Origin: Jimgerdemannia flammicorona
Lineage: Eukaryota
Assembly: GCA_003990765.1 (NCBI GenBank)
Contig: RBNJ01000083.1
Span: 1-42,948 of the forward strand
Length of the DNA: 42,948 nt
Direction of reading: 5' to 3'
Both the position numbers and the translations under genes were made by a program. How positions within the stretch are numbered: the first letter of the stretch is position 1; each line of letters starts with the position of its first letter. Below the pieces are notes generated by a model. It ran no database searches. It saw only the letters and a list, made by a program, of their open reading frames with translations, and was not told the origin of the DNA. Below, in pieces: positions 1 to 42,948 of the stretch.

Positions 1-37
1 CCCCCCCTGACCCCACCCCTTCACATCGACAATCCAG

Positions 38-681
38 GCTGGGCCATCTCCGGAGGCCAGTCCTCCCGCCACACAAATCTCTCCACCCTCCGCAACACGA
101 CCGTGGCCGTCTCACGCCTCGGCTCGGGCTCCCACATAATGGCCTTCGTGGTCGCGGATCAGCAAGGCTGGCTCGATCCCGCGGCAGCTACGGAACCCTT
201 CAACCGCTTCGAATCCCTGCAAAACTTCAAGGCGATGCGCGATGCCGTCAACGGCGAGCAGGCGGACTTTTTTATGTGGGAGACGTTCATGACCAAGCCC
301 TACCACGACTCTGGTGAGCTGAAGCGGCTGGGGGAGATCACGCCACCGTGGCCTGCCTTTTCCATTGCGGCGCGCCGAGACCTGATCGCGAGGAAGGGCG
401 AAGATCTTCGACGCGCCCTGGCGGCTGTCGATCAGGCGACGGCGTTGTTTGTTGCCGAGCGGGATGGGAGGTCGGTCGATTTGGTGGTGGAGCGACTCGG
501 GCACGATCGGGAGGACGTGCGGAGCTGGTTCAAGACTGTGTCGTATCCTGCCAAGTCGGTGGGAGTCTCGCGCGCAGCGTTGGAGGTCACGCTGGAGACC
601 TTGAGGAAGGCCGGTGTCGTTGAGAGGGAGGTTGTGGTGGAGGAGCTAGTGGATACATCTGTAGCGAGGTTGGATGCGTGA
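38..681 (+). CDS. NMT1/THI5-like substrate-binding-fold protein (Ca3427-like); last exon only, 5' part outside the window
   Basis: Branch site CTGAC (7-11) and CAG acceptor (35-37), then WAISGG...VAVSRLGSGSHIMAFV...ADFFMWETFMTKPYHDSGELKRLGEITPPWPAF, motifs of this fungal family; stop at 679-681. Confidence 0.75.
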
Positions 682-2302
682 GGGTCGAAGCTGTGTGTCG
701 GTGCTCCAACCTATCTAAGCTAAATTTCAATGTATAAAGAGTGTCGTTGGATGTCATGTCAGAATATCTTCTGCTTCCTTCCGTCCCGTCGTGCATGACG
801 TAAATACAATGGGACACTGCCACACTTAACTCTCGCCATTTTTCAAAATGTAAGCATCATATGTTATATTTACTCTTCTCACTCACACCTTTCCTGAGGT
901 TGCCGTAAACGACAGTACGGAAAGGCAGGGTGGGTTCCAGCCCTTTGTGCACCGCTAATGAGTATGGCGCGCCAAATGTCGCCTCCTTGCCCTCGCCTAT
1001 GCAGGAAACACCATTTGGGGGAACGACCCTACATCACCCTCACTGAGAGGGAACGGCGACTTGGGATCAATAACTTAACGAGCAGAATGTTTTCTTTTTC
1101 GGGTAGAAACACTTTACCAAGGATCTCGAAACAACCTGTTCCCAACCCAATGCATTCCGACAAAGGCAGCACTGCTCAAGGATTTCTGAGTAACGATGGC
1201 AAATGGTCCCTATTAGGCCTATTGATGGCCAATGCACACGTCCTTGTGGTCATTCATACGGTCTTTGCTCTGCTTGTTTGGTGTCTCACACTTTGTAATA
1301 ACCCGGATTTCGCAACCAACAACGACATGTCATGCTATAGATCTACATACGCTTTGTCACTAAATAGCTTTTGAATTGATGGATAAACACCTCCCCGTTA
1401 TACCTTAATAAACTAAAATTTACTCAGGGACCAGCCGTTACAAAGGCTTGGGTTGTGAAAACCTCACTACATTGAACCACGTTTTAGAAGGACAGGAAAA
1501 TCGTACTCTTACACGCCCCTTTTGTCTTGAGCATAAATAATACTCTGGGGAGTATTCGTCGAAGATGTCCAAGTTGATTTCATAATAACAAACAATGCGC
1601 TTCCTCTGGGCTTTGCTGGTTGGAGTTGTCCTTGGGGCCTTAGGAGCTAGTGGTCAATTGCAGGACGTCTCTCCAACGCACATGTCAATGAAACGCATGA
1701 CGAGCAAGCATCCACCACACAATAATGACAGAGAAAGCGATGCCCATGAGGGAAGCCGCAATCCGTTTTTGGGCCAGTATTGGGAAGGGTTTCCCATTGG
1801 CATAAGTCGTCTGTATGTTTGTTTGGGTAGATCACAGAACTGCGTCTCAAAATGGCAATTCGCTCGAATTTGCTGCTACGCCACATACATTTGCAAACGG
1901 GGAACCCCTGCTTGACCTACGCTGTGGGGCACGGAGGATGTGCCCTGGCAAGGGTAGTTGATTGAAACACGACAGCTGGAAGCGAATATAAAGGGACGCA
2001 AACCAAAAAAAAGGGGGAAAGTAGCTGCAGTGAGTGCAGATAAAAAAAAATCCATTGGTCGCGCCAAAAGAGCAAGGGGCAAGATGGTCACGGATTGGTG
2101 ACGACAGTGTTTCATGTCATGAATTCGGACATCGCCAAGCCCAAGGCACGCGGTTGAATTTTGGATTCTTTGAAAGACTCTCTCTCCACTGACTGGATTC
2201 GAGTCTGCTTGTCACAACCACAACGCAATGAAGTCTCTCCAAAGAGACCCAACCTTTTCCTGGCAATCGTTGCCGACCCTAAAATGTACCCCTCCCCGCA
2301 GC

Positions 2303-5300
2303 ATGTCATCCATATGTCGCCGCGCAACTGCCCTTCTGCTGCTGCTGTCGTGGCTGGCGCCGCAAGTCTTGGCACAGTCACTCACCAGGCGAGGTTTCGA
2401 CACTCTGCCCCAGAAGTTGTTCTACTTTCAAGATTCAGAGGTAAGCGTGCTGCTGTTTGTACTCGGTCTTCAGGGATCCCGAGAAAGGGAGTGCGCAGAG
2501 AGGCTTCGTGGAACACCATGGACACGACCGCCGCGCACACATTGGAAGTCATGACCCACCGGGCCCGGGCGCGACACGCTCGTCCTCTCGCTTGTGCTGG
2601 CCACTCAATGCCAAACACGCACGTTTCAGCGGCTAGCGATTTACACAACCCGTCCCACTCTTATCGCTTTTCCTTATCTTTCAGGTGATAATGTGGTTTG
2701 ACGCCAAAGCCCATAACGTATGGCGCTCTCCCGACCATGGCCAGACATGGGAAAAAGTTTCCACTGTACCCGGAGAAATTGCCATGCGACTTGAAGAACA
2801 TCCTTTCGATGCCAAAATAGTATGCTTGCCTCTCTCCCGTCTGGAGATTTGCTCGTGACTGCGTTGGCATATTCGTCTTCCGCCCTGTCTAATCTTCCTC
2901 GACTGCGCTATCCCATTCTCACCTAGGCTTACATCCTCACCGACAGTACGACCCATTACAAAACCGTGGACCAAGGTGCCACTTGGCAATCTTTCAATAC
3001 CCCCTTGCCAGCGACGGAGACATCCGTCTTCTCGTTCCATTCAGAGCGGAGCAACTACGTACTGTACACGGGAAGGAAGTGCGAAAAGAGCGGAGAGCGC
3101 GAGAGCGATTGCCACGATGAGGTTGGTTGCCCGATACTTTGTTAATGTTGAGAAAGTAAACGATAAGGCGGAGTTCAAGTGGCGATGAATAGGAGGTAAA
3201 TATATGTAGTGTTGTCGCTAACTCGACGCCACCTTGTTGAACAGACATACTACACCATCGACAACTTCGAGACCAACCCGAAACTCCTCCTTAAATACAC
3301 TGTTTCGTGTGCCTGGACCCGGTCGACTAAAGAATTCCAAGCGGTCGCTAACCGCGATATCATGTGCCTCGAATGGCCCAACAAAAACTCCGAATCCAAC
3401 CGCGACCTCGACTCTCTCCGTCTCGTCCAATCTGAAGATTTCTTCCAATCTAGCCAGCCCGTCCGTTTCGGCTTTAACGTAACCGGCATCGTCCGCTTCG
3501 GCGCCATTGACAAGTTCCTGGTAGCAGCCGCGAAAGATCCGGGCAACTCAGACAGCATGACCCTCTACGTCAGCGAGGACAGCAAGACTTGGTCCCGCGC
3601 CGTCTTCCCGACGAACTCGGTGTCTGTCCGCGAGAAGGCGTACACTATCCTGGAATCATCTCATTACGCCCTGTTTGTCGACGTGCTGACCAACCCGGAG
3701 GCCCCCTTCGGCACGCTCTACATCTCCAACTCGAAAGGCATCTACTTCACACGCTCGCTCAACAACACGAATCGCAACGAATACGGGATCGTTGACTTTG
3801 AGAAGATCCAAGGCGTAGAGGGCATCATGATCGCCAACATCGTCGATAACCCCGAGGACGTGCTGAGGAGCGACGAGAAACGCATTCTCACGCGCATGTC
3901 CTTCGACGACGGCAGCAAGTGGTCTTCGATCAAGAACGTCGTGAAAAATGATGGCGCGCCGTATCTCTGCAAGGGACAGGGCGAGGAATGCACGCTCCAC
4001 CTGCACTCTGTCACAAGCCCACACAACGAAGGAAACGTGTTCACGGCGAATGCGGCTGTGGGTTTAATCATGGGTGTGGGCAACGTCGGGCGCTCTCTGT
4101 TGAAGTACGATAGTTGTGATACGTTCTTATCGACGGATGGGGGACTGAATTGGAAAATGGTGATGGAGGGAGCGCACAAATATGAGTTTGGGGATACGGG
4201 CAGCGTGATAGTATTGGTTGATGATGAAAAGCCGACGGATCGTGTATTTTATAGCAAGGATCAGGGGAAGACTTGGTGAGGTTTATTTTTTCGTCCCTTC
4301 TTATTCCTATTATTGCGCACGATTTTTAATCCATTTGTAATTTTTGATAATGACAGGCAAAGTTTTAACCTTGGTGTGACCATGCAGTCGCGCATCCTGA
4401 CCTCCGATCCCGAATCTACTACCACCAAATTCCTCCTTGTCGGCACCACTGACTCTGGACAAGTACAAGCTATCCAACTCGACTTCTCCAACCTCTTCCC
4501 CCGTCAATGCGTTTTGGACCAATCCGACACCTCCAAGCAAGACTTCGAGAGGTGGTATGCTCGCGATCTCACTCCTAGCGCCGACTGCCTGATGGGTCAC
4601 GAGCAAGCCTTTTGGCGCCGGAAACCCGACGCCGATTGCTACGTCGGCCGTAAGTATAAATATCCGGTGGTCGAGACCAAGAATTGCCAATGCACGGTGC
4701 AGGACTTCGAGTGCGATTTCAACTTTGTCGAAAACGAGCAAGGCGAATGCGTGAGATCAGGACCGTTGGTGATCCCTGCGGGCCAGTGCGTCAACGGCGC
4801 AACCACGTTCGCAGGCTCGTCTGGCTACCGCAAGATCCCCGGTGACACATGCGAAGGCGGGCTAGAGCGAGACAACCCTGTCAACCAATCCTGTTCATTA
4901 CCTTTAGGCTCCTTAATGCAGGATCCCACAGCTCCGGACGATCAGAATATCGAGCATTACGAAAAGTACTTTGACAGCCAAATTCAACAATTCATGTACT
5001 TCAAGGAATCGTCTACCATCCTAATCCGCACCCAAACCGGGGAAATGTACCGCTCCGGCGACGAAGGCGTCAAGTGGGACAGAGTCCTCGAAGATAAGAG
5101 CCCGATCATCGGTTATTGGATGCACGAACACGACAACAAACGCGCCTACCTCTTCACGCGGGATCTATTCTTCGCCACGGTTGATCAAGGTGTCACTTGG
5201 GAGGAGATCAAACTCCCGTCGTCCATGCCTCCTGGCTCGCTCCCACTGGATAGCCATCCGACAGAATTCGATTGGCTCATCTTCATGGGGCAGGTTGGCT

Positions 5301-8300
5301 CGTACCAGAATGAGGCCTTCGTCTCGCTCGATCACGGTAAAAACTGGAAGTCCATTGCCACCTGGGTGACCAAGTGCATCTTCGGCCGAGACTCCAAGTT
5401 TGACGATGTTGAGAAGGAATCCATCTTCTGCACTGGGTTTAAGTATCCGAACGCCGAGCAGTCCGATAACCCTATTCAGCTCTTCAAAACCAACACTCAG
5501 GGGACCACCAAGGAGGTCTACTTCAATAACGTCGTGCAATTCTTCGTTGTTGAGGATTTCATGGCGGTGGCAACAGAGGTGAATGGCGCTTTGATGTTGT
5601 ATGTGAGCGTAGATGGGAAGACGTTCGCTGAGGCTCAGTTCCCGCCTACAGCGCAAATCGACCGTAATGTGGGTACATTCACGAGTGCAATTTCTTATTG
5701 GCTTTTGTCTGGTTGTACGTTTAAGTGAACCTTTGTTGTGGCATACTTGCAAGCTCACTACCGAACCTTCTTTGCTGTATGATATATATATGGACCGCCC
5801 TACCTGCTACTACCATGATAGACCTTCACAATCCTGCAATCCACCACCGGTTCCGTCTTCCTTAACGTTGAACGAAAGATGCCTTACGGCAACGAGTACG
5901 GCACGCTCTTCAAGTCGAACGAGAATGGTACCTTCTATCATCAAACCCTTGACAACACCAACAACGACGCCTCAGGCTTAGTCGATTTCGAGAAGATGCA
6001 GTGGATTGACGGTATCATCCTCGCTAACCAAGTGTCGAACACGGGCGAGCTGAACGGCGGTGGGGATGTAGCCAAGAAGATTCGAACGATGATCTCGTGG
6101 GATGATGGTGGGTAGATACGTTTTGGGTTGGGTTGGTTGGATGTGAGGGAGGAAGCGTGGGCGGGTGGAGGGGTTGGGGGCAGTTATGTTGTTGCAGTTG
6201 GAATTGATTGGAACAATTATAAGATGCCTTAATAGAGCATTACGACCAGATTTTACAATCCGTCGATATTAACTTTTTGTTTTATTTTTCTTTGCCGTAT
6301 TCTTCAGGCGGCAAATGGGAGAGGTTGAAGGCCCCGGCTGGCGCGTGCGATACTTCGGTAACTATGGGAACTATGAATTCATGAATAGCCCCTTGCAAAA
6401 TTATGCGACCATTTCATATCTCAAACTCTTTTCTGCTCTCAAATTGCCAGGCGGATTGCGGGCTCAACTTGCACAGCCGTACAAAGATCCATGGTCCTGG
6501 CGCAATCTTCACTGCGTCTGGCGCTCCAGGGCTGGCCGTTGGTGTTGGTAACACTGGGTCGTACCTTTTGCCCTACGAACAGGGTCAAACGTTCTTAACC
6601 CGTGACGCGGGTCATACCTGGACTCAGATCCGCGCGGGCGAGCATCTGTACGAGTTTGGTGACCACGGTTCTCTGATGGTTTTGGTCAACGATGAAGGAC
6701 CCACGAATGAGTTAGTGTAAGTATTTGGGACGGGACAACTTTTTCTTCGGGTGGTTGAGGTCTTTTAATGCCATTGGAAGAGAGGGCAATGGCGTGAGAA
6801 GGTCATTCCGGACACCCACGATGCACATATTCTGTAAGAGCCTCATCTATACCAACAAATAACGTCAAGCTCATTAATTGGGTAACCAATTCACGCGCTC
6901 TTTCAATGCAGGTATTCGTTGGATCCAGGCAATACCCCCTGGCGGACCTACAACTTCGCCAAAGACAAAGTGCGCGTTTCCACGCTGACGACAGAGCCCA
7001 GATCGACGAGCCTCAAATTCATATTGATCGGTCACACGATGAATTCGGACACGAAGCCCTCGCAGCAGGTGTTGATCACTATCGATCTTACCCCACTCGG
7101 CTACCGGACATGTGAGTAAAGTTGTAACACACGGATGTGTTATTTCGGTTTAAAGCCCTTCCAATAATATTGCTGTTTGTAATAGGTGATTTTTCCGAGA
7201 CGGATCAGGACAAGAACGACTTCGAGAAATGGACACCCAAGGATGATGACGGCGATGATGCATGTCTATTGGGCCGCCGTATGACCTATTGGCGTCGCAA
7301 GAAGGATCGTGTATGCTTTATCGGTAGCGCGGAACGAAAGGTGGAGCAGGAGAATTGCCCATGCAGAGATATTGACTTTGAATGGTACTACCTTTTTAAG
7401 ATTAACAATACGTATGCATTATTGAATACGAATTGAAACTGACAGCTATGATGCTTTATATTTGTTCATAAAGCGACTTTGGTTTCTGGCGCAACGAGAA
7501 TGGCGACTGTGTCCTTCACGGTCGCCATCCTGACCGGCCGGAGATATGTAACAAGGATCAGACATTCAATGGCCGCTCGGGTTACAAAAAAATATCGAGG
7601 AGCACGTGCAACGGTGGGGTGAATCTGGCCAAGCAGATAGACTGGAATTGCGATGAAGGTAAATATTTCGTTATGCGATGCAACGAACATGTCATTGCGT
7701 TTGTTTTCTGTTCTTTTTTTTATCCGATTGTATTACTAGGCAGGGATGGCAAGAGGCAATCTTTTCTAACCACTTCCACTGCACATTGAATTTGAAAATG
7801 CAGCTCTTGGTATCGAGTCTAAAAAAGTAAATCCGAATTGTGTTCCCTATCCTCTTTCTCTTGTACCTATTTGATGCCTTTACTCATATTCTTACTCGCA
7901 CGAACTATAGATGGTATTCAGCGAAGAGATTCGAGAGTACATATATTTTGACGGCACTGATGTAAGTTGCTGAGAATGCAATTACTTGTCATTTGTCTAC
8001 ACGTGATCTACGACGTCTGATGATGAGTATTTCCACGGGTTTCCAGTCGGTTATACTCCACACCGCTGATGGCAAAGTTTGGCAGAGCGACGACGATGGC
8101 TACTCATGGAGAAATTTGTTTAGCGATACACAAATCCTGGCGGTGATCCAGAATCCGCAAGCTAACGAAAGAGTATAAATATATGCTATTAATACCAGTT
8201 AGAAGTGATGACAATTGCCTTTGAGCAAATGATCTAAACAAGCAACCAATGAATATGATTCTGTAGGCCTATTTCATAACGAATGCGACGAAACACTATG

Positions 8301-10069
8301 TGACCACTGATAGAGGTCGCACCACATCGACGTTTGAGACGAAGCTTCCACCAATGTACAACTTGAACGGCGGTGGGATTCTGAGGTTCCACTCTGAAGA
8401 AAAAGATTGGCTTATCTACGGCGGCGAGGACAAATGCGACTCTCTCTTCTCACCGGACTGCCATGGCGAGGCCTTCTACTCGAAAGATAACGGTGGGTCC
8501 TGGAATTCACTCGGCACGTATGTTCACGCATGCCACTGGGGTCGAGATGGACGATTCAAGAGTAGCGATAAGGAGCTTGTCTTCTGCGAGCAATACTACG
8601 AGAAAGCTGGCGATCAGAGGTTATTTTATAGCACGAATCCGTTGCAGTACTTATCCAGCAATAACTATCTCGAGACAAAGAAGAGTCTTTTTGATAGTAT
8701 TGTTGGTGTCGCCCTTTTCGAACAGTATATGATTGTCGCAGAGGTAGGTTGCCGTAACACGCGGGTTCGGCGCATTTAAAAGTGAGAAGTCATTTCATAA
8801 AGATTACCGTCACTCTTCGATACAGCTTGTCGAGAATGATTCTAAGCTTAGGTTGTCGATCTCTCTCGACGGCGACACGTTCGCAGAGGCACAGTTCCCT
8901 CCAAACAGGAATCTCAAGAAGGAGGTTTGTTCAATCACATTTTAACGTTTAGTTTACATACCAATTCTAGCGAACATCGACGTTGAACCAAAGCACTTCA
9001 TGTATTTATTGATTCAGGCATACACTATCATGGAATCCGTCACCAGTTCTGTCTGGCTTCATGTCTCCACCAACACCAAATCCAAGCAAGAGTATGGTGT
9101 TATCTTCACGTCGAACTCGAATGGCACCTACTTTGGTGTGTCGCTCGAGGACGTCAATCGAAACTCGGATGGCATCGTGGATTTTGAGAAGATGCAAGGA
9201 ATTGAAGGCATTGCACTCGCTAATCAAGTGACCAATCCCCAGGAGGTTAACATGGGCAACTCCAAGAAGCTCAGGACGATGATCACCCTCGATGATGGTC
9301 GTAGCTGGAAGACCCTAACTAAGCCGGAACTTGGCCCGGATGGCAAAAAATATGATTGCTCAGTGGGTATTGCTTAGTTTTATCATAGCTTGTCTTCCGT
9401 TATGATAACAATATAAACTTATTGTCGAAAATGGATCTTGCGCGTATCCAGGATTGCACGCTCAACCTCCACAGCTACTCTGAACGTCGCAATCCCCGCG
9501 ACTTGTTCAGTCACTCTTCCGCCGTGGGTCTCATGGTTGCGGTGGGCAATGTCGGTCCGAGCCTAACGACGTACACTGATGGTGACACATTCTTGACCCG
9601 TGATGCTGGCAAGACATGGTTTGCCGTTCATGACCAGGCCCATTTGTGGGAATTTGGTGATCAAGGCGCGCTACTGATCATTGTAGATGACGAGGAGCCT
9701 ACTGATCATCTCATGTATGTATATACCTGAACGGGTGTGTTTGAAATCGACCTCGCATTTTTATTACCCGTTTCTTTTATTATCCGCTATTGTCGACATG
9801 GAACAACTACATCAATATCTGATATTTCTGCCATGTGCAAAATGCAGGTACACTACGGACGAGGGCAAATCCTGGAAGCAGTACACCTTTGTCAAGGCGG
9901 GCGACAACAAAGTCCGTGTCTCGGATATTATCACCCAACCAGACGGTACTAGCCAGAAATTTGTTTTGCTCGGTAGGGAACGGCTATCGGGGAAGCAGGT
10001 CGGGTATCATATCGACTTCAGTGGATTGCGTCTGGAAAAGTGTACGTATAGTATAAATCTTCACTCTCC

Positions 10070-10116
<47 letters not shown>

Positions 10117-11357
10117 GGCGTGCGGAATGGGAGCGAATTCCCTGCCAAAGAAATGATTGTTAACTGAATATTTGATTCGGTCGATATAACATCCAGGCAC
10201 TCAGGAAGATTTCGAACTGTGGAGCCCTGAGGACACGCGTGGGAATGCATGCTTGTTCGGCCGTGAGGTAACAAAGCCATACGAGTTCATGCACCGCTGG
10301 TTCTATCATCCCATAAACGCGGAATTGACAGATTCCTTGTTCTACCTAAATAGACCCGGTATTACCGCCGCAAGGAAAGAAAAAACTGCTATATTGGCGA
10401 AGATATCATAAAACGTCCACAGGTCGTGCGCAATTGTACTTGTGCCAAGGAAGATTACGAATGGTGAGCAGCACTCCGCGCGTTCAAACTGACACCGAAC
10501 CGATACGGAACCATGTTTTGTTACACTTCCATTGTTGTCGGTCCTCAATCATTCCAATATTTTGCTTTGCCAGCGACTACAATTATGTACGCGACGAAAA
10601 AGATCAAGAATGTAAGCTCTATCCGGGTGCAAAACCTCTCCAGCCTACGTGCCGAAATGGCGAGGAGTTCTTCTGGGAACCGACTGGGTGAGTGCTGTTG
10701 CTTTTTGGAAGGGGGAAACCAGATACGTAATGTGATCCCTCATCTAATGCGCATGAATGTTATTAATGGTAATAGCTACCGTAAAAAGCCGCTGTCGACC
10801 TGTGAGGATGGTAATGAATTAGACAAGGGTAAAAAGGTGTATTGCTCAGGTATAGCTGAACATATACTGATTTCGTGATTTCCGGAGAGCTACGTGGGTG
10901 ATAACGATTTTCCTTGTTCCCCGGAATTCCAGGCAAGGGCAGCTCAGGTGGCAACTGGGCAATATACTTGATGTACCCACTTGCGGCGGCCGGCATCATC
11001 TTTGGCCTGATGTATTATCGAAAAGCGAGACTTGGGTATGTACTTTTATTCTTACCTATTCCCTTCGATTTGCTACCGATATGTAACCCCCCTGTTTGGC
11101 ACTGCTCCTCTCTACACAGCCGCATCCGCCTGCCCGAAGCTTCCAGCAATGGCAACACGTCTTCGGTCTTCGGAAACATTCTGGGCTTCCTCACCGAGAT
11201 TCCCTTCTTCCTGGCAAGTGTTATCTCGAATATCCCGGTACCTCGTCGCCTACCTTCGCTGCCGAGCTTCTTTTCGAATTGGAGGAGGGGAGGTCCGCGA
11301 TATTCACAGCTGAATCAGGACGACCAACTGGATACGGATCTCAATTTGGACGAGTAA
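2303..11357 (+). CDS. VPS10: Vacuolar sorting receptor Vps10/sortilin family, about 25 exons, three tandem Vps10 + 10CC modules, TM helix and cytosolic tail
   Basis: Signal peptide MSSICRRATALLLLLSWLAPQVLA; many BNR/Asp-box motifs (S.D.G.TW); three VDFEK.Q.I.GI motifs (~3790, ~5980, ~9178); three Cys-rich 10CC blocks; TM WAIYLMYPLAAAGIIFGLMYY; tail YSQL..DD. GT-AG introns were traced by hand and keep the frame. Confidence 0.95.
10072..10115. repeat. Poly(T) tract (~44 nt) in a Vps10 intron
   Basis: Homopolymer run inside the intron that starts at 10042. Confidence 0.95.
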
Positions 11358-11645
11358 ACAGATTGTCGTTATTGGGGGTGGTTGTGATGTCTGTAAAATG
11401 AACAATGGTAGACATGCATTGTCGAACGTTGGAGATGTATATTTTTTTTTTTTTGGTGGTGTACGTAAAATGGGCGGTTCCAATAAAACTTGTGTAATTT
11501 TATTCTGGCTGTTTCTGGAGAACTCTCGTGACACGTGTTTGTGACTGGTGATAGTGGCGCAATGACGTCACATCGCACCTTCGAGCAAGGCACTTATAAT
11601 GGTCTTCGCCAAACGGTTCCCTCGTAGCTGCTATTCCACTCCACC

Positions 11646-12997
11646 ATGGGTAAAGACTACTATGCTATCCTCGATCTCAAAAAGAACGCCGACGATGATG
11701 CCATCAAAAAGGCTTACAGGAAGCAAGGCAAGCATTCTGGTATCACATATTTGTGCACACGCACCAACGCGTGATAACCAACACAAGTCTTACCTTCACG
11801 GCTCCCAAACCAAATAGCTCTAAAGTGGCATCCCGACCGCAACAAAGACAACGTTGAGACCGCTAAACGAAAATTCCAGGATGTTGGTGAGGCATTTGAA
11901 GTTCTGAGTGACCCAAACAAGCGCACCATTTATGATCAGTATGGTGAAGAAGGCCTCAAGGGAGTTCCACCTCAAGGTGCTGAGCCTGGCGGTGCCGCTG
12001 GCGCCTTCCCAGGCGGTTTCGCGAATTTCCCTGGCGGTGCCACTTTTACCTTCAGCTCGGGCGGACCAGGTGGATCTCGATTCCAACCCTTCCAGCCGAG
12101 AGACGCAGACGATATCTTTAAGTAATGAGCCCACATTTCACTTATATTATTGCGTCATTTGTACGTAAGTGGTCATTTCATTAACTGACGCTTGACCGTT
12201 TGTACAGAACATTCTTCGCTTCATTTGGCGGAGGGCAAGGGCAAGGGCAAGGGCAAGGGCAAGGGCAAGGGCAAGGGCAAGGGCAAGGGCATGGCATGAG
12301 TATGGGTATGGGTATGGGTATGGATGATGGTGAATTTGGTATACCAGGCGGGTTTGGCGGTATGTTCGGCGGTGGCATTCCGCGTGGTGGTGCGCCGGGC
12401 GGTGCTCGAGGTGGGCCTTCGTTCCGTAATGCACAGCAACAAGACGCTACCTCCAAACCGCCTGCGGTGAAGCGACCGCTTCCCTGTACTCTTGAAGAGC
12501 TGTATGCGGGTACCACCAAACGGCTCAAGGTCACGCGTCGCCTCATGGATGGAGCATCAGGTAAACCGATGGCGACGGACAAAGTGCTTACAATCAATGT
12601 CAAACCCGGATGGAAGGCTGGCACCAAGATTCGCTTCCCGAACGAAGGTGACGAGTTGCCGGATGGGACGACCCAGGATATCGAATTCGTACTTGAGGAG
12701 AAACCTCATCCAGTCTTCAAACGAGATGGCGACAATTTGCATATGACCATCGACCTTTCTCTTTTGGAGGCTCTCACGGGGTTCCAAAAATCGATCAAGA
12801 CGCTTGACGAGCGGAGCCTTAGCGTATCGAACGCGAACACCATTGTTCAACCAGGTGACGAGTCCCGTGTTCAGGGCGAAGGTATACCGAATTCAAAAAC
12901 TGGCAAGAAGGGGGACCTTGTCATCAAGTATAATGTCAAATTCCCATCTCAGCTAACGCCGGCTCAGAAGGAGGGTTTGAAAAAGGTGCTGGGCTGA
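11646..12997 (+). CDS. SIS1: Type II Hsp40/DnaJ co-chaperone (Sis1/DNAJB-like), 3 exons: 11646-11727, 11818-12121, 12208-12997
   Basis: [35 protein letters not shown]-domain, G/F and G/M linker, C-terminal [16 protein letters not shown]...[12 protein letters not shown]...[12 protein letters not shown], no zinc finger. Confidence 0.95.
12233..12286 (+). repeat. Coding microsatellite (GGGCAA)x9 encoding (GQ)9
   Basis: Perfect hexamer array in the G/F-G/M linker of the DnaJ gene. Confidence 0.95.
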
Positions 12998-13325
12998 TAA
13001 GACACTTTATAATCAGAAATGGGGGAGGGGGGGGTGACGGGGAAGAACTTCATTGAACGGTTCGTACCACGTATGGTGGTTTCGATTACTTTTTTGATTG
13101 AAATTTGGACCTATTAGTTTTCCGTACCGTTGGGGCAATCAGTATCGGGAAATCAGCTCACTACCGTTCAATGATTTGTGGCTAATGATGGCTAACGGTC
13201 CCTCTTGGTTATTTGATAATTGATGGATTGATGGTCAATGTACATGTCTTGTCTTCATTGCTCCATTTCATCTTGTCTTGCCTTGTTCCTTTTCGTCCTG
13301 AGATACAATAAAAATCCTCTCCCAA

Positions 13326-14138
13326 ATGACTCTTCTTTCTGTCCATCAAGCATCTAAACATCTCGGAGTCTCCTCCAGGACATTTCGTTGCTGGCACGCT
13401 CAAAGCCATTGAGGATGTCCTTCCCACGTCTTCCACCCAAACCTCCATCCAATTACACTTCACCCGACCTCTGGATCAGCCTGTGGCTATACCTATGTGC
13501 ATGTTTCAAGCCCAAAACAGCAGCAGGACCTCAAATGACAAAAATGGCACCTCCAGCAGCTCTACCCATCTTATTGCATTATTATCAATGTCACCAGTGG
13601 CATCAATTTTAAAAGACCTGGTCTTAAAATCTTATTGAAACTCTCATGTCAAGGGTTGCTAACAGAGGTAATACTTATCTTCTACTACTTACACACCTGT
13701 ATGAATATAATATTCATATCTCTTTCAACTTGATAGATCATGGTTGTCCACCATGACTGACTTTGTCACTTTACCTATAATCTCCTCAAACACATCTTCA
13801 TCCTCAATAGCACCAAGGTCATTATGGTTTATGCAGAGGATGACACATCGAACTCTGTAGCTCAAGAACTATCTGAGGACATTCTTGCAATCAATACTAT
13901 CTTCATCTACTAGATACAAGATTGAAGAGTAGTAAAAAACTGATAGTACTACAGGGACTAGCAGTAACAGCAAGGACAAGAGGAAGGTCAGGATAAGTCT
14001 GGTGTTTGTGAGGAAGAAGGACAACATATACAGTTTAATGAGAGTGATGAAGAGTAAGATATAGAGAGGTAGTAGATAGATTGTATTAAGCAAACTGAGT
14101 TGTGCAATAGTTATGAAAACTCAAGTTTTCATCATTGA
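13326..14138 (+). pseudogene. tnpA: IS607-family serine recombinase (TnpA) relic 1 with an intron at 13668-13736; 3' end approximate
   Basis: One frame reads MTLLSVHQASKHLGVSSRTFRCW (MerR-type HTH)...GYTYVHVSSPKQQQDLK*Q (cf. YARVSS.KQ..DL.RQ)...SGINFKRPGLKILL...GLLTE|IMVVHHD*LCHF (cf. VVAHRDRLCRF)...QELSEDILAINTIFI; stops arise mostly from transitions. Confidence 0.85.
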
Positions 14139-14546
14139 TTAGATTCAATCTACTGTTTTTATTAGCTCTGATATAACATGTTATAGACAAGTCCAGAAAA
14201 ATAGACAAATGAATTATATATACTCAGAACTGTATATTGTTCTTCTTCTTGACTGAGTTAAATAAGGATGCTTTTCTGTATAATTTTATATATATGTCTT
14301 ATATGTTTCTATATACAATTTTGCATTATGTCATACTATTTTCAATATAAATAATTAAAATTATAAGCTCTATACAAATTAACTATATCTCCTGAGGCCA
14401 GAATCCTAACACCCCAAGGACAATCCTTTTTCTCAACTCTTCTCTCCTATGAATCTATCTACTGATAAGGTCTTCATGATCATAATATCTTCTTACAATC
14501 TAGCTCCACCTCTACCTCTATCTCTATCTCTACCTCCACCTCCACC

Positions 14547-14957
14547 TAGTACTCTCAAATGAGTCAAATCAATTCGAATCGAATCGAATTGAGGGTTAAA
14601 CAAATCGAATCGAATTGGGGATTTTTCAATTTGAATCAATTTGAATCAAATCAAAAGTTGAATCAAATTGAGGGTCTAATTCAAATCCTAATTTTCAAAA
14701 TGCAATAACTCAGCATAAACTCATCCAAATCTAACATACTTTAGCTTGTTAGAATCACATTAATACGGTGAATCTAATAAGCTAAAATATGTTAAATTTG
14801 GATGAGTTTTCGTCGAGTTATTACATTTTGAAAATTAAGGTTTAAATCAAACTTACCTTTGATTCAATTTGAATCAAATCAAATTGGACCCTTGATTCGA
14901 TCAAATCGAATCAAGTTTGGGCCAAATTCAATTTGATTTGATTCATTGAGAGCACTA
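14547..14957. mobile_element. hAT-type MITE, copy 1
   Basis: TIRs TAGTACTCTCAA / TTGAGAGCACTA, 8-bp TSD CCTCCACC (14539-14546, 14958-14965), internal palindrome centred near 14763, near-identical to 39078-39460. Confidence 0.93.
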
Positions 14958-15291
14958 CCTCCACCTTCACCTCAATCTTTACTTCAATCTTAACCTCTAC
15001 CTTAACTTTAACCTCAACCTCCACCTCTATCTCTACCTCTACCTTAATCTCCACCTCTACTCCCATCTTAATCTCCAACTATAGTCCAGTCAAAGAGATA
15101 ATCAGACTTGCTATTTTTCATACACTTACTTGCCTTTTGGTATTTTTATATATTTTTACAAGTCTTGTTTAATTTATTCATATGTTTTACCTGCTATTTT
15201 TTTTTGTCTCCTGTTTAAATAATATTTTCATTCTTATATCTTTAAAAATCAACTATATTATATCTATATCAGTAACTTTAAAATAATTGAT

Positions 15292-15387
15292 TATACTAAG
15301 TTCAAGGTTTTTAAACTAAAGATAAAATGTAAAGAGCTCAGCCTAATAATCAATAGTATAAAGAAGGTATTAATTGACAGGCTATAG
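15292..15387 (+). pseudogene. SAP DNA-binding domain relic, part of a Pro-rich cargo gene spanning roughly 14400-15400
   Basis: YTKFKVFKLKIKCKELSLIINSIKKVLIDRL fits the SAP pattern L.V.ELK..CK..GL...G.K..LI.RL once transitions are reversed; (CCACCT)-like Pro-coding repeats lie upstream. Confidence 0.55.
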
Positions 15388-15639
15388 GACTTCTATAACA
15401 AAATGCTACAAACTTTATATTAAATAGTCAGTACTTCCAAAGTTTCAATATATATAGAAGGTTACTATTATTTTTTAATTTTTTAATATATATGAAATAT
15501 CAAATATGATATTACTAATCCAATTAACAGCTTATAAAAAAATAATTATTTCATTTATATACTTATATATCACTTTTTATTCTCAGTTATAAGTAAGTTT
15601 TCAGCCCAAACCAGTGGAAGAGACTCATCCTTAGAGCCT

Positions 15640-16074
15640 TACTAATACTCTTATATCAAGGAATAGTTATATAAGTGATGCTTTATAATGTTATTCTACT
15701 GTTGACATTCTTATTTAGCTATGAATATCATATTGACATCACTTTTGATTTGATGGATTGTGGTTGCCCACTAAGACCAACTTTATTACTTCATCAATAA
15801 TACTAAGATTATTATAGTATATTGAAAGGATGATATATCATCCTTTATATTTATTATCAATAAACTTACTCAGAGTATCTTCAAACAAGGATAATGACAA
15901 TGTTCAGCAGAAAACTGAAGGTGATGAAGAGAAGCAGAAGTATAAGATAGAGGTAAGGCTTACTTATGCTTGAAAGAAGTAGAAAGTAAAGAGAATAATG
16001 AAGAGTCTGAAGATACAGATCTATCTGAATATAAAGCAGAAGAAGCTGATGAAGAGATAGATAAGATATGCTAG
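15640..16074 (+). pseudogene. tnpA: IS607-family TnpA relic 2 (3' half) with an intron at 15675-15756 and an acidic tail overlapping the TnpB start
   Basis: YQGIVI*|IVVAH*DQLYYF...SAEN*R...EENNEESEDTDLSEYKAEEADEEIDKIC*-like tail; intron shares position and 3' sequence with relic 1. Confidence 0.7.
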
Positions 16075-17263
16075 ACTTATGTATAACATAGTCATTCAGG
16101 CATTTTAAGGTAAAGATCACTATACTACCTTTGCATATTTCTATACTCTGCTACATCAGTAGATCAATGATAGTATATGGGCTTTCATGACTGAAGTTTT
16201 ATATAATGTACTCAATAAGATGATGAAGAAAGTGATCCAAGCATGTGACCTCATTCAGCAGAGGAATCGAGAAGCATGAGAATCAGAATAGTGATATTAA
16301 TATTGACTCTTATTTCACTATTATAAGGAACTATATCAAATGATCACAATATGTTAGCAAAACTATTAAGAGTATCTTAAGTTCTATCCTCACATTCTTT
16401 ATATATATGTCATCACTACCAATGACCCTTCACATTCTCACTATAAGAATCTGACCACATATCCACCTCTTTATTATAAGCACTATAAGAAGAAATACAA
16501 TTAACTAAATCTAGAAAAATGGGTCAGCAATGATTTGAAGCTGATGTAGGATCAACAGTAGAGGTAATAGACCTTTATCTGGATCTATAAGAAGAATAGA
16601 GTAGTCTTCTTTAAGAACCAAGCAAAGGATCCTGATATCTATTCTCTAGATCTAAGTGTCTATACATTCCTGACATAGTACTCTTCTATCTATAGTTGTG
16701 GTAAGATAGATACAAAGAATGCACAAAGACTTGTTCACCTCTGTCTCATCCTCAATAATCTCATCTCCCAGACTGCTAAAGCCCCTACTCAAAAGCATAA
16801 TTCCATATACTGTACCCAGACTCATATATAGCAGTGAATCTGCAATCTTGTCAATGAGTACTACTGCAAGACTGTGCTCTAGCTCATCCATACCTTTGAT
16901 GTCATTATCATTCCTTCTTTCAATGATAGCCAGATAGCCATAAGGCACTATCAAAAGATCACCAGTAGGACAGTCCATTTGATGATGACATAGTCATATA
17001 GAAGGTTCAGAGAGAGGCTTTTGTCAAAGGCTGAAGAGTATAGCAAATAAGTATGTATGATCTCAGAGATATATACAAGCAAGACCTGCAATTGGTATGG
17101 GTGGATCAATCATAAGCTGGGTGGGAAGAAGGTATTCCATTGTCATGGGTGTGGCTTAAATATCAATAGAGACATCAATGGTGCATGTAGGATCTTTCTT
17201 CAGGCTTTATTGAATGATTGCATAGAAGGTAAGATATTCACATTTGACAAATTGATAATGTAA
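15998..17263 (+). pseudogene. tnpB: TnpB/Fanzor2 RNA-guided nuclease pseudogene (421 codons, single frame, multiple nonsense codons)
   Basis: MKSLKIQIYLNIKQKKLMKR*IRYARLMYN (OrfB HTH), WAFMTEVLYN, DIYSLDLSVYTFLT (RuvC-I, Asp at 16649), ICNLVNEYYCKTVL*LIHTFDVIIIP, TSRTVHLMMT*SYRRFRERLLSKA, SEIYTSKTCNWYG...FHCHGCGLNINRDINGA (zinc ribbon, RuvC-III). Confidence 0.92.
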
Positions 17264-17365
17264 GAAGGTTTTGGATGGCTTTTTGCAAGGTTGAATCTAA
17301 TGATGCCTTTATTTTTCTACATTACATAATTAGGGATCTAACGGAAAACATAGCTGCGACGACAA
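17150..17365 (+). ncRNA. Predicted omegaRNA region (scaffold to the right end at 17344, guide from 17345); 5' limit is a guess
   Basis: Position only: TnpB/Fanzor omegaRNAs overlap the ORF 3' end and element right end and take the guide from flanking DNA. No structure was confirmed. Confidence 0.35.
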
Positions 17366-17754
17366 TGGCAACAGCGCCAGGGTGGGGGGGGGGAAATGCG
17401 CGCCTGTGAGTTTGCCAGGCTTTGTTGGGTGGGACTGTCCTTAAGGGCACCAGTTGGGCGTGAACAGGCAGTGTTGGCTAGTAATGGCCAATGTTGTCTA
17501 TCAGTGTCCGACTCAATCCATCCGTATAATTGTGTCTAAAGTAGTTGACCACCATTGTTTTAGTTCCCTATAAATTGCTGTCTCGTTACCTTTATGCCAG
17601 TGCCCTTAAGGGGCGCGGTTCCCTAAAAGGCAAGCTTAGACATGGCAACCAGACCAACGGGCGCTGTTTCTTTGTTACCAGCGACCCTCTTTATCATTAC
17701 CAGACCCTTCTCCTAGTTCAACCTCCTAGCTCAACCCCCGACGCTCCTACTCTT

Positions 17755-18618
17755 ATGGATCACACGTCGATGTCCGTGACATCAACTTCAACTGCGACCG
17801 CAGCACCCGCCATGGATATGGGGAACCTAAAACCCTACTTCCACAGCGGTATGTTTTAAACTACGCCTGCTCCCTCCTGATCAGCGCCCTGACTGAACGC
17901 ACCATCCATCCCCTAAAACCAAACACAGAAACCTCTGGCCTGCACGTCCTCTTTGAAGCCTTCGAAGTGACGAGCACAGGAATCCTCATTGCGGCCTACG
18001 TGGCCGTTGCAATCTTGTGCTGGATCGAACGCGGGCTTAGTTACTACATGGACTCGATCTCATACGAGGGATACGGGATGGCCCGCGGGGCCGGCACGAG
18101 GTTCGGCAGGGTCGTGCTGAAGACCGTGTTGTATGGGATCGTGACGACGCTGCGCTTGTTTTATATGCTCGTCACGATGACTTGCCATACGGGATTGTTC
18201 ATCGTCGTGGTATGTGTGCGGAATGGTGGGGTTAGGATCTATGAAAGGATGGCGTATGTGGGGTGGTAAGATCGTCAAGCCCGATCGTAACCTCTCGCCC
18301 TCAAATCCCTCAGGTCATGGGCCTAACGACCGGCCAGCTTGTTCTCGAGTTCCTCAAATCTTCCACGTAAGTCCCTCCTCAGAACTTCATTTTTACATCC
18401 CACACGATCGCTCAATCCTTCATGTCCTCCCAATCCTAACCCCTAACCCACCACGCCATGCCAGCGCCGCGCGAAGGCCAACGATATTCTCGCAGACACA
18501 CGCAACTAGCCATGGCTCGAATCCGCTGTCGAACGTCAAGAACATTAGCGAGGGGTATAAGCGCATGAATAACGACGACGCCATGTACGAGCTCGGCGAG
18601 TCGCGGGGGCGATTGTGA
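17755..18618 (+). CDS. Ctr-family copper transporter, 4 exons: 17755-17848, 17929-18209, 18314-18366, 18465-18618
   Basis: Met/His-rich N-terminus MDHTSM...AMDM..KPYFHS, VLFEAFEV, three TM segments with MxxxM (YMLVTMT) and GLTTG. Confidence 0.85.
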
Positions 18619-19029
18619 ACGATGTGCGAATAAAGGCGTTGAAGCGGTTGTTTTTGGGAAGAATTCCGGTTATTGTCGGTAGACGAAAAAATACGCTACA
18701 CGGTAGATAGATGGTTTATCATTCTTTGTAAAATGTCTTGTTCGTCGCTCTTGGAGACCCTATGTAATATATTTGTCTAAAGTCCACTGGTAACTATCGT
18801 TCGAGAACTGGGCCCTTTATCTGTTTGCCATTGGGGAAAGCAATGTGGTGTAAAGGCACCTTTATTTTTTTTTCTTGGAAGCATCTAAAACATTAGCGAA
18901 GAGATTTTATTGTTTTGATGCTGTACAGTACAGATATTATTACAAATAGTTAATGATGTATGTCAACCACACTAATTCGCACGTCCTCTTTTTTCCCGTT
19001 CCTCAGCCTATTAATGATCCATTGATCCA

Positions 19030-21159
19030 TTAGATATGATTGTTCAACCCAACCCCAATCCCAATCCCGACTCCGGCCCCGCCCATCAATAACCCCCTCC
19101 TAACGCCCACAACGCTCAACCTCACGATCGAATCGACAACGACCCTAAGCAACTCATCGAGCAACCCGCCTCTAACAACAAGATACACGAGTAGCCAGTA
19201 CAGTAGCCCGTTAAACCTAGTGGACGCGCGCAGGTACCTCGCCAGCACGCGCTTGGTGCGATGCTCTATGCGGAACAAGGTACGCAGCAGCGCCGGGATG
19301 GTGCCCGAAGCGTGGTGACGGTGCAGGCGTGGGTCGGAGACGGCGTGCGGGATAGGGTTGTGGCGGTGTTTCGCGTGGTGGCGTGGGGAAGAGGTGTGAG
19401 GGTGGGAACCGTCGTTCTGCTGAGTGGCGAGGGTTGTCAGGCGGGTGACGAGGGAGGAAGCTGAGACGCCAATAGCTGCCGGGACGATCTCGATGGTGGA
19501 CTGGAGAGTCGTGACGGCGTGGCGAGAAGAGCGGAGCATACGGTCGAAAGAGAGGCCCGTGATGGTGGTGAGGTTGATACCTAATCCTCCCCTCGCGATT
19601 TGTTGGGGAATCGGGGTCACGCCCGTGTATGGTACTAGACGGGGGCTCGAGTACGGGGTCTGGAGCGGAGTGTAGAAAGGTGTCGGGGGTAGAAATTCGA
19701 CGGCGTCGTAATATTCCGAGAAAGAGAGAGAGGAGAGTGAATCAAGGGAGTCGGAGCGGTGGCGTGGGGCGAGGAGCGGGGAGGATAGTGGGGTGATGGG
19801 CGGGGTGGCCAAGTCCAGAGAGGAGAGGGTGGAGGAGGCGGGAATGAGGTTGACGAGGGAGGCGGGGGAGATGGTGTCGGAGGGAACGCCATAGGTCTGG
19901 AGAACCATATCCGTGGCCAGCGTGTATTCATAGTCATCCGTGCCGCCAAAATCTGGTGATAATTATGATTGTTTGTTAGGTCCTGTTGCACATCCCCGTA
20001 CATTGATCGAAGAGGTCCTCACCCTTCCCTAACTAATACTCACCAGGTAGCAGATCCTCCTTATCCACATATTGCGTCATCTCCTCCTTGGTCGGAAAAG
20101 CAACCCGGCTCCTGGCCTCCTCGTTAAGCAGTAGTTTCGTCATCTGCCAGATGCTCTGATACATCCACCCGAAATTAAGCACCAGTACCGAGCCGATGCA
20201 GGAAGGGTACCAGTTTTTGATGAGGTCGAACAGAACCTGGGGAGTCTCTGTGTCCTAAGGGAGGTGGAAAGGTATTAAATATATCAACGTTGAGTTTGTC
20301 TTGTAATTGACTGTTGATTCGACGAGCGAGTCAATTCATAATACGAACGAATAAATGAACTTTTTGACCATCCAGAAAAGAAAATAAAAATCCTCATACC
20401 ACAGCCAAGAATCCCGCGGTTTTCAAATCCACCAGTAGTATGAATTGCATGACCAATGGCTCTGGATCCCCCCGGCGCTCGCGCTCTCTCGTCAGATCCC
20501 ACGTCAACTTCCGCACCATTTCCAGGACCAACATGGCGAATCGTCTGATTCTTTGCGCCTGGCTTACGCACTTACCGTCCTCTTCCTCCTCCTCATGTTC
20601 ATCATCCGCGTCGGTGGGCACTGGAGTCCTGTTGAATTTGGGCAGGTACTGTAGGTTGAGCAAAGCGATGGGCCGCTGCAGGCGATCGGTCTTGTGGAAG
20701 AAGAAAAGGGGAGAGGAAAAGAACTCGCGCGGGAGGTTGCGGTAGTAGAGGGAATCGATGTTGTTCTCGATTCGCCAGCGTACGGTCGAAAGCATGGAAC
20801 TTTGGGCGGTGGGGAGAGAGTATCGCGCCCGCTTGAGGTACCGGAAGAGTGTGACTAAGGGAGGGTAGTGGGTGGTAGAAATCCCGAACCGGATTAGATG
20901 AGTGCTGGCCTGCTAGATTGGATTTGGGCCGGGACAAGGGTGGTGACAACGATGGCGACAAAGTCCCACCACGCGAGGGTCTCGTACCTCTGTCGGAGAC
21001 GTAATCATAGCACTTCGATATTGCAGTGGGGTCGAGCTCCAGCTCGGCGCATAGGTTCGGAAGCTCCCTCTTGAGGGCGGTGGATAGCTTGTCGATGTCG
21101 TCCTTGTGGTGCTTGAAAAGGCGGTTGTACTCGGACAGCTTTTGCTTCTGATACTCCAT
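19030..21159 (-). CDS. CRAL-TRIO (Sec14-like) lipid-binding protein with a Ser/Pro-rich, hydrophobic C-terminal region; 4 exons
   Basis: Exons 21159-20988, 20854-20400, 20254-20044, 19952-19030: TLFRYLKRARYS...WR, KTDRLQRPIALL, QFILLVDLK, WYPSCIGSVLVLNFGWMYQSIWQ...RSRVAF...LLPDFGG. Confidence 0.88.
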
Positions 21160-21285
21160 GGTAGTGGAAAGGAAGGAGGGGGGGAGGGAGGGCGGAAGAA
21201 GGGTTTTCCTTGGTCCGTTTCACGTGTGATTCGAATGTGCATATCATGTGACTGTACTGATCGCTGTATCTTCTCTCCAAGAGCC

Positions 21286-22330
21286 ATGCACCACCACCAC
21301 CACCACCACCAACAACCCTCTTCCTCTCACCCTCACCCAGTCCCAGTCTTCGTCGCATTTCTGGAATATGACTTCGACCAAGACTCACGCTTCCAGGTTG
21401 CTCCTCCCCTCAACCCCCCCCCCTCGTCTCACCCATCACCCCACCCTTCTAACACCAGGCTCCAATCCTCGTTGTGCAGGCAGGCCTTCCTTCACTCATG
21501 GCCCCACATGCCGAGAAGGAGCCAAAGGAACGGGACGAGTATCTAGAACGCGCCAAGTGCTTCTACTATTCGAGGTATGCTTTTGGGCCGTGTGCCTTCG
21601 TGTTTGTTTAATGCACGGGCTATGTACATGACCGTATCTGATATGGTGTCCTTGCAGATTCGTCCAGCCCATTGATTACAATGAGCTTGTGGCCTGGAGA
21701 AACAAGGGTAGCCAAGTCGGTGGACTGGCTGAATCCGAATCATCACAACAGCAGAATCGGCTAGAAGCCATCACAACGTCGTCCGATCCCAGATCATCGC
21801 CTGTTGTTTCCGCAGGTGAGCACTCAATTAAGATCTCGGGTACGTTTCCGCGTTGGTCATCTCGTTCTCACTGTCGTGGGCTGTTCAGATGACTCTGCCA
21901 AGGATAATGCGACCGCCACCAACCCACCAGCTGCCGGTGTCAAGCTCTCATTCGACCAACTGGTTGAGATGATCAACAAGGGTGAGACGATTCCAGGTAT
22001 GGAGCATGTATTTCTTTATGTTCTAGCCATCACTTTTCTGAGGTGCACGTTCGGGGGATTCGGAGGAGGACCGTATGCACACACACGTAACCAAACGAAC
22101 TCGTATCTTTTCATCCCCCCCACCCACAAATCATTCCTCCCCAAATAAACTCAACCCCTGCCATCCTGCCGTATCGCTTCTCAACCGCTCCTCCGGTAGG
22201 CATCAAGCAAATCCCCAATAAGCTCAACGAAGGGACTCCCAGCGTTCCGAGTCAGGCGCGGCGGCCGAAGCCGTGGGAGGTCAAGAAGGAGGGGGATCTG
22301 ATGGACGTTGAAGAAAGCCAGCTGAATTGA
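21286..22330 (+). CDS. PEX39: PEX39-like (DUF5572) peroxisomal PTS2 import factor, 5 exons
   Basis: FLEYDFDQDSRFQAGL...LERAKCFYYSRF..IDYNE; LSFDQLVEMINKGETIPGIKQIPNKLNE; terminal RPKPWE motif. Confidence 0.85.
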
Positions 22331-23107
22331 GGATTTGGGATCTACCGTCTTTTCTTTTTCTTCGGTTGTCTCTTCACGTTCAATACACGCGCCCCATCTT
22401 CTCGCACAACGATATACTTGGTCTTTGAAAATTGGCCACCGGGTTTATCGTTGGTTTTGCGGGTTGGCAAGGGTGGCTCTAAAGACCCTCTCCATTAATG
22501 CCAACGCGGACTCCCTTCATTACCTCCGGCTGTCACGAATCTGGTGGTAGTAATGACAATTGTCCAGAACGAAACACACGAGCCTCTTCTATGCAGTACT
22601 TTCGACGCGGACGCGATGCTAAAATGAAATTCCACAGGATGTATTTACATACATGTGATGGGCCCTTGTTCCTTACAGGAAACACCTCTGTTGTGAACTT
22701 TCTCGACAACAGTGACAAACTGAAGAGGTACCTCGATGCGCTCAGATTGTCGAACGTTCCGTTCAGCTGTTTCTCCGATGTCTTCGCAACCGTGTATAAG
22801 GCACAGATGACCGAGTTGACATCACAAATATGTCAAGTATACTTTTCTTTTTCCCCACGAAATCTATGTTCTCTTCAATGAAGAGGGGGTTAGGCGCGAG
22901 TCTAATGTCTGTAGAATGAAGCTTTTAAATTAGCCTACGTCTACACCTTTCCACAGCTGGTACCCCGTAACCATCCACTCCTCCGATGAGCATACAACAT
23001 GGTAAACGTACAATCCCAATTTTATATATATTACCCAAAGTCCGTCATGTATTTTCTCCCCCTACGTCACATCATAAGCCGTCAAATTTACAAGCTCCCC
23101 CCCAGTT

Positions 23108-25809
23108 CTAAATGGGCTGCATCTTGCTCTGTTTGATGCTCTCCGGCATACGCATTTGGTAGTCTGGACAAGGAATAAATCAAGCCATGTCGTCAGCCGT
23201 TACTCACACACTTCTCATCTTAGTAAACATGAGCCAAATAGCTTAAGAAAAAAAAACTCAACAAACAAACAAACACCTACCTCCGTTCTGCGTGATGTAT
23301 CGCACCCACGGCAGCGCCTGATACCCGGACTTCTCCACAATTTTAAGGTAGCGCACCTGGATACCCGACACAGTGAAATATGGGATCTCGAACTTGATCG
23401 AGATGGGCGGTCGCTTCTCGAGTTCGTCGGCTGGAATATGGATGTGGGCCGGAAGGGGAGAGAAGGTGGGTGACGAGATGAGCAGTAAGATAAATCGAGA
23501 CAACACGTTAGGTCGTACCACCAGAATGGAAATGGACCTCGATCCATCAACCTGAGCACACACATACACAAAATAAAATAAAATAAAAAGGTCAACGCAC
23601 CCCCCTTCACCGATGGCAGTCCGAAATGCGCCCGCATCAGGAACTCCTTGCCGCCCTGAAACTGCTTGATCTTCCACACCAGAGCCGACCTCTCAGGTGC
23701 GTACGTGACCGAACCGATGCTGCTCTATTGCGGTATAAGAGATGGATAGGAATAAGCCCGAAGAAACGCGATATATGGAAAAGATGAGAAAATAATATAT
23801 ATGCATTGATTCCGGACACATGAAAATTCAAACTCCAAAACCCAAACCCAATAACCGACCCTAAACCTGGGTGTATCCGCATCATCTGCAACGGGTACAA
23901 CAATCTCGACGTTATTAGCCGAAGACCTCCTCTTGAATTGAGCTTTCGCCTTGATCATGTACTCGACGCGGGAGCCCGTGTAGTTTTCAACGACGGCCTC
24001 AATCCAGATGAGGGGCTTGACGGCGGTCTGAAGGCGGTAGGACATGAGCTCGAACTCGCCGTCCGGAGGGATAAAGGAGATGGTGCGGTCGTTCTCGAAC
24101 CGCGAGAGCCGCACGCACTGGTGGAACTTGACATCCTCCATCTCGATCGCCTTGCCACGGGCGGGGGTTGCTGGGGGGAGGGATGTTAATATTTAAAGCG
24201 GAGGTAAACGAGGAGAAGAAAGCGAGAGTTCACCAACCTCGCCCTGTGGCCTCAAACATGACCTTGTCGTTTAGACCCAGCCGGAGCTCGGGCATGCCAG
24301 AGAGGTAACAGCGCATTTTGACACTGCCGAGGATCTCGCTTCGGAGGACGTTACCGTTGGCATTGACCTGCGCGAAGCGTTGACATCGAAGCGATTACAA
24401 AATAGTTTGAGGATGGGAAGTTTCCAAAAGACCAACCCCACAGATTGCCATCCTCACAAACATCCCATCCACATCCAAGTCAGTGTCCAATGATAGGCTG
24501 TAACATCCATAATCCTTCCATCCACAATTCAACCAAAATTCGAAGAACGTACCAACAAATTCACAGACTCGATCACATCCAGGAATACCTCATTCTTGCG
24601 ATACTTGATGCCCTCCGAACGCCACGATACGGCGTTGGTCACGGCCATAGGCGGCCGCACCTGGATCTCGAGCTTGTGTGCATCTTGGGTGATATACCTA
24701 CGCGTGATATTAGAAGGGAGCAGGTAGGCGTAGGCAACTGGTCAGGTATGGTAACAGAGACACCATCTATGGGTCGATCCATAGTGATTGCTGGCTAAAA
24801 CCTGCTTGAATTTAATAAGGTTTACGCAAGTCCTCCACCGTTCCATAGTAGTAATAACAATGTCTGGTTTCAATCCTTGGTTTCGAAATACAGACACAAT
24901 CACGACTCTGGGGTGAACTAATATCTCGTCACCCCCTCTTCCTCTCTAACATACCCAAATTCCCCAACATAGGCCAAACTTACTCTTGCAGGATCTTGGT
25001 CTCCGTCGTCTGCGGGTACCCGAAATCCATCATCTCGTCCAGGAGCTCATAGATAATAACAAAATTGTCGCGAATAGATTCCTCCTCGAGTTCCTTGAAG
25101 TACTCGGTGAAAACCTGGTGTGCCACGAAATTGACTTTTCAATGAGAATTGGACATAAAGATGCACGGCGGCGGAAGGAGACTTATCATCTTGGAAACGT
25201 GAATGTGTGGCAGATCAACCATAAACGCCATGTCAATTCCCACACGGTGAAACAATAAAAAAATTCCCTCGTTCTTGTCCGCTGGCTCTTCCCTTGTCAA
25301 AGTGCATATACAAAAACCCAAATCGTTCCACTACGCACTACGTACCTCTGTCAATTTGTGGAGGAAAAGCATGATGCTGGTGGCATTGGAGTTTTTGCGA
25401 GTGATAGCGAGAACTAAATATATGAATTATATATTTAGGGATCATGAGTATTTCAGCAAAAGGGTTTCTGTCGTGGTCGATCGTTGTGGCTCTCAGGTCA
25501 TCTTGATTTCCATCCGTTCACGAACAGGCGGGTGTAAGCCACGCTTTACTTTGTTGCACCTACGCATCCAGGCTTTAAATTTCAATGAGAAGGAAAGCTC
25601 GACAATTACGTACGGTATAGGTTGTTATGGCGAATGTACAAGTAGTTGATCCCTTCGTCGTTGAAGCAAGGCACAGGCACCTGCTCCTCCTCGGCCTCCA
25701 GCACGAGCGGCATGAACTTCTCGACGGCTGTCATTGGGATATCACCACGGTAGGTACGGGAGATAAGGACCTTGCCCTTGAGATCGAGTATGTAGACGGC
25801 GGAGGCCAT
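23108..25809 (-). CDS. APM1: Clathrin adaptor AP-1 mu subunit, multi-exon
   Basis: [138 protein letters not shown]. Confidence 0.97.
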
Positions 25810-26633
25810 GCTGATGATGTGTCGTAAGGGTGAGAGAGAGTAGGCCAAGCACCGCAAAAGCGGACGTGACGGCTGGGACTGTTCTTGATGACGTCATTGT
25901 GCGGCTTGGTCGGTTTGCTCACGTGTATAAGGTCTGTTTTTTTTTTAAGGTCTAACTACAATCATCGTAGGCTTGACACACAGTGGACGGAATATTCTCA
26001 ACCAAACCACTTTAACCCGCCAAATAAAAGAACTGGCAGTGGTGACGAATAGTATACCAAATTGCCTTCTGCAAGTAATGGTTGAGACAAATAGTAGTCT
26101 ATTATCATATAATATAAATACAGTATAACTATTTATTAAAGTTAAATGGTATGATTTTCCATTTTTTTTGGTGTGCCTTCGCTCTTTCGTAAGCAAGGCC
26201 CATAGAGGGGTTGAAATATGCGAAATTTGCAATTTACGTTATGCCGCCGAGTTACGGAAACTCTCCATGTATGAAAAACAGCAGCCATCTCAAAGCATTC
26301 GCATCACTGCCATACAAACATCCAAGATTGTACTGCGTCTTTATATTTCCCATTTCAGCGGCCTAGCATGAGAGGATCGAGAGCTCGAAATCCATTGACG
26401 ACGGAGAAAGAAATGTCGTAGATGAGAATAGACCTCTAGTGGGCAACGTATATGAATAACGTATGGTCGCGGTGCTCACTGTCGATCAGCGAATCTAACC
26501 AGTACCACTGCTAAAGTGGCTACCCTCGTTCGGGACGTAGGTGAAGCATGATGGTACAAGTTCGACACGTGATAAACCGATATCACGAGTCGTCGTACGG
26601 AACCACCAAACTCCCTTCATCCGCTTCGCCAAC

Positions 26634-27844
26634 ATGAAAATATACTCCATTGCAATCCTCAAGAACGACACCAAGCCTGTCGCGAGTCTGGCCTCCGAAT
26701 TTGAGCTCAGTCAGTTCGGCTATTTCCAGCGCGGGAGGTAGCTATCGTTTCCACCCTCATTGTTGCACGTTCATCGTCAAACATTACTTCGCCACGCAGC
26801 ACCTGCCGTCTGAGGGCTGTCCAAGTCGTTTCTCTCAGCCATTCCATGTCTCTTCACTCCAATCTCTCCTAGCGTGCAGGAATTTATGGGATTCATGGCC
26901 AAGACTGTCGCTGAACGGACAGAGCCCGGTCAACGACAGAGCGTCGAGCAAGACAGTACGTATTCCGACAACCAAGTTTGCCTTTCCCCTCAATCATTTT
27001 CCTAGGCCATTCACCATTGTTTTTCGTTCGACGTTTTCTATTTTGTACCTAGATTACATCGGCCATGTTTATGCTCGCACAGAGGGTCTCGCCGGCGTCC
27101 TTATTTCAGACAAAGAGTATCCTCCTCGCGTCGCTTTCTCGGTCCTCAACAAGGTGCTCGACGAGTTTATCGTCAAGTTCTCTGAGGACCAATGGAAGCC
27201 CAATGTTCTTGTGTATCCGGAGCTGAGTCAATACCTAGAAAAGTATCAGGATCCTAAGCAGGCAGATAATATCATGAGGGTGCAGAAGGAACTCGACGAG
27301 ACGAAGATTATTTTGGTGAGTTATTGGATACGTTTGCGGCGCCGAAAATTGTAAGAGAGAGATGGGGAGGCAGGCTTCGCATTTGATTGTGTGTTGGGAG
27401 GCCATGGTTTGCGGAAGCCTATACCGTCGAGTAAAGGAACTGATTACTCGGAAGTTGTGGCGTGTATGAGGCCGTGCGTTGTTTGGGATCCAGCGTTGTT
27501 GATATTCGACATTAAATCCAATTCTTGTCAACACTGCTTGCACGAAGGCCAAAGTAGCATTCCATTTAATTATCCCCTTTTTTTCTTCGCCATCCACAGC
27601 ATAAGACCATTGAGTCCGTTCTGCAGCGCGGCGAAAAGGTGACTGGCCTATTTTACTAACTATCCATATTCATTCTCATTCATACGGCCCCGTAGACTTT
27701 TGTTTTCTTAGCGTTATCTTCCCTACTGCCTTCATTATCACACAGCTCGAGAGCCTCATCGAACGGTCCGACACGCTGTCTAATCAGTCCAAAATGTTCT
27801 ACAAGACGGCCAAGAAGACGAACTCGTGCTGCATCATATCTTAG
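26634..27844 (+). CDS. YKT6: Longin R-SNARE Ykt6, 5 exons
   Basis: MKIYSIAIL...[56 protein letters not shown]-terminal [15 protein letters not shown] (CCAAX). Confidence 0.97.
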
Positions 27845-28119
27845 TCACGGTCCAAGCAATACATCATAGTATGTGAGGGCATGCTCTGTGTTTGATGGCT
27901 GCGTGCTAAGGATACAGCGGGCGTTGGGAGGCCGGAGAGATGAAAGAAGACGGATGTTAGCGCTGTAGTGTATTGTTACTCCCTGTATTATGTTACTTGT
28001 ACGTTATAGTTGAGGATTTTGGAACCATTGTTTCTGATATTTGTTTTGGATGGCTTTCTTATTAGTTCCTTTTAATGACAAACAATTATTGTTGGCCTCC
28101 AATTGGTACTCAGAATGCG

Positions 28120-28146
28120 TGACGTCATCGAGTGGTTCGCCACGTG
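28120..28146. promoter_or_regulatory. CRE (TGACGTCA) plus E-box (CACGTG) pair upstream of the uncharacterised gene
   Basis: TGACGTCA 28120-28127 and CACGTG 28141-28146; the same pair occurs upstream of SIS1 and APM1. Confidence 0.55.
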
Positions 28147-28196
28147 ACCGTCACACTCAAATCGCGCCACGACTTTATCTTTCCTTCGTATACACC

Positions 28197-29668
28197 ATGG
28201 GACGACCCACCTCCTTCCCTGCCCAAATTCGCCTACTAGCTTCATCTTCTGTCACAAAGAAACATCTCCCAATTGGATGGCATGCCTATTCGACCTTATC
28301 AGAGAATTCGCCCAAGATCTATGCTCTCCCCTTTAAGCTTAACCAGGACAAGGCCCGTTCACTCATCGATATGACCGCGTCAGTGCATAAGAGGCCGTTC
28401 TGGAGCGCGTTCAGGATGTTGGGCAGTGTGAGTTTGCTATTTGAGCAAATCAATGAAGCATTGGCAGACTTGCACAGGCAACCTTGTGCCTTGTTGACGA
28501 CAATACATCTCTCCAAATACAGGCCATCACGGGTCAAGCCCTCCGCCCAACCGACAGAGCCGAAAATCTCACGTTCCGACCCGCATACATCCCTTTCTGG
28601 TACTACGACCTCGCGGCCTCCTGCACCACGACGATGCCACTCCCGCGCAATGCGCCCGACGATGCGGAGCCGGCGTCCTTCACCGAACCGCTTCTTGGCA
28701 TCGGCCTTAATTGCTTCTGGCCAGGCCACAGCTGGGCGCCGCTGACGTACCTCAGCTTTGGCTTGCCGCACGGGTTCGACGAGGGCGAACTCGTGCCTTT
28801 CAACCCCAACGTCCTTCTCGACGATGTCGAGCCCGAGATCCTCCCTTTCACCGAGTCCCCCCTCGCGGCTATCGTGGACCGCTTTAGGGCCATCCCGAGC
28901 TCATCTCTGCGCCTCATGGAACCGCGCCTCAGCATCGACCCGCGGAGCATCCGCGTCGAGTTCGCGGCCGCGTATCCGCTGTATTGGCCCGTGTACATTG
29001 CCGAATTCGACGCCCCCTCGCGTGCGATTAAGAGAATCGAGAGGGACGGTGGTGGGGTGGAAGAGGGGGAAGAGGAAGAAACACGTAAGACGATCGTGTT
29101 GGGTGCGCATAACGAAGACCCGTGGATCTGCCAGTGGGAGCCGAGGCAGACGGGCATTCGGCAATGGATGAACAACGGGGCATGGGTGACGATGGATGTG
29201 ACTGATCCGATGTGGAAGCTGCTTCCATTCCATAATACTATGCTCAAGCAGTTCGAGCAGCGGTTCGTGGATGACTTTTTGGGACGGTATCCGTTTGACG
29301 AGGAGGAGGAGGTCGAGGAAGCAAGCGAGGAGGGGCCAAAGGTTGCCGTCACAGCTGCAGTGAAAGCGATCGATTGGCCGGATAAGCGGATAATGACGTA
29401 TCCACATCATCAACGGGCAAACAAGGCATACGTGGAAGCGATGTTCTCGTGGCGAATCAAAGAAGGGATGCTGCATTCAATGATGAAGATGAGAGATGAT
29501 ACACCGGCATTTGGTTTTGGGAGAAAAACGGAGGTAAAGAATGTGGGGGATATGAAGGCGGAATTGAGGCGCGACATCAAGGTCGCGAAGGAGGAATTTG
29601 AGGAGAAGAGACCAGCGTGGGTGGAGGTTGGCCAAAATGAAGGAGAGGAGGAAGATGGTAAGCATTGA
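28197..29668 (+). CDS. Uncharacterised protein, 2 exons (28197-28427, 28523-29668), possible mitochondrial presequence
   Basis: Long ORF with gene-like codon usage and a GT-AG intron that keeps the frame; motifs ALPFKL, FRPAYIPFWYYD, AAYPLYWPVYIAEF. Confidence 0.75.
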
Positions 29669-30047
29669 TAGGATCAGGAGATGTTCTCTTTTACTAGGCA
29701 TTTGCTATTAAGACTTTTTCTTTGTTCTTTACTTTTGTATAGATTCTTTTGTTTTGTTTTACTCTTTATGTGTTTTGTTTTTTGTTTTTTGTTGATAATA
29801 TATTTTTAAATAATATAAATGTCCTTCAATTATATCTTAATAAACCTCAGTCAACTTTTCTCTTTTAAAAACTAAGCACTAAGAAGTAGCCCTTTGCAGA
29901 AAGATTTGGTTGTAAAAACACGAATGAATTTGGCGCTCCTTAGGGTTATCGAATTACTTCACGTGAGTGTCGTCCCGTTTGTTCCACGTGATCACAACGG
30001 CCGCGACATTTCAGACGCAGCCGCAACTCCGACTCCTCCTCTCTTTC

Positions 30048-31746
30048 ATGATACTCCTCATGCGACGCTTTCTCAGGCCAACAGCCACCTACCTTTTCGT
30101 CGTACGCTCCTCGATTGTGCCGCTCGCAAAACGAAATTCACAATCATTTCTTCCTGTTCTCCCGTCACGCACTTTATCAACCACACAGCGACGCCTGGCC
30201 GGCCCCTTCATCCCCTTCTTTTCCCAACCCGAGGAAGACCCCAACCCGGAGCATAAAACATACCCCCGGGTCACGGCTCAGGACATTGCCGCGGCTAAAA
30301 ACCCTGCCCCGCCAACACGTGCCAATATGTTAGTGCGCGACTTTATCGATGACTCGCTATACAACCCCAAGTATGGCTACTTCTCGAGGCAGGCTGTGAT
30401 CTTCAGCCCCGAGCACGACTTCGACTTCACGACCATGCGGGACCACCTACACTTTATCAAGATCCTGGGTAAAAAGTACGCAGAGGTTGAGCAGGATTTT
30501 GACGACACGGACAAGGTTGCTCGGCAAGTATGGCACACGCCTACCGAGCTCTTCAAGGTACTTCGCATGGATCCGCAACACCAGAATCCAACAGATCGAG
30601 TACACTACTCAGCTTATCCCTAAACTTTCCTCTACCATATTATTTATTTATTGATCAGCCCTACTATGGGTACGCCATCGCCAAATACATGGTCACCGAG
30701 TACAAGCTAAACCTCTTCCCAAACCGAGACCTGATCGTCTACGAAATGGGCGCCGGCAACGGCACGCTGATGTTTAATATTCTCGACTATATCCAGGAGT
30801 ATGAGCCCGCCGTGTACAAGCGCACGCGGTACCGTATCATTGAGATTAGCGACAGGCTGGCGGAACGGCAGGCTGACAAGCAGAAGGTCCGCGAGGCCAA
30901 GGATCGCCATCGGTGCATCGAGATTGTGAATAAGAGTATATTTGAGTGGGACCAGGTGGAGCCAGATCATTGTTTCTTTTTGGCGATGGAGGTTATTGTG
31001 AGTAGCATTTGCCTAGGTTTGGAAGTATTCTCAGTTATAGTTTGCTGGTATACCGACTTATTGGTATTAATTGACATATCCTCTTGGCTTCAATTCAGGA
31101 CAATTTCGCGCACGACCTCATCCGCTATGATACCGACACCTTGCAACCTTACCAGGCCTTAGTCTCGACCGACGGTGACGGAGATTACAAGGAGCTCTAC
31201 GAGCCCGTCGGTCGTGATCCCCTCATATCCCGCTACCTTCACCTTCGCCGGCAGACTCCATACCGCACGCCCGTTTTGCAGCATCAGCTCCTCCGCAAGC
31301 TCCGCAGCAACCTCCTTCCCTTCGCATCCAGCATGACAAGAGCCGAGTTCATTCCTACTAAACTTCTCCTTTTCCTCGAGATCCTCCACACCCGCTTCCC
31401 ACAGCACCGGCTCGTCGTCTCGGACTTCCACGAGCTCCCAGATAATATCGACGGCGTTGACGCGCCCGTCGTGCAGACGAGGTACCGGGGTACCATGGTC
31501 CCTTGCTCGACCTACATGGTCCAGCCAGGGTACTTTGACATCTTCTTTCCCACCAACTTTGAACTGCTCCGAGACATGTACCAGCTGGTGTGCCGCTCGC
31601 GAAGGCCTTCGGGAGAGAAGAGCGTCAGAGTTGTGGGACATCGCGAGTTCCTGGAGCGGTATGGAGACTTGGATAGGACGAGGACAAGGAGCGGGGAGAA
31701 TCCAATGCTGATGTATTATGAGAATGTCAAGATGCTGTTGACGTAG
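30048..31746 (+). CDS. Mitochondrial SAM-dependent methyltransferase, NDUFAF7/MidA family; 3 exons; start at 30048 or 30060
   Basis: MLVRDFIDDSLYNPKYGYFS, VWHTPTELFKPYYG, YEMGAGNGTL, FFLAMEVIDNFAHD, GYFDIFFPTNF. Confidence 0.9.
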
Positions 31747-32162
31747 CAGGGTGGTGTAAATAATTGAGCAAAATTTTGGACTGCGGCTGCTGACAACTTA
31801 GAGGTCTTGAATTTTAAATTTTGAAATCAAATGAAATATAAAAAAGAATTTTATAGAAGTTGTTTATTTATAAATATGGAATAATTTTATTTTTTTATTT
31901 TTAATTTGAGCTCAGTAGAGTTATAAAAAGAGAAATACTTATAAAGTATTATAATTATAATTATTAATAATTATAATCTTAATAAAATATATATTAAAAT
32001 AATAATAATAATAATAAGTTTATATTAGTATTTTAATAAAACTAATTTATCATTAATTTATTATGATTGAAATTTTAAAATTAATCTTATTTTAAGTTAA
32101 TAATTAGTTTATAGTCTAATAATATATCTTTTAACTTATTAAATATTTTTTACAAAATAATA

Positions 32163-32404
32163 ATAACCCTTAAGCTGTAATACAGGTAAATTTGTCTGCA
32201 AAAAAAAATAATATATAATTTTTATTTAAAAAAAATTTTTTACTAATAATATAAAGTTAAAAAAAAATCTAAAATATTTTTTAAAAATATTTTTCAAAAA
32301 AAAATTTTTTTAATACTTTTACTAATAAATATAAGATAAAAAAAAAAAAAAAAAAAAAAAAAAGAGGGCCCGTAAAAATCCTTACTACATAAACCTAAAA
32401 AAAT

Positions 32405-32443
<39 letters not shown>

Positions 32444-33373
32444 CTAAAAAAAAAAAACTAAAAAAAAAAAAAAAAAAAAAAAAAGATGAGCCTGTGAAAT
32501 CCTTACTACATAGACCCTATGAAATCTAAAATACAAAAAGAATAACTAAGATAGAAGGAGTTTCTCTAGAAGAAATAACTTAAGAAATAAATAAAAAAAT
32601 CAGTGAAATTCCAGAGAACCAAGACTCAATAAGGATAAAAAGAAGTAGCTCTATAAAAAAAGATTATGCTTTATTTACAAGAAGGTAGGACACATCTCTT
32701 TCAAATGTCTTAAGAAGAGAAACAAATTAGATAAATCTAGTAACTAGAACATCACTATTATTGGAGAAGGCCCAGGAAAGAAAAACTCTGAGAATATCAT
32801 TAGAGTATAAAAGATATAATACAAGACTACCATCCCCACTAAGGCCCATCTTATAGATATAGAATATAATCTCTACAGTAGCCAGGATCTTACAATACTA
32901 CTAAGTAGTGCTCCTAATGAAAACTTTAAATTGAATTAAGATCTAATTCAATTTAATTTGAGTTTTAATTTGAATAAAATCAAGTTACAATTCAAATTGA
33001 ATTCAAAGTTTGAATTTTGAATTAAATTCAAAATTCAATTTAAAATTCAAATCTAAATATAGTAATTCAAAACTCCCATATAATATAACTCACAACAATA
33101 ATATATATACACTCTTCTTAGCAATTAAGCAATAGGGTTACATAACCCTTAGACTATATATAACACAGGCAAATTTGCCTGCAAAAAAAAATAATATATA
33201 ATTTTTATTTAAAAAAATTTTTTTACTAATAAATATATATATAATAAAAAAAAATATTAAAAATATTAAAAAATTAATTTTTTGAAAAAAAAATTTTATT
33301 AAAAATTTATAATAAATATATAGTCAAAAAAAAAATTAAAAATTTAAAAATTTTTGCAGGCAAATTTGCCTGC
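32163..33373. repeat. Duplicated AT-rich element ends (about 32163-32330 and 33141-33373)
   Basis: ATAACCCTTA..ACAGG(T/C)AAATTTG(T/C)CTGCAAAAAAAAATAATATATAATTTTTATTTAAAAAAA occurs twice; palindrome GCAGGCAAATTTGCCTGC at 33356-33373. Confidence 0.75.
32906..33070 (+). mobile_element. Unpaired hAT-type terminus
   Basis: TAGTGCTCCTAA followed by TTGAAT/ATTCAA-rich subterminal repeats like those of the MITEs; no partner TIR found in the window. Confidence 0.6.
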
Positions 33374-33549
33374 AAAAATGAACAGCCAATTGGATAAGAG
33401 AGTATTATTGAAAATTTGAAATATTTCAAATTTGGGTGCGAAATCTGAAATATTTTGAATTTGGTTGTGAAATTTGAAAATATTTCAAAAAAAAACTGTG
33501 TCCTTGAAGTAAAAAATTTCTCAACTTTATATTCTTGTAACCTAAAATA

Positions 33550-34645
33550 CCATTGGCTGGAATCGACAATAGGGCTGAGAGGATGGGGCTTAGATAGATG
33601 AGAGATCTAGTAGACAGTATAATGGGTCTAGTGGTGGCCCCATTACTCAAGAAGTTGATCTTGGAGTTCACAGTTACTTTATACTTCAGAGGCTTAGCAG
33701 TAATAGCAAGAATGGTACTAGGGCTAATTGCTAAGTAGGTGGCTAGAGCTATATTCATGAAGTTCTTAAAGGGATTGGAAGGAGTGGAGGTTGGCTTTAA
33801 GGAGGCTGGACTATTGGAGAAAGTGCTGAAGACTGAGCTGACTATTGGGGAGGTGTGTATTCTAATGATGTACTGCTTGAGATGAGACCCCAGAGTAGTA
33901 CAGTTACTAGTAAAAGAGGTGCCCATGGTGACTGCTGAGGAGATGAGAAGAAGAATCAAGAAAGTCATGGCTGAGTATAGGGAGGTGGTTGATATTGAAT
34001 TCTGGGTCTAGGAGGGGACCTTATTCCAGACTGAGGATATTGATGTTCAGATTTGGTTAGCAGAGAAGGAAGCTACTGGAAAGGCTAGAGACTGGTCTTT
34101 GGGGTGGGGGAGGGGGATTGCTGGGAGGACTTAAGATCTCGGCTTGTAGGTGGAGTGAGTGATAGTTGGCTCACTGTAGGGTGGGTATTAGCAGTGTGGG
34201 TGGGACTGGCTGGACATTGGCTTTTTGTATTTGAGGAGGGACAGCAGATAGGGCTACAGGAGAAGGTATTATGGTGAGAGAAGTTGTTGGGGGATCTGCT
34301 GACTAGATGGTGGATGGATTGGAGTTCTTAGGGGGAGTGATGCCACAGTTTGGTAGTAAGGATCTGTGAACAGAGTAGTGGGAGAGTAGAGATAGTGTTA
34401 GACAAAGTAGCCTTTTGTCAGATAAGGGTAGGGGAGGGGGGCCCCCCCTAGGGGGATTAGATAGGGGGTAGATTCAATGTATTTATATGGAATAGATAGG
34501 CATAATAAAGGAAGGAAGTCCAAGTGACTATAAAAAAAAAAAAAAAAAAAAAAATACCTCAAAAGTGGCAAGGTATGTTGAAGATAAGCTACAAGAATTG
34601 GAGCCTTTTTTGAGCTGCAAGAAATAGAGAGTAAGGGAATAAAAC
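33550..34645 (+). mobile_element. Decayed non-LTR retrotransposon-like fragment (ORF1-like), host of the hAT insertion
   Basis: Stop-ridden frame VVQLLVKEVPMVTAEEMRRRIKKVMAEYREVVDIEFW; downstream poly(A)-containing units continue after 42755. Confidence 0.4.
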
Positions 34646-35529
34646 AGAGAGAGTAGTACTTCAAACAAGTCAATTTGAATCAAATCCAGATTTAATTTGC
34701 CACATAATGGTTTGATCCAAATCTCAAATTCAAAGCCATCTGAATCAACTTGGATTAATCTGAATTACTCTATCTGAATTACCCCATCTGAACCACCCCA
34801 TCTGAATTACTTAATCTGAATTACTCAATCTGAATTACTCAATCTGAATCACTTAATCTAAATTACTCAATCTGAATCCTTTAATTTGAATCCTCCAATT
34901 TGAATCCTCCAATTCAAATCCTCTAATTCAAATCCTCTAATTCAAATTCTTCAATCTGAATCCTCATCCAAATCCTTCAACTGAATCCTCTAATCTAAAT
35001 TCTCTATATGACTCATATGCTAGATATATTTATATATACAATATATATATATGTAAATATATATATGTATATGCAAATATACAAATACATATGTCAACAG
35101 ATCAGTCTTTAACAGTTCATAGTACTGATAATGCTTCAAGTTAAATATCTCTGATAGTTCTACACCTTTTATGCAATTCTCACTCCAAAATCTGGCAACA
35201 TTATGCTAAGATAGGAGATGATATTGTTTATAATTATTGTAGGTAAAAAATTAAGATACACCTATTCATATAACTGACACTTTTTGTTTAACATATATAT
35301 GATACTATTTCATCTACTCCCATAAACTGCACCAGCCAAAAGTTTAAAATATTTGGTGGTATAACTTCAAATATACATATATCAATATATAAAAGACAAG
35401 TATTCTGATAAAATCAAAAAGAATACAGAGACAAATAAAATCAACATCCAAGCTATGGTGGGTACATTTATCCAATTGTCTAACCATTTCTATACCAATA
35501 ACCTCATTTAATCAAAAATATTTAGCCAT

Positions 35530-38364
35530 ACTCTTTGGCAGAATTTCAAAATCAGCTCATTTGCTAGATTGTATGCACAGACCAGCCATTTACAACCATT
35601 AAGAGTGATCAATTGCATAGTATCTTTGGTCTCCTCAAGCATGATTTATATTTGCTAAATACTGATACTATTCACAAAGATGTCCTGGAGGCCTATAGGA
35701 AAGAGCATAACAATCTCTACCAGATACTTCAGATAAAATAAGAGCAGTACCATGATCTTTGCAAGCTTAATTATATATATTTTTTTATAAAGAGCTTACA
35801 AATTTAACCTCATATTCAATAAGTAGAATTTTGTAGGCAAAATTTTATTTATGATCAACACATGGATATTCCCCAATATAATTTTATTTCTAAGTATTAC
35901 TGATCATTAGATTGACCTCAATTGGTAGCTTAAATCTCTCACCCTTGACTTTGTCAAACTTGCTAGCCCTCATTCTGGAGACAACATTACAGATGTTTTT
36001 ATTAGTTATATCCAGGAGCTTGGAATCACAACTAAGGTAAAAAAGAAAGGCTTGCTGTCAGATTGGTATTTTGAGAGAGATCTTAAAACAAAATAGATTT
36101 TATTGGTTATTTATTTTTACATAAATTTGCTAACCAAATATTTCAAGTACAGATTTTGGCCATTATGATAGACAATGCTACAAATAACTCAATGTTTTTC
36201 CAAGTTTTAGCAGCCAACCTCAAATAGGAAAATATGGCCTTCAGTACAGAAAGCTGCCATATATACATAATACCAGACCCACATACTGAACCTCACTATT
36301 TAGAACTATCTTATATATATAGACAAAACATCTGAGAGAGGAGGGGCCCTGAGTATAATTTCCAAGCTATACAAACTAGTTGTATTGGTCTGATTGTCTC
36401 TATAACAATAAGATAAATTTGTTATATAGTATAGGGTAATCAGTTTAGCTCTAAAAGAGCTTATATTGGACATCTGTATATATTGAAACTCAATATTTAC
36501 AATGATCCAGCATGTGCTGGAGTTTGCTATGGTATGTGTTCTTTTTTCTTTGGTCAGCTGAAGCAACTTATTTCAGATGATTGAAGATTTTTTTTTTTAA
36601 AAAAAAACAAAAAACAAAAAAAGTCAATAGATTCAATAGTAGCTGTCAACAAGGAAATATAGGACAAGGCTCTAGGTGAAAGTAAGTAGGATGTACTTAG
36701 GAATATTATCAGAGTTTTGGAAGTAAGTAGTGATTATTCTGGCTCTATACTTGTTTGTCTGCCTCTATATAATATAATACCTCACCACATATAACTGTCA
36801 GTGTTTTGATGATTGTATGAAGGATATAGTCAAACAAATAACCTCAACAATAAGCTCTGCAATAACAGTATACAACCTTCTAATTGATTGGCTAGAAGAT
36901 AAGCTCAAGGATAGGCTAGAGAGTTGTGGTAATTTATGGTTAAGCCTAGATCAAAGAGATATGGAGGTTGCTCTAAGCAAGCTCAGAAAATACTGCTCCA
37001 AAACAGATACTACCATATACTCAATCAGTACAGGTATGTCGACATATAGTCATTATCTCTTTTAAAATAGAGAAACTCTTGCAAAAACTCACTCTCTTTT
37101 CTCTGAATAGTGCTGGATCTATACTTAAAGCTACAATACTATAAAGATCAGAGCTGGGAGCAGTACTTCATTGAGAGAATTAAGTAGATCTCTTTCTCCA
37201 CTACCTTACTGGTTACAATAGTTTGGTAGACAACCTTTTGAGTCCACTTTTCATAATTATTACCCCCTCTATCTTGGGTTGGTTTGCTGTACTTGTTGTA
37301 GAGCAGTAAGAGGGAGGTAATGGTGATGAGTTGTCTCTTTATTGGTATCAGATCAGTGTTTTCTCCACTTTTTCACAGTTTCTGATGTCTTTGGATATAT
37401 CTGGAGTATATTTGTTTTGATACAGTACCTTCTTTCTTTTGTTGTCACTAACAAGATACTGTCTCAGTATGTCTTGGGCTATATAGGGAGTTGGCCAATC
37501 TTAGGCATCAAGTGCTCAGTATAGATTACCTGCAGGTCCTCAGTATCTGTAGTAGGGCCCTCTGGTTTTGGTAAGCTTTCTGGTGAGTATAGTTCTGGTA
37601 TAGGTGACTGCTTTTCAGGTGTTATTGAGATGGGAGGGGAGATAGCCATCATAGATAAGAGAAAGGGTGATAATGGTGAACCAGTAGAGTACCAGACTGG
37701 GGGCAGTTACATATTGGGGCTGGAGTGGGTGCTGCTTTAGTGGGGCCTTTTGATTGGTACAGTGTGGTTAGGTAGTAGATATCACTCTCAACTTCTTTTG
37801 GCAATTTAGCAGGTTGGGCTCTGGTTATTAGGAGGAGTCAGAGAGTCCAAGACTACCTATTTCAGGCATCTTAGCTACACTCAACTAGAACTAGGAGCTG
37901 ATTAGCAATGTGATTGAGGCCTACAGGCTTGAGTAGTGGGGTATTGAGGGTCTCCTCCCATCTCACATATAAGTCCTTTACTCATCTTAACTGAGAGAAC
38001 CAGGCTCTATCTACTGTGTTGTACTTTGATGAGGGTTTTTCTTTGCCTGTCATTCTCTTTGGAGTGGCAGGGGCTATTCTATTTAGCTTAGGCATAGTCT
38101 TATATATATGTTGGGTTCTTAGATATATACTTTCAGTCATTGGCATATGGCTGGGTTTCCCCTGGTGATAGAGAGAGCATAGTGTACAGAATGAGATGTG
38201 GGTCAACATAGACCCTGCTGCACCTGATATAGTCAAGCTGCTGGACAATAGCTAGCCTAGATTAATGGAGAGGCAGTGCTTAATGGGTGGTGGGAGAGGG
38301 TTTTGGTCTATCTAGTCTAGGTTTCTTTCCAATAAAAATCCATGGAACATTGAGTCTATTAATA

Positions 38365-38397
<33 letters not shown>

Positions 38398-38890
38398 TCA
38401 AGTAGGCTATAATTGAAGTATACTGGAAAAACTATGCACCACTATAAGGTTCCAGCCAAAGTCTGGATGAATATGCCAAGGGATCCCTCCTATCCCACAT
38501 TTACTTTAGTAGAAAGAGGAAGAGGGAGCTGTTAGTGAAAGAGCTGTCATCAATAGATGAACTTATCATTTATCTTGCCAGCAACTATATGATCCTGCTG
38601 GAGGACATGGAGGTGCTTAACTGGTTTGTCAGACAGGTGTTGGGCCAATTTAATTCACCAATCTAACCACCACTCTACCTACTAGAGTATACAGCTGTAT
38701 CAAATGGACTTCTTCAGCCTATGTAGTATAGCTCAGAACTACCTGGTGATTTCTGCCTCCAGTACTTCCATTGAGCAGGTGTTCTCAGATGGGGTGGACC
38801 TTGTTGCCCCAAAGAGGTGTATACTGAATACTGAGATAATCTGGGTATATATGTATATATCTGAAGTCTTGGTGAAGCTTGGGCTGCTAA
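35530..38890 (+). pseudogene. hAT transposase relic with introns, interrupted by a LINE fragment
   Basis: ILFMINTWIFPN..FLSITDH*ID.NW*LKSLTLDF..LASPHSGDNI; IMIDNATNN; LILDICIY*NSIFTMIQ (cf. TRWNST); IAQNYLVISASSTSIEQVFS (hATC dimerisation domain). Confidence 0.88.
37188..38390 (+). mobile_element. 5'-truncated non-LTR retroelement insertion with poly(A) tail
   Basis: Poly(A) 38364-38390; 15-bp TSD GAGAGAATTAAGTAG (37173-37187) / GAGAAAATCAAGTAG (38391-38405) differing by two transitions; transposase-like sequence resumes afterwards. Confidence 0.8.
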
Positions 38891-39029
38891 AATTCAGTGA
38901 GTCTTAGGAATTCATAGATAAGTTAGTTGGCTTTATGGAATATTTAATACCTTTCAAAAATAAAAGAAAAAAAAACCTGAGAACTCAGCCCAGAGTTTGT
39001 AGCCCAAGTGGGGTAGTGGTCAGTGGAGT

Positions 39030-40000
39030 TGGTAGTAGTAGAGAGAGCATACAAAATTTGCAGCCCTCTACCAGCAGTAGTGCTCTCAAATGAGTCAAAT
39101 CAATTCAAATCGAATTGAATTGAGGGTTAAATGAGTCGAATCGAATTGGGGATTTTTCAATTTGAATCAATTTGAATCAAATCAAAAGTCAAATCGAATT
39201 GAGGGTCTAATTCAAACCCTAATTTTCAAAATGCAATAACTCAGTGTAAACTCATCCAAATCTAACGTACTTTAGCTTGTTAGAATCACATTAATACGGT
39301 GAATCTAACAAGCTAAATTACATTAAATTTGGATGAGCTTTCATCGAGTTATTACATTTTGAAAATTAAGGTTTGAATTGAACTTCGAATCGAATTGGAC
39401 CTTTGATTTGATTCAAATAGAATCAAATTGGACTCTTGATTCGATTTGTTGGGAGCACTAACCAGCAGTAAGGGGCAGTTTCAAGCTGTCAGTATCTCAA
39501 GCTATCAGTACTTGGGTCAGTAGGCAGGTTAGTGGATATGGGGTCAGTAGAGGGAGTATACAAAATTTATAGTCCTCTGCCAGCAGCAAGAGGCAGCCCC
39601 AAGTCATAAGTGTCTGGGATGGAGGGGTTGGCAGAGGAGGAGGGTAGATGGAGAGAGTATGTAAAATTTGTAGCCCTCTGTCAGCAGTGAGAGGCAGCCC
39701 CAAGCTGTCAGTGCCCAGGTCAGTAGGTAGGATCAGTTGGCAGGATTAGTGGGCATAGGGTTAGTAGAGAGAGCATGCAAAATTTGTGGCCCTTTGCTGA
39801 TAGCAAGGGGCAGCCCTAAGCCACAAGTGTCGAGATGAGCAGGGCAGACAGAGAGAGTGTGCAAAATTTGCAGTATCAGCAGTATAGAGCTCCCCCCAGC
39901 AGTCTGTGTCTGGGCCAGAGATCAGCAGAGTTGGTGAAGAGAGTATGCAAAATTTGTGGCCCTCTACCAGCAGCATAGAGATAGTCCCAAGCTACCAAGG
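39030..40000. repeat. Degenerate ~90-120 bp tandem units inside the hAT element
   Basis: Core GAGAG(C/T)AT(G/A)CAAAATTTG..GCCCTCT.CCAGCAG...GGCAGCCCCAAG recurs about six times; MITE copy 2 sits inside the first unit. Confidence 0.85.
39078..39460. mobile_element. hAT-type MITE, copy 2
   Basis: TIRs TAGTGCTCTCAA / TTGGGAGCACTA, 8-bp TSD ACCAGCAG (39070-39077, 39461-39468). Confidence 0.93.
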
Positions 40001-40374
40001 AGTCTGAGTCTGGGTCAGAGGGTACTTCTAGTGGTTAGAGGGTGCTTCTGGCAATCAAAGAGTACTTCTGGCAGTCAGAGGATATTTCTAACAATTAGAG
40101 GGTACTTCTGGCAGTTGAAGTCTACTACAGATTTGGACCCCATTACCAGTTTGGGTCCCATGGACACCCTGGTCCTGTGCCATAGCACCACACTAGTAGC
40201 ACTACAAGAGCAGAGCCAAGGGATCAGTAGGGCCCAGCATAATGACTAAACTAGTACTACAGAAGAGGTACCTGGCTACCAGCCTAATCTGTATAAAATG
40301 ACTGCTGAACCCTTATGAAAGATTGTCTAACCCTTACAAAAGATTGCCTAATTCTCATGAAAGATTGCCTAACC

Positions 40375-41600
40375 CTCACAAAAACTGCTCCACCTGCTGA
40401 TCCCAGGTCTTGATGAGCCTGTTATCCATTGTAAGTATAACAACTATTATGTCTGAGCTCTCCTCAAAGGTGATGATACCATAGTAATTATATGGTTAAA
40501 ATAGGATAGCTATATTGACTATAAATGGGACCCTGAAACCATAGGTGAGATTGTACAGACTCCACTACTATTCTCCCAGATTGGGTCCTTCCTTTCCAGA
40601 ATGTAGAACATTATTGGAGTGATGTCATTGTCTATATGTGTGGACAGAGAAACATTGTACCTAATATATTCTGATGTGATATAAGTATATGATTGGATGA
40701 ACCCTTGGCCCAGAACCTCATACTGCCAGGTTGTACTTGTGGATGTCTGCCCTTAGTCCAGCCCCAGGAGCCCTGGCTTGGAAACCTACCAGATAGACAG
40801 TATCCAGTCAGTCCTTTTTGCATATGGGGGGGCAGAAACCCCCCAGGCTACAGAAACCCTCTAGGCTATAGCACCCAAAAAAAGTAGAGCTCCTCACCTC
40901 ATACAGCATGCTAAATTGTGCCAAGAATGTATATATAGCTATACGGAGATCACTACCAAGCTGGCCTGCTATACACTCTACCAATCTGCTCAAAAAACTC
41001 CAGATCATAGCTGCTATTGCTATATAGACTGTGTCATGCTCATATATAGTTTGCTCTTTGATAGTACTTCTAAAGTTCTGGTAGGGGTACAGAATCTTGT
41101 GTATCCCTGAAATTGTATCAAAAAGAGTATATTGGTGAAGAGTGTAATTATCTAGAGAGGAGTAAAAAAAAGAGAGATGAGTGCAGGAGATTTCAGAACT
41201 CTGAAACCCACCCTTTGCCAGTATTACAGTATACTCAATTCCTGTCCAAACTCCCCCTCTTTGCTTTTTTTGCCCCCTCTTTCCTGCCATTCAGTATTTG
41301 ATACAATTCTCACAAATCTCATTGATATAGTAGTAAAGCTCATTGCTATAGAGGTTTCTTACCACCATTACAACTACCTCTCTACATTTATTAATAATAA
41401 TATAGTTCTCTTCATCATTGGTTACTCCTACTGATCAATAGACCTCTTGGTCAAGAACAATTAGCTCTAATTTAAATGTAGACCCCCAAGTCTTGATAAC
41501 AATGCTAGTACTACTCATACTGAACATATTGCTCTTGAATTTCTCTATTTGATCAGATATCAGATATAGTTGAACTCAGATAACTTTGAACTCTTCTTTC
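40375..41600 (-). pseudogene. Possible TET/JBP-like 2OG-Fe(II) dioxygenase cargo relic; limits approximate
   Basis: After an AG acceptor at 40661: YNVSLSTHIDNDITP (HxD)...WENSSG/LYNLTYGFRVPF..NIAILF*PYNYYGI (restorable to P..HHGT); one frameshift needed. Confidence 0.4.
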
Positions 41601-42764
41601 CAATGGAACTGAGCTCTGATCTGAGGGGCCAAGATAAGTATGCAGATGGGTTGCATACAGACAGATTGTATATAGACAGATTATATACAGACAGATTGTA
41701 TGTGGGTAAGTTGCATGCAGATGAGTTGTATGCAGATGTGGGTGTTTTTTAGGAAGAGACCACATAAAAAATAAAGTTAAATAAAACATAGAGATGGATA
41801 TTATAGAAAAAGAGTATAAGTGAATGAGTGAGTGAGTTATATGCCAATGAGTTATATACTAATAAGTTGCATAAGTTATATGAGTTGTATAAGATTGCTC
41901 ACAAAGGCTTATTTCTGTTCCTTTTGAGACATCTATCATACAATGCATTGACTCAACAGCTCAGCCACCAAAGATATATCTCATAATATCTGTTAGCCTT
42001 TCTTTATCTTCACCAGATATTGCAAATAAAGTCAGCAGATCTTACCATAGAGCTGTGGACCCTAAAAAAAGCATGAGGTAAATTGGGTTGTACTGGGGAA
42101 ATTTAAATAAATACAAGTAAATAAGTGAGCAACCTATATTTACTATTGACTACTCCAAAAAGACTGCCATATACATAACTGTGAGGTCTGTGAATTCTGA
42201 GGTCCAAAGGGCTGCTGTGAGTTATTGCCAGAATTCTCTCTCATCCCCACCATTGCCACTACCATCACTATTACCACTGTCATTGCCACTACCATTACCC
42301 CTTTGGCTCTTGATGAGTAGCTTGTATACTGCCTATATGAGAAAGAATCCAACATTATCAGCAGAGAGTGCATTACTATCTCAAATACTCTCTCTTTTGA
42401 TGATCATTGTAGAGTAAAAAATGAGTAGACTGGATCAATATATGATTAAGGACTACTGTTTTGTTTGCTTGTAATATGGTAGAAAAGAAAAAAAAATAAA
42501 GAAAAAGAATAAAGAAAGAATAAAAGAAGAGAGAGAATAAAAAAAAAGGTAATGTCACCAAAGTATAGCAGGAAAAAAAAAACAAGAGCAAAAATGAATA
42601 AAAGAAAGAGTGATGTTACCAAAGATTTCAATCTGAATGGATCAATCTAGATCAGATCATGAGACTAATCTGAGTTGATTTGAATCTATTACATGATGAA
42701 TCTGAATCAAATCTCATCTAGATCAACTCCATCTATTTGGAGCACTAAGAGAGAGTAAAGACTC

Positions 42765-42811
<47 letters not shown>

Positions 42812-42948
42812 CAGAGAATAGTTATAATAATATCTTGAGTAAGGAGTATGGACAGCTTTTTTGAAATGAGATATGTAGAAAATGAGCTGCAAGAAATTAG
42901 AGAGTGAGAGAATAAAGTAGTGAGAGCAAAGATCCTATAAAAAAAAAA

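Follow-up and report, generated by a model that had tools for sequence, protein, structure and literature searches.

TnpA and Fanzor2 remnants in a dead, composite IS607-type element of a eukaryotic genome

Bacterial IS607 elements (H. pylori IS607, ISXfa1 and the Clostridium botulinum (Cbo) IStron) encode a MerR-HTH serine-recombinase TnpA followed by TnpB. According to the parts of the published descriptions drawn on here, the termini carry GG, and the right end, with which the omegaRNA scaffold also ends, reads ...CGG and is directly followed by the guide. The same parts describe a family with no terminal inverted repeats (TIRs) or target-site duplications (TSDs), a recombinase that generates no target-site duplication, and targets that have nothing in common beyond (G)GG; besides GGG, insertions at CGG are reported. 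The TAMs given in these excerpts are TGGG for the Cbo IStron (scaffold/right end UCGG/TCGG), GGG but not CGG for ISXfa1, in which a CGG-flanked guide comes after the right end, and NGGG for ApmFNuc. Giant-virus IS607-Fanzor2 elements include mimivirus ApmFNuc/ISvMimi and the IMG/VR families that we mapped for comparison (L137 group, L150/L195 and L153/L157 group). Eukaryotic IS607-like elements (Acanthamoeba castellanii ACa-1/-2; PMC3673617) likewise combine TnpA with Fanzor2, and neither TIRs nor TSDs are reported for them in the portions of the papers used here; these portions also describe flanking homology in common between copies, as we found here, and report no evidence of transposition for the intact amoeba copies.

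We analysed a window of 42,948 nt from Jimgerdemannia flammicorona that contains a CpG-depleted block bounded by two copies of the 7-mer CTAACGG. This block, in a eukaryotic genome, is an IS607-type element that carries TnpA and Fanzor2 and is both dead and composite; the IS607-type assignment of the initial annotation was borne out. Unlike bacterial IS607, the present copy lies in a eukaryotic nuclear context, bears a GT-AG intron in TnpA and is dead and composite. Its end reads ATCTAACGG instead of TCGG, and its left flank repeats the right-end 7-mer where a GGG-type TAM would be expected. A direct repeat of 7 nt flanks the block and an inverted match of 5 nt lies at its edges, neither of which would be expected in this family. 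It differs from the Acanthamoeba castellanii copies in being hypermutated and intron-bearing and in having a mappable right end.

Features of the block and of related segments in the window
Feature	Positions	Strand	Description
Second left-end-like fragment	1171–1278	+	GATGGCAAATGG followed by TCCCT...; not CpG-decayed
36 nt left of the proposed junction	13163–13198	+	27/36 identical to 1171–1206
Left CTAACGG	13192–13198	+	GG at 13197–98 is one candidate left crossover; lies inside the segment recurring at 1171–1206
Left end / 5′ untranslated region	13199–13325	+	Begins TCCCT; TTGATRR repeats at 13213–13234
TnpA exon 1 remnant	13326–13668	+	MerR-type HTH and serine-recombinase catalytic region (YVHVSS); 2 in-frame stops
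TnpA intron	13669–13737	+	69 nt, GT...AG
TnpA exon 2 remnant	13738–13930	+	Alignments extend to 13904
MITE-like insertion	14547–14960		Long internal hairpin
Second TnpA piece	15609–15950	+	Diverged, partial; end of exon 1, intron, exon 2; homologous to 13602–13950
Fanzor2/TnpB remnant	15998–17266	+	Single frame, no frameshift
Right-end/omegaRNA profile match	17169–17208	+	Overlaps RuvC-III coding sequence
Right CTAACGG	17338–17344	+	Most likely right-end terminus, ...ATCTAACGG; 78 nt past the Fanzor stop codon
Right flank AAAACATAGCTGCGACGACA	17345–17364	+	Would-be guide if the right end is 17344

TnpA, Fanzor2 and the composite structure

Exon 1 of the TnpA remnant matched the Pfam families Resolvase (E 0.012) and HTH_23 (E 8e-4). 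The model NF033518 (transpos_IS607) recognised TnpA with an E-value of 6.8e-7 and 29 bits, under its curated cut-off of 110, as one would expect of a decayed copy. Alignments of three viral IS607 TnpAs span 13335/13347–13904 (E 4e-17 to 1e-10) and leave the intron as a 23-codon gap; giant-virus TnpAs are 26–33% identical to the remnant. A TnpB-type nuclease follows downstream on the same strand. Its frame holds 21 stop codons in 16091–17263, the terminal one included, and matches PF07282 with an E-value of 1.3e-15 as well as 4,568 library proteins at E ≤ 1e-3 (best E 7.7e-61, 38% identity); the giant-virus loci were retrieved by the same protein set that this remnant aligns to. Residues 1–383 of the protein P0007, with its HTH_OrfB_IS605 domain, align to 16013–17224. 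The motifs SLDLSVYTF (DPGVRTF in relatives), SEIYTSKTC, C..C and NRDINGA are still readable, and the RuvC-I DPG context, the zinc finger, the RD motif and the N-terminal HTH together identify the nuclease as Fanzor2. When the window was searched by tblastn with 37 Fanzor-matching proteins, all 38 matches fell within 15,500–17,500 (the matches listed spanned 15995–17227), and the window thus contains one Fanzor copy.

TnpA is present as two versions: 13602–13859 and 15609–15849 align with 155 matches, 47 transitions, 26 transversions and 43 gap columns. The left part of the block, ~13199–13950 with the left end and TnpA, and the right part, 15609–17344, which begins in mid-TnpA and takes in Fanzor and the right end, are two diverged versions of the element, separated by ~1.7 kb of microsatellite, MITE and AT-rich DNA. 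The MITE-like insertion sits within a CTCCAC-type microsatellite (14492–14546 and 14955–15092) and has a second copy at 39078–39445 (88.6% identity over 368 nt). Inspection of the terminal inverted repeat by eye placed its right limit at ~14960, the BLAST span being 14547–14901.

Block edges, right end and would-be guide

CTAACGG lies at both edges of the CpG-depleted block, as first annotated, and has no further copy on either strand of the window. The word is not over-represented (2 copies against 3.29 ± 1.95 expected, with at least 2 in 81/100 shuffles). CpG o/e between both 7-mers is 0.16 (18 CpG in 4,139 nt), compared with 1.03 and 0.93 in the 5 kb to the left and right. On the right the block ends sharply: after an internal CpG at 16268 none occurs until 17342, within the 7-mer, followed by 17357, 17360 and 17375, and both CpG and GC content jump at 17337–17357. 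The left edge is diffuse, with CpGs still at 13294, 13364, 13386, 13397, 13427 and 13465. Both proposed junctions carry GG (13197–98 and 17343–44), and a 5-nt inverted match, TCCCT/AGGGA, is found just inside both 7-mers. As a baseline for chance, other pairs in the window 4,146 nt apart were scored for a common direct 7-mer, which was found in 66 of 5,484 pairs (1.2%) with edges of ±10 nt, 180 of 5,482 (3.3%) with ±15 nt, 554 of 5,479 (10%) with ±25 nt and 1,363 of 5,475 (25%) with ±40 nt. Whether the placement exceeds chance therefore depends on how precisely the edges are fixed without the motif, and it is suggestive but not compelling; the chance match that had been named as an alternative keeps its place at ±25–40 nt, where 10–25% of pairs share such a word.

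The right CTAACGG is most likely the right-end terminus of the element, and the proposal of a right end after 17344 gained support: it coincides with the sharp change in composition and fits both the ...CGG ends of characterised IS607 omegaRNA scaffolds and the viral ...ATCGG ends. The C before GG in ...AACGG follows the IS607 right-end rule, and the terminal 9-mer ATCTAACGG is identical to ATCTATCGG of viral family F1 at 8 of 9 positions. In the viral set, right ends read ...ATCGG in 13/13 end-mapped copies of four families, three of which were confirmed as MerR-HTH/Resolvase TnpA plus TnpB. The giant-virus pattern, with A-rich-NNN-ATCGG at the right end and with GG preceded by a purine in the left flank, differs from the element here; in both, a few tens of nucleotides separate the nuclease stop from the right end that follows it. 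In 33 of 80 viral loci ATCGG was found between −10 and +75 nt relative to the TnpB stop; after removal of near-identical sequences (28 loci), its distance from the stop had a median of 24 nt and a range of 4–67 nt, compared with 78 nt here. The mimivirus element is reported, in the part of the source used, to stay conserved for 200 nt beyond its ORF, against the 78 nt here.

Profiles built from the relatives' right-end tails alone had neither 17338–17344 nor 13192–13198 among their top matches. The viral right-end/omegaRNA profile gave a match with an E-value of 4e-6 in which only model positions 2–41 of 118 take part. No Rfam family was matched, and in folding the final 195 nt do worse than shuffles (z = +1.53, with 192/200 shuffles at least as good); no omegaRNA fold seems to survive. 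A second copy of the right end was not found in the window. Because scaffolds of known systems end in ...CGG with the guide directly after, the guide-equivalent flank begins at 17345, and the annotated guide start AAAACATAGC is upheld by this analogy. By comparison with IS607, the omegaRNA scaffold would end in ...CGG, its GG being the crossover dinucleotide of the recombinase, and the 20 nt after 17344 (AAAACATAGC...) would be read as the guide.

The left side of the block and the target motif

The left-end comparison has one other copy to draw on, 1171–1278, with which 13163–13287 aligned at a score of 71 (shuffles 25.1 ± 3.6, 0/200 as high). This fragment has no adjacent TnpA, Fanzor or detectable right end. 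Homology to 1207–1278 runs from 13199 up to ~13287. The 59 nt left of the proposed junction (13140–13198), searched alone, also scored 36 (shuffles 19.7 ± 2.8, 0/200 as high), and a 17-mer across the junction recurs with two mismatches where 0.04 matches are expected. Homology to 1171–1278 thus extends to the left of the proposed junction by 36 nt or more, which speaks against the left end that the initial annotation had placed between 13198 and 13199; other copies had been expected to end at the same position, and on the left this one does not. The left CTAACGG is part of a segment, 36 nt long or more, that accompanies the left end at a second locus, and the DNA just left of 13199 may, tentatively, derive from the element. 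It could be a tail that resembles the right end and adjoins the left end, as in circular intermediates or head-to-tail insertions; alternatively, it could be the outer part of the left end. In 13163–13198, CTAATGATG is followed by CTAACGG, the same order as in the right-end region, and three blocks (GTTSAAT, CTAATGATG and CTAACGG) are collinear between 13150–13198 and the right-end tail. This likeness was reached by 12–24 of 1,000 shuffles with gap-tolerant scoring and is weak at ordinary gap costs, at which 92 of 1,000 shuffles scored as high; 1160–1206 of the second fragment showed no likeness to the right-end tail. Two observations favour a real junction between 13198 and 13199, against the preferred reading of the left side: C-to-T-type differences from the second fragment number 7 against 1 right of 13199 and 2 against 3 left of it (one-sided p ~0.12), and GG-N14-TTGATA right of 13198 has the same spacing as in the viral relative L153.

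All seven left junctions mapped in viral relatives have a purine ahead of GG (7/7, with C in 0/7), and the flanks have only GG and this purine in common. In 7/7 viral copies (three families) the terminal 5-, 6- and 7-mers of the right end were absent both from the initial 130 nt of the left end and from 60 nt of left flank, so the repeat seen here is without precedent among the relatives. The annotated ACGG/CGG TAM does not agree with these data, since known left flanks have a purine before GG and C is found only at the right end. Here the left flank also reads ...AACGG, and the expected contrast between left and right is absent. With an identical 7-mer on both sides an intact donor would itself be a target, which counts against the TAM reading as well. 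The C before GG in the left CTAACGG is instead a right-end ('self') mark and not a target mark, and by analogy the real TAM of this lineage is more likely a purine followed by GG.

On balance we favour the reading in which 13199–17344 is the point-mutated, composite carcass of a eukaryotic IS607/Fanzor2 element, with the right CTAACGG as its terminus and the left 7-mer tentatively associated with the element. A right-end tail in the 36 or more nucleotides that precede the left end, by which 13163–13290 and 1171–1278 would both preserve right-end/left-end junctions, seems to us doubtful; as part of the same doubtful reading, such junctions would be footprints of a circle with abutted ends or of a head-to-tail insertion at a resident right-end GG. 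A single IS607 insertion of 13199–17344, with a host CTAACGG that resembled the right end as TAM (ACGG/CGG), AAAACATAGC as guide and GCTAACGG joined directly to AAAACATAGC as the empty site, agrees with GG at both junctions, with the rarity of a common 7-mer at ±10–15 nt (1.2–3.3% of background pairs), with GG-N14-TTGATA inside the proposed left end as in L153, with a transition asymmetry that starts right of 13199 (7:1 against 2:3) and with the reported insertions into CGG. We nevertheless regard it as unlikely: the homology of 1171–1278 reaches at least 36 nt beyond the junction, the excerpted targets are alike only in (G)GG and 7/7 viral left flanks lack right-end words, CpG loss is diffuse at the left edge, and a 7-mer on both sides abolishes the self/non-self difference at −3 that Cbo and ISXfa1 use according to the parts of the sources considered. 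Moreover, of two diverged copies one supplies the left end and the other the right; a single empty allele is therefore not established, and the annotated one finds no support.

Equally improbable in our view is a left end that begins at ~13150–13163, with CTAACGG at 13192 as a subterminal word that belongs to a tandem of two TGGCTAAYG at 10-nt spacing and also ends the right end by chance, and with a true left flank ...CAGTATCGGG that would give a GGG-type TAM. A flank ending in GGG fits the TAMs in the cited excerpts, which also describe several short motifs internal to the termini of IS607 ends; the stretch homologous to the second fragment starts at 13163, or as far left as 13120–13154 with looser gap costs, and ATKGATGGYYAA occurs three times (13174, 13184 and 13227), flanking the 7-mer on both sides. 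That motif was, however, derived from the same region and is not enriched across the window (33 against 27.7 expected), GG is out of register between the two copies where homology begins, 13163–13198 shows no C-to-T excess, and a right-end word inside the left end was found in 0/7 viral relatives. Somewhat less probable again is that 1171–1278 is a duplicated flank plus left end of the same locus (segmental duplication or repair filler), uninformative on the ends, the 7-mer being a chance match or TSD-like around the short inverted ends TCCCT...AGGGAT. Flanking homology between eukaryotic IS607-like copies was read as segmental duplication and not transposition in the part of the survey used, the fragment has no TnpA, Fanzor or right end beside it, the 5-nt inverted match lies inside the 7-mers, and 10–25% of background pairs share a 7-mer when the left edge is allowed ±25–40 nt. 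Against this stand the absence of TSDs from serine recombination in the excerpts cited, the fit of the ...CGG terminus to IS607, and the differences between fragment and large copy, 15 transversions over 107 aligned positions together with indels, from which the fragment is old or of another subfamily.

IS607 elements with Fanzor2 link bacterial TnpB to eukaryotic RNA-guided nucleases. The transposase intron and the death by C-to-T hypermutation show a long stay in a eukaryotic nucleus and host silencing. With both ends mapped, the rules for TAM and guide would follow for a Fanzor2 lineage that is cellular and non-viral; for now the window reveals only the right end and, through it, where the guide lies. 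The viral ...ATCGG right ends and the purine before GG in the left flank form a set that can be reused for annotating such elements. The earlier survey of eukaryotic IS607-like copies, in the part considered here, found no such evidence of transposition; if the right-end/left-end junction reading is true, this locus would provide direct sequence evidence of IS607 serine-recombinase transposition in a eukaryotic nuclear genome.

The CpG-depleted block and its genes

With both strands searched, CTAACGG occurs twice in the window, each time on the + strand, and these sole two copies lie at both edges of the CpG-depleted block, which confirms the initial annotation on this point. Between them we counted 18 CpGs in 4,139 nt, an observed/expected ratio of 0.16, compared with 1.03 for the 5 kb to the left and 0.93 for the 5 kb to the right. 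The depletion ends abruptly on the right and gradually on the left, where six CpGs are kept between 13294 and 13465. The 7-mer is not over-represented (2 found versus 3.29 ± 1.95 expected from shuffles). Elsewhere in the window, the proportion of pairs at the same 4,146-nt spacing that have a direct 7-mer in common is 1.2% with a tolerance of ±10 nt and grows to 3.3% for ±15 nt, 10% for ±25 nt and 25% for ±40 nt. Because this background varies from 1.2 to 25% with the edge tolerance, the placement of CTAACGG at the block edges is suggestive and not decisive alone.

Features of the window
Feature	Coordinates	Details
1171 fragment	1171-1278	left-end-like piece
Poly(T) tract	10072-10115	uninterrupted, >40 nt
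ORF (+)	12200-12997	upstream of the element
(AGGGCA)n run	12232-12297	perfect hexanucleotide repeat within the ORF
Left CTAACGG	13192-13198	+ strand
TnpA remnant	from 13326	MerR-type HTH and serine-recombinase core; profile and protein matches
TnpA repeat	13602-13950; 15609-15950	end of exon 1, intron, exon 2
Putative TnpA intron	13669-13737	69 nt, GT...AG
MITE-like element	14547-14901; 39078-39445	two copies, 88.6% identical
Fanzor2/TnpB remnant	15998-17266	one reading frame, 0 frameshifts, 21 stop codons
Right CTAACGG	17338-17344	+ strand
GGCCAATG	17486-17493	possible CCAAT element
TATAAAT	near 17568	possible TATA element
CpG-poor, AT-rich region	32000-42948	17 CpG per ~10.9 kb, observed/expected 0.05
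Tandem repeats (14 nt and 20 nt)	34743-34924; 40015-40134	
Poly(A) tract	42767-42808	uninterrupted, >40 nt

The TnpA remnant matches the NCBIfam model transpos_IS607 (E 6.8e-7) as well as the Pfam models Resolvase (E 0.012) and HTH_23 (E 8e-4). The alignments of three IS607 TnpAs encoded on viral contigs span 13335/13347-13904 (E 4e-17, 1.5e-13 and 1e-10), and all three show a 23-codon gap that coincides with the GT...AG interval, which we read as an intron. The Fanzor2/TnpB frame matches PF07282 (E 1.3e-15) and 4,568 proteins of a representative library at E ≤ 1e-3; the top match reaches E 7.7e-61 at 38% identity, and the top matches carry HTH_OrfB, OrfB_IS605 and TNB domains. A tblastn search with 37 library hits as queries yielded one Fanzor copy in the window, and a word-indexed protein search with a 70-aa Fanzor piece gave 3 candidates, none of which scored. 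Stop codons without frameshifts, together with the loss of CpG, suggest that the element decayed through C-to-T point mutations, with methylation-driven deamination or a RIP-like process as the putative cause.

The block is composite, as part of TnpA is present twice. The well-aligned core of the two pieces contains 155 matches, 47 transitions, 26 transversions and 43 gap columns. Since C-to-T decay alone gives fewer transversions than this, we interpret the two pieces as copies that have diverged, and not as the product of a recent internal duplication. They are separated by a CTCCAC-type microsatellite and a MITE. The left end is thus part of one copy and the Fanzor gene with the right end part of the other, so that neither a single insertion nor the single empty allele proposed earlier is established. 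The left end of the right-hand copy was sought by aligning 13150-13601 to 15050-15608, without a significant result (score 56 versus 46.4 ± 7.5).

The surroundings of the block look eukaryotic, with introns, long poly(A)/poly(T) tracts and MITEs. The MITE-like element carries inverted repeats at its termini (AGTRCTCTCAAATGAGTCAAATC...) and a long hairpin inside; its matches to plant miRNA-precursor models are all sub-threshold, for example MIR6440 at 42.6 bits, below the gathering score of 95. The second CpG-poor region is larger than the block and, with its long poly(A) tracts, tandem repeats and second MITE copy, probably represents clustered, decayed repeats. Upstream of the element, the (AGGGCA)n run may encode a Gly-rich linker in the ORF product, which, judged by its C-terminal sequence, may be DnaJ-like.

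The probable right end and its flank

As a comparison set, 80 related loci (L119-L198) were taken from viral contigs via alignment of the best Fanzor matches, and ends were mapped in families found at different sites, four of which showed a clean stop of between-copy homology. Three of these four are confirmed as IS607-type by a 197-aa MerR-HTH/Resolvase TnpA next to TnpB. All 13 end-mapped copies (five of family F1, two of L150/L195, four of L153/L157/L159/L181 and two of L140/L141) terminate in ...ATCGG|, beyond which the flanks diverge at once. In 33 of the 80 loci, ATCGG is found between −10 and +75 nt relative to the stop codon of the nuclease gene; in the 28 loci left after dropping near-identical sequences, the median distance is 24 nt (range 4-67 nt). 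The right-end form of these relatives is a hairpin with TTAAC/TTAGC arms, an A-rich linker, NNN and ATCGG. In the literature, the scaffold of the C. botulinum IStron is likewise reported to finish in ...UCGG with the guide directly after (10.1101/2023.11.20.567912), and CGG flanks the ISXfa1 guide (10.1101/2023.08.09.552727).

In the window, the corresponding terminus is ...ATCTAACGG|, 78 nt past the Fanzor stop and identical in 8 of 9 positions to the ATCTATCGG of F1, and CpG and GC content rise within 15 nt beyond it. A right end at the right CTAACGG, as first proposed, fits the ...CGG termini of the 13 viral copies and those reported for the IStron and ISXfa1. We consider 17344 to be the probable right end; by analogy, AAAACATAGCTGCGACGACA would be the guide-equivalent flank. 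A profile of the relatives' right-end region has its sole window match at 17169-17208 (E 4e-6, model positions 2-41 of 118), which overlaps RuvC-III coding sequence, and profiles of the right-end tails alone picked neither 17338-17344 nor the left 7-mer. Folding of the 3′ tail, suggested in the initial annotation as a check, likewise limits the support for this end: over the final 195 nt the fold is poorer than in shuffled sequences (z = +1.53). RNAalifold gave only a 3-bp stem for the right ends of the relatives. Rfam and tRNA scans returned no relevant match.

A resemblance between the right flank and 1594-1638 was rejected: it was equalled in 3-4 of 200 shuffles and disappeared under other gap costs. 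The right flank of the viral locus L170 starts with TCCCTAGTAGG, resembling the left end of the window element; it was taken as coincidence because L170's own left end is without it. The 8-mer at 13191-13198, GCTAACGG, recurs in the right-end region of L157 (5600-5700), ~60 nt before the ...ATCGG terminus, and is probably coincidental as well since it is absent from the sister copy L153. Downstream, GGCCAATG and TATAAAT (region 17480-17575) precede an ATG near 17643 and look like the CCAAT/TATA promoter of the next gene; such a promoter could explain a right flank unmethylated up to the element's end.

The proposed left junction and target motif

The left end had been placed at 13198|13199. 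The single other copy in the window, the 1171 fragment, is homologous leftward past this position: it aligns to 13163-13287 with a score of 71 (shuffles 25.1 ± 3.6, 0/200 as high), and the 59 nt left of the junction (13140-13198) alone score 36 against it (19.7 ± 2.8, 0/200). A junction-spanning 17-mer is found again in the fragment as GATGGCAAATGG|TCCCT, with 0.04 matches expected, and looser gap costs extend the alignment left to 13120-13154; on the right, homology stops near 13287, with none beyond. The initial annotation had named copies ending at other positions as a refutation of its prediction, and the 1171 fragment, which does not end at the predicted place, is such a case. Similarity of targets is an unlikely explanation of this homology, because published IS607 targets are reported to have only (G)GG in common (PMC6188088), and the 7 mapped viral left junctions only GG and a preceding purine. 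A right end for the fragment was not found in 1265-1312 (score 14 against the right-end region; 873/1,000 shuffles as high). A real junction at 13198|13199 is supported by GG-N14-TTGATA right of 13198, spaced as in L153, and by the C-to-T-type differences to the fragment, which run 7 to 1 right of 13199 and 2 to 3 left of it (one-sided p ~0.12).

A third left-end-like copy in the right flank (17393-17537) and a long direct repeat of the flanks were both rejected (46/1,000 shuffles and 19/223 tiles as high; in further scoring 17-43/1,000 and 91-99/500 shuffles). A metagenome scan with a degenerate junction pattern yielded 118 loci, with a best extended score of 50, where the pattern by itself gives 34. 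None of these loci had a Fanzor tblastn match at E ≤ 1e-5, and all were treated as chance matches.

The base before GG is a purine in 7/7 viral left flanks and C in 13/13 right ends. The same difference is described between left flank and right end of the C. botulinum IStron (TGGG versus TCGG, 10.1101/2023.11.20.567912) and ISXfa1 (GGG versus CGG, 10.1101/2023.08.09.552727), where it spares the intact donor; the TAM of ApmFNuc, a mimivirus IS607 Fanzor2, is given as NGGG (PMC10530073). A TAM ending in ACGG or CGG, as originally predicted, is therefore unlikely, since identical CTAACGG on both sides would erase this distinction. The C before GG marks a right end.

The left 7-mer may be read in three ways. 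The DNA left of 13199 may itself be a tail of right-end type that abuts the left end: collinear GTTSAAT, CTAATGATG and CTAACGG occur both in 13150-13198 and in the tail of the right end, a likeness reached by 12-24 of 1,000 shuffles under gap-tolerant scoring but by 92 of 1,000 under ordinary gap costs, and the 1160-1206 part of the fragment is without such similarity. Alternatively, the left end may begin near 13150-13163 with CTAACGG as an internal subterminal motif, as the threefold ATKGATGGYYAA (13174, 13184 and 13227) suggests, although this motif was derived from the same region and is not enriched window-wide. In 7/7 viral copies the right-end terminal words are absent from left end and left flank, which argues against the abutting tail, the subterminal motif and the original target-mimicry model alike. 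The 1171 fragment may also be a duplicated piece of the element locus, and the 7-mer a chance match or TSD-like duplication; duplicated locus pieces are reported for other eukaryotic IS607-like sequences (PMC3673617).

IS607-like elements of giant viruses and of Acanthamoeba are already reported to combine TnpA with Fanzor2 (PMC3627910, PMC3673617), as the window element does. To these reported elements, the window element adds a putative TnpA intron, hypermutation and a mappable right end.

What the first reader, a model, noticed from the sequence alone, without database searches (positions are those of the whole stretch)
13199..17344. Fungal IS607-like element pairing serine recombinase TnpA with a TnpB/Fanzor2 RNA-guided nuclease
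Seen: frames missed by the ORF track carry IS607 TnpA motifs (MerR HTH, Y.[R/H]VSS.KQ..DL, SGINFKR.GL, ELSEDILAI) and a complete TnpB, with the TnpA acidic tail overlapping the TnpB start. Established: IS607 TnpA-TnpB is the prokaryote/giant-virus architecture linked to Fanzor2, while most fungal Fanzors described are Fanzor1. Inference: an IS607/Fanzor2 family was active in this fungal nucleus and intact copies may exist elsewhere in the genome.
Basis: partly seen in the sequence, partly recalled or inferred. Interest (0 to 1): 0.92.

Follow-up and report, generated by a model that had tools for sequence, protein, structure and literature searches.

The report
Dead IS607/Fanzor2 transposon in a fungus
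This stretch is the mutated, rearranged wreck of a bacterial-type jumping gene (a serine recombinase plus a small RNA-guided nuclease of the Fanzor2 kind) sitting between two ordinary genes of an early-diverging fungus; the kind is already known in fungi, so it is a real but fairly ordinary find.

Summary
Window 13326-14075 (+) is an IS607-type TnpA (MerR-like HTH plus serine recombinase). Window 15998-17260 (+) is a TnpB of the Fanzor2/"pro-Fanzor" type. Relatives match at E 2.9e-56 and 9.7e-61. The closest solved structure is mimivirus Fanzor2 (9b0l); Fanzor1 is far.

Neither gene is intact. TnpA has 14 stops in the 250 codons read (12 in its exons and tail) and two indels. TnpB has 21 in-frame stops and has lost one zinc-finger cysteine. 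The TnpA tail that overlaps the TnpB start belongs to a second, 5'-truncated TnpA copy (15543-16074). The two partial copies are separated by 1.25 kb of unrelated AT-rich DNA holding a MITE-like foldback.

The damage is C>T/G>A hypermutation with near-total CpG loss, not classical CpA-type RIP. By a flanking DnaJ gene the host is a Mucoromycota fungus, nearest named relative in Endogonales. TnpA carries a GT-AG intron shared with relatives.

A non-coding block (17385-17602), conserved with relatives, may encode the guide RNA.

Fanzor2 is already catalogued broadly in fungi, including related-looking Glomeromycotina entries. This is a new member of a known kind.

The parts
12998..13325 (+). Stretch between the DnaJ stop codon and the TnpA ATG. 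The unknown left end of the element lies somewhere in here.
   Evidence: The DnaJ ORF ends at 12997. CpG o/e is 1.06-1.21 for 13000-13199 and 0.27 for 13200-13299. No other copy is available to fix the end.
13326..13667 (+). TnpA copy A, exon 1: MerR-like HTH plus the N-terminal part of the serine-recombinase domain. The catalytic VSS motif is kept. There are 2 in-frame TGA stops and two indels (frame change near 13400, return near 13467) that delete the conserved HTH wing.
   Evidence: NCBIfam transpos_IS607 E 6.8e-7, profile positions 3-116. Alignment with relatives.
13668..13736 (+). Putative spliceosomal intron, 69 nt, GT...AG, phase 0.
   Evidence: The sequence starts GTAATA and ends TAG. 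Removing it makes the protein collinear with homologues lacking the insertion (P0010, P0011, P0020, P0028, P0031). P0006, P0008 and P0009 read through unrelated insertions at the same site, all starting with V; those of P0006 and P0008 end with Q. The IS607 profile resumes at position 122.
13737..14075 (+). TnpA copy A, exon 2: the rest of the catalytic domain (ELSEDILAI) and a degraded basic-then-acidic C-terminal extension. 10 stops.
   Evidence: transpos_IS607 profile positions 122-186, E 3.1e-6. tblastn of P0006 residues 1-265 maps to 13326-14054.
14026..14289 (+). Remnant of the first ~260 nt of TnpB belonging to copy A.
   Evidence: A purine/pyrimidine-space local alignment pairs 13554-14289 with 15543-16254, score 187.5 against at most 76.5 in 20 shuffles. 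No protein-level hit.
14290..15542 (.). Unrelated AT-rich filler between the two partial copies. It holds a (CCTCTA)n-like low-complexity run that is split by a MITE-like foldback at 14547-14958.
   Evidence: No purine/pyrimidine-space similarity to the TnpB region and no tblastn hit at E<1. Inverted repeats. A second foldback copy at 39077-39445 is 88.6% identical over 368 nt.
15543..16074 (+). TnpA copy B: 5'-truncated and more heavily mutated, running from mid catalytic domain to the acidic tail and the stop at 16072-16074. This is the copy whose tail overlaps TnpB.
   Evidence: tblastn of P0006/P0007 maps to 15679-16071. Direct repeat D2.. The tail motif DEEIDKIC aligns with the conserved C-terminus of relatives.
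15998..17260 (+). Fanzor2-type TnpB pseudogene in one frame: N-terminal HTH, RuvC-I (DPG mutated to DLS), Pro at the canonical RuvC-II Glu position, alternative Glu in SEIYTSKTC, zinc ribbon with one Cys changed to Tyr, and RuvC-III RDING. There are 21 in-frame stops in the 426 codons read from 15983. The frame closes with TAA at 17261-17263.
   Evidence: Pfam TNB 57.5 bits. phmmer best hit 9.7e-61. tblastn of P0050 residues 1-383 maps to 16013-17224 and P0052 residues 167-607 to 15995-17212. PDB 9b0l E 7.7e-13.
17385..17602 (+). Conserved non-coding 3' block, little affected by the hypermutation. It is a candidate guide-RNA (omega/reRNA) scaffold and right-end region. It contains a 12-nt inverted repeat at 17439-17450 / 17600-17611.
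   Evidence: The read-through tails of P0202 (69.6% identity over 46 aa, 17400-17537) and P0208 (match running to 17602) align here in two different frames, so the DNA is conserved but not coding. GC 0.51 and CpG o/e 0.63. Inverted repeats. No support from folding (z 0.06) or from Rfam.

Best explanation
This is a fossil of a eukaryote-adapted IS607-family transposon. It lies in the intergenic DNA between a DnaJ (Sis1-like) gene and a Ctr copper-transporter gene of a Mucoromycota fungus.

When alive (inferred from the known families), the unit was about 2.5-3 kb. It comprised a left end; tnpA (MerR-like HTH plus serine recombinase, with one spliceosomal intron and a eukaryote-specific basic/acidic C-terminal extension); an overlapping tnpB of the Fanzor2 type (about 400-420 aa, with the rearranged RuvC site: DPG and an alternative glutamate); and a non-coding 3' region of at least 340 nt that would supply the guide RNA. 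TnpA would excise and integrate the double-stranded element. The Fanzor2-RNA complex would cut element-free target sites so that repair copies the element back.

What is there now (shown) is two partial, overlapping copies. Copy A (about 13326-14289) has TnpA and the TnpB start. Copy B (15543 to about 17602) has the TnpA 3' half, TnpB and the 3' block. They are separated by 1.25 kb of unrelated AT-rich DNA, into which a MITE-like foldback has inserted.

Both copies were inactivated by heavy C>T/G>A mutation that removed nearly all CpG. This is most likely deamination of methylated repeats, or a RIP-like process with a CpG preference (inferred). Two indels add to the damage in TnpA. The locus has no present function.
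For: TnpA identity. The read-through matches NCBIfam transpos_IS607 in the right order on both exons (profile positions 3-116 and 122-186), 56.9 bits for the whole. Intact relatives P0006, P0010 and P0011 score 140.6-151.8 bits against a cut-off of 110, and P0006 passes Pfam Resolvase and MerR.

TnpB identity.. The family profile hits mimivirus Fanzor2 (9b0l) at 2.5e-45 and ISDra2 TnpB at 8e-17. The AF2 model of clade member P0050 (pLDDT 90.2) ranks 9b0l first (E 3.5e-19, TMq 0.70) and SpuFz at ranks 41-42.

Linkage of the two genes. There is a 77-nt overlap in the window. In 69 of 80 prokaryotic loci encoding the nearest TnpB relatives, a TnpA lies directly upstream on the same strand; 3 of the 11 without one sit at a contig edge.

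Eukaryotic lineage. There is a GT-AG intron at a site shared with P0006, P0008 and P0009. In the TnpA tree the window falls in a 5-row clade (SH-aLRT 99) inside a 20-row clade (98) that includes a chytrid protein and 0 of 46 prokaryotic rows. In the TnpB tree it falls in a 25-row clade (100) with 0 of 30 prokaryotic rows.

Host. The DnaJ flank is 77% identical to Jimgerdemannia flammicorona, with Mucorales next.

Decay. Of the residue mismatches to P0208, 111 are explicable by C>T/G>A alone and 14 by the reverse direction. The same counts are 85:3 against P0202 and 55:12 for TnpA against P0006. 13 of 20 aligned TnpB stops sit where P0208 has W, Q or R. CpG o/e is 0.03 in TnpB and 0.00 in TnpA copy B, against 0.95-0.99 in the flanks.

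Rearrangement..
Against: On the window's own degraded sequence only the TNB domain passes a curated cut-off. Resolvase (18.1 bits, cut-off 23.3), HTH_OrfB (15.3, cut-off 21), transpos_IS607 (56.9, cut-off 110) and guided_TnpB (29.9, cut-off 100) do not.

Neither end of the element is defined. No other copy and no empty site could be examined, and no significant terminal repeats were found: the 7-9-nt matches at 13117-13197 and 17338-17349 are at chance level.

The 3' block has no thermodynamic or Rfam support as an RNA. It could instead be a conserved insertion target.

Classical RIP indices are not met: (CpA+TpG)/(ApC+GpT) is 1.24-1.76 across 13501-17500, apart from one 500-nt bin (15001-15500) at 0.84. 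The two overlapping copies differ by 100 transversions in 669 aligned positions, so a simple recent internal duplication is unlikely and the origin of the rearrangement is unresolved.

Every nearest relative is an unnamed short contig, so the host range of the lineage is inferred, not shown.
Confidence: 0.88

Rival explanations
1. The conserved block 17385-17602 is not part of the element. It is a conserved host sequence that this family targets (site-specific insertion), so the true right end would be near 17344, where the hypermutation stops.
For: There is a sharp change in GC and CpG o/e near 17300-17344. The block has near-normal composition (GC 0.51, CpG o/e 0.63). It shows no RNA-fold signal. 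In multi-copy prokaryotic relatives, conservation between copies ends about 30-40 nt after the TnpB stop (8 Uabimicrobium and 6 Caldilineaceae copies).
Against: The same adjacency (TnpB end, then block) is seen in P0202, P0208 and P0209, from relatives whose TnpB is only about 72% identical even after allowing for C>T changes. Intergenic host DNA would not normally stay alignable at that distance. No Rfam family and no tRNA lies there. Published mimivirus Fanzor2 loci have about 200 nt of conserved non-coding DNA after the ORF (PMC10530073, passages read).
Confidence: 0.2
2. The locus is a single element that suffered an internal duplication plus insertion of foreign DNA, rather than two independently truncated copies lying in tandem.
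For: Both parts lie on the same strand and in the correct order. Deleting 14290-16254 would restore one collinear unit of about 2.4-2.5 kb.
Against: The overlapping segments differ by 100 transversions in 669 positions, about 8.5% even in the best-aligned core. That is more than C>T hypermutation of a recent duplicate would produce. No known transposition mechanism gives a 735-nt duplication flanking an insert.
Confidence: 0.3
3. The C>T decay is true RIP, as in Ascomycota, rather than deamination of CpG-methylated repeats.
For: There is a strong C>T/G>A bias. GC falls to 0.25-0.35, more than CpG loss alone explains. TpA o/e rises from 0.71-0.76 in the flanks to 0.83-1.06 in the element. A linked duplicate is present.
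Against: The host is Mucoromycota. A 2026 review lists RID as restricted to Ascomycota (PMC13297926, passages read). CpA and TpG are not depleted: o/e is 0.94-1.33 and the substrate index is 1.24-1.76, apart from one 500-nt bin at 0.84. CpG is the dinucleotide that is wiped out.
Confidence: 0.15
4. This is a recent bacterial IS607 (from an endosymbiont or contamination), or a fragment of an integrated giant virus, rather than a long-resident fungal element.
For: IS607 is a prokaryotic and giant-virus architecture. Prokaryotic relatives reach 42-52% identity over the RuvC half. A Cotonvirus TnpA is among the hits.
Against: The locus is embedded between fungal genes on one contig. TnpA has a GT-AG intron. 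Both trees separate the window's clade from all prokaryotic rows, and the Cotonvirus TnpA falls outside it. No other viral gene was seen next to it.
Confidence: 0.03

Closest known systems
Eukaryotic/viral IS607-type elements with Fanzor2 (e.g. ISvMimi of Acanthamoeba polyphaga mimivirus, ACa elements of Acanthamoeba; Bao & Jurka 2013, PMC3627910; Jiang et al. 2023, PMC10530073; structure 9b0l)
   Same: A serine-recombinase TnpA lies upstream of a compact TnpB-like nuclease on the same strand. The nuclease has an N-terminal HTH, a RuvC site with DPG and a relocated glutamate, and a zinc ribbon. 9b0l is the best PDB match both by sequence and by fold. There is a long conserved non-coding 3' region.
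   Different: This copy sits in a Mucoromycota nuclear genome, and TnpA has a spliceosomal intron and a basic/acidic C-terminal extension. Identity to 9b0l in the fold alignment of relative P0050 is only 21%. The copy is dead and rearranged.
Fungal Fz2 entries of Saito et al. 2023 (PMC10432273, Supplementary table; e.g. Diversispora eburnea, Geosiphon pyriformis, and an unclassified Gigaspora margarita entry)
   Same: By eye, the listed sequences share this lineage's characteristic stretches around RuvC-I, the IIIP.FN strand and the C-terminal end. The authors classify them as FZ2 and as fungal.
   Different: The comparison was by reading only; those sequences were not brought into any tool. 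The paper's main text does not mention IS607 or a linked recombinase (0 occurrences). Endogonales names are absent from its supplements.
IS607-like sequences in fungi (Gilbert & Cordaux 2013, PMC3673617)
   Same: These are prokaryote-type IS607 ORFA/ORFB remnants in fungal nuclear genomes, often with stops and frameshifts (section 9 read).
   Different: The fungi reported there are ascomycete yeasts and Ustilago hordei. In that study, sequences matching the entire IS607 (ORFA plus ORFB) are named only for Ectocarpus and Acanthamoeba. Here both ORFs are present in a Mucoromycota fungus.
Cyanobacterial and other bacterial IS607 with 'pro-Fanzor' TnpB (Yoon et al. 2023, PMC10711439)
   Same: They share the DPG plus alternative-Glu RuvC signature and an abutting TnpA. 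They are the nearest prokaryotic relatives, at 42-52% identity, many of them cyanobacterial.
   Different: They have no intron and no C-terminal TnpA extension. Their right end lies about 30-40 nt after the TnpB stop. They form separate clades in both trees.
Fanzor1 (e.g. SpuFz1, 8gkh)
   Same: It is an RNA-guided RuvC nuclease of eukaryotic transposons with a relocated glutamate.
   Different: There is no sequence hit at E<=1 with the family profile. By fold it ranks 41-42 with TM 0.37-0.38. Fanzor1 is larger, has REC/WED insertions, and is carried by other transposon superfamilies.

Membership tests
IS607 family (TnpA serine recombinase) | N-terminal MerR-like HTH followed by a serine-recombinase catalytic domain, matching the curated IS607 transposase model | tested here: inconclusive
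   The window read-through scores 56.9 bits against a cut-off of 110, with the two exons hitting profile positions 3-116 and 122-186 in order. Pfam Resolvase scores 18.1 against a cut-off of 23.3. Intact relatives at 40-46% identity pass: 140.6-151.8 bits for P0006, P0010 and P0011, and Resolvase 66 and MerR 36.8 bits for P0006. The shortfall fits decay, not a different family.
IS607 family (TnpA serine recombinase) | Catalytic serine motif (R/H-V-S-S-x-K-Q) | tested here: met
   VHVSSPKQ lies at 13497-13520. The two serines are nearly invariant in the alignment.
IS607 family (element architecture) | tnpA directly upstream of tnpB on the same strand, abutting or overlapping it | tested here: met
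   TnpA copy B stops at 16072-16074 and the TnpB ATG is at 15998, a 77-nt overlap. The same arrangement is found in 69 of 80 prokaryotic relatives. The full-length TnpA (copy A) lies 1.9 kb upstream because of the rearrangement.
IS607 family (element architecture) | Defined left and right ends without terminal inverted repeats or target-site duplications | not testable with these tools
   Only one degraded locus is available. Short matches near the borders are at chance level.
Fanzor2 | TnpB homologue resident in a eukaryotic or eukaryotic-virus genome | tested here: met
   The flanking DnaJ and Ctr genes are fungal, with the nearest relatives in Mucoromycota. An intron is present in the linked tnpA.
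Fanzor2 | RuvC with the DPG motif and a relocated (alternative) glutamate, compact TnpB-like size, and an N-terminal HTH | tested here: met
   In the alignment, relatives have LDPG where the window has LDLS. Pro stands in IIIPSFN where canonical TnpBs have Glu. Glu is kept in SEIYTSKTC, and RDING is kept. The definition of these motifs is taken from PMC10711439. The ORF is about 421 codons. HTH_OrfB is sub-threshold in the window (15.3 bits) but passes in P0050, P0052, P0055, P0056, P0058, P0063, P0092, P0147 and P0157.
Fanzor2 | Closer to Fanzor2 than to Fanzor1 or to generic TnpB | tested here: met
   9b0l is first by sequence (7.7e-13 for the window, 2.5e-45 for the family profile) and by fold. 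SpuFz is absent from the sequence hits and ranks 41-42 by fold.
Fanzor2 | Cognate guide RNA encoded at the 3' end of the element | tested here: inconclusive
   There is a non-coding block at 17385-17602, conserved at the DNA level with relatives. It has no fold signal (z 0.06) and no Rfam match. Covariation could not be tested without the relatives' DNA.
Fanzor2 | Intact ORF / active nuclease | tested here: not met
   There are 21 in-frame stops, a mutated DPG motif and one zinc-ribbon Cys changed to Tyr. It is a pseudogene of the family, not a working member.
Fanzor1 | Large (>600 aa) protein with REC/WED insertions, sequence- and fold-similar to SpuFz1, carried by non-IS607 transposons | tested here: not met
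   together with the linkage to an IS607 TnpA.
RIP (repeat-induced point mutation, Ascomycota type) | C>T/G>A transitions with a CpA>TpA preference (low (CpA+TpG)/(ApC+GpT), high TpA/ApT) | tested here: not met
   The transition bias is present (111:14). But the substrate index is 1.24-1.76 across 13501-17500, apart from one bin at 0.84, and the dinucleotide wiped out is CpG (o/e 0.00-0.03). The host is not an ascomycete.

The most novel reading that the evidence does not exclude
The relic marks an undescribed, eukaryote-adapted autonomous IS607 lineage of Mucoromycota-type fungi. Its features would be a serine-recombinase TnpA with a conserved spliceosomal intron and an NLS-like/acidic C-terminal extension, a compact (about 390-420 aa) Fanzor2, and a conserved non-coding 3' block of at least 220 nt serving as guide-RNA scaffold. 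Members with intact ORFs (P0006, P0010, P0050, P0208 and others, on unnamed environmental contigs of about 1.5-3 kb) might still be mobile. That would make it a rare case of a serine-recombinase DNA transposon operating in a eukaryotic nucleus. In this reading the block escaped the CpG-directed hypermutation because it lies next to the promoter of the Ctr gene, or because it is under selection.
Probability: 0.3. Interest if true: 0.5.

Novelty: new member of a known kind. Interest (0 to 1): 0.28.

Why it matters
This adds a Mucoromycotina (Endogonales-like) host, and a copy still linked to its recombinase, to the known range of IS607/Fanzor2 elements. That supports the published view that Fanzor2 entered eukaryotes together with its IS607 recombinase.

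The shared intron in tnpA and the eukaryote-only C-terminal extension suggest long residence in fungi rather than a recent transfer. The intact environmental relatives could be a source of small Fanzor2 nucleases, and of a eukaryote-adapted serine-recombinase transposase, worth testing.

The locus itself is dead and has no functional consequence for the host. Its CpG-erasing decay is a side observation on how this fungus treats repeats.

Tried and rejected
- **First Pfam calls.** They failed because my coordinates included stop codons. I replaced them with stop-free pieces and with read-throughs that put X at each stop.
- **Is 14100-15600 a fully degraded TnpB of copy A?** Rejected. There is no purine/pyrimidine-space diagonal and no tblastn hit at E<1.
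- **First transition-tolerant alignment.** It over-extended and was replaced by the stricter one.
- **Classical RIP.** Rejected on the indices and on the host.
- **RNA evidence for the 3' block.** None was found. MFE z-scores are 0.06 on the + strand and 0.91 on the - strand. Rfam gave nothing at gathering score for the whole window or at E<=10 for 17000-17800. There are no tRNAs.
- **Terminal repeats.** The CTAACGG 7-mer at 13191 and 17338, a 9-nt inverted match at 13117/17349, and G-runs at 13027 and 17384 are all at chance level or of low complexity.
- **Naming the nearest relatives.** All 18 proteins looked up belong to clusters without organism names. I did not try to trace their samples.
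- **Linkage of TnpA and TnpB in the environmental relatives.** The only hint is that one TnpA cluster (P0018) and one TnpB cluster member (P0211) both list a longest contig of 3187 nt. That is too weak to count.
- **Literature.** Searches for Fanzor + Mucoromycota and for IS607 + mycorrhizal returned 0 papers. Two broader multi-term searches listed nothing relevant among the papers shown.
- **Not possible here.** The closed metagenome contigs and viral contigs collections were not used, so the DNA of the closest relatives stayed unseen. No host genome was available.

Full report
**What is in the sequence.** Between a DnaJ (Sis1-like) gene ending at 12997 and a Ctr copper-transporter gene starting near 17750 lies an AT-rich tract with GC 0.27-0.42, against about 0.45-0.58 around it. 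Its + strand is broken into short open pieces.

A second frame from the ATG at 15998 to 17260 carries a TnpB. I read both through with X at each stop. In the 250 TnpA codons read (13326-14075) there are 14 stops: 2 in exon 1, 2 in the intron-encoded stretch and 10 in exon 2 and the tail. The TnpB read (15983-17260, 426 codons) has 21 stops.

**Is it more than chance?** Yes.
- The TnpA read-through finds 41 proteins at E<=0.001 among 77 candidates. The best is P0006 at 2.9e-56, and most hits carry precomputed MerR and/or Resolvase Pfam domains.
- Its two exons hit NCBIfam transpos_IS607 at profile positions 3-116 and 122-186.
- The TnpB read-through finds 4552 proteins at E<=0.001 and 30 at <=1e-30 in the 1.8-billion-protein representative library, best 9.7e-61. 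The word-indexed search gives P0202 at 9.7e-73 with 50% identity.
- Pfam Cas12f1-like_TNB passes its cut-off (57.5-59.2 bits against 26.3).

On the degraded window sequence the other curated models stay below their cut-offs: Resolvase 18.1 (cut-off 23.3), HTH_OrfB_IS605 15.3 (21), transpos_IS607 56.9 (110) and guided_TnpB 29.9 (100). Intact relatives pass. P0006, P0010 and P0011 score 140.6-151.8 bits on transpos_IS607, and P0050 scores 158.6 on guided_TnpB.

**Anatomy of TnpA.** A 69-nt stretch (13668-13736) begins GTAATA and ends TAG. Removing it makes the protein collinear with homologues that have nothing there (P0010, P0011, P0020, P0028, and the chytrid protein P0031). At the same site, P0006, P0008 and P0009 read through insertions of different length and sequence that start with V (GTN). 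Those of P0006 and P0008 end with Q (CAR), while P0009 breaks off inside its insertion. I read this as a phase-0 spliceosomal intron shared by part of the family.

Relatives of this clade also have a C-terminal extension of about 60-80 residues: a basic patch followed by an acidic tail ending in a conserved D-G-x-C. P0028 and the giant-virus protein P0045 lack it, and the 187-position IS607 profile ends before it.

Against P0009, the window's TnpA leaves its frame near 13400 and returns near 13467. Thirteen residues of the conserved HTH wing are lost. So indels as well as stops inactivate it.

**Anatomy of TnpB.** The ORF is collinear in one frame with complete relatives: P0050 residues 1-383 map to 16013-17224, and P0052 residues 167-607 to 15995-17212. 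The alignment shows:
- RuvC-I: LDPG in relatives, LDLS in the window.
- Pro in the strand IIIPSFN, where canonical TnpBs have the RuvC-II glutamate.
- A conserved Glu in SE(A/I)YTSKTC.
- A zinc ribbon whose second Cys is Tyr in the window.
- RuvC-III RDING.

DPG plus an alternative glutamate is the signature that Yoon et al. (PMC10711439, passages read) assign to Fanzor1, Fanzor2 and the IS607 'pro-Fanzor' TnpBs.

**Fanzor2 or Fanzor1?**
- By sequence, the best solved structure is 9b0l, mimivirus 'TnpB-like protein L79', which the fold library labels as Fanzor2. It scores E 7.7e-13 for the window, 2.8e-21 for relative P0050 and 2.5e-45 for a 12-sequence family profile. ISDra2 TnpB follows at 8e-17, and no SpuFz chain appears at E<=1.
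- By fold, an AlphaFold2 model of P0050 (pLDDT 90.2) ranks 9b0l first (E 3.5e-19, TMq 0.70) and then TnpBs. SpuFz (8gkh, 9cey) ranks 41-42 with TMq 0.37-0.38.
- In the supplementary table of Saito et al. 2023, entries labelled FZ2 from Diversispora and Geosiphon, and an unclassified Gigaspora entry, look by eye like this lineage. I did not bring them into a tool.

I could not build a tree with labelled Fanzor references.

**Linkage and lineage.** A TnpA tail ending at 16074 overlaps the TnpB ATG at 15998 by 77 nt. The scan of bacterial and archaeal genomes matched 348 stretches. Of these, 301 encode relatives and 80 were kept (cyanobacteria, Chloroflexota, a planctomycete and others; 42-52% identity over the RuvC half). 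In 69 of the 80, a TnpA homologous to the window's lies directly upstream on the same strand; 3 of the 11 without one are at a contig edge.

Two quick-mode IQ-TREE trees (SH-aLRT support, midpoint root) place the window as follows:
- TnpA tree, 70 rows: the window sits in a 5-row clade (99) with P0006, P0007, P0008 and P0010. That clade lies inside a 20-row clade (98) which contains the chytrid Borealophlyctis protein and none of the 46 prokaryotic rows. The Cotonvirus protein falls outside. One prokaryotic row per record title was kept, 46 of 65.
- TnpB tree, 78 rows: the window sits in a 25-row clade (100) with none of the 30 prokaryotic rows (30 of 55 kept).

The window rows have long or compositionally odd branches, as expected for mutated sequence.

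**Rearrangement.** TnpA homologues map twice: in full at 13326-14054, and in part at 15679-16071. Transitions do not change purine/pyrimidine class, so I aligned in that space. There, 13554-14289 aligns with 15543-16254 at score 187.5, against at most 76.5 in 20 shuffles.

So copy A holds the whole TnpA and about 260 nt of TnpB. Copy B holds the TnpA 3' half, TnpB and what follows. The 1.25 kb between them (14290-15542) has no similarity to TnpB in that space or at protein level. It contains a low-complexity run split by a 412-nt foldback (14547-14958), which has a second copy at 39077-39445, 88.6% identical over 368 nt.

The overlapping parts differ by 219 transitions and 100 transversions in 669 positions. 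I therefore lean towards two old, separately truncated copies rather than a recent duplication, but this is unresolved.

**Host and mode of decay.** The DnaJ C-terminal exon is 77% identical to Jimgerdemannia flammicorona (Endogonales). Mucorales, Umbelopsis and Mortierellomycotina follow; Rhizophagus is at 59%. The host is therefore a Mucoromycota fungus, not an ascomycete. This rests on one gene.

The mutation pattern is strongly directional. Among residues that differ from P0208, 111 can be derived by C>T/G>A alone, 14 by the reverse alone, and 95 by neither. The counts are 85:3 against P0202 and 55:12 for TnpA against P0006. Of the 20 aligned TnpB stops, 13 stand where P0208 has W, Q or R.

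CpG observed/expected is:
- 0.03 in TnpB
- 0.00 in TnpA copy B
- 0.20 in TnpA copy A
- 0.04 in another AT-rich tract (32-37 kb)
- 0.95-0.99 in the flanks

CpA and TpG are not depleted, and the classical RIP substrate index is 1.24-1.76 across 13501-17500, apart from one 500-nt bin (15001-15500) at 0.84. This fits deamination of CpG-methylated repeats, or a RIP-like process with a CpG preference. It does not fit Neurospora-type RIP. A 2026 review lists RID as restricted to Ascomycota and DNMT5 in some Mucoromycota (PMC13297926, passages read).

**The right end.** Homology continues beyond that point. The predicted proteins P0202, P0208 and P0209 run past the TnpB domain into tails that match window 17400-17537 (69.6% over 46 aa) and on to about 17602. 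P0202 and P0208 match in different frames. That means conserved DNA that is not coding.

Its position is where TnpB and Fanzor2 elements encode their guide RNA. Jiang et al. describe about 200 nt of conserved non-coding DNA after the mimivirus Fanzor2 ORF (PMC10530073, passages read). In multi-copy bacterial relatives, by contrast, conservation ends about 30-40 nt after the stop.

I found no folding signal (z 0.06) and no Rfam match. There is only a 12-nt inverted repeat at 17439-17450 / 17600-17611. A conserved insertion target remains a live alternative, at about 0.2.

**Comparison with what is known, and novelty.**
- Bao & Jurka 2013 defined Fanzor2 as the IS607-linked type and listed four yeasts with one copy each (PMC3627910, passages and Table 1 read).
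- Gilbert & Cordaux 2013 found IS607-like sequences in ascomycete yeasts and Ustilago hordei. Sequences matching the entire IS607 are named only for Ectocarpus and Acanthamoeba (PMC3673617, section 9 and passages read).
- Saito et al. 2023 state that Fz2 is 'found broadly in fungi'.
- Jiang et al. 2023 report intron gain in Fanzors and an association of Fanzor2 with IS607.

Searches for Fanzor + Mucoromycota and for IS607 + mycorrhizal returned no paper. Endogonales names are absent from Saito's supplements. What is new is therefore modest: a host group, a copy still linked to its recombinase, and the intron and C-terminal extension of TnpA.

**What stayed unchecked.** I could not examine copy number or intact copies in the host genome, either end of the element, or the DNA of the closest relatives (metagenome and viral contig collections closed). 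I also could not build a tree with labelled Fanzor references.

Noticed in passing
window 14547-14958 and 39077-39445: A foldback (MITE-like) element of about 400 nt with long internal inverted repeats (85-nt arms, 84% complementary). It is present twice in the window at 88.6% identity over 368 nt. The first copy splits a (CCTCTA)n-like low-complexity run.
   Followed up: partly
window 32001-37000 (also 41001-42000): Further AT-rich tracts (GC 0.20-0.40), with CpG o/e of 0.04 for 32001-37000. They show the same CpG-erased signature as the element and are probably other decayed repeats. No IS607 or TnpB similarity was found there.
   Followed up: partly
window 13500-17300 versus flanks: Repeat-specific, near-complete loss of CpG with a C>T/G>A bias, in a genome whose nearest named relatives are Endogonales and Mucorales. 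This points to CpG methylation-driven decay, or to a RIP-like defence outside Dikarya.
   Followed up: partly
window 17370-17378 / 17660-17668 and 17439-17450 / 17600-17611: Two nested inverted repeats (9 nt and 12 nt, the inner one containing a CTTAAG palindrome) bracket the conserved 3' block. Their meaning is unknown.
   Followed up: no
window 13021-13036 and 17381-17396: G-runs of 8-10 nt lie on both sides of the element. They may be coincidence or low-complexity sequence.
   Followed up: no
proteins P0052, P0055, P0056, P0147, P0157 (relatives, not in the window): Some clade members have a 165-190-residue N-terminal extension before the HTH. In the three I read (P0052, P0055, P0056) it has Lys/Arg-rich NLS-like stretches and a shared Ser-rich region. 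The window's TnpB has no such extension.
   Followed up: no
loci L021-L042 (Uabimicrobium, 8 copies) and L018-L045 (Caldilineaceae, 6 copies): In these multi-copy bacterial IS607 relatives, similarity between copies ends about 30-40 nt after the TnpB stop. Their guide-RNA scaffold must therefore lie inside the ORF's 3' end, unlike the long 3' tail seen here.
   Followed up: partly
window 12185-12330: A (GGTCAA/GGACAA)-type repeat encodes a GQGQGQ... run in the G/F-rich linker region of the DnaJ gene, upstream of its C-terminal domain.
   Followed up: no

Follow-up and report, generated by a model that had tools for sequence, protein, structure and literature searches.

Remnants of two members of a fungal IS607/Fanzor2 (IS607EU) family at one locus of Jimgerdemannia flammicorona

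The window analysed here is the whole stretch of 42,948 nucleotides from contig RBNJ01000083.1 of Jimgerdemannia flammicorona, and all positions refer to it. The locus from 13127 or 13164 to 17524 was found to contain the remnants of two IS607/Fanzor2 family members, neither of them intact and both on the forward (+) strand. The preliminary description had read this DNA as a single element bounded at 13199..17344; both the number of elements and the two ends have to be corrected. Copy 1 consists of a TnpA (13326-14057) with the start of its own Fanzor2, and copy 2 of the 3′ half of a TnpA (15613-16074) and a Fanzor2 frame of full length (15758-17263) that overlap each other, with a MITE and stretches without assignable origin between them. 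The locus is flanked by host genes (Vps10, DnaJ, Ctr-like, AP mu and longin) which carry introns, and one host protein matches mainly fungal clusters; these neighbours and the TnpA intron described below place the nuclease in eukaryotic DNA. Related loci are designated by L numbers and related proteins by P numbers.

The TnpA pseudogene of copy 1 (13326..14057) was found to contain an N-terminal HTH followed by the serine-recombinase catalytic domain and a C-terminal helix, which is the IS607 domain order. The motifs reported earlier are real and lie in one frame from 13326 (HTH, YVHVSS-KQ-DL in the 13494-13535 region, SGINFKRPGL and ELSEDILAI), with His replacing the first arginine of RVSS and HD-stop occupying the RDR motif. 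The match to the IS607 transposase family NF033518 of NCBIfam (E=1.7e-15, 57 of 110 bits) stayed under the cut-off because of decay, and the match to Pfam Resolvase (E=0.003) was also under the cut-off. The protein matches the TnpA structures of ISC1926 and ISC1904, its intact twins carry MerR and Resolvase domains, and the environmental protein P0267 was found to be 64% identical to it over 141 aa, including a read-through into the intron. This GT-AG intron (13668..13736, 69 nt) contains two in-frame stops; L001 and L002 (both 67 nt) and L009 (55 nt) have an intron at the same site whose excision restores the frame, and splicing of the copy 1 intron is accordingly presumed from sequence. A second frame of copy 1, the decayed N-terminal part of a Fanzor2, runs from 13415 to 14060 and is lost past about 14060, and past about 14045 no similarity to the relatives was found. 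A continuation of this nuclease beyond 14060 scored at chance level. The stretch 14075-14156 looks plausible by eye as a decayed right end of copy 1; it was rejected, with pairwise shuffles giving p 0.25-0.46 and neither a decay-tolerant profile nor folding supporting it.

Copy 1 is followed by AT-rich, CpG-free DNA (14061..14495; best z 4.1 against 9 relatives) and by a simple repeat of the CCTCTA/CCTTAA type (14496..15094, repeat family D1), which is split by a palindromic MITE at 14549..14955. The MITE has TA on either side, matches a copy at 39080-39458 (88.6% over 368 nt) and retains its CpGs (CpG o/e 1.14); it is a younger insertion. The AT-rich DNA at 15095..15612 comes next, and the 5′ half of the copy 2 TnpA, looked for upstream of 15613, was not detected. 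The 3′ half (15613..16074) is heavily decayed and has no HMM match, and is recognised by DNA similarity to L001 and L003 (z 13-38) and by tblastn to L001 and L002 (E about 8e-12). A remnant of the intron lies at the same site as in copy 1 (15675..15756, 82 nt), with a GT start and GG in place of AG at its end. The acidic tail overlapping the start of the nuclease, at its WED domain, belongs to this second TnpA; it had been ascribed to the TnpA that bears the motifs, whose frame ends some 1.95 kb further upstream, at 14057. In copy 2, therefore, tnpA lies upstream of the nuclease and overlaps it on one strand (15613-16074 versus 15758-17263), as is expected of IS607.

The Fanzor2 of copy 2 is a pseudogene in one frame (15758..17263), with an N-terminal LWLPT motif at 15758, WED from about 16007, the RuvC-I D at 16649, a zinc finger at 17087-17152 and the RuvC-III D at 17171. 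A complete TnpB had been reported; the frame is full in length and is interrupted by 21 internal stops in 16001-17260 (24 counted from 15758), 19 of the 21 on W, R or Q codons. Moreover, RuvC-I at 16649-16657 reads DLS where the nearest relatives read DPG, all of the changes being transitions (C-to-T or G-to-A), and Tyr replaces one Cys of the zinc finger. No Glu is present at the canonical catalytic site (Pro at 16913), and a shifted Glu was found six residues ahead of the zinc finger (17066, in SEIYTSKTC), the position taken as diagnostic of Fanzor2 from PMC10711439. The layout is compact and TnpB-like, with an HTH_OrfB region and an N-terminal extension. The HMM check proposed earlier was favourable, PF07282 matching the TnpB-type frame 16001-17263 over its cut-off (E=1.5e-15) and HTH_OrfB_IS605 (PF12323) staying under it (E=0.026), as did the two TnpA families. 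Queried with the decayed nuclease, a word-seeded protein search recovered only 1 of 481 candidates. A possible and uncertain intron lies at the C terminus (17229..17333), with GTAAG, a branch-like CTAAT and TAG; L005 has an intron-like stretch of 64 nt at the same place, upon whose removal alone the stop arises, and the GTAAG occurs also in relatives without the spacer.

By sequence, fold and catalytic layout the nuclease is a Fanzor2 and not a Fanzor1, and the earlier assignment of the locus to IS607 TnpA with Fanzor2 is borne out by profile, structure and fold matches and by the TnpA lying upstream of the nuclease in relatives. In the profile search, the solved structure of ApmFz2 (9B0L) was found with E=4e-54 and no Fanzor1 entry was among the listed matches at E up to 10; alignment to the clade profile by hhalign covered 381 columns with probability 100. 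The fold of the clade relative P0128, predicted with 77 sequences (pLDDT 91), retrieved ApmFz2 first (E=6e-19, TM 0.74), with SpuFz1 at ranks 42 and 45 (TM 0.38). The large REC/WED insertions of Fanzor1 and its carriage by DDE, Helitron or Crypton elements were not found, the stretch from WED to the end being about 420 aa and the partner a serine recombinase. This partner and the shifted Glu also set the nuclease apart from IS200/IS605 TnpB, which has a Y1 HUH transposase and the canonical RuvC-II Glu, and in the tree the TnpBs of IS605 type are placed outside.

The left end of the locus was found to contain two CCG junctions of two types, 37 bp apart. Candidate a (13127..13129) reads TACCG|TTGG; L001 and L002, unlike each other in their upstream flanks, show these nine letters at the left end. 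Candidate b (13164..13166) reads CCG|TTCA and resembles the left end of L009. The left-end sequence (13167..13325) contains TGGCTA repeats at 13179 and 13189, with 10-bp spacing; a second such pair, at 17475 and 17485, lies in the right end, and the repeats are candidate TnpA binding sites. The right junction is the CCG at 17522-17524. The left and right junctions alike read CCG in the window and in L001, L002, L009 and L011, with CG or CCG as the core, and no end-to-end inverted repeat was found among the 25 longest of 97 inverted-repeat pairs in the window. A short core at both junctions, with neither terminal inverted repeats nor a long target duplication, is the IS607 pattern. A probable short non-autonomous derivative of the family lies at 1172..1714 (+), with left-end-like (1176-1254) and scaffold-like (1594-1680) parts in the expected order and orientation. 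Likeness to it begins at left-junction candidate b (13164). Each of its matches is weak (blastn E=0.004 and 0.048, CM E=0.076, nhmmer E=0.039), and its scaffold-like stretch folds no better than shuffles.

The locus is strongly decayed. C-to-T changes were found here at 33 of 52 CpG and 79 of 151 CpA sites; for the control L005 the counts are 1 of 30 and 10 of 95. CpG o/e is 0.03 at the locus versus 1.0 in host DNA. Classical RIP indices were negative, despite the strong CpA bias besides CpG in this direct comparison; the other repeats of the host are decayed in a like manner. The TnpA coding parts of the two copies differ by a transversion distance of 0.13, and each differs from L002/L003 by 0.07-0.11. 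On these sequence comparisons the two remnants are taken to be distinct copies and not a local duplication, and with the probable short derivative they uphold the earlier claim that the family was active in the J. flammicorona genome. A single element with an ancient in-place duplication of its TnpA region, or side-by-side copies fused by deletion, in either case with no nesting, would account for the single right end and for the clear homology of the two TnpA introns (score 67.5, versus 35-37 to other introns). Neither intron resembles that of L002 or L009 as closely as it does the other, a likeness that would equally fit one subfamily or an old duplication. We regard in-place duplication or fusion as unlikely, since the coding parts are no nearer each other than they are to outside relatives, copy 1 lacks 6 nt common to copy 2 and L001, copy 1 has an environmental near-twin in P0267, and the two left junctions are of two types. 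Two distinct copies thus remain preferred, and, since neither a right end of copy 1 nor a 5′ half of the copy 2 TnpA was found, it is the two left junctions alone that speak for nesting.

The right end contains a predicted guide-RNA (omegaRNA) scaffold (17397..17524) that lies apart from the nuclease gene and ends with CCATCCG. Its five helices all still pair and its fold has z -2.84, nested structures only being predicted. A decayed first copy of its 5′ hairpin was found within the last Fanzor2 codons (17178..17217; CM 23 bits, E about 6e-5; nhmmer E=3e-4), and the distance from RuvC-III to the element end is 356 nt here versus 134-145 in 7 of 9 relatives, so that the scaffold is clear of the ORF. 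It appears to have arisen by duplication from within the nuclease gene and was mostly spared by decay; no such duplication was found described in the literature searched. Rfam gave no match at gathering score over the window, the nine weak matches being AT-rich hairpins, seven of them in the MITE, and the right-end pattern had no match in the viral contigs searched. The conservation ends right after the CCG of the right end in all relatives, and the following host DNA (17525..17544), 230 nt upstream of the Ctr-like start codon, would by analogy with TnpB/Fanzor biology (PMC10432273, PMC10711439) serve as the guide.

The scaffold is 85.7% identical to L005 versus 62.6% for the adjoining coding region (Fisher p=2e-7), with C-to-T changes at 10 of 75 versus 126 of 352 C/G sites (p=1e-4) and 9 CpGs against 14 expected, where the gene has 1 against 38.5. 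This preservation, the intact helices and the freedom from the ORF would suit a free-standing guide still expressed after the death of its own nuclease and loaded in trans by the Fanzor2 of an intact copy elsewhere, which would protect the inserted copy or affect the nearby Ctr-like promoter. Dispersed guides would then come from dead elements, this one targeting the DNA just upstream of a copper-transporter-like promoter. We give this a slim chance. The left end also retains CpGs (5 against 8.5 expected), which points to an edge effect; the other substitution classes are likewise about three times rarer in the scaffold than in the gene, so L005 may be a close relative at the right end; and the sole two-sided change relative to L005 is the expected product of two CpG deaminations. 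The CpGs were most likely kept at both ends because these abut active host genes, and a position effect accounts more simply than function for the scaffold's escape from decay.

Environmental contigs were found to carry intact relatives whose two genes both have spliceosomal introns; one of these introns lies at the TnpA site of the window. In L002 both frames are open once three introns are removed (258 and 600 aa), and the Fanzor2 frame covers 644 nt, or 83%, of TnpA, so the overlap is not limited to the tail as had been supposed. CCATCCG terminates 10 of the 12 closest loci, the other two being cut or interrupted. Eleven different flanks follow 12 right ends (including the window and a second L001 end), and CCG|T was found at the left end in all four relatives where it is readable. 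L001 and L002, almost identical to each other, differ in both flanks and have precise CCG junctions. Because of the introns and the precise ends on different flanks in relatives, transposition of the family in eukaryotic nuclei is supported at the sequence level. In a quick tree without Fanzor1 rows, in which the window row is biased in composition, the window protein groups with L002, L003, L005 and L007 (SH-aLRT 96), with a sister branch of a chytrid protein and L008-L010 (93); the 35-row clade holds none of the 19 named-prokaryote pro-Fanzor rows and none of the 19 viral rows. The phylogeny proposed earlier sets the clade apart from these pro-Fanzor and viral rows and from the TnpBs of IS605 type. 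Overlaps of TnpA and nuclease open frames of at least 300 nt were found in 54 of 65 bacterial and 48 of 56 viral loci, and the long dual-coding overlap is accordingly no fungal novelty. DNA of bacterial, viral or endosymbiont origin that came in as a passenger, or contamination, in either case never mobile in the fungal nucleus, would share this architecture, and in eukaryotes transposition could not be demonstrated by Gilbert and Cordaux 2013 (PMC3673617), but such an origin is largely refuted and extremely improbable given the position between intron-bearing host genes, the decay like that of other host repeats, the GT-AG intron at a conserved site, the composition of the clade and the flanks of L001 and L002.

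The locus is probably a composite, now dead, of two related elements from a fungal IS607/Fanzor2 (IS607EU) family, with the working and history proposed as follows. By analogy with bacterial IS607, the serine recombinase would bind the short repeats at both ends and excise the element as a circle, and reinsertion at a CCG/CG core would leave that core at each junction, without inverted repeats and without any longer duplication. In relatives, one transcript appears to code for TnpA and for Fanzor2 in the +1 frame over about 83%, and removal of the spliceosomal intron in the shared stretch would be needed for both frames. Leaky scanning may choose between the two starts, a proposal weakened by the presence of A at -3 in one of six TnpA starts and of a short upstream ORF in L001/L002. 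The right end would supply the guide-RNA scaffold and the next 20 or so host bases the guide, with which Fanzor2 could cut the emptied site beside a CCG motif, repair then restoring the element. As to the history, one copy most likely inserted at a CCG within the left end of the other, and afterwards deletion, the MITE and C-to-T decay would have killed both.

The copy in the window is debris and its pairing of TnpA with Fanzor2 is a type already described; what matters is the family. L001 and L002, with CCG junctions on different flanks, bear on what Gilbert and Cordaux (PMC3673617) could not show, and L002, open in both frames, provides a ready natural substrate for testing serine-recombinase transposition and Fanzor2 retention in the nucleus, its ends, scaffold, guide and CCG motif being predicted. 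A bacterial overlapping gene pair is seen to persist in a eukaryote with one intron serving both frames; no serine-recombinase intron within a stretch coding both TnpA and nuclease was found described in the literature searched. In some family members the guide scaffold no longer lies under coding constraint, and dead elements would supply guides if the preserved scaffold were still expressed.

Fungal Fanzor2 and eukaryotic IS607 are both already described. According to Saito 2023 (PMC10432273), Fz2 is widespread in fungi and Glomeromycota Fz2 are listed, and Gilbert and Cordaux 2013 report IS607-like sequences in ascomycetes and Ustilago, which contradicts the rarity in fungi implied by the preliminary description. 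The Fz2 of Diversispora epigaea (RHZ82200.1, Supplementary Table 1 of Saito 2023) is by eye nearly the protein of L011/L010, both of which have the right end of the window, and the protein HK104_009523 of the chytrid Borealophlyctis nickersoniae lies in the sister branch. Glomeromycota and chytrid Fz2 are known as table rows or gene models, with TnpA partner, ends, introns and RNA undescribed in the portions of these sources consulted.

The closest described systems are the IS607EU/Fanzor2 elements, such as that of ApmFz2 (L79, PDB 9B0L; Bao and Jurka 2013, PMC3627910; review PMC13565253) of Acanthamoeba polyphaga mimivirus, the best solved-structure match by sequence and fold. They likewise have a serine-recombinase TnpA followed by Fanzor2, and share the shifted catalytic Glu, the N-terminal extension, the lack of inverted repeats and target duplication, and a structured right end. 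Unlike them, the window copy is dead and doubled. In its clade both TnpA and Fanzor2 contain spliceosomal introns, the scaffold measures about 125 nt (the ApmFz2 RNA has 247 nt) and the junctions are CCG instead of G-rich. The bacterial pro-Fanzor IS607 elements (ISArma1 and ISXfa1 type; PMC10711439) and the IS607 IStrons (PMC10690162) likewise have the DPG and shifted-Glu RuvC, the long TnpA/TnpB overlap and recombination at a short core found at both junctions, but form a separate tree branch and have no spliceosomal introns; the core of the IStrons is GG and their intron is group I. The target-adjacent motif measured for NlovFz2 of Naegleria lovaniensis, 5′-CCG (PMC10432273), equals both junctions of the window, a likeness of motif only that is a lead and no proof of kinship. 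Fanzor1, represented by the fungal, RNA-guided SpuFz1 (PDB 8GKH, 9CEY), has a shifted catalytic Glu like Fanzor2 but is set apart from the clade of the window by profile and by fold, and Yoon 2023 (PMC10711439) found no Fanzor1 in IS607 elements.

The IS607 TnpA motifs noted in the preliminary description, which had placed a single TnpA and TnpB/Fanzor2 element at 13199..17344, were all found in one frame (13326-14057). This frame contained 12 stops including the last. Its match to the IS607 transposase model had E=1.7e-15 but fell short of the model cut-off, and archaeal IS607-family TnpA structures were also matched. The TnpB frame (16001-17263) was confirmed as a nuclease by matches to PF07282 and, as its best solved structure, to the mimivirus Fanzor2 9B0L, but was found to contain 21 internal stops. 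A gap of 1.95 kb was present between the two frames. The acidic tail overlapping the nuclease was found to belong not to the motif-bearing TnpA but to a second TnpA remnant (15613-16074), first spotted as a 76% repeat of 13700-13781 and aligned to intact relatives. The observation was thus real and correctly typed, but the element is dead and its structure and bounds were wrongly drawn. The DNA between the TnpA remnants contained a simple repeat, a TA-flanked MITE and sequence with no assigned match. The palindromic MITE was present in two copies (14549-14955 and 39080-39458, 88.6% identical), and its CpGs were intact within otherwise CpG-free DNA, so that it is younger than its surroundings.

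The right bound of 17344 was set too early, as conservation continued (83% identity to L005, a metagenome locus, over 17399-17500) and stopped sharply after CCATCCG at 17518-17524. This end was conserved in 10 of the 12 closest metagenome loci (L001-L012, among the best 80 of 502); counting also the window and a further L001 end, the resulting 12 ends were found on 11 different flanks. The left ends of L001, L002, L009 and L011 were found to start at CCG|T, and the window contained both an L001/L002-like left junction (13127) and an L009-like one (13164). No inverted repeat joining the two ends of the element was found among the 25 longest of 97 inverted pairs; IS607 recombination is described as leaving a short core at both junctions (PMC10711439, PMC10690162). 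L001 and L002 were almost identical internally with both flanks different, which is direct evidence that an intron-bearing element moved.

In transversions, the two TnpA remnants were no closer to each other than to outside relatives, which argues for two family members. Nesting, with one member inserted at CCG inside the left end of the other, would explain why there are two TnpAs and two left junctions. A right end for the inner copy was looked for and not found, which leaves this sequence of events a proposal. A diverged stretch at 1172-1714 contained left-end-like and scaffold-like parts in the right order (CpGs kept, 20 versus 28 expected) and is a probable short non-autonomous derivative, a third trace of the family. 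In L001 (24-143), an L010/L011-type right end was found a few bases upstream of the left end, placing two members in tandem. L009 contained a truncated TnpA start (414-480) followed by a full TnpA from 661, which again suggests that elements nest or cluster.

The window nuclease was found to contain the catalytic Glu six residues ahead of the zinc finger with Pro at the canonical site, the Fanzor layout as defined by Yoon 2023 (PMC10711439); the DPG motif was decayed to DLS. A profile from 25 relatives matched 9B0L at E=4e-54, and none of its 39 matches was a Fanzor1 entry. The model of clade member P0128 (pLDDT 91) ranked 9B0L first and the Fanzor1 structure SpuFz1 only 42nd and 45th. The shifted Glu, the 9B0L match and this fold ranking support typing as Fanzor2 rather than Fanzor1. 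For the tree, 234 sequences passed the coverage filter and 136 were kept after 75%-identity thinning, of which 74 were chosen and 4 plasmid proteins added. In this quick tree, built with no bootstrap and no Fanzor1 sequences, the nuclease grouped with L002, L003, L005 and L007 (SH-aLRT 96), adjoined by a chytrid protein and L008-L010 (93), within a clade of 35 rows (support 100) containing no named-prokaryote and no viral rows. On visual comparison, L010 and L011 hardly differed from Diversispora RHZ82200.1, which Saito 2023 (PMC10432273) labels FZ2.

A profile-free protein search yielded 4553 proteins with E no higher than 0.001 (150 listed), and a search seeded with the nearest intact fragment placed a chytrid gene model at the top of 187 matches. 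Of 502 stretches confirmed in the metagenome scan the best 80 were kept, among which L001-L012 stood apart, being 61-100% identical to the query fragment. Over TnpA, nuclease and right end, the DNA of L001 and L002 was 65-87% identical to that of the window. The near-twin of the first TnpA was environmental protein P0267, including read-through into the intron. The pairing of nuclease and recombinase recurred elsewhere, with an upstream same-strand TnpA in 66/80 metagenome (best 80 of 502), 56/79 viral and 65/81 prokaryote loci, so the refuting case set out in the preliminary description, a nuclease never linked to the recombinase in other copies, does not apply. In the public gene models P0005 and P0159, Fanzor2 is fused to a host HMG/FHA gene or to frameshifted TnpA pieces; these fusions are probably annotation artefacts of overlap and introns. 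In L005 (140-330), an internal deletion joined the TnpA start to mid-Fanzor2, with four CTTACGC repeats upstream.

Both genes of L002 were open after removal of three GT-AG introns (258 and 600 aa), and the TnpA of L001 contained one stop. The TnpA intron was conserved at the same codon throughout (window 69 nt, L001 and L002 67 nt, L009 55 nt); in L001, L002 and L009 its length is incompatible with an open frame, and splicing is therefore required. Presence varied between relatives at four intron sites, and the window nuclease was without the two L002 nuclease introns. In the near-alike L003 and L004 a nuclease intron was cleanly present in one and absent in the other, as was a TnpA intron between L010/L011 and L034; this would be explained either by intron loss by way of RNA or by a contig that derives from a transcript. 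The Fanzor2 frame of L001, L002, L009, L011 and L034 was found to start directly past the TnpA HTH with Met and a proline run, and to span most of TnpA, an overlap inherited from bacteria and viruses. The -3 position contained a pyrimidine at the TnpA start and A at the Fanzor2 start (5/6 elements each), which suggests leaky scanning, put forward as a hypothesis because the sequences are related and a short ORF intervenes in L001/L002.

The locus was found to form an AT-rich island (33% GC versus 49-50% each side), bounded by a DnaJ/Sis1-type gene (end at 12997) and a Ctr copper-transporter-like gene (start at 17755). Further neighbours were a two-domain Vps10, an adaptor mu subunit and a longin protein; the names Sis1 and Ykt6-like go beyond the Pfam labels. 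Clusters matching one host protein were mostly fungal, and the host is accordingly taken to be a fungus. The DnaJ gene contained a GGGCAA/ATGGGT expansion (12236-12322) encoding a Gly-Gln and Gly-Met run. Measured at positions identical in L002 and L003, C-to-T change had affected 63% of CpG and 52% of CpA sites in the nuclease, compared with 3% and 11% in the control L005; of the 21 nuclease stops, 19 replaced a codon for W, R or Q. CpG was just as depleted in the repeat block at 31.8-42.9 kb. We infer methylation-driven deamination as the cause of the decay. This block (~11 kb, 31780-42948; CpG o/e 0.05) begins directly after a host gene; at ~35.2-37.2 kb visual inspection suggests a decayed hAT-type transposase, with no Pfam match on search.

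The right-end scaffold (17397-17524) gave a fold z=-2.84, and relatives' right ends were below -3 in 7 of 8 and -1.4 in one. A hand-written five-helix structure paired in 88% of cells of an 8-row alignment, falling to 29-49% if slid, and 5/31 pairs showed two-sided changes; this support is modest, since the structure was derived from the same, related sequences. The scaffold was less decayed than the adjacent gene (85.7% versus 62.6% identity to L005; CpG 9 observed, 14 expected), which might be read as functional sparing. Against that reading, CpGs were also kept at the left end, every substitution class was rarer in the scaffold, and the scaffold adjoins a promoter. The scaffold overlapped the last ~20 nuclease codons in 7/9 relatives (RuvC-III-to-end 134-145 nt), this distance being 185 nt in L009, 271 in L005 and 356 in the window; in these three the scaffold has been shifted out of the gene by duplication or insertion. 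Inside the window nuclease gene, the first copy of the scaffold's 5′ hairpin survives in decayed form. The spacer looks intron-like in both the window and L005, though this is uncertain; unless it is removed, the frame continues across the scaffold and into the flank. The short scaffold hairpin and the DNA upstream of the Ctr-like gene share an 11-bp inverted pair (17441-17451/17601-17611), perhaps by chance.

Earlier work has already established IS607EU, Fanzor2 in fungi and the gain of introns by Fanzor genes (PMC3627910, PMC10530073, PMC10690162, PMC13565253, PMC11832414, PMC10711439, PMC10432273 and PMC3673617). A literature search, which left out Repbase, most subscription papers and most supplement rows, found no account of an IS607 serine-recombinase intron, of fungal elements with CCG ends or of a scaffold copied out of the nuclease gene by duplication; these three features may be described elsewhere. 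The measured target motif of NlovFz2 (Naegleria lovaniensis Fanzor2) is also CCG (PMC10432273), and its coincidence with the window junctions is a lead only. The IS607/Fanzor2 pairing in the window is an already known sort of element, and the novelty sits in the details of the family.

Follow-up and report, generated by a model that had tools for sequence, protein, structure and literature searches.

Which gene, if any, is recorded in the frame that runs from an ATG at 15998 to a TAA at 17261-17263 on the forward strand of the window (the whole 42,948-nucleotide stretch of Jimgerdemannia flammicorona DNA analysed here), and how did it reach its present state? An earlier note had read this frame as a full-length, frameshift-free Fanzor2 pseudogene that could be resurrected, with the ATG, the RuvC-I Asp codon at 16649 and the stop at 17263 in one frame of 421 codons. 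Codon reading confirmed this single frame, which contains 21 internal stops. We conclude that 15998-17263 is very probably the nuclease gene of a decayed eukaryotic IS607-type transposon located at about 13320-17525. Over the same stretch the frame contains 22 stops including the terminal one and the other five frames contain 15 to 40 (15 in one antisense frame), so that its openness is no evidence for a gene; the evidence for reading it as a Fanzor2 pseudogene is homology. That the gene might be alive, its stops being read through by a reassigned code or by programmed readthrough, has the unbroken frame as its sole point in favour and is next to impossible in our view: all three stop codons are used (11 TAG, 6 TAA and 4 TGA), other frames hold as many or fewer stops, motif residues are ruined (DPG to DLS and Cys to Tyr) and the neighbouring genes have long standard-code open reading frames (ORFs). 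The locus is now unable to make protein.

Homology to TnpB and Fanzor2 proteins covers the full length of the pseudogene and includes the OrfB zinc-ribbon (TNB) domain of Pfam PF07282, which is matched at 1.5e-15. NCBIfam TnpB models also match, with scores under their cut-offs, and among solved structures the mimivirus Fanzor2 9b0l matches best by sequence (1.5e-12). A phmmer search of 1.84 billion representatives retrieved 4552 proteins at E <= 0.001, with single aligned stretches spanning residues 2-405, 7-408 and 2-403 of the query. A family HMM built from 13 relatives matched the window once, over 16016-17224, in a single frame and as a single domain (E 8.1e-106); with this HMM in six frames, no other score fell below E 0.5 and hence no second Fanzor copy was found in the window. 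Finally, tblastn with the spliced protein of an intact relative (locus L002, described below) yielded one HSP, in which residues 2-423 align with 15959-17224 over 422 columns with 0 gaps and 48.6% identity. This alignment and the single phmmer stretches bear out the full length and the absence of frameshifts claimed in the earlier note. Its choice of gene start stands only in part: the ATG at 15998 is present but is probably an internal Met. Because the gap-free alignment to L002 begins at 15959, the ancestral start was probably located 14 codons upstream of 15998, where an AGG at 15956 is the counterpart of the upstream ATG of L002. With this probable N-terminal extension, which brings two more stops (15971 and 15980), the gap-free alignment and the stop table place the pseudogene at 15956-17263 (plus strand). 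In L002, the extension holds a basic RKKRK stretch, a putative nuclear localisation signal; N-terminal signals are reported for Fanzors in PMC10530073.

The catalytic residues are all kept in the window copy, in damaged surroundings. Codon 218 is GAT (Asp, 16649-16651) inside SLDLSVYTF, and the RuvC-I motif (16649-16657, plus strand) therefore reads DLS in place of DPG with its Asp retained. The canonical place of RuvC-II reads FDVIIIPSFN, with no Glu there. A Glu (Glu357, GAG at 17066, inside SEIYTSKTC) is found instead six residues ahead of the first zinc-ribbon pair, which reads C..Y (17066-17098, plus strand, with Cys at 17087 and Tyr at 17096). The second pair, CHGC, and the RuvC-III RD lie at 17141-17173 (plus strand; Cys at 17141 and 17150), the Asp being Asp392 (GAC at 17171, inside NRDING), which falls within the 4-8 residues past the second CxxC at which this residue is placed. 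Thus the zinc ribbon (CNWY ... CHGC) has three of its four cysteines left. Of the D/E/D triad and the four zinc-ribbon cysteines on which the earlier note had staked its proposal, the triad is complete and one cysteine has become Tyr; intact relatives have them all. Indeed, DPG is present at RuvC-I in L002 and in 10 of 11 related loci (NPG in the remaining one, L055), the first CxxC in 11 of 11 and the second in 10 of 10 with data. The sequence LDPGVRTF, which the earlier note had guessed for the ancestor, is identical to that of the closest relatives.

This arrangement corresponds to a published fingerprint. As described in PMC10711439, Fanzors combine a DPG at RuvC-I (fingerprint of Yoon et al. 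2023) with a Glu placed six residues ahead of the first CxxC; this Glu takes over from the canonical one about 50 residues upstream. In the mimivirus protein ApmFz2 the triad consists of Asp324, Glu467 and Asp501, and its Glu is displaced by 50 residues, according to PMC11832414. In the HMMER alignment to 9b0l, Glu357 is aligned with Glu467 and Asp392 with Asp501 of ApmFz2, in agreement with the rearranged Glu noted earlier from the letters alone. The published Fanzor regular expression matches spliced L002 and the proteins P0002, P0007, P0009, P0010 and P0059, and 101 of 155 relatives, many relatives being fragments or carrying insertions. Across 61 aligned relatives, no variation occurs at the Asp and Gly of DPG, at the Glu or at the RD. 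As DPG was lost by decay in the window copy, our claim is one of descent from the Fanzor2 family and not of present function.

A scan of metagenome contigs identified 80 related loci. The closest relatives, at 58-66% identity, are small intron-bearing elements on metagenome contigs, among which L002 (2694 nt) was taken as the intact reference element. L002 encodes a TnpA of 258 aa, whose gene is interrupted by a single GT..AG intron, and a Fanzor2 that overlaps the end of TnpA and reaches 425 aa once two GT..AG introns are removed; the Fanzor2 stop codon is followed by a conserved right end of about 90 nt, and TnpA, Fanzor2 and right end are contained within about 2.3 kb. A second locus, L001 (1453 nt), is an element with an internal deletion, and its contig encodes the database protein P0002. 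Intact relatives measure 387, 421 and 425 aa, as expected from the compact protein of about 420 aa that had been proposed.

The structure prediction suggested in the earlier note was carried out on the intact 387-aa relative P0010 rather than on a consensus, and its result applies to that relative and not to the pseudogene. The AF2 model (pLDDT 91.9, pTM 0.85) has a predicted TnpB/Fanzor2 fold: Foldseek placed ApmFz2 9b0l first (E 2.9e-19, TM 0.71), then TnpB 8h1j, with Fanzor1 8gkh far lower (E 1.3e-5, TM 0.39). ApmFz2 (mimivirus L79) is thus the best match by sequence and by fold, and it shares with the family the DPG Asp, the Glu six residues before the first CxxC, the RD Asp, the C4 zinc ribbon, an IS607 TnpA upstream and a structured 3' RNA. 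Unlike ApmFz2 (520 aa), the family is shorter (387-425 aa) and lacks its long N-terminal domain, its relatives have introns, the RNA module stands apart from the ORF in the window lineage, and the window copy is dead. Fanzor1 (SpuFz1, 8gkh) belongs to the same superfamily and has the same shifted Glu, but its fold match is much weaker, and Fanzor1 proteins are larger and carried on non-IS607 transposons.

The element around the pseudogene was delimited by comparison with both loci. Similarity to L001 begins at 13320 and ends at 17525: the L001 sequence matches 13320-13403 (82% identity), joined directly to 16463-17204 (62%) and then to 17399-17525 (86%), i.e. L001 fuses the TnpA start straight to the C-terminal two thirds of the Fanzor. 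Because L001 joins them, both ends in the window belong to one element family. The placement of the left end is limited by the left-flank alignment, in which similarity is lost some 8 nt ahead of the TnpA ATG, and the extent 13320-17525 (plus strand) has approximate ends. The parts of L002 are collinear with the window: TnpA corresponds to 13325-13943, the Fanzor2 exons to 15923-16074, 16073-16680 and 16678-17216, with their introns absent from the window, and the right end to 17398-17539.

Upstream of the nuclease, a serine-recombinase TnpA pseudogene (copy A, 13326-13940, plus strand) has 5 exonic stops and retains a 69-nt GT..AG intron at 13668-13736. The NCBIfam model NF033518 (IS607 transposase) matches 13326-14000 with E 1.2e-15, under its cut-off, the IS607-type TnpA catalytic domains 6dgc, 3ilx and 3lhf of the PDB match the pseudogene at 1e-5 to 1e-6, and tblastn with residues 1-199 of L002 TnpA gave E 1e-47. 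The element thus carries a serine-recombinase TnpA, in the same gene order as L002. It measures 4.2 kb instead of the approximately 2.3 kb of L002 because the 3' half of TnpA is doubled and about 1.6 kb lies in between. The first copy of this 0.4-kb duplication (13615-14050, plus strand) runs from the 3' half of TnpA to where the Fanzor begins, and the second (15620-16010, plus strand) is a TnpA C-terminal remnant that overlaps the Fanzor start in another frame, 15757-16071 matching TnpA residues 130-258. The two copies were aligned by blastn (13623-13781 with 15630-15801, 65%, E 7.6e-14) and by a transition-tolerant alignment (z = 16.6 against shuffles). Between them are found a MITE-like palindrome, a CT-rich repeat and AT-rich DNA without assigned origin. 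The MITE-like insert (14533-14958, no strand assigned) was recognised by its match to its own reverse complement and has an 88% copy at 39065-39445 (E 2.6e-115). We also tried 13960-14530 as a second Fanzor N-terminus and rejected it, with alignment z of 0.3 and -0.2 against shuffles and no HMM match; only the TnpA 3' half is duplicated.

The genes that flank the element (Vps10/sortilin and DnaJ) are of eukaryotic type and the relatives have GT..AG introns, which together indicate a eukaryotic host. The kinship with ApmFz2 raises another origin, namely that the locus is the relic of an integrated giant-virus fragment and not a cellular transposon: the top solved relative is a mimivirus protein, metagenome bins of giant viruses contain relatives of up to 50% identity, and Fanzor2 is enriched in such viruses according to PMC10530073. 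We nevertheless regard this origin as very improbable, since the 4.2-kb TnpA-Fanzor2 unit sits between the Vps10/sortilin and DnaJ genes, the closest relatives (58-66%) are small and have spliceosomal-type introns, and no other viral gene was detected by six-frame Pfam searches, which returned nothing besides weak Resolvase and HTH matches in 13201-16200 and no family at E <= 0.001 in 31801-42948. Neither an Rfam family (gathering thresholds) nor a tRNA (ARAGORN) was detected. Relatives also occur in prokaryote genomes (cyanobacteria, Dehalococcoidia, Synergistales and others), at 38-52% identity over the C-terminal 200 residues. The family resembles the bacterial pro-Fanzors and IS607 TnpB (e.g. 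ISXfa1), with 40-52% identity in these residues and the same DPG and shifted-Glu fingerprint (PMC10711439), and it differs from them in that the window copy lies between eukaryotic genes and that, in the closest relatives, the gene contains GT..AG introns and encodes a basic stretch at the N-terminus.

How a eukaryotic IS607-type copy came to its present state can be read from its substitutions. Sites were considered conserved where at least four references were in agreement of at least 75%, i.e. 671 of 1275 sites. The window differs at 203 of these 671, by 120 C>T/G>A changes (59%), 30 reverse transitions (15%) and 53 transversions (26%). In the same test applied to ten references, the C>T/G>A share was 9-37% in eight and reached 64% in L005 and 71% in L055, both of which are AT-rich as well and contain stops (3 and 9). 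In the ORF core, comparison with L001 gives 134 changes from C/G to T/A, 18 in the opposite direction and 102 transversions (about 14%). The earlier note had described the lesions as almost all C>T/G>A; this holds for the stops, all 23 of which lie at R, Q, W or another residue of the relatives from which these transitions lead to a stop, and is overstated for the conserved sites, where the 41% of other changes indicate that ordinary divergence from the references is mixed in. Of 217 residue differences from L002, 135 can be reversed by undoing C>T/G>A (20 in the opposite-direction control), which lifts the identity to L002 from 48.6% to at most 80.6%; L001 and L002 share 71.9%.

All contexts were affected: the fraction of ancestral C lost is 58% in CpG, 48% in CpA, 31% in CpC and 28% in CpT. 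At 15-17 kb, the CpG observed/expected ratio is as low as 0.00-0.03, compared with about 1 for the flanking genes, while GpC is normal; counts per 100 nt give zero CpG from about 13500 to 17300 save in the MITE-like insert. Because this insert has kept 10 CpG inside a CpG-free tract, the MITE was probably inserted after the hypermutation. A second AT-rich island, at 32-43 kb, is likewise CpG-free. Identity to L001 is 82% and 86% at the two edges of the element, where CpGs persist; with L001 as reference, the changes from C/G to T/A number 7 and 10 at these edges and those in the reverse direction 4 and 2. By our own estimate from the GC content of L001, roughly an eighth of the C/G sites are mutated at the edges and about a third in the core.

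Two processes can be weighed against this pattern. With fungal repeat-induced point mutation (RIP) it shares a dense and directional C>T/G>A change (the strong bias being 120 against 30 at conserved sites and 134 against 18 relative to L001), sharp edges, many stops, no indels and a duplication inside the region. It departs from classical RIP in that the preference for CpA-to-TpA is missing and the indices are negative, with TpA/ApT at 0.86-1.10 and (CpA+TpG)/(ApC+GpT) not depleted, and in that the element edges were hit about three times less, a pattern that RIP of a whole-element duplicate would not obviously give. These negative indices fit as well with a slow decay, in which a silenced, cytosine-methylated repeat undergoes spontaneous deamination of 5mC and neutral drift, as do the rank of CpG as the worst-hit context, fully erased, the 26% of transversions and 15% of reverse transitions, and the loss of CpG from the 32-43 kb island. 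Neutral decay, however, normally adds indels, and there are 0 in 422 codons despite about 35% substitutions; in addition, CpA, CpC and CpT were also lost (28-48%), the tract has sharp edges near 13.5 and 17.33 kb, and the MITE inside it keeps its CpGs. Slow decay is in our opinion the less likely of the two, yet a serious rival. Since no indel occurred in 422 codons and all contexts were mutated, we infer an episodic, RIP-like genome-defence event.

The right end of the element contains a structured RNA region (17396-17525, plus strand; 86% identical to L001), a candidate omega/reRNA scaffold. The fold of 17396-17545 has an MFE of -54.2 kcal/mol (z -3.0), 1 of 200 shuffles being as stable, and the consensus fold of the window, L001, L002 and a third locus, L003, comprises 42 pairs, of which 4 show compensatory changes. 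A covariance model (R1) built from these four sequences gave 58 matches in 81 sources; among the 80 loci it recognises 55, in every case on the same strand as the Fanzor ORF and at its 3' end. In alignments that were themselves fitted to the model, 37 of the 42 pairs are changed on both sides and 88.4% of the cells are paired, whereas shuffles give 68.0% and slid partners 32-45%. In the window, the model matches 17396-17536, a minus-strand hairpin, and weakly a second site at 17177-17252 (plus strand; 21.4 bits, E 0.003), which represents a hypermutated copy of the 5' part of the scaffold inside the ORF. Similarity to L001 stops at 17525, right after CCATCCGT, and the window, L001, L002 and L003 diverge beyond, so that the guide presumably begins at 17526. 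The right-end RNA would act as the guide scaffold.

L002, L003 and eight further close loci have a scaffold that overlaps the last 55 nt or so of the ORF. The window and L001 each have two copies of these approximately 55 nt, one inside the ORF and another, 80-133 nt further downstream, that opens the RNA module; a lineage-specific spacer (17264-17395, plus strand) separates the window ORF from the module, and the CpG-free tract ends within it near 17330. In the database protein P0002, the C-terminal 50 residues or so are translated RNA region. With the duplication, one copy of the 55 nt would keep the protein reading and the other the RNA pairing. The mutation load of the stand-alone RNA module is about three times lower than that of the ORF (roughly an eighth against a third of the C/G sites), and since it is less mutated it might still be transcribed and act in trans on Fanzor2 copies located elsewhere in the genome. 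That the guide-RNA scaffold became uncoupled from the Fanzor2 ORF in the window/L001 lineage and may still serve intact copies in trans is a speculative idea, to which we give little credence.

Taken as a whole, we are highly confident in the reading of the locus as a dead IS607-type Fanzor2 copy that was rearranged, hypermutated and then invaded by a MITE. In intact relatives, the serine recombinase TnpA would move the element, a Fanzor2 of about 390-425 aa would act as an RNA-guided endonuclease through the DPG Asp, the shifted Glu and the RD Asp, and the 3' structured RNA, with its tail reading into the flank, would provide the guide. The order of events that we propose for the window copy would be (i) a rearrangement that placed about 1.6 kb of AT-rich DNA and the 0.4-kb duplication between TnpA and Fanzor2, (ii) a directional C-to-T/G-to-A hypermutation across about 13.5-17.3 kb, in all CpN contexts and with the loss of every CpG, which would have left the Fanzor2 gene with its 23 stops, DLS for DPG and Tyr for one zinc Cys, with no indel, and (iii) the insertion of the MITE.

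What, then, becomes of the proposed resurrection? The idea is a reasonable one for the window copy, judged from its sequence, since the frame is collinear and the damage largely directional. Undoing the transitions without sister copies is nevertheless ambiguous at every T and A. Moreover, intact relatives with the D/E/D residues, the four cysteines and an RNA of their own make resurrection unneeded for the cleavage assay that had been proposed, and because they exist elsewhere, reviving the window copy adds little. In our literature search, no paper combined Fanzor with repeat-induced point mutation, and nothing relevant was retrieved on Fanzor pseudogenes with ancestral reconstruction. The lists of Fanzor2 and TnpA in the supplementary tables of PMC10711439 may already include members of the short family.

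The gain lies rather in what the locus and its relatives contribute together. Interest in Fanzor2 nucleases stems from the search for compact genome editors of eukaryotic origin. The analysis provides a short (387-425 aa) Fanzor2 family with intact natural members, a covariance-supported model of the right-end RNA of this family and, in the window copy, what would be an example of an RNA-guided-nuclease transposon inactivated by C-to-T hypermutation of its host.

The terminal ~55 nt of the Fanzor2 open reading frame (ORF) are present twice, only in the window (17177-17252 versus 17396-17470) and in L001, a related locus on a 1453-nt metagenome contig (1040-1110 versus 1199-1260). One copy of this duplicated end retains the protein reading and the other the RNA pairing; the duplication has therefore uncoupled the ORF from the right-end RNA in both elements. 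L001 (1-1453) is an internal-deletion derivative in which TnpA is cut down to its initial 84 nt and runs directly into the C-terminal two thirds of Fanzor2, and this element is probably non-autonomous. Because P0002, the database protein predicted from L001, extends past Fanzor2 into the RNA scaffold, its final ~50 residues are an annotation artefact.

The Fanzor2 family is also polymorphic for the presence or absence of introns. An intron after residue 40 is found in the intact reference locus L002 and in L011, and another after residue 241 in L002, L011, L009 and L008 (L002 1184-1262 and 1866-2002 for the two introns of the reference). This second position is uninterrupted in the window, L001, L004, L005, L006, L007 and L022. 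The TnpA intron is still present in the window (13668-13736).

The flanking genes (3209-10163 and 12200-12997) are ordinary eukaryotic, intron-split genes: one is of the Vps10/sortilin type, and the other encodes a DnaJ C-terminal domain and a (GQ)n run. G-runs occur at 13023-13036 and 17383-17392. A second AT-rich island spans 32000-42948 (GC 0.20-0.44, CpG o/e 0.00-0.25), in which a six-frame Pfam search returned no family at E <= 0.001.

A MITE-like palindromic element occurs in two copies sharing 88% identity (14533-14958 and 39065-39450), the former lying within the Fanzor element and enclosed by a CT-rich repeat of 12-nt period (14496-14555 and 14945-15094). Since this copy keeps 10 CpG in a tract that is otherwise CpG-free, its insertion was probably later than the directional C>T/G>A hypermutation. 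Two further metagenome copies of the Fanzor2 family, L005 and L055, are AT-rich (GC 0.31-0.32), carry 3 and 9 stops, respectively, and have a C>T/G>A share of changes of 64-71%. The same kind of hypermutation has thus struck the Fanzor2 family more than once.
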